Origin: an uncultured Syntrophorhabdus sp.
Lineage (GTDB): Bacteria; Desulfobacterota; Syntrophorhabdia; Syntrophorhabdales; Syntrophorhabdaceae
DNA length: 21,529 bases
Reading direction: 5' to 3'
NCBI GenBank assembly: GCA_964528665.1
Contig: CAZGTB010000069.1
Location: 1 to 21,529 of the forward strand
Part shown: positions 1 through 21,529 of the stretch, piece by piece
How the letters are laid out: every line of letters starts with the position of its first letter
Numbering within the stretch: the stretch's first letter is position 1
The notes under the pieces: model-generated
Databases searched by the model: none
Told to the model about the DNA's origin: nothing
The model's input: only the letters and a program-made list of their open reading frames with translations
Position numbers and translations under genes: made by a program

Positions 1-175
1 CAAGGTAAAAGCGCCAGAGGGCGACTTTCCAATGATAAGGGTTGGGTAGGATGTCACAACGAGATGGGGACAACCGCCTACACGACAAAACCTTAAAGCC
101 TAAGCCAAATAAAATAACTTGACTGGAATAAATAAGGAAGAAGTCTGCTGACCACAAAAATTTCCTTCCAAGACC

Positions 176-382
176 CTAAAATACACGCTTGGGATCCCAA
201 TAAGCTACAATCACCACACCCCTGTTTCCATCCTGGGGTGTATACCCCCCCCTCAGGAAAAAGAATGCTTTTTCCGTGAGTTCATTGGAATAGATCAACG
301 TTAACTTGTTGTACCCAAATTGTGCCCGTAGCTCCCAGAAACTCCTCGAAATGCACCGAGACATACCGATATCACGAAACAT
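176..382 (-). pseudogene. RelE/ParE-superfamily (Gp49/HigB-like) toxin fragment, probably N-terminally truncated and C-terminally degenerate
   Basis: The 68-aa ORF contains SFWELRAQFGYNKLTLIY followed by FFFLRGGYTPQDG. This resembles the G-x-WELR-x-x-x-G-x-x-x-R-I-x-Y ... LL-x-GF-x-KK core of Gp49/HigB-type toxins. About 40 N-terminal residues expected for the family are missing, the tail does not match, and no SD is seen. Confidence 0.3.
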
Positions 383-497
383 AGAAAACCCCCTGACAAT
401 CGATGATTTACAAGGATTATCAGGGGATTAGGTGACGGGCTATTTTGCCTTGGGTGTGCCCTCCGGAGCCAAAGGTCGAGCGTTCAAATCGCGTCCG

Positions 498-516
498 ATT
501 CCCGTCTCAGGCATTA
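498..516. repeat. Copy 1 of a 19-nt direct repeat ATTC(C/T)CGTCTCAGGCATTA, adjacent to a tRNA T-arm-like stretch (att-like remnant)
   Basis: attcccgtctcaggcatta at 498-516 matches attctcgtctcaggcatta at 719-737 in 18 of 19 positions. It is preceded by ggtcgagcgTTCAAATcgcgtccgatt, which looks like a degenerate T-loop/acceptor 3' half. No complete tRNA cloverleaf could be built. Confidence 0.5.
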
Positions 517-532
517 TATTTTGAAGTGAAAC

Positions 533-560
533 TGTGCCCATTCTGTGCCTAAAATGTGCC
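533..560 (+). repeat. Three direct TGTGCC(C/T) repeats with exact 11-bp phasing (possible protein-binding iterons or arm-type sites)
   Basis: TGTGCC starts at 533, 544 and 555, about one helical turn apart. A fourth TGTGCC at 455 is out of phase. The repeats lie between the two att-like copies. Confidence 0.4.
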
Positions 561-718
561 CGCGCCCGACAAATTTGACCTTATTTTAACTCACTCCAGC
601 TCAAATAAGCATTTATTCATTCATTAAAGGTATCATGGAGATACAAGTAAAATAGCTCCTCCCCAAAAGGGGGCGGCCTGGCCCTGGGACGCTCTGAAAA
701 TCCCCGTGTCGGCTGTCA

Positions 719-737
719 ATTCTCGTCTCAGGCATTA
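719..737. repeat. Copy 2 of the 19-nt direct repeat (att-like remnant)
   Basis: Matches 498-516 in 18 of 19 positions. The upstream 40 nt (ggacgctctgaaaatccccgtgtcggctgtca) align with indels to the region upstream of copy 1. It is followed by the small inverted repeat GGCAT-taatg-ATGCC. Confidence 0.5.
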
Positions 738-977
738 ATGATGCCCTAACATAGCTCACGTGTGGCCATAAACTCAAAAAATGAGACTATGCCGGTTGAA
801 GCATTTCTTCCTGTAACACGTTAAGCAACATCTTTAACAATGATACCAGATTATATCCGGTAATCCTTTTAATTCCTCTTTATTAAAAAATAGCAATGTT
901 TCGGCAACATTCCGGTTAGTCTCTCTGGTTTATCGTGTACTACACACTCGAAGAGTTCTGGGGAGACATGGCCGGAT

Positions 978-2708
978 ATGCATTGTAAACAAAACCAAGC
1001 TCTTAAAAACTTGATTCTCCTGTTGGTGATTGTTATACCACTTTTCTCACTTGGTATTTCGAATCATGGACTCTGGTCAGCCGACGAGCCAAGGGTTGCC
1101 GAGATCGGCAGGGAGATGCTTCTCACCGGAAACTGGGCAGTCCCTACCCTGAACCAGAGGCCGTTTCTTGAGGAGCCTCCTCTCTATTATGGGGCTTTGG
1201 CCCTCACCTTCAATGCCTTCGGTATCTCCGACAAAGTGGCAAGGATACCATCGGCATTCTTCGCCCTTGCAAGTATACTCGTTGTATTCTTTATGGCCAA
1301 CTTCCTCTTTGGGCCAAGGATAGCTCTTTTTTCTGCCCTCATCCTGGCAACGAGCGGGGAATACTTCAGGGTTGCCCACACAGTCATAGTGGATACCGCC
1401 CTTTCTTTCTTTATTGTCTCCAGTATGGGTCTTTTTATCGTCGGCTACCTATCTGACAACAACAGAAAAAAACTTCTGTGTTACATTCTCATGTATGTTT
1501 CTTGCAGCCTCGCCTTTTTCACAAAAGGATTCATCGGCATTGTGATACCAGGGCTCGGTATCCTCGCCTTTCTCGTGGCCGACAGAAATATCAAGGAAAT
1601 ATTCAAAATGCGACTCTGGCTTGGCGCCCTTATCTTCCTTTTCATGACTCTTCCCTGGTTCATTGCCCTGTGGCATCAGGGTGGCAAGGATTATCTGGAT
1701 GTCTTCATAATACATAACCATCTGCAGAGATTCATCCCCGGCAGTTTCTCCCGTGAAGCTTCAGGCCACCATCATCCCTTTTACTATTACCTGATTGAGT
1801 TTCCCGTAGGCTTTCTTCCATGGAGCCTCTTGCTCATACCGGTTGTCGCCTATGCCTTTTCGAAAACTGCCAAGTCCCATGCACCATGGGAAAAAGGCCG
1901 TCTCTTTGCGAAATGCTGGTTTTTTGCAGGGATTATCTTCCTCAGCGTCGCCTCAACCAAGCGAACCCTTTATCTCATACCACTCTTTGCCCCTATCGCA
2001 ATACTCACATCGTTATACATTAAATCTACACTTATGTCCCAGCCGCTAAATAGAATCAATAAAGCCTTTCTATGGGCTTTTGCCCTTGTGCTTGCCATGG
2101 TTGGCATAGGAGCGACACCTGTCTACATGTATATCAAGAGAATTTACCCGTTAGACACCTCGGTCAGGTTATTTGTTTCTGTCTCTATGCTTTCCCTTCT
2201 CATGATGGCATTCTCTCTAACGTCAATCTGGTATCTTTGTCATAGCAATCTAAGAAGATACTGGGCTTTAACTACTGCCCCGATAATTGCGGGCCTGGTT
2301 TTTGCCGCAGTGGTTGTTGCGCCTCTCATGGATCGCCATAAGAGCTTTGTTCCTTTCTGTCAGGAGGTGCAGGCCACAGTGCCTCACAGCCAAACGTTTT
2401 TCGCATATAGCCCTGATGAAACCTTGCGGGGAGCTGTACCGTTTTATACCGGCCATTACCTGGTTGAAATAAACGGCCTTGACAGCCTTGAAGACATTAT
2501 GCAAAGGGAAGAGTTGTTTTTTGTGATGACCAGGGACAAGAGACGCAAGGCTGAAGGTGAATTGCTCTCGACGGGTGGGTTGTTCGTCGTTTTTCAAGAG
2601 AAAATGGGGGTAGACAGAACCCTAACGATCTTCTCGAACCATGCTGCTACGGCCCTGAGTGAGACCGAGCTTCGTCAGATGCTGGCCTATAGGGAAGAAG
2701 CACGGTGA
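978..2708 (+). CDS. ArnT/PMT_2-type GT-C fold glycosyltransferase (GT39/GT83-like polytopic membrane protein)
   Basis: A 576-aa, highly hydrophobic multi-TM protein. The N-terminal motif SADEPRVAEIGREML..GNWAVPTLNQRPFLEEPPLYYG is typical of the 4-amino-4-deoxy-L-arabinose/dolichyl-phosphate-mannose transferase family. It has an ATG start with GGGGAGA about 10 nt upstream and a TGA stop. Confidence 0.85.
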   Translation: MHCKQNQALKNLILLLVIVIPLFSLGISNHGLWSADEPRVAEIGREMLLTGNWAVPTLNQRPFLEEPPLYYGALALTFNAFGISDKVARIPSAFFALASILVVFFMANFLFGPRIALFSALILATSGEYFRVAHTVIVDTALSFFIVSSMGLFIVGYLSDNNRKKLLCYILMYVSCSLAFFTKGFIGIVIPGLGILAFLVADRNIKEIFKMRLWLGALIFLFMTLPWFIALWHQGGKDYLDVFIIHNHLQRFIPGSFSREASGHHHPFYYYLIEFPVGFLPWSLLLIPVVAYAFSKTAKSHAPWEKGRLFAKCWFFAGIIFLSVASTKRTLYLIPLFAPIAILTSLYIKSTLMSQPLNRINKAFLWAFALVLAMVGIGATPVYMYIKRIYPLDTSVRLFVSVSMLSLLMMAFSLTSIWYLCHSNLRRYWALTTAPIIAGLVFAAVVVAPLMDRHKSFVPFCQEVQATVPHSQTFFAYSPDETLRGAVPFYTGHYLVEINGLDSLEDIMQREELFFVMTRDKRRKAEGELLSTGGLFVVFQEKMGVDRTLTIFSNHAATALSETELRQMLAYREEAR

Positions 2709-3795
2709 ATGTGCTCCCTTCTGCTGGAGTACTTGTTACCGTTATAGAGCCACCAAGGGAATAGGCAAAAGCCCTGGCAAGGCTTAAACCGAGACCACTT
2801 CCTGCTTCTGATCTACTCTTGTCGGCACGAAAAAATTTTTCAAAAATTCGAGGAGTATCCTCATTCGATATCCCTACGCCTGTGTCCTTAATCCCAATCG
2901 AAACCTCTTTCGCGTTACCATTCAGAGTGATCGTTATAGTTCCTCCGGGGGACGTAAATTTTATGGCATTGTCGAGAAGGTTCCCCAAGATGCGCTGGAG
3001 TTTACGTCTATCACTGTAACACCTTAGAGTAGAAGGTGCCTGAACTAGAACAGCGATGTTCTTATCCTCTGCCATGGGCAAAAAAAGTCCCACGGCGTCC
3101 CTCACAACCTCAGCAACATTCAGATCCTCGATAACAAGCTTCGCTACTCCAGCCTCCGCCTCCGAAATATCAAGCACGGTGTTAATCATACCAAGAAGAC
3201 GGTCACATTGTTCGATAATGTCTCCCGCCAACACACGATGGGCTTCAGAGGAGGATTCGCTTGTCAGTGCCGCCTCTGCTATTCCTCGCATCCTTGCTAT
3301 AGGGCTTCTCAGATCATGGGCAATACTATCATTGGTCTCTTTCATCCCCTGGATAAGCGCACTGATTCTATCGAGCATGGTGTTGAAGGTCATTGCCAAA
3401 CGGTCAATCTCATCCTGTCGACCCTTTACCGGAACGCGTTCTTTCAATGCACCATCCGCCACCGCTTTGGCAGTTCTGGTTAACTGCACAACACCTGATA
3501 AAGCCCGTCTGGCCATGAACCAACCAACTAGTGCCGAGAGAATGATAACAAACAGTAGGGGCCATGCCAGGTATTCACGAAAATCTTCCCGGATAGCGGC
3601 CAAAGCCTTTTTGCTAAGGCCATGAGATCCATATAAGACTATTACGTAAAATATCCAAAAAACGATATTCAGAGAAACCGTGAAGACCCCGGCATACATG
3701 AGCGCTAACCGGAACGCCACTGTATGTCGGATACTAAAAAGTTTCTTTAAGGATGTATCCGGCTCCGCGAATTGTGTGGATGAGTTTCTTTTCAA
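2647..3795 (-). CDS. Sensor histidine kinase (two TM helices with only a ~20-aa external loop, HAMP, HisKA, HATPase_c)
   Basis: H-box HDLRSPIARM, N-box LLDNAIKFT, G-boxes DTGVGI and GSGLGLSLA. The TM1-short loop-TM2-HAMP architecture is visible. The longest ORF starts at TTG 3795, 62 nt inside the regulator gene, with AAGGTAG upstream. The 3' end overlaps the convergent glycosyltransferase gene by 62 nt. Confidence 0.9.
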   Translation of the reverse strand: MKRNSSTQFAEPDTSLKKLFSIRHTVAFRLALMYAGVFTVSLNIVFWIFYVIVLYGSHGLSKKALAAIREDFREYLAWPLLFVIILSALVGWFMARRALSGVVQLTRTAKAVADGALKERVPVKGRQDEIDRLAMTFNTMLDRISALIQGMKETNDSIAHDLRSPIARMRGIAEAALTSESSSEAHRVLAGDIIEQCDRLLGMINTVLDISEAEAGVAKLVIEDLNVAEVVRDAVGLFLPMAEDKNIAVLVQAPSTLRCYSDRRKLQRILGNLLDNAIKFTSPGGTITITLNGNAKEVSIGIKDTGVGISNEDTPRIFEKFFRADKSRSEAGSGLGLSLARAFAYSLGGSITVTSTPAEGSTFTVLLPYRPASDEARSHSGP

Positions 3796-4411
3796 AGTTT
3801 TTATCTACCTTATCTCTTAGCCTGCTTATGCGCGTTTCTACAACATTTGTCTGGGGATCAAAATTATAGTCCCATACGTGTTCCATGATCATCGTCTTCG
3901 AAACAACCCGTCCGGCATTCCGCATGAGGTATTCGAGCAACGCAAATTCACGAGGCTGCAAGTCAATCGGACGACCCAACCGCTTGACCTCCCTTGAGCG
4001 TAAATCCATGGTGAGATCCGCAATGGTCAAGTGAGTCGCATCAGGAACACCACTCGCCCTCCGGACAAGTGCTTGAATACGGGCTATCAGTTCAGCAAAG
4101 GCAAAGGGCTTTGTGAGATAATCATCGCTTCCTCCTTCCAATCCTCTAACGCGATCATCAATAGAACGCTTCGCGCTGAGAATAATCACTGGAGTACTGC
4201 GATGTTGCTGCCGCATCTCTGTAATCAGTGAAAGGCCATCAAGTTTGGGCAGCATCAGGTCTATGATGGCCACATCGTATTCCTCTGTCAGCGCCCTGTG
4301 GAGGCCATCCTCTCCGTCGACTACGTGGTCCACAACATGGCCCGCTTCCTTGAGACCTTTAACAACAAACGATGCTATGGCCTTGTCGTCTTCAACGAGC
4401 AGGATTCGCAA
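3734..4411 (-). CDS. OmpR/PhoB-family response regulator (receiver plus winged-helix DNA-binding domain)
   Basis: RILLVEDD, DVAIIDLMLPKLDG and LSAK are receiver motifs. The C-terminal LTIADLTMD...REFALLEYLM...VETRISRLRDKV...IHTIRGAGY is a trans_reg_C winged helix. It has a TTG start with AAGGGA SD 7 nt upstream and a TAG stop. Confidence 0.92.
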   Translation of the reverse strand: MRILLVEDDKAIASFVVKGLKEAGHVVDHVVDGEDGLHRALTEEYDVAIIDLMLPKLDGLSLITEMRQQHRSTPVIILSAKRSIDDRVRGLEGGSDDYLTKPFAFAELIARIQALVRRASGVPDATHLTIADLTMDLRSREVKRLGRPIDLQPREFALLEYLMRNAGRVVSKTMIMEHVWDYNFDPQTNVVETRISRLRDKVDKNFEKKLIHTIRGAGYILKETF

Positions 4412-4875
4412 AAAGTTTCCCTTTCTAAATCATTGGCGATCGTGCACTGATCCAATCGGCATTACTTGCAGTGTCAATACAATAACAAATTCCCATGCTG
4501 ACACTTCAAAACTACACCACTTTTTGCCACACGTCAAACATCTTCAGAAATGTTGCCATTTTGTAATGGTTTGGTAAGGTTCCGGTTAGTTTGTAGTGTA
4601 TTATACAATGTAAAATGGATCGTCTACGATCTTTTGTTCTGACTCTTTTGTGTTTTAAGAGCAAATGGAGTATACATACTCATATCTAAAGTCCCGTGGC
4701 ATTATGCCATAGGGCGGTCTTGCCGTGCGGCAAAGCATATTCCCAAACATGACAAGAAGGTGAAAAAAGGAGGTAATAACGCCCAGAGGAATAACACCGC
4801 TGTCGGAGACGACAGGAGAAAGCACTTGATACCACGTGTAACTGTTTATAACAAACAATCAAAAGGAGATTAACC

Positions 4876-5763
4876 ATGAAAAATCAACATTCAGGGAGAA
4901 TTACCCTGGCAGTATTCAGTTTAAGTCTCGTTCTAATGATAGGCATGCTGCTTCCCGGCACCGGATACAGCCAAATCCAGCCTGTTCAGAAGCGTACCGT
5001 CGAGGACGGTAAAGAAGTCACGATCAAAGGCGTCATCCTCAGCCGTGATGCCGAGACATTTGTCTTACGCGACATCTCACGCACCGACACGGTTGTTGCT
5101 TTGACCTAGTCCACCAAGGTAAGGACCGAGCGAAAAGGGCTCTTTCGCGGACTCAAGCCCTTTGATGTAACCGTGCTCCAGCCTGGCCTTATCGTGGAAG
5201 CCCAGGGCAAAGGTGATGCGAAGGGTCGCCTAATGGCCACTGACATCAGGTTCTCCGAGGAGGACCTCAAGGCGGCGATAACCGCAGCCGTTCGAACAGC
5301 TCCCGTTGAGAAAAAACTCGCAGAGACAGACAAGAAACTCGCAGAGACCAGCAAGGAAGTTGTGGACACCAACAAGCGCATTTCTATGCTTGACCAATAT
5401 GACGTTGTGAAGACCGTGACGGTGCTTTTCCCCGTCAACAAAGCTACCCTCGGGGCCGACGCGAAAACTCAACTTGACGACCTCGCATCGAAAGCACCTG
5501 GCGCGAAGAACTACATGGTGGAAGTCCAGGGCTTCGCCGATCCAACTGGGGATTTTTAAAAGAATCTTGAACTGAGCCAGCGCCGCGCACAGTCAGTGGT
5601 GGAGTACCTGGCGGTGAAGCACAACATACCGCTGCGGCTCATATCGTTACCCATGGGCTATGGCGAGACAAAAACTGTCGGCGATGAGAAGACGGCAGCA
5701 GGTCGCGCTCAAGACCGCCGGGTGGATGTGAGGGTTCTGGTTAACAAGGGTCTTGCTCAGTAA
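4876..5763 (+). pseudogene. OmpA-family (peptidoglycan-associated C-terminal domain) envelope protein interrupted by two in-frame stop codons
   Basis: A single reading frame runs from 4876 to 5763. It has a signal-peptide-like N-terminus (MKNQHSGRITLAVFSLSLVLMIGMLLPG), TAG at 5107-5109 inside a beta-rich domain, and TAA at 5557-5559 inside the OmpA_C motif. That motif reads VEVQGFADPTGDF*KNLELSQRRAQSVVEYL...GYGE...GRAQDRRVDVRV. An AAGGAG SD precedes the ATG and a strong terminator follows. Confidence 0.75.
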
Positions 5764-5816
5764 CGAGCAGAGCCAAAACAACCAGCCTTTCGTTACACCG
5801 GAGTGGTAATAATGAG

Positions 5817-5845
5817 GCAGGGTCAGAAATGGCCCTGCTTTTTTT
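5817..5845 (+). terminator. Rho-independent terminator downstream of the OmpA-family gene
   Basis: An 8-bp stem pairs gcagggtc (5817-5824) with ggccctgc (5831-5838), including one G-U pair. The loop is 6 nt (agaaat) and is followed by seven T residues (5839-5845). Confidence 0.8.
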
Positions 5846-6095
5846 GTACATATTCCAACCCGTAATCTTTACTTCTTAGCAAAGAACCATATGCTACATT
5901 GGTGGGTGAAAGGTGGCGCTTTGTATTCGAAATCATTTGGGAAATTTTACCAAAGGCAATTCCGTTTGTTACTTCCTGAAATGCTGTTTTTGTTGTACTC
6001 TTCCGATATGCAAGATTACAAATGGCATTCAATAATTCTATAGTGGAGTAACTAACCTTAGGGGCGGTACAAATTACATGGCGGGGGCAGGTCAA
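5823..6095 (-). CDS. Possible orphan XRE/HigA-like helix-turn-helix protein (weak)
   Basis: The 90-aa ORF contains FQEVTNGIAFGKISQMISNTKRHLSPTNVAY. This aligns by eye with the HigA/XRE pattern LA..LGVS...LS.LINGKR.ISPEMALRL. There is no adjacent toxin gene, the start is uncertain, and the 3' end overlaps the terminator at 5817-5845. Confidence 0.35.
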   Translation of the reverse strand: MTCPRHVICTAPKVSYSTIELLNAICNLAYRKSTTKTAFQEVTNGIAFGKISQMISNTKRHLSPTNVAYGSLLRSKDYGLEYVQKKQGHF

Positions 6096-6129
6096 GACAG
6101 CAATTGAAGAAAATTACAAGTCTATATGC

Positions 6130-6888
6130 TTAAGCGGCAGGACATGCCTTCATGCAGTTGAAACACAAATATTGAAAACCCATTTGGAGCACATGGTACA
6201 GACGCCAATATTCGATATCTTTGAGCATAGTCTTCTTTTCTTCCGGGGATGCATCGACCAGTTTTGTCCAGAATCGTATGTTCGCACCAAGTCCATAGGG
6301 CTCCAACACCCTCATACATTTCATCACATCGGTCTTCCCCTTTTCATTTAAGGCCTCAGCGGGGCAGCTTTCCACGCAGAAATTACATCCAGTACAAAGG
6401 TTGTCCTGAAGGAGCAAATCTGTCTCAAGCTCAAGGTCTGTGAGAACGGCAGAAAATATCACTTTGTTTTTAAATCGAGGATGATAAACAAGGTTGTTTC
6501 TTCCCAATACACCGAGACCTGCTGCCACTGCTGCGTGGCGCAATGACACGTCTGCCACAAGTCCTTTGGTTTCTCGACTCATCTCCATGGGAAACGTGGC
6601 AGGGACGGCCATGGCCCTGCTGTTTAGCTCTGTTTCCAGAAACCGCGTCATTCTGTAGTTAGATGCCCTGAGGAATGCCATCAAGTCGAGCCTTCCGTTC
6701 ATGGCAATCTGGGGGCTTAGGCTCTCGCAATTTGAAAGCTCTCTGAACGCAAGTACGACTATCGAACGTACTTCGGGAAAGAGTTTTGCAATATCAGGTG
6801 ACCGTGGACTCCGGTAATCCGCAACTGCAGTAACACCTATATCGTCTGCCCCTACTTGTTTTGCAAAGTTTTTGATCTTCTCTTTCAT
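6130..6888 (-). CDS. QueG/RdhA-superfamily-like iron-sulfur protein (2x[4Fe-4S] ferredoxin-type motifs)
   Basis: IKNFAKQVGADDIGVT and LRHAAVAAGLGVLGRNNLVYHPRF..KVIFSAVLTDLEL resemble the epoxyqueuosine reductase/reductive dehalogenase core. Cluster motifs are CTGCNFCVESCP (CxxCxxCxxxCP) and CFNCMKACP. ATG 6888 lies 5 nt after AAGGAGG, and the track start GTG 6891 is one codon upstream. At 253 aa the protein is too short to be a canonical QueG. Confidence 0.75.
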   Translation of the reverse strand: MKEKIKNFAKQVGADDIGVTAVADYRSPRSPDIAKLFPEVRSIVVLAFRELSNCESLSPQIAMNGRLDLMAFLRASNYRMTRFLETELNSRAMAVPATFPMEMSRETKGLVADVSLRHAAVAAGLGVLGRNNLVYHPRFKNKVIFSAVLTDLELETDLLLQDNLCTGCNFCVESCPAEALNEKGKTDVMKCMRVLEPYGLGANIRFWTKLVDASPEEKKTMLKDIEYWRLYHVLQMGFQYLCFNCMKACPAA

Positions 6889-7112
6889 CACTACCTCCTT
6901 AAAAATATATAATAAATCTTTGTGCGTTTTTTTTGTGAGCCTTTTTCAATTTAGATGTTGAGTGTTTCCGTGTTTAACATAAGAGAAAGAGCCTTCAGCT
7001 TCAACTCGTGAAATCCTCAATTTTATATCCTATGCATAATGCTCACCTTGTAAGTAAACATGTCTAGCTTATCCGTCTTTTCATTTTGAAAAATTGATCA
7101 ATACTAATTCCG

Positions 7113-7631
7113 TTATTCGACGATTTTCTCCTGATTCATAGTGAAGCACCATTTGCAGAATAGTTCTTTGGGATGAGGATCAGGAGGAGCGAACAAACAC
7201 TCGACCTTAATGTCCCTGTCAACTTCTTTGATAATGCTCACAAATTCACCTAAGTGCGTATCCTTGCAGCTATATTCTCCCACTCCTTTTATCAGTCGAG
7301 CCTCCTGGGAAGGGCAATGGGGGATGGAAACTATGATTTCCTCGTCTTTAGCCACGATTTCATATCCTGATATCATTGCCCAAGGGAAATATCTAAAAAC
7401 CTTGGCAAGGGCTTTCAGCCCCTTTTCTTCAATCGAGAATCTCTCTTTGATTTCCCGGGTCATGATCTTCCCCATCCTGTGCCACACTTCTTCGTTGATC
7501 TTAATCGCAGCATTGTAGCCACAGGTATGTTCTACCCCGAGAAACCAAAATCCATCCGTCCTTCTGAACTGGTTCAGCATAAATTCTACATATGTTTGAA
7601 GCTCTTCATTATTAAAATGGGGTGTCTTCAT
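7113..7631 (-). CDS. Small conserved cytosolic Cys/His-containing protein, DUF6125-like (function unknown)
   Basis: A 172-aa ORF with an ATG start and AAGGAAG upstream. The pattern DGFWFLGVE...W....K...REIK...I...GL..LAK...HCPSQ.AR...G..EYSCKD...EF...I...I.VECL.APPD.H......C.WCF matches my recollection of the DUF6125/ATC-hydrolase-like family. The family assignment is from memory only. Confidence 0.55.
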   Translation of the reverse strand: MKTPHFNNEELQTYVEFMLNQFRRTDGFWFLGVEHTCGYNAAIKINEEVWHRMGKIMTREIKERFSIEEKGLKALAKVFRYFPWAMISGYEIVAKDEEIIVSIPHCPSQEARLIKGVGEYSCKDTHLGEFVSIIKEVDRDIKVECLFAPPDPHPKELFCKWCFTMNQEKIVE

Positions 7632-7784
7632 ATAAGCTTTTCTTCCTTTGGCTTAACAAAGCGAAAAATGTGCTGGAAATATGTAACCAGGGATGAGAAT
7701 ACCCCCTAAATAAGAACCTTGCTTACTTTGATTTTTCGAAGCAATATTCTCATACTTCACTCGGTGCAATTTTATCCATTCGTT

Positions 7785-9035
7785 TCAACCATTGGCGCGA
7801 TGAAGAGTTTCTCTTGTAAGGAGGACGCTCATTAGAGCGGCTATACTAACGTAGAGAAAGATCTGCATTGGCATTCTGTAGGCATACGCGGGATAAGCGC
7901 CCTGCATCCGGCCCACCGTATCCAGGGCATAACCAATCACAGGCTGGAATATCAATCCTCCAAAAAATCCTGCAAGGTTAGTGGCCCCAATTGTAGTTCC
8001 GGCTAGATTCGGTGGAAATGACTCTTTTACTGCAGAGAAACCCACGCTCGCAGGGGATCCAGCCATCATACCAGTAATGAAAAAAAGGATGTAAAGTCCT
8101 ATTATTGGCAAAGAATTGTAGAATATCAGCAATAAAGCCCAACATATACAATGGATCAAAGAAGAGCCGACAAGAACCAGCTTTCTACTGATAAACACCT
8201 TGTCCGATAAGTAGCCAAAAACGGGAGTTCCTATAATTATGGCAAGCGGAACCACCGAAAGAATGTTTCCTGCGTCAACCTTTTGGAGCTTATAAACATC
8301 CATCAGATATGGGCCTGCCCAAAGTCCGAAGAAACCAAAAAGAATACCTACCCTTAAGAAAAACCACACAGCCAATGGCCAGAAATGTTTTTCTGCGAGC
8401 ACCTGCTTTATTCCTTGGTTTCCTTTATTTCCTTGTGCGTGCACGCTTGGGCTCACCTGCGACGTGCATACCTGTGACTCTGGTCTATCCCTGACAATGA
8501 TCCACGTAAGAGCGGTGAAAACGGCGGTTATAAGGCCCAGAAAGATGAATAATCCTCTCCAGCTAAACACTTCCGAAAGAGCTGCGAGCGGTGTGGTTCC
8601 AAGAAACCACCCAATAGTCCCTATAGCCATAAACAGCCCCGATACTTGTGCATACTCACGAGCGTTGAACCACATCCCAAACACTTTCATGGCTGGGACG
8701 AAAATCGCTGAAACACCCAACCCAATGAGGATCCTCGAGAAAATCGCAGAATTCAAGCTTCCTGATAGTGCCAGAAGTAATGCACCCAATGCCCCAATCA
8801 ACCCAAATAATGTGGCAGTTTTCCGAGATCCCCAACGGTCTGACAGCATGCCTACGGGGACTTGCATTAAAGCATACGGATAAAAATACGCCGAACTCAA
8901 AATCCCCAAACCGATCCCAGATATTCCGAAGTCTCTGGTAAATTCTGGAGCGAGAACCGCAGGACATACCCTATGAAAATATAAGAGAAGATATTGTAAT
9001 GAAAAGATTGAAAAGATGTACCACCGATATCTCAT
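7785..9035 (-). CDS. MFS transporter, organic-anion (ACS/phthalate-permease-like) type
   Basis: A 12-TM-like hydrophobic profile. The N-terminal YRWYIFSIFSLQYLLLYFHRVCPAVLAPEF..DFGIS..GLGILSSAYFYPYALMQVPVGMLSDRWGSRK has the MFS motif-A region GxLSDRxGxR. ATG 9035 has an AAGGTGG SD 4 nt upstream. The track start TTG 9056 lies 7 codons further upstream. Confidence 0.85.
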   Translation of the reverse strand: MRYRWYIFSIFSLQYLLLYFHRVCPAVLAPEFTRDFGISGIGLGILSSAYFYPYALMQVPVGMLSDRWGSRKTATLFGLIGALGALLLALSGSLNSAIFSRILIGLGVSAIFVPAMKVFGMWFNAREYAQVSGLFMAIGTIGWFLGTTPLAALSEVFSWRGLFIFLGLITAVFTALTWIIVRDRPESQVCTSQVSPSVHAQGNKGNQGIKQVLAEKHFWPLAVWFFLRVGILFGFFGLWAGPYLMDVYKLQKVDAGNILSVVPLAIIIGTPVFGYLSDKVFISRKLVLVGSSLIHCICWALLLIFYNSLPIIGLYILFFITGMMAGSPASVGFSAVKESFPPNLAGTTIGATNLAGFFGGLIFQPVIGYALDTVGRMQGAYPAYAYRMPMQIFLYVSIAALMSVLLTRETLHRANG

Positions 9036-9280
9036 AACCCACCTTTTCTGTACCAAAGCACTTTTGATAGCAGCCTTGTTTCAAGGCTTTTGGGTTCTCC
9101 CCAATTGGCAACACATGCATAATCAGAGAACGGTAGGATATTACGGTGGTAGCCCCATCCCTTTAACTACAGCGTCATTACCTAGACCGGACGTTTCTGT
9201 TACACACCATAGAGACACAACCGGTCCTTGTCAGCTTATAAAAGATTTCCACATGTTCCTCTTGTGTAATACTATACTTT

Positions 9281-11149
9281 TCAGGCACCTTTTAATCCTA
9301 AACGTGGGTAGACAACCTGCCGCCAGAAGAGACTTAAAATTACCATATATCCAAACACGTTTAGGTACCACACTTGCGGAATAAGACAGGCACTTCCTAT
9401 TAGGATAACCGCCCTTTCTACAAAATTAAGGCTTACTCTTGCAAAACCCAGAAACGACATCGAGATCCCGCTTATCGCGATAAATGCTGTTACGATACGG
9501 AAGGCAGCATAGAAAAAGGAACCTCTGAGCAGCAGTTCGGGCGAGTACACGAAGAGAAATGGAACAATAAATGTTGGTGCCGATATCAAAAATGCAAGAT
9601 TTGTTGTTTTTAACGGATCTGTCTTGGCAATCCCGGCTGCAGCAAAAGAACACGGTGCTGAAGGTGGCGTAATATTGCCAAGGACACCGAAGTGAAATAC
9701 AAAGAGATGTGCTGCCATAGGGTCGACCCCAGCCTTAATGAGGGCCGGCGCTGCGAGGATTGCGAGGATAAGGTATGCCGTGACGGGCGGGAGGGGCAGT
9801 CCGATTATGAGCGAGGCTATTGCGGTCAGTACAAGAAGGATAAGCATGTTCCCTCCTGCCACATGAATAAGTATTTCTGAAAACCTCAAGCCTAGTCCTG
9901 TCAGGTTAATCACACCTTCAATGATTCCCGCGGAAGCACACGCCATGATTACAACCAGCGCAGTCTTAGGCCCATTCTCCAGAGCTAACAAAATCTTCTT
10001 TAATGACATGCGGGTACTCTTCCTGATCATGCTCACTGCAAATATAGCAACTACCGCCCAGAAACCGGCCTTTTTCGTTGAAACATCTGACACAATAAGT
10101 AGGTACAAAACAACCAGGATCGGGAGAAAAAGATGACCATATTCCTTCATGAGCGGACCCATTCTGGGAAGCTCTGCTTTGGGTACTTTCACAAGGCCGA
10201 GTTTATTCGCCTGGACTTGCATGAAAGTGAACACGGCTGCATAAAAGAGAAGCCCAGGTATTAAGGCTGCCCGCATAACATCGATGTAGCTTCCGCCGAT
10301 AAGTTCTGGAATGATGAATGCAGCAGCACCCATCACGGGCGGGACGAGCATCCCTCCTGTCGCGGCCACCGCCTCCATTGCTGCTGCCATCATGGGTTTA
10401 TAACCGGTCTTCACCATCAATGGTATCGCGAGTGTTCCAACCGCTACTGCATTGGCCGTCTGGCTCCCCGTCATCATTCCGAAAAGCAGGTTGGCCAAGA
10501 CAGCCGCCTTTGCGGCACCCCCTTTGAACCTCCCAAACAGACCGTAGCCAATGTTCGTAAAGGCCTGGCTTCCCCCTGTCTGTTCCATGAAAGCTCCGAA
10601 AATAAGGAAAATAATGATTACTGTAGCTGAAACGCCGACAGCTACCCCTAAAATACCCTCTGTACCCAAGAACATGTGAGCGACCACTCTTTCAAAGGTA
10701 TACCCACTATGAGCAAACATTGGTGGTAGATGCGTGCCAAAAGCCACATACGCAAGACTTAAGGCTACCAAAACGCACATGGTAAGGCCCATGAGCCGTC
10801 TTGTCGCTTCTCCAACAAGAACTATTGCAGCGGTGCCCACGATGCAGTCAACGGTGTTCGGCGTACCTTCTCTTCCGACAATGTCCTGATATTGTGTGAG
10901 CACATAGGCCCCGATGAAAACACTAAAAAATAGAAGGATATAATCCACTGCCGAGTAAAGCCACGAATATTTACCTTGAAGCTCCTTTTTCAACGGATAA
11001 AGGAGAAAAACAAGGAGTAGACCGAAACAAAGATGGATTGATCTCTGCTGCATCGCCGGAAGCTGTTGGACTCCCGCAGTGTAGACTTGAAAAAGGGACA
11101 TCGCAACAGCTGTAACAGTTATAATGTTCTTGGTTGTTAGCCATTTCAT
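9281..11149 (-). CDS. TRAP transporter fused permease (TAXI-type 4TM/12TM DctQ-DctM fusion)
   Basis: A 622-aa polytopic protein placed 30 nt downstream of a TAXI receptor gene. Its length and glycine/alanine-rich TM pattern are typical of fused TAXI-TRAP permeases. It has an ATG start with GGGGGA upstream. Confidence 0.88.
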   Translation of the reverse strand: MKWLTTKNIITVTAVAMSLFQVYTAGVQQLPAMQQRSIHLCFGLLLVFLLYPLKKELQGKYSWLYSAVDYILLFFSVFIGAYVLTQYQDIVGREGTPNTVDCIVGTAAIVLVGEATRRLMGLTMCVLVALSLAYVAFGTHLPPMFAHSGYTFERVVAHMFLGTEGILGVAVGVSATVIIIFLIFGAFMEQTGGSQAFTNIGYGLFGRFKGGAAKAAVLANLLFGMMTGSQTANAVAVGTLAIPLMVKTGYKPMMAAAMEAVAATGGMLVPPVMGAAAFIIPELIGGSYIDVMRAALIPGLLFYAAVFTFMQVQANKLGLVKVPKAELPRMGPLMKEYGHLFLPILVVLYLLIVSDVSTKKAGFWAVVAIFAVSMIRKSTRMSLKKILLALENGPKTALVVIMACASAGIIEGVINLTGLGLRFSEILIHVAGGNMLILLVLTAIASLIIGLPLPPVTAYLILAILAAPALIKAGVDPMAAHLFVFHFGVLGNITPPSAPCSFAAAGIAKTDPLKTTNLAFLISAPTFIVPFLFVYSPELLLRGSFFYAAFRIVTAFIAISGISMSFLGFARVSLNFVERAVILIGSACLIPQVWYLNVFGYMVILSLFWRQVVYPRLGLKGA

Positions 11150-11179
11150 GCTTTCCCCCAGTCTTAAACCGTTTGATTG

Positions 11180-12154
11180 TTACTTTTTGAAAATTCCCAC
11201 TTCCCTAAAATATTTTTCTGCGCCAGGATGAAAGGGAAACATAATCGTTCTCTTCACATTCTCTTGGTTCATCTCTTTGGCAATAGGATGGATTTCAATT
11301 AATTCGTTTCTATGTTCAAAGAGGGCTTTTGTTATCTTGTACACCAGTTCCGTGCTCACGCCGCTATGGGTTTCCAAAGGTGTGCCAAAGACCACAATGA
11401 CTGTATCCTTATCAATTCCCTTATAAGAACCAGTTTTCAATGTCTCACTATACAAATACGGATTTTCCTCCAGGAACTTTTTCAATACCTTATCATCGAC
11501 GGGAATAATTCTTATCTCTCTCCGGGCGCTCATCTCTTTAAGTGCGGGGATCGGGAATGCTCCCGAGATAAATCCCGCGTCGATACTTCCATCCTGCAAA
11601 CCTTCCACTACCTCTTTATAGCCAAGCCACACAGGCTTATACATATCTTTTGTTAAACCATGGGCCTCCAGCAGATCCTTGCTGATTTCGGAGGTTCCGC
11701 TACCAGCTGCTCCAAGGGCAACCCTTCTGCCTTTTAAATCATTATAAGTTTTTATGGGTGAGTTCTTGTAGACAACCAAATTGAGTCCAGATCCGTACAA
11801 AAAGGTTATCGCTCTGAGATCTGAGTAGGCCTTTGTAAAAGGCGGTTTCCCGCTATACCCGAGGTAAAGCAGTTTGGAATCACTGATTCCAAAAGCCCCC
11901 TGCCCCTTGCTTTTCTTCTCGTCAATAAACTTGATTGTCGCTGCCGACCCACCCGTTCCTTCAACCATCATCTGGATTTCTGGTACGTATTTGTTTACAA
12001 CTTTAGAAATGGCTCCCCCAAGAAAGTATGCGGTTCCACCCGAACCTGGGGTATAGATTGGCACTACCTCTTTTGCAGCAGTGGGTATGGGTTGACATAC
12101 TATAATGCTTAAGCTCACAATAACGGCTATTATTATCATTCCTAAGGTTTTCAT
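11180..12154 (-). CDS. TAXI-family TRAP transporter solute-binding receptor
   Basis: A 324-aa protein with a signal peptide (MKTLGMIIIAVIVSLSIIVCQP). GSGGTAYFLGGAISKVV, GTGGSAATIKF and RVALGAAGSGTE..S are hallmarks of TAXI (TRAP-associated extracytoplasmic immunogenic) receptors. AAGGAGG SD and ATG start. Confidence 0.9.
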   Translation of the reverse strand: MKTLGMIIIAVIVSLSIIVCQPIPTAAKEVVPIYTPGSGGTAYFLGGAISKVVNKYVPEIQMMVEGTGGSAATIKFIDEKKSKGQGAFGISDSKLLYLGYSGKPPFTKAYSDLRAITFLYGSGLNLVVYKNSPIKTYNDLKGRRVALGAAGSGTSEISKDLLEAHGLTKDMYKPVWLGYKEVVEGLQDGSIDAGFISGAFPIPALKEMSARREIRIIPVDDKVLKKFLEENPYLYSETLKTGSYKGIDKDTVIVVFGTPLETHSGVSTELVYKITKALFEHRNELIEIHPIAKEMNQENVKRTIMFPFHPGAEKYFREVGIFKK

Positions 12155-12174
12155 GTTTCCTCCTTAATTCTGAT

Positions 12175-12202
12175 GGGATACAAAGGGAATCCTTCGTATC
12201 CC
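12175..12202 (-). other. Stable intercistronic stem-loop between the ligase and TAXI receptor genes
   Basis: On the mRNA (minus) strand the sequence is GGGAUACGAAGG-AUUC-CCUUUGUAUCCC. That gives a 12-bp stem (one G-U) with a 4-nt loop. No U-tract follows, and the hairpin ends about 18 nt before the receptor SD. Confidence 0.5.
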
Positions 12203-12247
12203 TCTGCATCCCTCAATCCTGATTACTCCAATTGCGGACATAGCATG

Positions 12248-13822
12248 TTAAGTCCTCTTCTGCATTTCCAAATACTTTGGCCTCATTTTGACTTTTTCAA
12301 TCTTACCAGTTGGGTTTCTCATTACCTCGTCAAAAATAATCCGTCTAGGCCTCTTATACCTCGGCAGGTTCTGCTCAAAAAACTGGAATAACTCCTTCTC
12401 CGTCTCGTCGGAACCAGGTATGTCTGATTTTAGCTTAATTACCGCAGCAACTATCTCGCCGAGCCTGTCGTCGGGAAGCCCTATCACCCCCACATCGTGT
12501 ACCTTGGGATGAGTCTGTATGACCTCTTCTACTTCTGAGGGATAGACATTTTCGCCCCCGCAGATTATCAAATCTTTTTTCCTGTCCACGATCCAGTAGA
12601 AACCATCCTCATCCATTCTTGCCAAATCGCCGGTGTAAAGCCAACCGTCTTTAACGGTCTCAGCTGTTTTCTCCGGGTTCTTATAGTATTCCCTCATTAC
12701 ACCGTTTCCTCTAATTATGATCTCGCCAATCTCCCCCTGGGGCACATCATTTCCGAAGTCATCAACAAGTCGCGCTTCCCAGTTAAAGCCGGGTTTTCCT
12801 ATCGATCCAACTTTGTGCGGATTTTCAATGCCCAGGTGCAGGCTTTGCGGCCCCGTGCCTTCTGTCAGTCCGTAGTTTTCGTCAAAGAGCATATCTGGGA
12901 ATTCCTGTTTCCATTTGGTCATAAGGTTAGGCGGCACAGATTGCGCTCCATACATCACCAATCTCCATTGGCTTAAATCGTAATCCTCTTTCTTGAGTGT
13001 ACCCTTTTCCAACTCGGTCAGGATATCCTGAAGCCAAGGAACAAGGAGCATCACAACGGTGCATTTTTCTTTTTCCATAACCTCAAATATTGCTTCAGGC
13101 GTTATTTTATCACTCTGAATTACTGCTCGCTCACCGAGGATCAGGCTTGAGAGCCAATGTATGAAATCCCCAGTATGATATAAAGGTTTGAGAATAGCGA
13201 ACACGTCTCCGGGTTCTCGAAGCTTGTGTACCACTTCTATGATGGCTGCGTGTTCCATGTTGTTGTGCGTCAGAAGAATGGGCTTTGGCGCCCCTGTTGT
13301 ACCGGAGGTGAAATAGAGCCCGCAGGGATCCTGGGGCTCTATTGATACATGAAACGGCTCGGAAGGGGATCGGGCAAGCACCGCTTCAAGATCCTCCATA
13401 TCACCTGCTGCTGGCCCACCATTCACCAAAGACTTGTTTCGTATGGAAGGAAGGGCTCCCGAGGTCCGCACCCTGTCAACAAATTCCGCGTCAACAATTG
13501 CCACCTTCGGCTTGGTTATGTCTACACAATACTTAAAATCCTTATCATTAAATCGAAAATTGAGAGGCACTACGATTGCGCCTGTGCGGATGATGCCGAA
13601 ATACACTTCGAGCCAAGTTTTGGAGTTCATCATCCAATGCACTACCATGTCACCCTTCCCAACATCTCTATTCTTAAGCGCATTGGCGATCCTGTTTACT
13701 CTCTCATTGAACTCTTTCCAGGTGACCTGAACTCGCAGCTTTTTGCTCGGCACCCTTTCCACCAGTGCAACTCTGTTGGGATACATCCTGGCATTTCTTG
13801 CCACCATCTCCGAAATAGTCAT
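12248..13822 (-). CDS. AMP-forming acyl/aryl-CoA ligase (class I adenylate-forming enzyme)
   Basis: AMP-binding signature YFTSGTTGAPKPILLTHNN. The core also includes YGLTEGTG, WLYTGDLARMDEDGFYWIVDRKKDLII.GGENVYP.EVE and a C-terminal PRYKRPR...NPTGKI. A strong AGGAGGAGGAGG SD precedes the ATG, and the gene starts 27 nt after the UbiD-like stop. Confidence 0.9.
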   Translation of the reverse strand: MTISEMVARNARMYPNRVALVERVPSKKLRVQVTWKEFNERVNRIANALKNRDVGKGDMVVHWMMNSKTWLEVYFGIIRTGAIVVPLNFRFNDKDFKYCVDITKPKVAIVDAEFVDRVRTSGALPSIRNKSLVNGGPAAGDMEDLEAVLARSPSEPFHVSIEPQDPCGLYFTSGTTGAPKPILLTHNNMEHAAIIEVVHKLREPGDVFAILKPLYHTGDFIHWLSSLILGERAVIQSDKITPEAIFEVMEKEKCTVVMLLVPWLQDILTELEKGTLKKEDYDLSQWRLVMYGAQSVPPNLMTKWKQEFPDMLFDENYGLTEGTGPQSLHLGIENPHKVGSIGKPGFNWEARLVDDFGNDVPQGEIGEIIIRGNGVMREYYKNPEKTAETVKDGWLYTGDLARMDEDGFYWIVDRKKDLIICGGENVYPSEVEEVIQTHPKVHDVGVIGLPDDRLGEIVAAVIKLKSDIPGSDETEKELFQFFEQNLPRYKRPRRIIFDEVMRNPTGKIEKVKMRPKYLEMQKRT

Positions 13823-13849
13823 GCCTCCTCCTCCTGGACTCCCTGAATA

Positions 13850-15364
13850 CTACCAGCCGTGTTTCGCTAGGGTCTTTGCATAGTCGGTCTGCATGGATCG
13901 TACTTCACGAATCTGTTCCTCGGTGAACCATTTCTTCAGATCGATCTTGTCGACAGGATACTGGGGTCTCTGGAAATAGTGCTTCGTCTTGTACGGCTTC
14001 GTCGCATCGAATGCCATACCGCCTTCCCAGCCTCCTACGCCGCTTATCCTTGCCTCAATGGGTTGTGCAGCTATTCCCCTGGCACCGCGAGGGAGCTTCA
14101 ATATATCATAATCGGGATCGACCCTGCTCTCTATGGCCCAGATGACATCATCGGCGTTATAGATGTCCACATCTTCATCGACGGCAACAGCCATTCGTAT
14201 CCCGGGCGCATCAGCAAGAGCAGCAAGAAGGATGTTTCGCTGGAATCCTTCATCCTGAGCTCTTTCCTTGCGAATCTGGAAAATTACTCCGCTGCCCCAT
14301 TTGAAGTAGTCAGGGATGTTAACGTCTACACAAATTCCCGGGGCTATCCTTTCGGCCATCTCAAAGAACGAGGCCTCTCTAGACAGGTCAAAGCACGTGT
14401 ATTCAAGTCCAGCCGCGAGTGGCGTGTAAAAGATCGGATTCTTGCGCATGGTTATTGCCGTGACTGTGAGTTTACGGACTTTCCATGCAGTCCCCATGTA
14501 CCCGACCCATTCTGGGAAGAAGTTCGTCTCTCCCTGTCTTTGTATGCCTAATTTCTCGGATTCGTCGCTTTCCCACACATTCTCAGAGGTTGGTTCGAGG
14601 TAGCCTTCGAGCACAATCTCGGCATCCGCAATCGAGTAAGCATCAACTGTTCTTGCCTTTACCAGCTCAATTGGGGCGCCTTGGAATCCGCCGGCTATTC
14701 CGAGCTCATCGCCACCGTGAGGTACTATCGTCCTGACATGCCATGCTCCGGCAACCCACCCGGCTGCTGGTGGAGGATTGATATTGACGGTCACGGGAAT
14801 CCTGTCATCTCGATGGGTTTTAAAGCACATCTGGCCGATGTGAGTAATCTGGGCCGTTGAGATGGATGCCCAATTCTTTCCCCTGAAATGGATCCTATTG
14901 AAGGAAATGTTGGTGTCTCCCTTTCTGTAAACATCAGTCAGAAGCTGGTTGCCGCAACCCATAATACGACCAGCATCAAATTCAGTATGCTTGATTATTG
15001 GCAGGGTAGCGAGAACATCGATATTCTTGTCGATAACCACTTCCTGAACTGGAGCATCTTTAACAATCTTCGGAGCAATAGGGTCGCGAATAGCATCCAC
15101 AAACTTGAATTTCATCTTGTTGGGGTCTTCTATACCGAAGATATCAGCCCACGGTTCACGACGCCCGAAAAAGTTTGTTATGTTGACATAATCCGGATAA
15201 CCTTTAATCTTCTCGAATTTGAGAATCGGACCTTTTTCAAAGGACTTTGCAATGGCTGCGACCTCGTATATGGGATCAACCTCTTTCTTGACATGCATTA
15301 CATAGCCCTTCTTATCCAGGTACTCAAGGGCGCTTCTAACACTTCTTGCATCTTTTTTGCTCAT
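13850..15364 (-). CDS. UbiD-family (prFMN-dependent) reversible decarboxylase
   Basis: A 504-aa protein of UbiD length and layout. The N-terminal SVRSALEYLDKKGYVMHVKKEVDPIYEVAAIAK matches the family's LR.fl..Le..Gel..i...vdp..Eiaai opening. AAGGAGG SD, ATG start and TAG stop. A UbiX gene lies in the same locus. Confidence 0.9.
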   Translation of the reverse strand: MSKKDARSVRSALEYLDKKGYVMHVKKEVDPIYEVAAIAKSFEKGPILKFEKIKGYPDYVNITNFFGRREPWADIFGIEDPNKMKFKFVDAIRDPIAPKIVKDAPVQEVVIDKNIDVLATLPIIKHTEFDAGRIMGCGNQLLTDVYRKGDTNISFNRIHFRGKNWASISTAQITHIGQMCFKTHRDDRIPVTVNINPPPAAGWVAGAWHVRTIVPHGGDELGIAGGFQGAPIELVKARTVDAYSIADAEIVLEGYLEPTSENVWESDESEKLGIQRQGETNFFPEWVGYMGTAWKVRKLTVTAITMRKNPIFYTPLAAGLEYTCFDLSREASFFEMAERIAPGICVDVNIPDYFKWGSGVIFQIRKERAQDEGFQRNILLAALADAPGIRMAVAVDEDVDIYNADDVIWAIESRVDPDYDILKLPRGARGIAAQPIEARISGVGGWEGGMAFDATKPYKTKHYFQRPQYPVDKIDLKKWFTEEQIREVRSMQTDYAKTLAKHGW

Positions 15365-15413
15365 TGTACTACCTCCTTAAGAGTTTTTATGCGGTGCATT
15401 TGACACGTACAGA

Positions 15414-15430
15414 TTGCAATTAGGATGCCT
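15414..15430 (-). promoter_or_regulatory. Sigma-54 (-24/-12) promoter for the ubiD-like/ligase/TAXI-TRAP operon
   Basis: The minus strand reads aGGCATcctaaTTGCAa, with exactly 10 nt between GG and GC. This is a close match to TGGCAC-N5-TTGCA. The -12 element lies about 50 nt upstream of the ubiD-like ATG. Confidence 0.7.
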
Positions 15431-15480
15431 TTTTTCACTAACTCTTTAACTTATTAGAATTACACAGGTTAAATTTTCCA

Positions 15481-15509
15481 TTGACAAAAAATTCCTGCCA
15501 AGGTATTGT
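15481..15509 (+). promoter_or_regulatory. Sigma-70-type promoter for the activator gene
   Basis: Perfect -35 TTGACA (15481-15486), a 17-nt spacer and -10 TATTGT (15504-15509). The -10 box overlaps the first half-site of the palindrome. Confidence 0.5.
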
Positions 15510-15531
15510 CCATATTATGGACATGTCCATA
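15507..15531. promoter_or_regulatory. Three-half-site palindromic operator/UAS TGTCCATA-t-TATGGACA-TGTCCATA
   Basis: Half-sites lie at 15507-15514, 15516-15523 and 15524-15531. They form two overlapping perfect palindromes. The site sits 80-100 bp upstream of the -24 element of the divergent sigma-54 promoter and over the -10/+1 region of the activator's own promoter. Confidence 0.6.
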
Positions 15532-15544
15532 AAAGAGAATATTA

Positions 15545-17011
15545 TTGGAATTATCAATGAGAAATGACGAAAGAACGCTATTATCAAGCTTTTTCGAAGT
15601 CCTCGGCCGATACTCACTCAATGATATTGTTGGGTGGGCTCTCAGGTTCTGTTTTCGAAATCCTTACGAAAGCATTACTATTGTTGATAAAAACGGTCGT
15701 GTCCAATTTATGGACAAACCGACGGAGGAGTTCTTTGGGCTAAAGCAGGGAGAAGCAGCGGGGATGGACATTCGTGACCTTGTTCCTCACACAAATGTGC
15801 CACTTACGATAGCTACCGGCAAACCACAGATAGGGAAAATATGGGAAGTAAGGGGAATTAAAAGGATCAGCTCAGTCTATCCACTTATAAAGAATGGAGA
15901 AATCATTGGTGCTGTCGGTAAAATACTTTTTCATTCCTTGGAAGAAATCGAAAGAATCAATGAAGAAATACAGAGACTTAACAAAGAAATACATTATCTC
16001 AAACAAAAGGAAAAAACCGAATATAGCTCGCTATATACCTTTAACAATATCCTTGGTAACAGTGCGCGCATCCGAGAAACGATTGAGATCGCAAAGAAAA
16101 TTGCGCCCCTTGATACGGACGTACTCATTGTCGGAGAAAGCGGAACCGGCAAGGAGTTGTTCGCCCACAGCATTCATAGCCTCACGCATCCAGACAGACC
16201 GTTTGTTAAAATTAACTGTCCGGCCATTCCCTTTGAACTGGCAGAATCACAGTTATTTGGTTATGAAAAGGGAGCATTCACCGGCGCAACCACCGTCGGC
16301 AAGCCTGGAGCCTTTGAAGCGGCAGAGGGTGGCACGGTATTTCTGGACGAAATCTCTTCTCTGCCCCTTTCCATCCAGGCAAAACTTCTTCGCGTGCTCC
16401 AGGAGCGTGAAGTAACAAGGCTTGGTAGCTCGAAGACAAAAAAAATAAATTTCAGATCCATTGCTGCTACAAATGTAGACTTACGCAGATTAGTACAGGA
16501 AAGAAAGTTTCGTCACGACCTATACTACAGAGTGGCAAAAGCCATAGTCCCTATCCCTCCACTGAGAGAGAGAAGAGAAGATATACCTTTCTATCTCAAC
16601 AGTTTTCTGGAAATGATTAATCGGTCGTTCAAGACCAGCATTCGGGGATTTTCGCGCGAAGCCTTCCAAGCCCTAATTCAATATGACTGGCCGGGTAACG
16701 TGAGGGAATTGATAAATGTGTTGGAACAGGTAGCGATCCGAGCCATCACTGATGAAGAGATAAGCATAGAAGCTCTTCCAGAGGACGTGTGTTTACTGAA
16801 AATAGGATTGGCAGGGAAAGATATCAACACCAGTAACGTCGTAGGCATAAAACAACACATGACAAGAGTGGAAAGGGATGCAATCATTTCCGCGCTCAAG
16901 GAGACTGGCGGAAACAGACAAAAAACAGCACAACTTCTCAAGATGCCAAGATCAACATTGTATAAGAAACTGGCAGCCTACAACATCTCTAACGATTCCT
17001 CGACCCTTTGA
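15545..17011 (+). CDS. Sigma-54-dependent transcriptional activator (PAS-like sensor, AAA+ domain, Fis-type HTH)
   Basis: Walker A GESGTGKELFA, the sigma-54 contact loop GAFTGA (EKGAFTGA), Walker B VFLDEI, and R-finger region RVLQEREVTRLGS. The C-terminal HTH is GGNRQKTAQLLKMPRSTLYKKL. The N-terminal ~130 aa look PAS-like (ITIVDKNGRVQFMDKPTEEFFG). The start is either TTG 15545 or ATG 15557. Confidence 0.9.
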   Translation: MELSMRNDERTLLSSFFEVLGRYSLNDIVGWALRFCFRNPYESITIVDKNGRVQFMDKPTEEFFGLKQGEAAGMDIRDLVPHTNVPLTIATGKPQIGKIWEVRGIKRISSVYPLIKNGEIIGAVGKILFHSLEEIERINEEIQRLNKEIHYLKQKEKTEYSSLYTFNNILGNSARIRETIEIAKKIAPLDTDVLIVGESGTGKELFAHSIHSLTHPDRPFVKINCPAIPFELAESQLFGYEKGAFTGATTVGKPGAFEAAEGGTVFLDEISSLPLSIQAKLLRVLQEREVTRLGSSKTKKINFRSIAATNVDLRRLVQERKFRHDLYYRVAKAIVPIPPLRERREDIPFYLNSFLEMINRSFKTSIRGFSREAFQALIQYDWPGNVRELINVLEQVAIRAITDEEISIEALPEDVCLLKIGLAGKDINTSNVVGIKQHMTRVERDAIISALKETGGNRQKTAQLLKMPRSTLYKKLAAYNISNDSSTL

Positions 17012-17211
17012 GTTACCTACTTGGGACGTACAGACCAAGCTAATCATCCATTAAACCTTCCTCCATAATTCCGTAGTTTGAGGATTCAGGTACATCGCCA
17101 CACAGTTAAACCAAGATATGAAAGCCCATCTGAAGTGCATGATTGAGACACTATCTAATAGTCAGCTATCCTTCCGCTCATTGGCTTTTGTACTGGACAA
17201 CACGGCACGAT

Positions 17212-17228
17212 AGTTGCACGTTTGCCGA
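17212..17228 (+). promoter_or_regulatory. Sigma-54 (-24/-12) promoter upstream of ubiX
   Basis: cGGCACgatagTTGCAc has GG at 17213-17214 and GC at 17225-17226, with the exact 10-nt spacing. It lies about 43 nt upstream of the ubiX ATG, which has a TAGGAGGT SD. Confidence 0.7.
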
Positions 17229-17268
17229 CCAATCATTCTAATCTATCTCTACATTAGGAGGTATAAAT

Positions 17269-17853
17269 ATGACTAGGATCGTTATTGGTATATCGGGAGC
17301 AACGGGCGTGATATACGGGATACGGATGTTGAAAGCCCTTGACGAGAGTGGAGTGGAGACTCACCTGGTCATCACCCAGTCAGCTATTAAGAATATGCTG
17401 ATTGAAACAGAATACACCATGGCAGATCTCGAACCCTTCGCGTCAAAAATCTATGACGTGGATGATGTGGGCGCAGCTATTGCCAGTGGTTCCTTTCCGG
17501 TGGATGGGATGGTCATAGCGCCTTGCTCTATAAAAACCCTTTCCGCTGTGGCAAATTCATTCAACTATAATCTCCTCATTAGGGCGGCTGATGTTAATCT
17601 TAAAGAAAGGAGGAGACTCGTTTTGCTTGTGAGGGAAACCCCTTTCCATGAGGGACATCTCGATCTCATGATGCGAGTAACACGAATGGGCGGTGTTATT
17701 ATGCCCCCGGTGCCTGCTTTCTACCATATGCCAAAAACTATAGAAGATATCATCAATCAGTCTGTCGGCAAGGTTCTTGATCTCTTTTCGATCGATGCCT
17801 CTCTCTTCAGGCGATGGGGCACCAGTCCAAAGGAAGAAATGAAGATTGTTTAG
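17269..17853 (+). CDS. ubiX: UbiX-family flavin prenyltransferase (prFMN synthase)
   Basis: A 194-aa protein carrying RIVIGISGATGVIYGIRMLKAL, THLVITQSA, MVIAPCSIKTLSAVANSF..NLLIRAADV.LKERR.LVL..RETP and MPPVPAFYH. These are the canonical UbiX/Pad1 motifs. Confidence 0.93.
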   Translation: MTRIVIGISGATGVIYGIRMLKALDESGVETHLVITQSAIKNMLIETEYTMADLEPFASKIYDVDDVGAAIASGSFPVDGMVIAPCSIKTLSAVANSFNYNLLIRAADVNLKERRRLVLLVRETPFHEGHLDLMMRVTRMGGVIMPPVPAFYHMPKTIEDIINQSVGKVLDLFSIDASLFRRWGTSPKEEMKIV

Positions 17854-17913
17854 AAATAGATAAAGTAACGAAAGTTGTTATTTTATGCAAAGGAGGGAAT
17901 ATAAGGGTGCTGA

Positions 17914-18135
17914 TGACCTGTCCCCAATAAACCGGTCCAGGTGTTGAGGTATACTCTGGGCTGAATTTGACATAGGGAGGCAGAAAGAATGAAGAAGAAT
18001 GGGTTCACAACGGAACAGATCATCGGCAAGCTCAGGGAGGCTATGTGTTTCTCCCATAGGGCGACATGGCCAGGCAAGAAATTAGTTGGCTTGGGATCAC
18101 CGGGCCATACCATCTTTCGCTGTGCCGGCTAATCT
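17914..18135 (+). mobile_element. Decayed IS3-family (IS407-group-like) left end: terminal repeat plus frameshifted orfA stub
   Basis: TGACCTGTCCCC starts at 17914, and IS3-family ends begin with TG. An SD plus ATG at 17989 opens MKKNGFTTEQIIGKLREA, the typical IS3 OrfA N-terminus. The HTH continues only after a frame change (LGITGPYHLSLCRL versus the consensus LGIS..TFYRWRK), with a stop in between. The rest of the element is absent. Confidence 0.6.
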
Positions 18136-18376
18136 ATTTCAATCCGTAATGTTCAATTTTACAGGAAATTACCATACAACCTTTGTAGGTGCAAGTCGCT
18201 ATTTTTTATCATCAACCACTTTTGAAAAATTGTCCCGGGAAATTCTACCAAAAGTCTTTTTGAAACAACCGAGATTGTGTCATTCTCGTGCATACCAAAT
18301 TACAAATGGTAATCTCCCTTGCAGTACATACCCATCAAGCGGCGTTGTCGTAAATATGCTTGACTTATACAATTCC

Positions 18377-18404
18377 TTGACAGATTAACAAAACATGCTA
18401 ATCT
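18377..18404 (+). promoter_or_regulatory. Sigma-70-type promoter upstream of the small ORF and radical-SAM gene
   Basis: -35 TTGACA (18377-18382), a 16-nt spacer and an extended -10 TGcTAATCT (18396-18404). Confidence 0.4.
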
Positions 18405-18413
18405 TTTATTAAA

Positions 18414-18431
18414 GTTGATGTATTTATCAAC
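18414..18431. promoter_or_regulatory. Perfect palindrome GTTGAT-N6-ATCAAC between promoter and SD (possible operator)
   Basis: GTTGAT at 18414-18419 and ATCAAC at 18426-18431. It lies just downstream of the predicted -10 and about 10 nt upstream of the SD. Confidence 0.4.
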
Positions 18432-18457
18432 TATTTACATGAAAGGGGGTGTTTGTT

Positions 18458-18562
18458 GTGAAGAGGGCATTAGACAAAAAAGTATTGGAAAAAGAAGCGA
18501 CCTTCTGGCTGAATGCTAAAATTATTCATGCTAAATCGGCAACGAAGAAATGCCACAAGTGA
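18458..18562 (+). CDS. Unannotated 34-aa Lys-rich small ORF (candidate precursor peptide): MKRALDKKVLEKEATFWLNAKIIHAKSATKKCHK
   Basis: GTG start at 18458, 8 nt after the strong SD GAAAGGGGG, with an in-frame alternative GTG at 18449. TGA stop at 18560-18562. It is too short for the supplied ORF track. It sits 100-105 nt upstream of the radical-SAM/SPASM gene on the same strand. Confidence 0.45.
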   Translation: MKRALDKKVLEKEATFWLNAKIIHAKSATKKCHK

Positions 18563-18615
18563 AAAAGCTGAAAGGGTTAAACCCCAATGTTGCAGGTCTG
18601 CAACATTTATTGCGA

Positions 18616-18655
18616 CAGGCAGACAGGACTTTCATCTTGTCTGCCTGATTCTTTG
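18616..18655 (+). terminator. Hairpin/attenuator between the small ORF and the radical-SAM gene
   Basis: A perfect 10-bp stem pairs CAGGCAGACA (18616-18625) with TGTCTGCCTG (18638-18647). The loop is 12 nt and is followed by the moderately U-rich ATTCTTTG. A second small hairpin, GTTGCAG-gt-CTGCAAC, lies at 18589-18604. Confidence 0.5.
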
Positions 18656-18666
18656 AGAAATTGACT

Positions 18667-19728
18667 ATGACAACATCCAACAAACCCATGGAATTTTTCT
18701 TCCAGTGGCATCTTACTGAGCGATGTAACCTCAGATGCAGCCATTGCTATCAGGAAAGCAATCAGATGGAAGAGGTCTCTCTTGCCAATGCAAAAAAGAT
18801 CGTCGATACGGCGTATGGTACGATCAAGAGCTGGTCCGACGCCTACGAAATCGATTTTTCGCCAAGCTTTAATGTAACCGGCGGTGAACCTTTCCAGTCT
18901 TCCTATCTACAGGATATCCTCCACTACCTTATGGTAAAGGGATTTGACATATTCTTACTCACCAACGGGACGATGATCGACAGGGGAAAAGCACACATGC
19001 TGGCTGAGATCCCGGTTCAAGGTGTTCAGGTGAGCATCGAGGGACCGGAGGAGGTCCATGACCAAATCAGAGGCAAGGGCAGTTTCAAAAAGGCTATCAA
19101 CGGCGTCGACCAGCTTCTGAGTACAGGCCTTTCGGTCACTCTCAACGTGACCCTTTCGGATATTAATTGTGACTATTTGGGAGAATTAGTGGATCTTGCA
19201 GCGTCAGTGGGCGCCCAGCGACTTGGTTTCTCCAGGCTCGTTCCTTACGGCAGGGGCAAAGACCTCATTGACAGGATGATCCCGAAGAAGAAATTAAGGC
19301 AGGTCTATAGGGAAGTCTTGGAAATAAGGAATGAGAAGGTCCACATTGCTACAGGCGATCCTGTTGCGTCGCAGATGGGTGAAGAAGTAGATGATGGAAA
19401 TTCTGCCATACCTCTGGGAGGTTGCGCTGCTGGGGTCTCTGGCATAACTATCCTTCCGGACGGAACACTCACCCCATGCAGGAGATTTGGCATCCCCATC
19501 GGCAACATCCTCAATGATAAGCTCAGAGAAATATGGGCAGTGTCGCCGGTTCTTGAGTCGCTCCGGACTAAAGCAGCGTATAAAGGGAAATGTGGCAGGT
19601 GTCCACGATGGTCACAATGCCGGGGCTGCCGGGCCATAGCCTACGCATACTCCCTCTCCTGCGGGAAGGAAGACTATCTCGCCGAAGATCCGCAATGTTT
19701 TATTGATAATTCTTCATCTTATGCGTGA
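18667..19728 (+). CDS. Radical SAM enzyme with a full C-terminal SPASM domain (PqqE/AhbD/anSME-like); no N-terminal RRE domain
   Basis: CNLRCSHCY (CxxxCxxC) lies within the first ~30 residues, and GGEP is present. The SPASM pattern is visible as GGC-x12-G-x4-C (GGCAAGVSGITILPDGTLTPC), then CGRCPRWSQCRGC (C-x2-C-x5-C-x2-C), then DPQC. The start is ATG 18667, with TTG 18661 and ATG 18688 as alternatives. Confidence 0.9.
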   Translation: MTTSNKPMEFFFQWHLTERCNLRCSHCYQESNQMEEVSLANAKKIVDTAYGTIKSWSDAYEIDFSPSFNVTGGEPFQSSYLQDILHYLMVKGFDIFLLTNGTMIDRGKAHMLAEIPVQGVQVSIEGPEEVHDQIRGKGSFKKAINGVDQLLSTGLSVTLNVTLSDINCDYLGELVDLAASVGAQRLGFSRLVPYGRGKDLIDRMIPKKKLRQVYREVLEIRNEKVHIATGDPVASQMGEEVDDGNSAIPLGGCAAGVSGITILPDGTLTPCRRFGIPIGNILNDKLREIWAVSPVLESLRTKAAYKGKCGRCPRWSQCRGCRAIAYAYSLSCGKEDYLAEDPQCFIDNSSSYA

Positions 19729-19782
19729 CGGCATAAGGTCTGATGCTTACACTATTGTAAAATTCTTTTAAAGGAGCATGTT

Positions 19783-20328
19783 ATGGCGAAATGGAATATT
19801 GATCCGGATCACACAGTCGGTGAATTCACCATTAAACACATGATGGTAACTCCCGTCCATGGTCAGTTTAACAAAGTTTCTGGCACAATCTTCTTCGATC
19901 CCGCTGATCCGGCCAGTGCTTCAGTCGAGATAGAAATCGATATGGCAGGTATTTACACTGGTGTAGATCGCAGGGATAACCATCTTCAAAGCGCTGATTT
20001 TTTTGATGTAGAAAAATATCCCACAATGCACTTCAAGAGTACCCTTATTGAGGTGGTTGGGCTCAATCACTGTAAGGTCAACGGTGATCTCACAATTCAC
20101 GGAATAACCCGGTCCGTGATGTTTGATGTTATATTTAATGGTCCTTCGCGATTCTTCGACGAGGAAGAAAACCAGATGTATACCACATTCGGCTTCCGTG
20201 CCACCACGTGCATCAATCGCGAAGACTTCGGATTGAAGTGGAATCTTGGTATAGAAGATGGCGGCTTCATGGTGGGTAAGCATGTGGACATCGTCTTTAA
20301 TGCCGAGGCAGATCTATTAAATGAATAA
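19783..20328 (+). CDS. YceI-family (lipid/polyisoprenoid-binding beta-barrel) protein, no signal peptide
   Basis: WNIDPDHTVGEFTIKHMMVTPVHGQFNKVSGTIFFDP, RDNHLQSADFFDVEKYPTMHFKST, GDLTIHGITRSV and INREDFGL are the canonical YceI-like domain motifs. AAAGGAG SD. The gene starts 55 nt after the radical-SAM stop. Confidence 0.9.
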   Translation: MAKWNIDPDHTVGEFTIKHMMVTPVHGQFNKVSGTIFFDPADPASASVEIEIDMAGIYTGVDRRDNHLQSADFFDVEKYPTMHFKSTLIEVVGLNHCKVNGDLTIHGITRSVMFDVIFNGPSRFFDEEENQMYTTFGFRATTCINREDFGLKWNLGIEDGGFMVGKHVDIVFNAEADLLNE

Positions 20329-20561
20329 AAGGGGTATATTGCTATCTGACGGAGGAATGAGGGGAATAGTTATGGCATACTTCTATTGGTAATCGATAAA
20401 CTTTAGCCACCATGATTCTGTTTAGTAGTAGGTGCAGTCAATAAATACAAGGTATGCTTTTTACAGTACCAACGCGCCCGCGCGCAAGAGAGCATTTCTT
20501 ACAGCCCTGCTCCGTGGAAAAAGGCTCACAACCACGAGGTGTCGGAAGAAACAACACATCT

Positions 20562-20616
20562 CCATTTCCGCAACCTCAAGTTCTTGTCAGACGCAATCAA
20601 GACGTTGCGGAGATGG
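20562..20616. other. Long imperfect hairpin in a non-coding region
   Basis: CCATTTCCGCAAC (20562-20574) pairs with GTTGCGGAGATGG (20604-20616), giving 13 bp with one G-T. A nested TCTTG/CAAGA stem sits in the 29-nt loop. A further 7-bp hairpin, CTGTCAA-N14-TTGACAG, lies at 20655-20682. Confidence 0.4.
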
Positions 20617-20784
20617 TTTAGTAACCCGACGGTGTTAGTTTCCTGATGAGGTACCTGTCAATAACAGAGCGGTTCTTGACAGACAAAGTCTAGGCATTTC
20701 TCGGGTAGACTCGACACTCCAAGGATACGGTGACTCCATCAGCATTAAGTCATCTCAATTAACCCCAATATCGAAAATGGAATC

Positions 20785-20888
20785 CTTATTTGTTTGAAGA
20801 TCGCTGCTTGAAATAAGGGAATTAGTCCAGATCAATTCATTTCAAATAACACATTTCTTATTTCTTTAAAAATCGCTGCATAAGGAAG
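20785..20888 (+). repeat. Two tandem copies (72-nt period) of a ~30-nt hairpin-forming unit
   Basis: CTTATTTGTTTGAAGATCGCTGC (20785-20807) matches CTTATTTCTTTAAAAATCGCTGC (20857-20879) in 20 of 23 positions. Each is followed by (ttgaa)ATAAGG, which can pair back with the leading CCTTAT(TT). Confidence 0.5.
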
Positions 20889-21013
20889 GTAGAGGAAATG
20901 AAGATGATTTACGGACTTCACCTAAAAGTCTTGCGAGTTACTTACAAGAACAGTTGCACATTACTGGATAAAAGACAGTAACGAAGCGGCGCTGAGCGCT
21001 TGGTTCTGGCTTC

Positions 21014-21475
21014 CTATTTTCTCAGAAGCATGAGTTCATAGAGATCAGCCCCCGCTGCTGCCTTCACGACCGATGGTTTCTCGACCATTTCTGCCAGTAT
21101 GTCATTCAGGCGGTGGATTGCTACGCCGGCTTTCTCCAGTAGGCCAAGCTCCTCTTCGTGTTTGACCGTTCCAACAACAAGTTCCTTCGTCCACAAACCG
21201 GCGCAAAGACGATTCCTCAACTCGACCTTCCGGGATTGGTTGAACTTCGCATCCACCCACTCATGTACGCCTTGTGTCAGTTGGGCTGTGTCTCTCTTCT
21301 TTGCGTTGTGAGGAGCGATACCCTTCTGTTTACGGATGGCCGCAGGCACTTTCGTGATGTAGGAGATAGGGTTTATGGAGACTTGGACCTCTATATGGCG
21401 GCACTCATGCTGTCCATCGGAGAGTGGCCGGATCGCGAGGATGTCGATTTCATCCACTCCGATTTTGACTCCCCG
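21014..21475 (-). pseudogene. 5'-truncated ORF with a PD-(D/E)xK-nuclease-like core, cut by an IS end
   Basis: GVDEIDILAIRP...HIEVQVS resembles the D...(D/E)IDILA...E-x-K nuclease core. The frame stays open to the window edge, but from 21476 onward it reads through IS terminal-repeat sequence. The expected N-terminal ~30-40 aa of such a fold are missing. Confidence 0.4.
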
Positions 21476-21529
21476 TGACCTGTCCCCCAAAAACTGTACA
21501 ACCTGAGAATAGAGATTAGGTATACTACA
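21476..21529 (+). mobile_element. Left terminal repeat of a second IS3-family element running off the window
   Basis: TGACCTGTCCCCCAAAAAC...TAGGTATACT parallels the 17914 end, TGACCTGTCCCC-AATAAAC...GAGGTATACT. The first 12 nt are identical and a second 9-nt block sits at a similar offset, in the same orientation. The orfA start would lie just beyond the window. Confidence 0.5.

Follow-up and report, generated by a model that had tools for sequence, protein, structure and literature searches.

Which carboxylic acid does this locus handle, and is it the isophthalate cluster already characterised in Syntrophorhabdus or a different module? We re-derived the open reading frames of the window (the whole 21,529-nt stretch of DNA that was analysed), and six genes and both -24/-12 elements lie at the positions that an earlier note on this DNA had given. 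With a seventh gene and two candidate activator sites, the features are:

7785..9056, minus strand: MFS transporter, anion:cation symporter / D-galactonate subfamily (PF07690 164.6 bits; TIGR00893 152.9 bits, below cutoff)
9281..11149, minus strand: fused TRAP (DctQM-type) permease of a TAXI-TRAP importer, 622 aa (TIGR02123 585 bits, cutoff 320.65, full length)
11180..12154, minus strand: TAXI-family periplasmic solute receptor, 324 aa, with N-terminal signal peptide (TIGR02122 243.9 bits, cutoff 84.35)
12248..13822, minus strand: ATP-dependent acyl/aryl-CoA ligase, FadD-like ANL class, 524 aa (PF00501 and PF13193)
13850..15364, minus strand: prFMN-dependent UbiD-family decarboxylase, phthaloyl-CoA-decarboxylase-like subfamily, 504 aa (UbiD_N, UbiD and UbiD_C)
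15415..15430, minus strand: AGGCATCCTAATTGCA, predicted -24/-12 promoter of the ubiD operon; the ubiD gene begins about 50 nt downstream
15507..15523, unstranded: putative upstream activator site 1, palindrome TGTCCATATTATGGACA, about 85 bp upstream of the -24 element
15545..17011, plus strand: sigma-54 activator, PAS / AAA+ / HTH_8, 488 aa, with GAFTGA
15700..15716, unstranded: putative upstream activator site 2, TGTCCAATTTATGGACA, 193 bp away from site 1 and already within the activator gene, at its 5' end
17203..17218, plus strand: predicted second -24/-12 element, CGGCACGATAGTTGCA, 51 nt upstream of ubiX
17269..17853, plus strand: UbiX flavin prenyltransferase, 194 aa (NF004685 258.7 bits, cutoff 188; TIGR00421 249.8 bits, cutoff 108.9)

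The ORF coordinates give gaps of 27, 93 and 30 nt in the minus-strand gene row, in agreement with the earlier note, which was also right about UbiX, about the sigma-54 wiring and about the adjacency of TAXI and TRAP genes. Curated family thresholds were passed for all genes, with the exception of the ligase subfamily. The MFS gene, for which a start at 9035 (416 aa) is an alternative, is probably a fifth member of the cassette; among related loci in other contigs (numbered L001, L002 and so on), L085/L086 and L002 have its orthologues (60-65% identical) immediately behind the TRAP permease. UbiX shares 48% identity with its counterpart in the EbN1 phthalate cluster and is predicted to make prFMN for the UbiD enzyme.

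The locus is a real, sigma-54-controlled operon. As a bare pattern, the -24/-12 element is not rarer in the window than expected by chance (14 found vs 10.8 expected); the two elements are credible because of their position and their conservation across loci. Every orthologous locus with a sigma-54 activator (L001, L002, L004, L093) has a -24/-12 element upstream of ubiD, and neither of the two GntR-regulated loci inspected, L085 and L087, has one there. CGGCACGATAGTTGCA is the window's only 1-mismatch match to TGGCAC-N5-TTGCW, and in the sister locus L093 TGGTATGCTACTTGCA occupies the equivalent place, some 50 nt ahead of ubiX. The activator itself (PF00158 212 bits, PF25601, PF02954, and PF00989 just at cutoff) contains the GESGTGKE and GAFTGA motifs and a Fis-type HTH. 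Its probable start, the ATG at 15557, makes it 484 aa long. Activators 58-60% identical to it, N-terminus included, are divergent from ubiD in L001, L002, L090 and L093. Sites 1 and 2 are the only exact matches to TGTCYN7RGACA in the whole window, and a scan of the window found none near the second -24/-12 element. Among 99 loci the palindrome is restricted to this clade's sigma-54 loci and one other locus, and L002 repeats the two-site layout with a spacing of 185 bp. That regulatory elements are kept across loci favours a substrate-inducible operon.

Compared with PDB proteins, the UbiD protein scored 346 bits against phthaloyl-CoA decarboxylase (Pcd or PCD), 165 bits against AroY, the next family, and 63 bits against E. 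coli UbiD. It aligns over its full length to solved Pcd (8oz5/8pmk, E 2e-102) and in that alignment keeps the NR..FR, DE.GIAG and ADAE.VLEG motifs. It thus groups with phthaloyl-CoA decarboxylase and not with quinone UbiD or free-acid decarboxylases, as the earlier note had expected. PCD is the nearest characterised enzyme, but in our bootstrapped tree the window protein sits in a clade of its own (100% bootstrap) apart from the PCD clade (98.5%). Given this position and an identity of 39% to the EbN1 PCD, transfer of the substrate by homology is weak. The sister clade of the window protein (100% bootstrap) is always adjoined by a class III CoA-transferase, which supports a CoA-ester substrate for the UbiD enzyme, and PCD clade genes are usually adjoined by SPT CoA-transferase subunits. 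Of the 61 PCD-like genes flanked on either side by 3 kb or more of sequence, 34 have a CoA ligase or CoA-transferase within 3 kb.

CoA-activating enzymes usually adjoin genes of the wider subfamily. Import followed by thioesterification and decarboxylation, the scheme first proposed from the sequence, is still the best reading. We give a probability of about 0.6 to the locus being a catabolic funnel that is induced by its substrate and fed by an imported carboxylic acid; an aromatic dicarboxylate similar to the phthalate isomers is the most likely one.

A more specific possibility, which we consider unlikely, is that these genes are orthologues of the Desulfosarcina cetonica PCL and PCD system and belong to the o-phthalate pathway of obligate anaerobes. 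In D. cetonica, o-phthalate is activated by an ATP-dependent ligase and decarboxylated by a UbiD-like PCD (PMC13040137; PMC9516798). A Desulfobacterales MAG does carry a cassette of the window type (UbiD 71%, ligase 59% identical), and denitrifier o-phthalate clusters also use TAXI-TRAP. However, none of the best 120 homologues, all at least 50% identical, is named from an isolate, be it D. cetonica, Desulfobacula toluolica or another. The sulfate-reducer enzymes are PCDs with their own clade in a published tree (PMC8269228), and in ours the window clade falls outside the PCD clade as sampled. The window receptor is a different one from the described o-phthalate receptor: it is only 24-25% identical to the EbN1 receptor, a member of the o-phthalate TAXI-TRAP type, and the residues at its pocket-equivalent positions are unlike those of both that receptor and the glutamate receptor. 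The permease is 33% identical to that of the Aromatoleum aromaticum EbN1 phthalate cluster. The pocket-equivalent positions of the window receptor include an aspartate, D92, whose fit with a dianion is not evident, and this counts against our preferred reading. The earlier note had expected a TAXI system dedicated to a probably aromatic dicarboxylic substrate to be informative. This concept is not new, since a TAXI-TRAP dedicated to o-phthalate has been described (Sanz et al. 2020, as cited in PMC11574862 and PMC13040137).

Less probable still is the reverse order of reactions, in which the UbiD enzyme would act on a free dicarboxylic acid (terephthalate to benzoate, for example) and the ligase would activate the monocarboxylic product. 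Free acids are the substrates of most characterised UbiD enzymes, and the families that score next best are AroY, VdcC and the HmfF-like proteins; gene order does not fix reaction order. Metagenomics of terephthalate consortia, as summarised in PMC9516798, proposed decarboxylation to benzoate or benzoyl-CoA. Against this order, the nearest characterised enzyme is, by the wide margin given above, a CoA-ester decarboxylase. A CoA-transferase partner, common in this subfamily, makes little sense with a free-acid decarboxylase, and the ligase is not of the benzoate-CoA-ligase/PaaK type that activates aryl monoacids in anaerobes.

The ligase contains the motifs TSGTTGAPKP, YGLTEG and GKIEK. Its best curated model is PRK06187 (411.5 bits, below the cutoff of 476) and its best PDB match is M. 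tuberculosis FadD5 (263 bits). Such top-scoring "fatty-acid" models count against our reading. The earlier note had named fatty-acid grouping combined with a lack of aryl-carboxylate activity as evidence against its proposal, and the grouping, half of that, is what we found. The strict co-inheritance of this enzyme with the UbiD gene nonetheless argues for its being the ligase of the pathway. Orthologues 59-69% identical directly follow ubiD in L002, L085, L087 and L097; in L003 a gene for an NMT1-type binding protein lies between the two, and L001 is without a ligase between ubiD and the TAXI gene.

The ligase also bears on the relation to the isophthalate cluster, for which the earlier note had suggested identity or a sibling relation as possible. 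The characterised isophthalate ligase (IPCL) is a 48.7-kDa PaaK-type enzyme adjoining a 12-15 kDa hypothetical protein (PMC9516798). The window ligase is a 524-aa FadD-like protein with PF13193, and is 24% identical to E. coli PaaK in a partial alignment only. Because the ligase class differs from the published description, we rejected the identity. The orthologous cassettes yielded no PaaK-like gene, except one about 6 kb upstream in L097.

The order ubiD-ligase-TAXI-TRAP recurs in independent contigs of other organisms, all uncultured anaerobes, so it is not due to chance. The genes, in some cases with the MFS gene, are 59-81% identical in L002, L085/86, L087/88 and L097. Conservation of the cassette under different regulators, a sigma-54 activator or GntR depending on the locus, shows that the genes are selected as a unit. 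TRAP permease orthologues (68-73% identical) occupy the same position in L001, L085 and L087, which also have TAXI receptor orthologues (60-68%); unrelated TAXI or NMT1-type binding proteins replace the receptor in L002, L097 and L003. This replacement, like the missing ligase of L001, counts against our reading. The closest named relatives are Syntrophorhabdales MAGs such as Syntrophorhabdus sp. PtaU1.Bin058 (UbiD 81%, ligase 69% identical). Soil and sediment metagenomes commonly contain members of this clade, so a natural substrate fits at least as well as a xenobiotic, which also weighs against our reading.

Part of the UbiD sister clade lies in beta-oxidation-like clusters, which counts against our reading and raises the idea of a non-aromatic substrate, an aliphatic alpha,beta-unsaturated or other dicarboxylate whose CoA ester would yield an enoyl-CoA for beta-oxidation. 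In L090, L093 and L005 the UbiD gene is accompanied by thiolase and DUF35 genes, and L093 adds genes for enoyl-CoA hydratase, 3-hydroxyacyl-CoA dehydrogenase and acyl-CoA dehydrogenase. The ligase is FadD-like, and most of the TAXI ligands on record are aliphatic (glutamate; butyrate, fumarate and acetate from knockout phenotypes), with o-phthalate as the exception. However, thiolase/DUF35 sets are not exclusive to aliphatics; those of the bbs operon serve aryl-succinate-type beta-oxidation. PCD is the closest characterised enzyme. Markers of aromatic pathways occur in other related loci: L092 has a 4-hydroxybenzoyl-CoA-reductase-like Mo enzyme together with HGD-D, L025 has an Hcr-like enzyme, and L098 has both a PaaK-like ligase and an acetophenone-carboxylase-like enzyme. 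Acrylic-type acids, as used by Fdc1, do suit UbiD chemistry (PMC7976604), but the Syntrophorhabdales host lineage consists of aromatics specialists (PMC9516798). Altogether we regard a non-aromatic substrate as improbable.

It is hardly credible that the UbiD enzyme works as a carboxylase on an unsubstituted or phenolic aromatic, with the ligase trapping the acid as its CoA ester, a scheme put forward for benzene and naphthalene. UbiD enzymes are reversible, and carboxylase and aryl-CoA ligase pairs are known from anaerobic PAH degradation (PMC12016498). However, those ligases are PaaK-like or benzoate-CoA-ligase-like (PMC12016498), unlike the window ligase. The operon has two carboxylate-type importers, phenylphosphate carboxylase models score very low (49 and 45 bits), and multi-subunit carboxylase partners are absent from the locus.

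In the funnel that we favour, the PAS-containing activator would sense the substrate or a derivative, bind the two TGTCY-N7-RGACA palindromes and open the ubiD-operon promoter, and probably the ubiX promoter too. The TAXI receptor and fused TRAP permease would import the acid, possibly sharing uptake with the adjacent MFS symporter. As substrate we infer an aromatic dicarboxylate; the candidates are the three phthalate isomers (o-, m- and p-) and other aryl dicarboxylates. The FadD-like ligase would spend ATP to form a mono-CoA thioester, and the UbiD enzyme, with prFMN made by UbiX, would remove the remaining free carboxyl. The product would be an aryl-CoA such as benzoyl-CoA, passed to the host's housekeeping pathway. 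The decarboxylation step is drawn by analogy with PCD and with isophthaloyl-CoA decarboxylase (IPCD), and ligation before decarboxylation is the proposed order.

Two routes to phthaloyl-CoA are documented, by ligase and by transferase, and the alternation of ligases and transferases in this subfamily mirrors them (PMC13040137). The module is a candidate for the anaerobic terephthalate route, as yet without assigned genes. Judged by its sequences, it belongs to an orthologue group distinct from the characterised o-phthalate PCD clade, with a ligase unlike the characterised isophthalate ligase, and is a widespread relative of the modules already known for anaerobic breakdown of phthalates.

The six genes that an earlier note had picked out as an import, activation and decarboxylation module were found again at the same positions, and curated models assigned their families:

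9281-11149, minus strand: fused TRAP permease (TIGR02123, 585 bits against a cutoff of 320.65, spanning 8-612 of 622 residues)
11180-12154, minus strand: TAXI receptor with a signal peptide (N-terminal hydrophobic leader) (TIGR02122, 243.9 bits, cutoff 84.35)
12248-13822, minus strand: AMP-forming ligase, 524 aa, with the full set of ANL core motifs
13850-15364, minus strand: three-domain UbiD protein, 504 aa
15545-17011, plus strand: activator with PAS, sigma-54 AAA+ and Fis-HTH parts, carrying GESGTGKE and GAFTGA
17269-17853, plus strand: UbiX (NF004685, 258.7 bits, cutoff 188)

All three UbiD domains scored above their Pfam cutoffs (UbiD_N, PF20695, 45.5 bits; UbiD, PF01977, 121.6 bits; UbiD_C, PF20696, 53.3 bits), and the UbiX partner for such an enzyme is present in the window. 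In the activator, where GESGTGKE is the Walker A motif, PF00158 gave 212.3 bits and PF02954 gave 50 bits. The transporter has the two marks of a TAXI-TRAP system, a single fused Q-M membrane subunit and a TAXI receptor with a signal peptide. The minus-strand genes are tightly packed, with intergenic gaps of 27, 93 and 30 nt that agree with the earlier measurement, and a search between them for a convincing terminator found none. Strong ribosome-binding sites precede both ubiD and ubiX. Rfam and tRNA scans of the window gave zero finds. The identical UbiD protein and gene order were present on three Logan-assembled contigs (SRR13723393/96/97). We refer to the minus-strand ubiD, ligase, TAXI and fused TRAP genes (with an MFS gene where there is one) and to their orthologous loci as the cassette; L numbers denote fetched loci from other genomes and metagenomes that carry related genes.

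Among all PDB sequences, the best match to the window UbiD was phthaloyl-CoA decarboxylase (PCD) from Thauera (Pcd, 8oz5/8pmk; 346 bits, E 2e-102, residues 7-503), followed by AroY (165 bits), the UbiD-like enzyme 6h6v (139 bits), E. coli UbiD (63 bits) and Fdc1 (57 bits). Of the solved or characterised enzymes, the nearest is clearly one that decarboxylates a CoA ester, and the expectation that the protein would group neither with quinone UbiD nor with free-acid decarboxylases held. Identity to the PCD of Aromatoleum aromaticum EbN1 (WP_011255033), from that strain's o-phthalate cluster, is 39% over a full-length alignment. In the HMMER alignment, N152..R157, H175, D219-E220 and AE249-IVL-E253-G are common to the window UbiD and the solved Pcd, with R157, DE and AE..EG shared by AroY as well. 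By Fdc1 numbering, these motifs may correspond to catalytic residues (metal/prFMN, Glu-Arg-Glu network).

Neighbour joining of 41 sequences (200 bootstraps) separated two groups within this PCD-like subfamily. The PCD clade (98.5% bootstrap) holds the EbN1 enzyme and many MAG genes, most of which are followed by both SPT (succinyl-CoA:phthalate CoA-transferase) subunits, and it excludes the window protein. The window UbiD falls in a separate clade with 100% bootstrap, together with L001, L002, L003, L085, L087 and L097 (71-85% identity). Judged from this placement, it is not a PCD orthologue. When 1.84 billion representatives at 50% clustering were searched, 131 clusters matched at E <= 1e-30. 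Only about 15-20 full-length representatives scored above roughly 235 bits before scores dropped to the level of other UbiD families, so the PCD-like subfamily is compact. The best 120 homologues, all at least 50% identical, included no isolate-derived, named protein, and three cluster look-ups gave no isolate names. The at least 80 genome loci listed lacked S. aromaticivorans, D. cetonica and Thauera, which we did not count as evidence.

L001 (294-1805, minus strand) and L003 (7888-9321, plus strand) each encode a further UbiD paralogue that is only distantly related to that of the window (25-30% identity); JGI annotates relatives of this paralogue as 2,5-furandicarboxylate decarboxylase-like. 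In L001 this HmfF-like paralogue occupies the position that ubiX has in the window. Distant paralogues of this kind are present in the EbN1 phthalate plasmid region as well (L081, 3720-5234).

The composition of the cassette varied among the orthologous loci.

Identity of cassette proteins to those of the window, and associated regulator
L085/L086, JGI and Logan contigs: UbiD 80%, ligase 66%, TAXI 68%, TRAP 73%, MFS 65%; GntR/FCD regulator
L087/L088, ENA/NCBI contigs: UbiD 72%, ligase 67%, TAXI 65%, TRAP 71%, MFS none; GntR/FCD regulator
L002, Syntrophorhabdus sp. PtaU1.Bin058: UbiD 81%, ligase 69%, TAXI 25% (unrelated type), TRAP 37%, MFS 60%; sigma-54 activator 58%
L097 (the same locus as L004), Desulfobacterales MAG: UbiD 71%, ligase 59%, TAXI 20% (unrelated type), TRAP 30%, MFS not seen; sigma-54 activator 42%
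L003, Syntrophales MAG: UbiD 75%, ligase 60%, NMT1-type binding protein in place of TAXI; TRAP, MFS and regulator not seen
L001, Syntrophorhabdales MAG: UbiD 85%, TAXI 60%, TRAP 68%; sigma-54 activator 59%

In L001 the ligase is absent between ubiD and the TAXI gene, and the contig ends before the MFS position. L087/L088 have genes for an SDR, an aldehyde oxidoreductase and DctPQM tightly 3' of the cassette, in place of the MFS gene. We read PtaU1 in the name of the L002 MAG as a hint at a terephthalate-wastewater reactor. Because transporters and regulators vary from locus to locus, the stable core is the pairing of UbiD with a FadD-like ligase. The cassette has the makings of a catabolic funnel in which both enzymes are predicted to act on one substrate. 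Within this one UbiD-ligase group, the receptor was exchanged three times or more, among the window-type TAXI, two unrelated TAXI types (20-26%) and an NMT1/SsuA type (L002, 5249-7867; L097, 13285-16417; L003, 5190-6281). These swaps amount to a natural experiment on which receptors bind the same ligand.

A sister clade (L092, L093, L005, L098 and L099; UbiD 59-66% identical; 100% bootstrap as sister to the window clade) bears on the form in which the substrate reaches the decarboxylase. Of the UbiD proteins outside the cassette clade, those of this sister clade are the most closely related. Its members never have the FadD-like ligase and always have a class III CoA-transferase directly 3' of the UbiD gene, although in L098 this is only a 102-aa fragment, followed by a PaaK-like ligase. 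Some resemble the window in having an activator of the same sigma-54 family (60% identity) and in how activator and ubiX are arranged; unlike the window, they have a CoA-transferase for the ligase, lack TAXI-TRAP genes and are embedded in larger clusters. These contain a tungsten-type aldehyde oxidoreductase with ferredoxin and ThiS-like genes, a PaaK-like ligase, acetophenone-carboxylase-like genes, or a thiolase/DUF35/hydratase/dehydrogenase set. In the PCD clade an SPT pair usually adjoins. Of the 61 PCD-like genes flanked by 3 kb or more on each side, 34 lie within 3 kb of a gene for a CoA ligase or transferase. In the window the ligase follows ubiD by 27 nt. Phthaloyl-CoA itself is reached by two documented routes, one in denitrifiers and one in sulfate reducers (PMC13040137), which the alternation of transferase and ligase appears to mirror. 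The sister-clade transferases, the SPT pairs, the 34 of 61 neighbourhoods and the two phthaloyl-CoA routes together argue that the UbiD substrate is a CoA ester.

Two further gene sets were seen near related UbiD genes. In L093 (1-15593), L090 and L005 (9986-15366) the UbiD gene is accompanied by genes for a class III CoA-transferase, a thiolase and a 466-aa HMG-CoA-synthase-like/DUF35 fusion; L093 also encodes a hydratase, a dehydrogenase, a ligase and an acyl-CoA dehydrogenase. The sigma-54 activators of L090 and L093 are 58-60% identical to that of the window. This UbiD-transferase-thiolase set represents a putative separate pathway. Tungsten-type aldehyde:ferredoxin oxidoreductase (AOR) genes adjoin PCD-like UbiD genes of the window superclade, not those of the PCD clade (L087, 16053-21518; L098, 35-2752; L099, 7103-9821; also L006, L017 and L023). 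In L098 and L099 they are accompanied by a poly-ferredoxin and a ThiS-like protein, and in L087 an SDR and the AOR come directly after the cassette. This suggests that some AOR-linked pathways may make the removable carboxyl by oxidising an alcohol or aldehyde substituent.

Whether the substrate is aromatic or aliphatic depends on several kinds of evidence. Aromatic markers occur at related loci: L092 has a 4-hydroxybenzoyl-CoA-reductase-like Mo enzyme, HGD-D (benzoyl-CoA-reductase/dehydratase family) and ubiX; L025 has the same Mo-enzyme set with two amidohydrolase_2 genes, an ANL ligase and two UbiD genes; and L098 has a PaaK-like ligase with acetophenone-carboxylase-like subunits. Among the matches listed, the closest named relatives are Syntrophorhabdales, an order known for syntrophic aromatic degradation (PMC9516798). 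With PCD as the nearest characterised enzyme, these markers and relatives make an aromatic substrate probable. Against this, the sister-clade loci L090, L093 and L005 carry thiolase and DUF35 genes (L093 also a hydratase, a dehydrogenase and an acyl-CoA dehydrogenase), the best models for the ligase are of the fatty-acid type, and the TAXI ligands reported so far are mostly aliphatic (PMC11574862). The window clade is also frequent in soil and sediment assemblies among the matches listed. That the substrate is one of the three phthalate isomers, with no preference among them, is a tentative assignment that we would put at somewhat less than even odds.

The ligase had been expected to stand apart from fatty-acid ligases, which was borne out only in part. 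Its best curated model is PRK06187 (long-chain fatty-acid CoA ligase) and its best PDB match is FadD5, but the PRK06187 score of 411.5 bits lies below the cutoff of 476, and every other ligase model fell far under its own cutoff. The TAXI receptor is only 24-25% identical to that of EbN1. In the VcGluP glutamate receptor, Y45, Q93 and E125 contact the ligand (PMC11574862). Their equivalents in the window receptor are A42, D92 and S122; window-type receptors have A, D and S/A at these positions, a signature kept in L001, L085 and L087, and the EbN1 receptor has W, H and A. Because the pocket-equivalent residues differ from both, the window receptor appears neither glutamate-like nor EbN1-like. 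A TAXI-TRAP system for o-phthalate has already been described, according to work cited in PMC11574862 and PMC13040137.

Regulation of the module was approached through promoter elements and a palindrome:

15415-15430, minus strand: -24/-12 element AGGCATCCTAATTGCA
17203-17218, plus strand: -24/-12 element CGGCACGATAGTTGCA
15507-15523: first copy of the palindrome TGTCY-N7-RGACA, about 85 bp upstream of the -24 element
15700-15716: second copy of the palindrome, within the 5' end of the activator gene

We rejected -24/-12 matches as significant by themselves, as 14 were found in the window with at most two mismatches against 10.8 expected. The two window elements are credible because of their position and their conservation across loci. 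Wherever a related locus has a divergent sigma-54 activator, a GG-N10-GC element lies 5' of ubiD (AGGCATAAGCATTGCA in L001, TGGCACGGGAATTGCT in L002, TGGCAGGACCATTGCA in L004 and CGGTATGCTTGTTGCA in L093), and L093 has TGGTATGCTACTTGCA about 50 nt upstream of ubiX. No GG-N10-GC element was found upstream of ubiD in the GntR-regulated orthologous loci (n = 2).

The palindrome had been half seen in the earlier note; its full form, TGTCY-N7-RGACA, and its exactly two window copies were defined here. Among the 99 fetched loci, exact copies occurred only in this clade's sigma-54 loci and in one unrelated locus. L002 has two (1613-1629 and 1798-1814) with the same spacing of about 190 bp as in the window, and single copies are found in L001 (3481-3497) and L004/L097 (9781-9797). 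These copies are very probably the binding sites of the activator. A scan of the window found no such site near the ubiX promoter. The motif fits the NifA-like TGT-N11-ACA pattern. Since matches to sigma-70-like promoters of the activator gene (15481-15545) overlap the operator, this gene may be autoregulated.

The arrangement resembles NtrC/NifA-type control of catabolic operons by enhancer-binding proteins in having a GAFTGA AAA+ activator divergent from its target and a -24/-12 promoter with palindromic TGT-N11-ACA-type sites 80-280 bp away. It differs in that the window activator is without a receiver domain and has a PAS-type sensor at its N-terminus, and in that one activator site is within the activator's own coding region.

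Elsewhere in the window, ubiX is followed by a 100-aa ORF without a family match (18086-18388), a strong terminator-like hairpin (18616-18647) and a radical-SAM/SPASM protein (18661-19728) whose best models, AhbD (heme b synthase; 170.6 bits) and NirJ2, are both far under cutoff. The idea that a radical-SAM gene 3' of ubiX is a conserved anaerobic prFMN maturase was rejected, since the window and L093 proteins are unrelated, as are the small ORFs beside them. A YceI-like protein downstream of the radical-SAM gene of the window (19783-20328, plus strand; PF04264, 171.9 bits) showed no connection with the module. Immediately downstream of the MFS gene and on its strand are genes for a QueG/reductive-dehalogenase-like Fe-S protein (6130-6891, minus strand; weak, below cutoffs) and a DUF6125 protein (7113-7631, minus strand). 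This pair was seen only on same-organism contigs (L082) and is missing from the orthologous cassettes, which makes a connection with the module improbable. Three ORFs that follow one another in different frames (4876-5763, plus strand; 77, 128 and 55 aa) jointly resemble one secreted OmpA-like protein (weak OmpA/DUF5666 match; C-terminal ...RRVDVRV) and possibly represent a frameshifted pseudogene or an assembly error. A PMT/ArnT-like membrane glycosyltransferase gene (978-2708, plus strand) is convergent with genes for a HAMP histidine kinase (2647-3795, minus strand) and an OmpR-type response regulator (3734-4411, minus strand); 978-4411 is an ordinary envelope-modification-type neighbourhood.

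Drawing on the observed gene families, operon packing, ubiD-ligase pairing, promoter and operator conservation and PCD-like subfamily membership, we put the probability of the overall reading, acid import followed by CoA ligation and UbiD decarboxylation to an aryl-CoA, at about 60%. The activator would sense the acid and open both sigma-54 promoters, and the TAXI-TRAP system, perhaps with the MFS symporter, would bring the acid in. The ligase would then make a mono-CoA ester, from which UbiD with UbiX-made prFMN would strip the free carboxyl, leaving an aryl-CoA for the central pathway of the host. This logic of import, activation and decarboxylation is known and was rightly recognised from the outset. 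What appears to be new in this compact, widely distributed cassette of five genes is a well-supported decarboxylase clade of its own, a third kind of activating enzyme that is coupled to this clade, and a distinct type of TAXI receptor along with a defined sigma-54 operator.

Phthalate isomers are made on a large scale as monomers for plastics and as the cores of plasticisers. To our knowledge, the gene sets characterised for anoxic conditions comprise only the o-phthalate enzymes (a CoA-transferase or ligase, with PCD) and one isophthalate ligase. We consider it unlikely, but worth stating, that the cassette gives obligate anaerobes their missing route for terephthalate, or for another benzenedicarboxylate for which genes are lacking, with TAXI-TRAP/MFS uptake, a FadD-type aryl-dicarboxylate:CoA ligase and a decarboxylase clade of the terephthaloyl-CoA type. 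The 81%-identical orthologue in the Syntrophorhabdus PtaU1 MAG keeps this reading alive, as does a 2026 review according to which no pathway for anaerobic terephthalate degradation has been worked out by genetics or biochemistry (PMC13040137). Since we also found no description of terephthaloyl-CoA enzymes in the literature searched, the cassette is a concrete, testable candidate. Even if the substrate proves to be a known isomer, the cassette would provide a set of marker genes for the anaerobic breakdown of aryl dicarboxylates by Syntrophorhabdales, Syntrophales and Desulfobacterales, a ligand for the poorly charted TAXI family, and a sigma-54 activator/operator pair with potential as a biosensor.

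Three known systems come close to the window. Desulfosarcina cetonica, an obligate anaerobe, also uses an ATP-dependent ligase (phthalate CoA ligase, PCL) and then a UbiD-type decarboxylase (PCD), on o-phthalate (PMC13040137). Orthology with these enzymes is unlikely: the best 120 homologues of the window UbiD are without isolate names, and a published tree counts the enzymes of sulfate reducers as PCDs (PMC8269228). The literature searched yielded nothing usable on the ligase type of D. cetonica PCL or on PtaU1.

For the isophthalate cluster of S. aromaticivorans UI, no transporter was reportedly among the isophthalate-induced proteins in the 2019 work of Junghare et al. The cluster, which encodes isophthalate:CoA ligase (IPCL), a 12-15 kDa hypothetical protein, isophthaloyl-CoA decarboxylase (IPCD; WP_028893368, PMC7976604) and UbiX, shares with the window an ATP-dependent CoA ligase, a UbiD-type acyl-CoA decarboxylase, a UbiX and membership of the same order (PMC9516798). 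The earlier note had allowed that the two might be the same cluster, which the ligases contradict. IPCL is a PaaK-type enzyme of 48.7 kDa whose gene adjoins that for the small hypothetical protein (PMC9516798), whereas the 524-aa window ligase is FadD-like, has PF13193 instead of PF14535 as its C-terminal domain family, and is 24% identical to E. coli PaaK in a partial alignment. The window also has no SynarDRAFT_0374-type small gene, and the 27, 93 and 30 nt gaps between cassette genes hold no small ORF. With a different class of ANL ligase and no small partner gene, the window locus is not this isophthalate cluster. When metagenome contigs were scanned for exact matches to published IPCL primers, 0 and then 3 were found; we dismissed the 3 as chance because they encode no PaaK or UbiD. 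Neither the UbiD-linked PaaK-like ligase of L098 nor the second UbiD paralogue of L001, used as protein queries, retrieved an entry from S. aromaticivorans.

The o-phthalate locus on plasmid 2 of EbN1 encodes UbiX, PCD, two SPT subunits, a TAXI receptor and a fused TRAP permease. Like the window, it brings UbiX, a PCD-like UbiD, a CoA-activating enzyme and TAXI-TRAP together in one locus, with identities to the window proteins of 39% for UbiD, 48% for UbiX and 33% for the permease. A sigma-54 activator is present in the window, whereas none is annotated in the fetched EbN1 stretch. The window UbiD also lies outside the PCD clade that holds the EbN1 enzyme, and the two TAXI receptors differ in their pocket residues as well as in overall sequence. 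The two loci also differ in activation: EbN1 relies on a succinyl-CoA-dependent class III CoA-transferase, whereas the window has no class III CoA-transferase and an ATP-dependent FadD-like ligase stands in its place.

What the first reader, a model, noticed from the sequence alone, without database searches (positions are those of the whole stretch)
18377..19728. Unannotated 34-aa Lys-rich peptide gene with its own promoter, operator-like palindrome and attenuator hairpin, directly upstream of a radical-SAM/SPASM enzyme: candidate novel RiPP-like cassette
Seen in sequence:
- A near-consensus promoter (TTGACA-16-TGcTAATCT).
- A perfect GTTGAT-N6-ATCAAC palindrome.
- A strong SD (GAAAGGGGG) followed by a GTG-initiated 34-codon ORF, MKRALDKKVLEKEATFWLNAKIIHAKSATKKCHK.
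- A perfect 10-bp hairpin with a U-rich tail.
- 13-20 nt later, a radical-SAM gene with a complete 7-Cys SPASM domain.

Established knowledge: precursor, hairpin, rSAM/SPASM maturase is the standard layout of sactipeptide, ranthipeptide, streptide (Lys-Trp) and related RiPP loci.

Inference: the peptide has an amphipathic leader-like N-half and a core with one Trp, one Cys (KKCHK) and many Lys. A thioether or Lys-Trp type crosslink is therefore conceivable.

Caveats: the enzyme has no N-terminal RRE/PqqD-like domain and no PqqD gene is nearby. It could instead be a cofactor- or protein-modifying SPASM enzyme (AhbD/anSME-like), with the small ORF a coincidence.
Basis: partly seen in the sequence, partly recalled or inferred. 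Interest (0 to 1): 0.75.

Follow-up and report, generated by a model that had tools for sequence, protein, structure and literature searches.

The report
Hidden two-selenocysteine peptide beside radical-SAM enzyme
The "34-residue peptide" very probably does not stop at its TGA: it appears to read through two TGA codons as selenocysteine, giving a 40-residue peptide ending C-H-K-U-K-S-U-K-G. This peptide is conserved next to the same radical-SAM enzyme in several bacterial phyla and seems to be an unrecognised selenium-containing peptide family.

Summary
But the peptide was mis-delimited and its key feature was missed.

- **Reading frame.** After the TGA at 18560-62 the frame continues AAA AGC TGA AAG GGT TAA. 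The hairpin AATGTTGCA-GGTC-TGCAACATT (18586-18607) follows.
- **SECIS resemblance.** That hairpin shares a 14-mer and its GGUC loop with the E. coli fdhF SECIS.
- **Unbiased sample.** In 67 unique metagenome sequences chosen without regard to this region, the first TGA is kept in 67/67 and the second in 65/67. Neither is ever TAA, TAG or TGY.
- **Coding signal.** The Lys codons after each TGA vary only at the third base. The true terminator alternates TAA/TGA/TAG.
- **Hairpin.** It shows compensatory changes and starts 16-18 nt after the second UGA in most loci (fdhF: 18; this window: 23).
- **Association.** A homologous RRE-less rSAM/SPASM enzyme follows the peptide in 81/95 unique loci. rSAM homologues at ≥39% identity have the peptide in 15/16 genome loci; those checked at ≤37% do not.
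- **Prior description.** No curated family or paper found describes it, and databases hold only 34-aa "hypothetical" truncations.

Best reading: a two-selenocysteine RiPP-like precursor. It is analogous to the SbtM selenopeptide system, the only one found in the papers searched, but not a member of it.

The parts
18377..18404 (+). Promoter: -35 TTGACA, 16-nt spacer, extended -10 TGcTAATCT
   Evidence: Read. The simple scan does not call it. The TTGAC[AGC]-N13-TGn-TAnnnT spacing is conserved across clades. Homology to related cassettes begins at about 18363-18375.
18414..18431 (+). Perfect palindrome GTTGAT-N6-ATCAAC just downstream of the -10 box. Probably a 5'-UTR stem-loop; an operator is not excluded.
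   Evidence: It is replaced by a different palindrome (AGCTGA-N6-TCAGCT) at the same place in L005.
18441..18451 (+). Shine-Dalgarno GAAAGGGGGTG
   Evidence: A conserved (A)GGRGGTGA lies 6-8 nt before the start codon in all clades.
18458..18580 (+). Selenopeptide gene: 40 codons plus TAA, encoding MKRALDKKVLEKEATFWLNAKIIHAKSATKKCHK-U-KS-U-KG
   Evidence: dN/dS 0.06-0.24. Codon periodicity continues past the first TGA.
18560..18562 (+). First in-frame TGA (inferred selenocysteine U35). This is the 'stop' of the 34-aa call.
   Evidence: TGA in 67/67 unbiased unique sequences; never TAA, TAG or TGY.
18569..18571 (+). Second in-frame TGA (inferred selenocysteine U38)
   Evidence: TGA in 65/67. The two exceptions are a deletion and a frameshift.
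18586..18607 (+). SECIS-like hairpin AATGTTGCA-GGTC-TGCAACATT (loop 18595-18598)
   Evidence: Shares the 14-mer GTTGCAGGTCTGCA with the fdhF SECIS. Covariation is supported. Matches to the consensus pattern expected by chance in this window: 0.02.
18616..18657 (+). Terminator/attenuator-like hairpin (13 pairs) with a T-rich tail, between the peptide and the rSAM
   Evidence: Conserved with compensatory changes in the window clade. Absent in Syntrophales and Dehalococcoidia loci.
18667..19728 (+). Radical-SAM/SPASM enzyme, 353 aa, with no N-terminal RRE. The inferred auxiliary cluster 1 has only three Cys ligands.
19783..20328 (+). YceI-like protein without a signal peptide; a recurrent accessory partner
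   Evidence: Pfam YceI 1.5e-50. Found with the peptide in 23 unique loci, in several gene orders. The cassette homology ends at about 20329.

Best explanation
Window 18363-20329 is a self-contained, horizontally shuffled cassette. It has its own promoter and a 5'-UTR stem, followed by a 40-codon gene.

The ribosome reads through two UGA codons (18560, 18569) as selenocysteine. An fdhF-type SECIS hairpin placed just 3' of the true stop (TAA 18578) directs this. The product is MKRAL...EATFW...KKC-H-K-U-K-S-U-K-G.

The N-terminal ~30 residues (conserved [KR]EAxFW) act as a recognition (leader-like) segment. The C-terminal Cys/Sec/Sec triad is the site acted on by the co-transcribed, RRE-less rSAM/SPASM enzyme.

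By analogy with CteB, PapB and Tte1186, a substrate thiolate or selenolate would bind the open iron site of auxiliary cluster 1. The 5'-deoxyadenosyl radical would then abstract a hydrogen nearby. The result would be a selenoether/thioether cross-link or an SbtM-like oxidised heterocycle.

The terminator-like hairpin between the genes, present in this clade only, would give more peptide than enzyme transcript. The cytoplasmic YceI lipocalin-like protein is an accessory binder or partner of the product. No protease or exporter belongs to the cassette, so an intracellular redox, metal or cofactor role is more likely than a secreted antibiotic.

Shown here: the gene is real; the frame and both TGAs are conserved; the hairpin has structure, covariation and correct placement; the peptide associates with the rSAM and with YceI.

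Inferred: Sec insertion itself; that the peptide is the enzyme's substrate; the chemistry; the cellular role.
For: 1. Coding past the TGA. In 67 unique sequences fetched with a pattern that places no constraint after N-P-G-K, codon 5 is TGA in 67/67 and codon 8 is TGA in 65/67. The flanking Lys codons vary only at the third position (0.75-0.97 bits versus 0.00-0.11 at the first two positions). The middle codon is AGT/AGC/TCC/GGC/GGT/GAA/GAG/GCT/AAG. The true terminator is TAA 51, TGA 40, TAG 16, and the tail after U2 varies by whole codons (2-4). TGA is an ordinary stop for 5 of 14 window genes.
2. SECIS. The fdhF element was verified in 5419 E. coli genomes. The window hairpin shares its 14-mer and its GGUC loop. 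In 107 unique loci the stem is 6-9 bp and the loop is GGUC/GGUCA/GUU/GUC. The loop starts 16-18 nt after UGA2 in 83/107 (fdhF: 18). The six core pairs are 100% paired in 75 distinct sequences, with compensatory changes at four of them. The covariation score is 0.235 versus 0.135 for shuffles (0/500).
3. Association. All ten rSAM contexts fetched at 59-95% identity have the peptide. Of 16 genome loci at >=39% identity, 15 have it; the ten loci at <=37% that were examined (L026-L035) have none. The rSAM follows the peptide in 81/95 unique loci. The two genes overlap out of frame in Syntrophales.
4. Enzyme. There is no N-terminal domain. Seven SPASM Cys map onto CteB AC1 (three) and AC2 (four; the fourth, C344, lies outside the aligned region and is assumed to match CteB C432). 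The nearest solved structures are all peptide- or protein-modifying enzymes: SkfB, anSME, SuiB, ChlB, CteB, PqqE.
5. Precedents. SbtM acts on a Sec-containing peptide (PMC9204691). PapB and Tte1186 bind Sec at AC1 and make selenoethers (PMC10177961). UxxU double-Sec motifs exist in bacterial selenoproteins (PMC13188914).
Against: - No Cys-for-Sec homologue was found among 184 database clusters or 107 unique loci. The classical Cys/Sec-pair evidence is therefore missing.
- Sec machinery (selA/B/C/D) could not be checked in the same genomes. No tRNA-Sec lies in the 1.1 Mb held, and no other selenoprotein gene is in the window.
- One hairpin must serve two UGAs 9 nt apart. In the window clade the spacing is 23 and 32 nt, longer than in fdhF.
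- Rfam has no matching model.
- About 15% of peptide copies have no adjacent rSAM, so modification may not be obligatory.
- Nothing here shows the chemistry, or that the peptide is substrate rather than partner.
Confidence: 0.6

Rival explanations
1. The 40-residue di-selenocysteine peptide is real but is not the enzyme's substrate. It works unmodified as a small redox or metal-binding selenoprotein: a C-x-x-U-x-x-U chelator or selenol/diselenide couple. In that role it could be a partner, electron or chalcogen donor, or protectant of the rSAM enzyme. It could also be part of an oxidative-stress module together with YceI.
For: - Some peptide copies lack an adjacent rSAM. They sit next to YceI plus a pyridine-nucleotide disulfide oxidoreductase (L132), next to Fe/Mn superoxide dismutase (L095/L130), or divergent from YceI (L106, L137, L178).
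- Neighbourhoods often hold Usp, hemerythrin and ABM genes.
- UxxU motifs in other selenoproteins are annotated as redox or metal binding.
- No protease or exporter is in the cassette.
Against: - There is 85% direct adjacency and even gene overlap with one specific rSAM clade.
- The enzyme has the open-AC1 arrangement typical of enzymes that ligate a substrate Cys or Sec.
- All its nearest structural relatives modify peptides or proteins.
- Orphan precursor copies are common in RiPP systems (own knowledge).
Confidence: 0.22
2. The ORF is a regulatory leader. The tandem UGA codons plus the SECIS sense the supply of selenium (Sec-tRNA/SelB). Read-through or stalling then decides whether the downstream terminator-like hairpin forms, so that rSAM and YceI expression is tuned to selenium.
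For: - The layout is a short ORF, two special codons, a SelB-type hairpin, and then a terminator-like hairpin 8 nt further on, just before the enzyme gene.
- SECIS-like elements are known to act as regulators in the E. coli selAB leader (own knowledge, not checked here).
Against: - The peptide sequence outside the UGAs is conserved across phyla under purifying selection ([KR]EAxFW; dN/dS 0.06-0.24). That is unusual for leader peptides.
- The terminator-like hairpin is missing in Syntrophales and Dehalococcoidia loci, where the genes abut or overlap.
- Peptide copies exist with no enzyme gene downstream.
Confidence: 0.08
3. Translation ends at the first TGA, giving a 34-aa Cys/Trp/Lys peptide. 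The conserved downstream sequence would then be only an RNA processing, stability or protein-binding element.
For: - Every gene caller stops there: 34-aa entries dominate the database.
- No Cys homologue proves Sec.
- Hairpins after precursor genes are common in RiPP operons (own knowledge).
Against: - A plain stop would drift among TAA, TAG and TGA, as the real terminator does (51/40/16). Instead it is TGA in 67/67.
- Third-position-only variation and synonymous Ser/Gly/Glu codon switches continue in frame after it.
- A second invariant TGA lies exactly 9 nt on.
- The hairpin matches fdhF-type SECIS sequence and geometry.
Confidence: 0.07

Closest known systems
SbtM / SbtMa (TIGR04082 / TIGR04081 'selenobacteriocin'), the thio(seleno)oxazole RiPP system of Geobacter and Desulfobacteria
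   Same: - A ribosomal peptide with (at least) two UGA-encoded selenocysteines near its C-terminus.
- A SECIS just downstream.
- An adjacent rSAM/SPASM enzyme.
- Occurrence in anaerobic Deltaproteobacteria-type organisms (PMC9204691; PMC13188914).
   Different: - The enzyme scores 142 bits against a cut-off of 350, and aligns only to SbtM positions 198-516, so SbtM's N-terminal ~190 residues are absent.
- The peptide does not match TIGR04081 even at E<=10.
- The motif is C-x-x-U-x-x-U-K rather than G-G-U-G / S-G-U-G. There is no Gly before the Sec, although the reported oxazole forms from the Gly-Cys/Sec unit.
- The phyletic range here also includes Nitrospirota and Dehalococcoidia.
E. coli fdhF-type bacterial SECIS
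   Same: - Apical stem-loop GUUGCA-GGUC-UGCA.
- A G-G-U loop start.
- The loop begins 16-18 nt after the (second) UGA in most loci, versus 18 nt in fdhF.
   Different: - It lies in the 3' untranslated region, or across the stop codon, of a tiny ORF rather than inside a long one.
- It must serve two UGAs 9 nt apart.
- Spacing is 23 nt in the window clade.
- SelB binding is untested.
Sactipeptide / ranthipeptide thioether maturases (CteB, PapB, Tte1186, SkfB)
   Same: - A SPASM or twitch architecture.
- Three-Cys AC1 with an open site.
- These enzymes accept Sec and form selenoethers, with the Se bound to AC1 (PMC10177961).
- SkfB is the best PDB hit.
   Different: - There is no RRE or other N-terminal domain.
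- Scores are far below the family cut-offs: PapB 76/340, SkfB 69/300, AlbA 82/850.
- The natural substrate here encodes Sec itself.
AhbD / NirJ heme-pathway rSAM enzymes, and anSME
   Same: - AhbD and NirJ2 are the best-scoring curated models (171 and 167 bits).
- The size is the same (~350 aa) with no RRE.
- anSME is the only solved structure that aligns end to end.
   Different: - Scores are about one third of the cut-offs (500).
- No ahb or nir genes are nearby.
- Loci with rSAMs at <=37% identity (archaeal, AhbD-like) lack the peptide.
- anSME has a fully Cys-ligated AC1 (own knowledge); here no extra Cys lies between C253 and C271.
Bacterial UxxU double-selenocysteine proteins (Prx-like oxidoreductase, NF041115 metal-binding protein, FmdB-family)
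   Same: Two Sec residues separated by two residues, presumably decoded with one SECIS (PMC13188914).
   Different: - Those are domains of larger proteins, and the standard discovery methods that found them rely on Cys/Sec pairs in alignments (PMC13188914).
- This is a 40-aa free-standing peptide with no Cys form found and with a dedicated rSAM partner.

Membership tests
SbtM maturase (TIGR04082) | Whole-protein score at or above the curated cut-off (350 bits), with full-length match including the N-terminal ~190 residues | tested here: not met
   141.9 bits. The match covers profile positions 198-516 only.
SbtMa / selenobacteriocin precursor (TIGR04081) | The peptide matches the family model, with Sec embedded in a GGUG / SGUG motif | tested here: not met
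   No NCBIfam hit at E<=10 with U written as C or as X. The motif here is C-x-x-U-x-x-U-K. The SbtMa motif is taken from PMC9204691 and PMC13188914.
Sec-containing rSAM-modified peptide (functional class) | In-frame UGA(s) with a SECIS in a short ORF adjacent to an rSAM/SPASM gene | tested here: met
Bacterial SECIS (fdhF type) | A stem-loop shortly 3' of the UGA, with G/GU at the start of the apical loop and the correct spacing | tested here: met
   Loops are GGUC/GGUCA/GUU/GUC. The stem is 6-9 bp with covariation. The loop starts 16-18 nt after UGA2 in 83/107 loci, versus 18 nt in fdhF.
Bacterial SECIS (fdhF type) | Binds SelB and directs Sec insertion; the genome encodes selA/B/C/D | not testable with these tools
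   Only short loci are held. No tRNA-Sec is in them.
Selenoprotein (classical bioinformatic criterion) | Homologues with Cys aligned to the UGA position | tested here: not met
   None among 184 clusters (50 read) or 107 unique loci. This weakens the proof but does not contradict Sec.
AhbD heme b synthase (TIGR04545) | Score >= 500 bits, with an ahbABC / siroheme-pathway context | tested here: not met
   170.6 bits. No heme-pathway genes are in the window or in 10 related contexts.
anSME | Acts on the sulfatase C/S-x-P-x-R motif, with a sulfatase gene nearby; eight SPASM Cys with a fully ligated AC1 | tested here: not met
   The peptide has no CxPxR, and no sulfatase gene was called in the window or in the ten fetched contexts. 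Only seven C-terminal Cys are invariant. The anSME features are from own knowledge.
Sactipeptide / ranthipeptide maturases (CteB, PapB, AlbA, SkfB) | Family-model score above the cut-off, with an N-terminal RRE (or Fe-S) peptide-binding domain | tested here: not met
   PapB 76/340, AlbA 82/850, SkfB 69/300, StsB 83/625. The protein starts 13 residues before CX3CX2C, and the PDB matches start after the partners' N-terminal domains.
SPASM subfamily of radical SAM | CX3CX2C plus the seven-Cys motif CX9-15GX4C ... CX2CX5CX2-3C ... C | tested here: met
   Pfam Radical_SAM 3.7e-18 and SPASM 2.4e-9. C20/24/27 and C253/271/309/312/318/321/344 are invariant in 16 homologues.
Streptide-type (KxxxW) Lys-Trp cross-linked peptides | A conserved K-x-x-x-W core next to a dedicated maturase | tested here: not met
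   Trp lies in the leader-like EAxFW motif and is not invariant (F/Q in Dehalococcoidia). No K-x-x-x-W is conserved. WgkB scores 109/650.

The most novel reading that the evidence does not exclude
This is an unrecognised and widespread class of peptide natural product or cofactor that obligately contains two selenocysteines. It spans Desulfobacterota-type 'delta' lineages, Nitrospirota, Geobacter, Syntrophales and Dehalococcoidia. It was missed because no Cys-containing homologue exists for alignment-based selenoprotein discovery to find.

An RRE-less, AhbD-like SPASM enzyme would convert the C-x-x-U-x-x-U-K tail into a selenoether- or selenium-heterocycle-containing product. That product would act inside the cell as a redox or metal-binding cofactor, handed to a cytoplasmic YceI lipocalin.

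A corollary is that a single SECIS decodes two UGAs 9 nt apart in a 40-codon ORF.
Probability: 0.3. Interest if true: 0.9.

Novelty: new variant of a known kind. Interest (0 to 1): 0.82.

Why it matters
- **A second selenopeptide system.** In the papers I could search, SbtM is the only described radical-SAM system that acts on a selenocysteine-containing peptide. A second, unrelated and much more widely distributed family would show that selenium-bearing ribosomal peptides are a recurrent strategy in anaerobes. It would also offer new C-Se chemistry to characterise.
- **A blind spot in discovery.** Methods that need Cys/Sec pairs, and gene callers that stop at TGA, yield only 34-aa 'hypothetical proteins' here.
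- **Direct experiments.** The system is small enough to test at once: a 40-mer peptide, one 353-aa enzyme and one YceI protein.
- **A translation question.** It raises how one SECIS can serve two UGAs three codons apart.

Tried and rejected
- **Rfam.** The gathering-threshold search of the whole window gave no match. A permissive E-value search of 18380-18700 gave only a chance miRNA hit on the second hairpin. The library holds no usable bacterial SECIS model for this element.
- **NCBIfam and Pfam on the peptide.** Nothing was found for the 34-aa form or for the 40-aa form with U written as C or X.
- **Cys-for-Sec homologues.** A profile search of 5.8 billion proteins returned only truncated 34-aa forms.
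- **Alignment-driven metagenome scan.** I replaced it with a hand-made degenerate DNA pattern.
- **Independent evidence of Sec use.** The window has no other ORF convincingly interrupted by TGA. ARAGORN found no tRNA-Sec in the held loci.
- **AhbD/NirJ or anSME identity.** Rejected on scores and context.
- **Streptide-like Lys-Trp idea.** Rejected because the Trp is not invariant and lies in the leader-like part.
- **Operator reading of the palindrome.** Not rejected, but weakened by the compensatory change seen in L005.
- **Structure prediction.** It gave a confident barrel but a poor SPASM domain (pLDDT 72), so I used it only for fold ranking.
- **Papers not held.** The primary SbtM paper and Haft & Tolstoy 2025 are not in the library. 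A prior description there cannot be excluded.
Full report
**1. What is in the sequence**

| Element | Coordinates | Notes |
|---|---|---|
| Promoter | TTGACA 18377-82; TGc-TAATCT 18396-18404 | 16-nt spacer |
| Palindrome | 18414-18431 | GTTGAT-N6-ATCAAC, perfect |
| Shine-Dalgarno | 18441-18451 | GAAAGGGGGTG |
| Start codon | 18458 | GTG |
| First TGA | 18560-62 | ends the 34-codon ORF as called |
| Second hairpin | 18616-18647 | T-rich tail |
| rSAM/SPASM gene | 18667-19728 | ATG start |

- The terminator scan calls the second hairpin, with 13 pairs.
- The promoter scan does not call the promoter, because TAATCT matches only 3 of 6 positions of the -10 consensus.
- The enzyme has CX3CX2C and seven invariant C-terminal cysteines.
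- A YceI gene follows at 19783-20328.

**2. The small ORF is a real, conserved gene tied to this enzyme**

The rSAM falls far below every curated family cut-off. Its best match is AhbD, at 171 bits against 500. It has thousands of homologues.

All ten genomic contexts fetched for homologues at 59-95% identity have the same small ORF immediately upstream, although the flanking genes are unrelated. The gene callers themselves called a 34-aa gene there in the distant loci.

In the window's clade, dN/dS on the ORF is 0.06-0.24 with saturated dS. blastn puts the shared block at about 18363-18375 to 20329. That block is promoter, peptide, hairpins, rSAM and YceI, so it behaves as a cassette.

**3. 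The ORF does not end at the TGA**

In frame, the sequence reads TGC CAC AAG TGA AAA AGC TGA AAG GGT TAA. In distant loci the same frame reads, for example:
- TGC CAC AAA TGA AAG TCC TGA AAG GGT TAG
- TGC TTC AGC TGA AAG AAG TGA AAA AAT CAA TAA

To test this without bias, I fetched metagenome loci with a degenerate pattern for E-A-A-F-W, nine residues, then N-P-G-K. The pattern places no constraint on what follows.

Results for the 67 unique sequences:
- The first TGA is present in 67/67.
- The second TGA, 9 nt further on, is present in 65/67. The two exceptions are a deletion (L110) and a frameshift (L119).
- Neither position is ever TAA, TAG, TGC, TGT or TGG.
- The Cys codon alternates TGC/TGT.
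- The Lys codons before and after each TGA vary only at the third base.
- The codon between the TGAs runs through synonymous and conservative sets: AGT/AGC/TCC, GGC/GGT, GAA/GAG, GCT and AAG.

The genuine terminator behaves like a stop codon. It is TAA 51, TGA 40 and TAG 16 in 107 unique sequences, and the tail after the second TGA varies by whole codons. TGA is a normal stop for 5 of 14 genes in the window, including the rSAM itself. Read-through must therefore be local.

**4. A SECIS-like hairpin sits where it should**

At 18586-18607 lies AATGTTGCA-GGTC-TGCAACATT. I checked my recollection of the E. coli fdhF SECIS. The 48-mer TGACACGGCCCATCGGTTGCAGGTCTGCACC... is 100% identical inside fdhF in 5419 of 5426 genomes. 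It shares GTTGCAGGTCTGCA with the window. A consensus pattern for the hairpin is expected 0.02 times by chance in this window.

Across 107 unique loci:
- The stem is 6-9 bp.
- The loop is GGUC, GGUCA, GUU or GUC.
- The loop begins 16-18 nt after the second UGA in 83 loci (fdhF: 18 nt).
- In the window's clade the distance is 23 nt.

On an alignment of 75 distinct hairpins:
- The six core pairs are paired in 100% of sequences.
- Four of them show compensatory double changes.
- The covariation score is 0.235, against 0.135 for shuffles (0/500 reach it) and at most 0.108 for slid controls.

Rfam holds no model that matches.

**5. Extent of the family**

The genome scan places the peptide-rSAM pair in 'delta proteobacteria', Nitrospirota/Thermodesulfovibrionales, Geobacter, Syntrophales/Syntrophaceae and Dehalococcoidia/Chloroflexia.
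- rSAM homologues at ≥39% identity have the peptide in 15 of 16 loci. L013 is the exception.
- The ten loci at ≤37% identity that I examined (L026-L035; archaeal and other AhbD-like enzymes) have none.

The invariant part of the peptide is C-x-x-U-x-x-U-K, plus an E-A in a leader-like [KR]EAxFW motif. The Trp is not invariant.

A profile search of the 5.8-billion-protein database finds 184 clusters.
- Almost all are 34 aa at 85% coverage.
- All named ones are 'hypothetical protein'.
- All 50 sequences I read end exactly at C-x-K/N.
- No Cys-containing full-length form appears.

**6. Association in the other direction**

Among unique peptide-bearing loci with enough sequence, an rSAM homologue follows directly in 81/95.

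In Syntrophales-type loci the only possible rSAM start codons lie inside the peptide's last codons. The two genes therefore overlap out of frame, and the hairpin lies inside the rSAM ORF.

YceI accompanies the peptide in 23 unique loci, in several orders:
- peptide-rSAM-YceI
- peptide-YceI-rSAM
- peptide-YceI
- YceI divergent from the peptide

Copies without an rSAM sit next to YceI plus a pyridine-nucleotide disulfide oxidoreductase, or next to a Fe/Mn superoxide dismutase.

**7. The enzyme**

It begins 13 residues before the CX3CX2C motif, so it has no RRE or other N-terminal domain.
- The best PDB sequence hits are SkfB, PqqE, CteB and anSME.
- The fold search ranks SkfB, anSME, SuiB, ChlB, CteB and PqqE first. 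anSME is the only end-to-end match.

In the HMMER alignment to CteB (cluster assignments from PMC10177961):
- C253, C271 and C321 align with the AC1 ligands C344, C362 and C413.
- C309, C312 and C318 align with the AC2 ligands.
- C344 lies beyond the aligned region and presumably matches the fourth AC2 ligand, C432.

AC1 thus has three protein ligands and an open site. PapB and Tte1186 share this arrangement. They bind a substrate Cys or Sec at AC1 and form thio- or selenoethers.

**8. Mechanism proposed**

*Shown here:*
- The gene is real.
- Coding continues through two invariant UGAs.
- An fdhF-like, covarying hairpin lies at SECIS distance.
- The peptide is specifically coupled to one rSAM clade and, less tightly, to YceI.

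*Inferred:*
- Both UGAs are read as selenocysteine.
- The 40-mer is the enzyme's substrate.
- The C/U/U tail binds AC1 and is cross-linked or oxidised.
- In this clade the terminator-like hairpin sets the peptide-to-enzyme ratio.
- The product acts inside the cell, because the cassette holds no protease or exporter and the YceI has no signal peptide.

*Rivals:*
- An unmodified redox or metal-binding selenopeptide that partners the enzyme.
- A selenium-sensing leader peptide.
- A true 34-aa product followed by an unrelated RNA element.

The last two fit the data poorly.

**9. Comparison with what is known**

The one precedent found is SbtM/SbtMa (PMC9204691; listed as 'selenobacteriocin', TIGR04081, SGUG motif, in PMC13188914). 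This system works like it in outline, but it fails each membership test:
- The enzyme scores 142 against a cut-off of 350 and lacks the N-terminal region.
- The peptide does not match the family model.
- The motif differs.

UxxU double-Sec motifs are known in larger bacterial selenoproteins. The review notes that standard discovery relies on Cys/Sec pairs. That would explain why a family without Cys forms was missed.

I found no description of this family in NCBIfam release 20, in Pfam, or in the searchable literature. Two relevant papers were not available.

**10. Weak points**

- There are no Cys homologues.
- Sec machinery could not be checked in the same genomes.
- One hairpin must serve two UGAs, and spacing is longer in the window clade.
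- About 15% of peptide copies lack an adjacent rSAM.
- The chemistry is unknown.

**Verdict.** The most likely object is a new family of two-selenocysteine peptides paired with a dedicated rSAM/SPASM enzyme.

Noticed in passing
window 9281-17853: A gene cluster that looks like an aromatic-acid uptake, activation and decarboxylation module. On the minus strand: a TRAP transporter (DctM fusion plus an NMT1_3 binding protein), an AMP-binding CoA ligase and a UbiD-like decarboxylase. On the plus strand: a divergent sigma-54 activator (PAS/AAA+/HTH_8) and a UbiX flavin prenyltransferase.
   Followed up: no
window 19783-20328; L020, L132, L194, L106, L137, L178: A signal-peptide-less YceI protein recurs with the selenopeptide in several different gene orders, sometimes with no rSAM between them or none nearby. 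This suggests a direct functional link between YceI and the peptide.
   Followed up: partly
L132 (peptide at ~248-330, YceI 640-1203, next ORF from 1217); L095 3060-3635; L130: Peptide copies without an adjacent rSAM are followed by redox genes. In L132 these are YceI plus a pyridine-nucleotide disulfide oxidoreductase. In L095 and L130 it is a Fe/Mn superoxide dismutase. The neighbourhoods have a redox or oxidative-stress flavour.
   Followed up: partly
L017, L018, L019, L025 (around the peptide's Cys codon): In Syntrophales-type loci the rSAM ORF can only start at an ATG or GTG inside the peptide's last codons. The genes therefore overlap out of frame, and the SECIS-like hairpin lies inside the rSAM coding region.
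   Followed up: partly
window 18414-18431 and the equivalent place in L003, L005, L010: The palindrome after the -10 box keeps its symmetry but changes sequence: GTTGAT/ATCAAC versus AGCTGA/TCAGCT. This fits a 5'-UTR RNA stem at least as well as a protein operator.
   Followed up: partly
window 18560-18580 and all related loci: The C-terminal tail looks like a 9-nt repeat (AAG-NNN-TGA). In 40 of 107 unique sequences the terminator itself is a third TGA sitting at the foot of the hairpin, presumably too close to be recoded.
   Followed up: partly
window 18574-18585: The window clade carries a 6-nt insertion (…GGGTTAAACCCC…) between the second TGA and the SECIS-like hairpin. It can form a small extra stem around the TAA stop, and it lengthens the UGA-to-loop spacing from 17 to 23 nt.
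   Followed up: no
window 18086-18388: A 100-aa ORF with no family match overlaps the cassette promoter. Homology with L001 begins at 18261, inside it. It is probably not a gene.
   Followed up: partly
window 4411-6130: A stretch of about 1.7 kb with only short ORFs and no convincing family match. The only hit is a weak DUF5666 match for 5173-5559.
   Followed up: no
L013 2500-3000: This is the one rSAM homologue at >=39% identity (54%, Thermodesulfovibrionales) without the peptide upstream. The intergenic region keeps a long GGCAGGGC…GCCCTGCC inverted repeat reminiscent of the second hairpin, which suggests the peptide gene was lost.
   Followed up: partly
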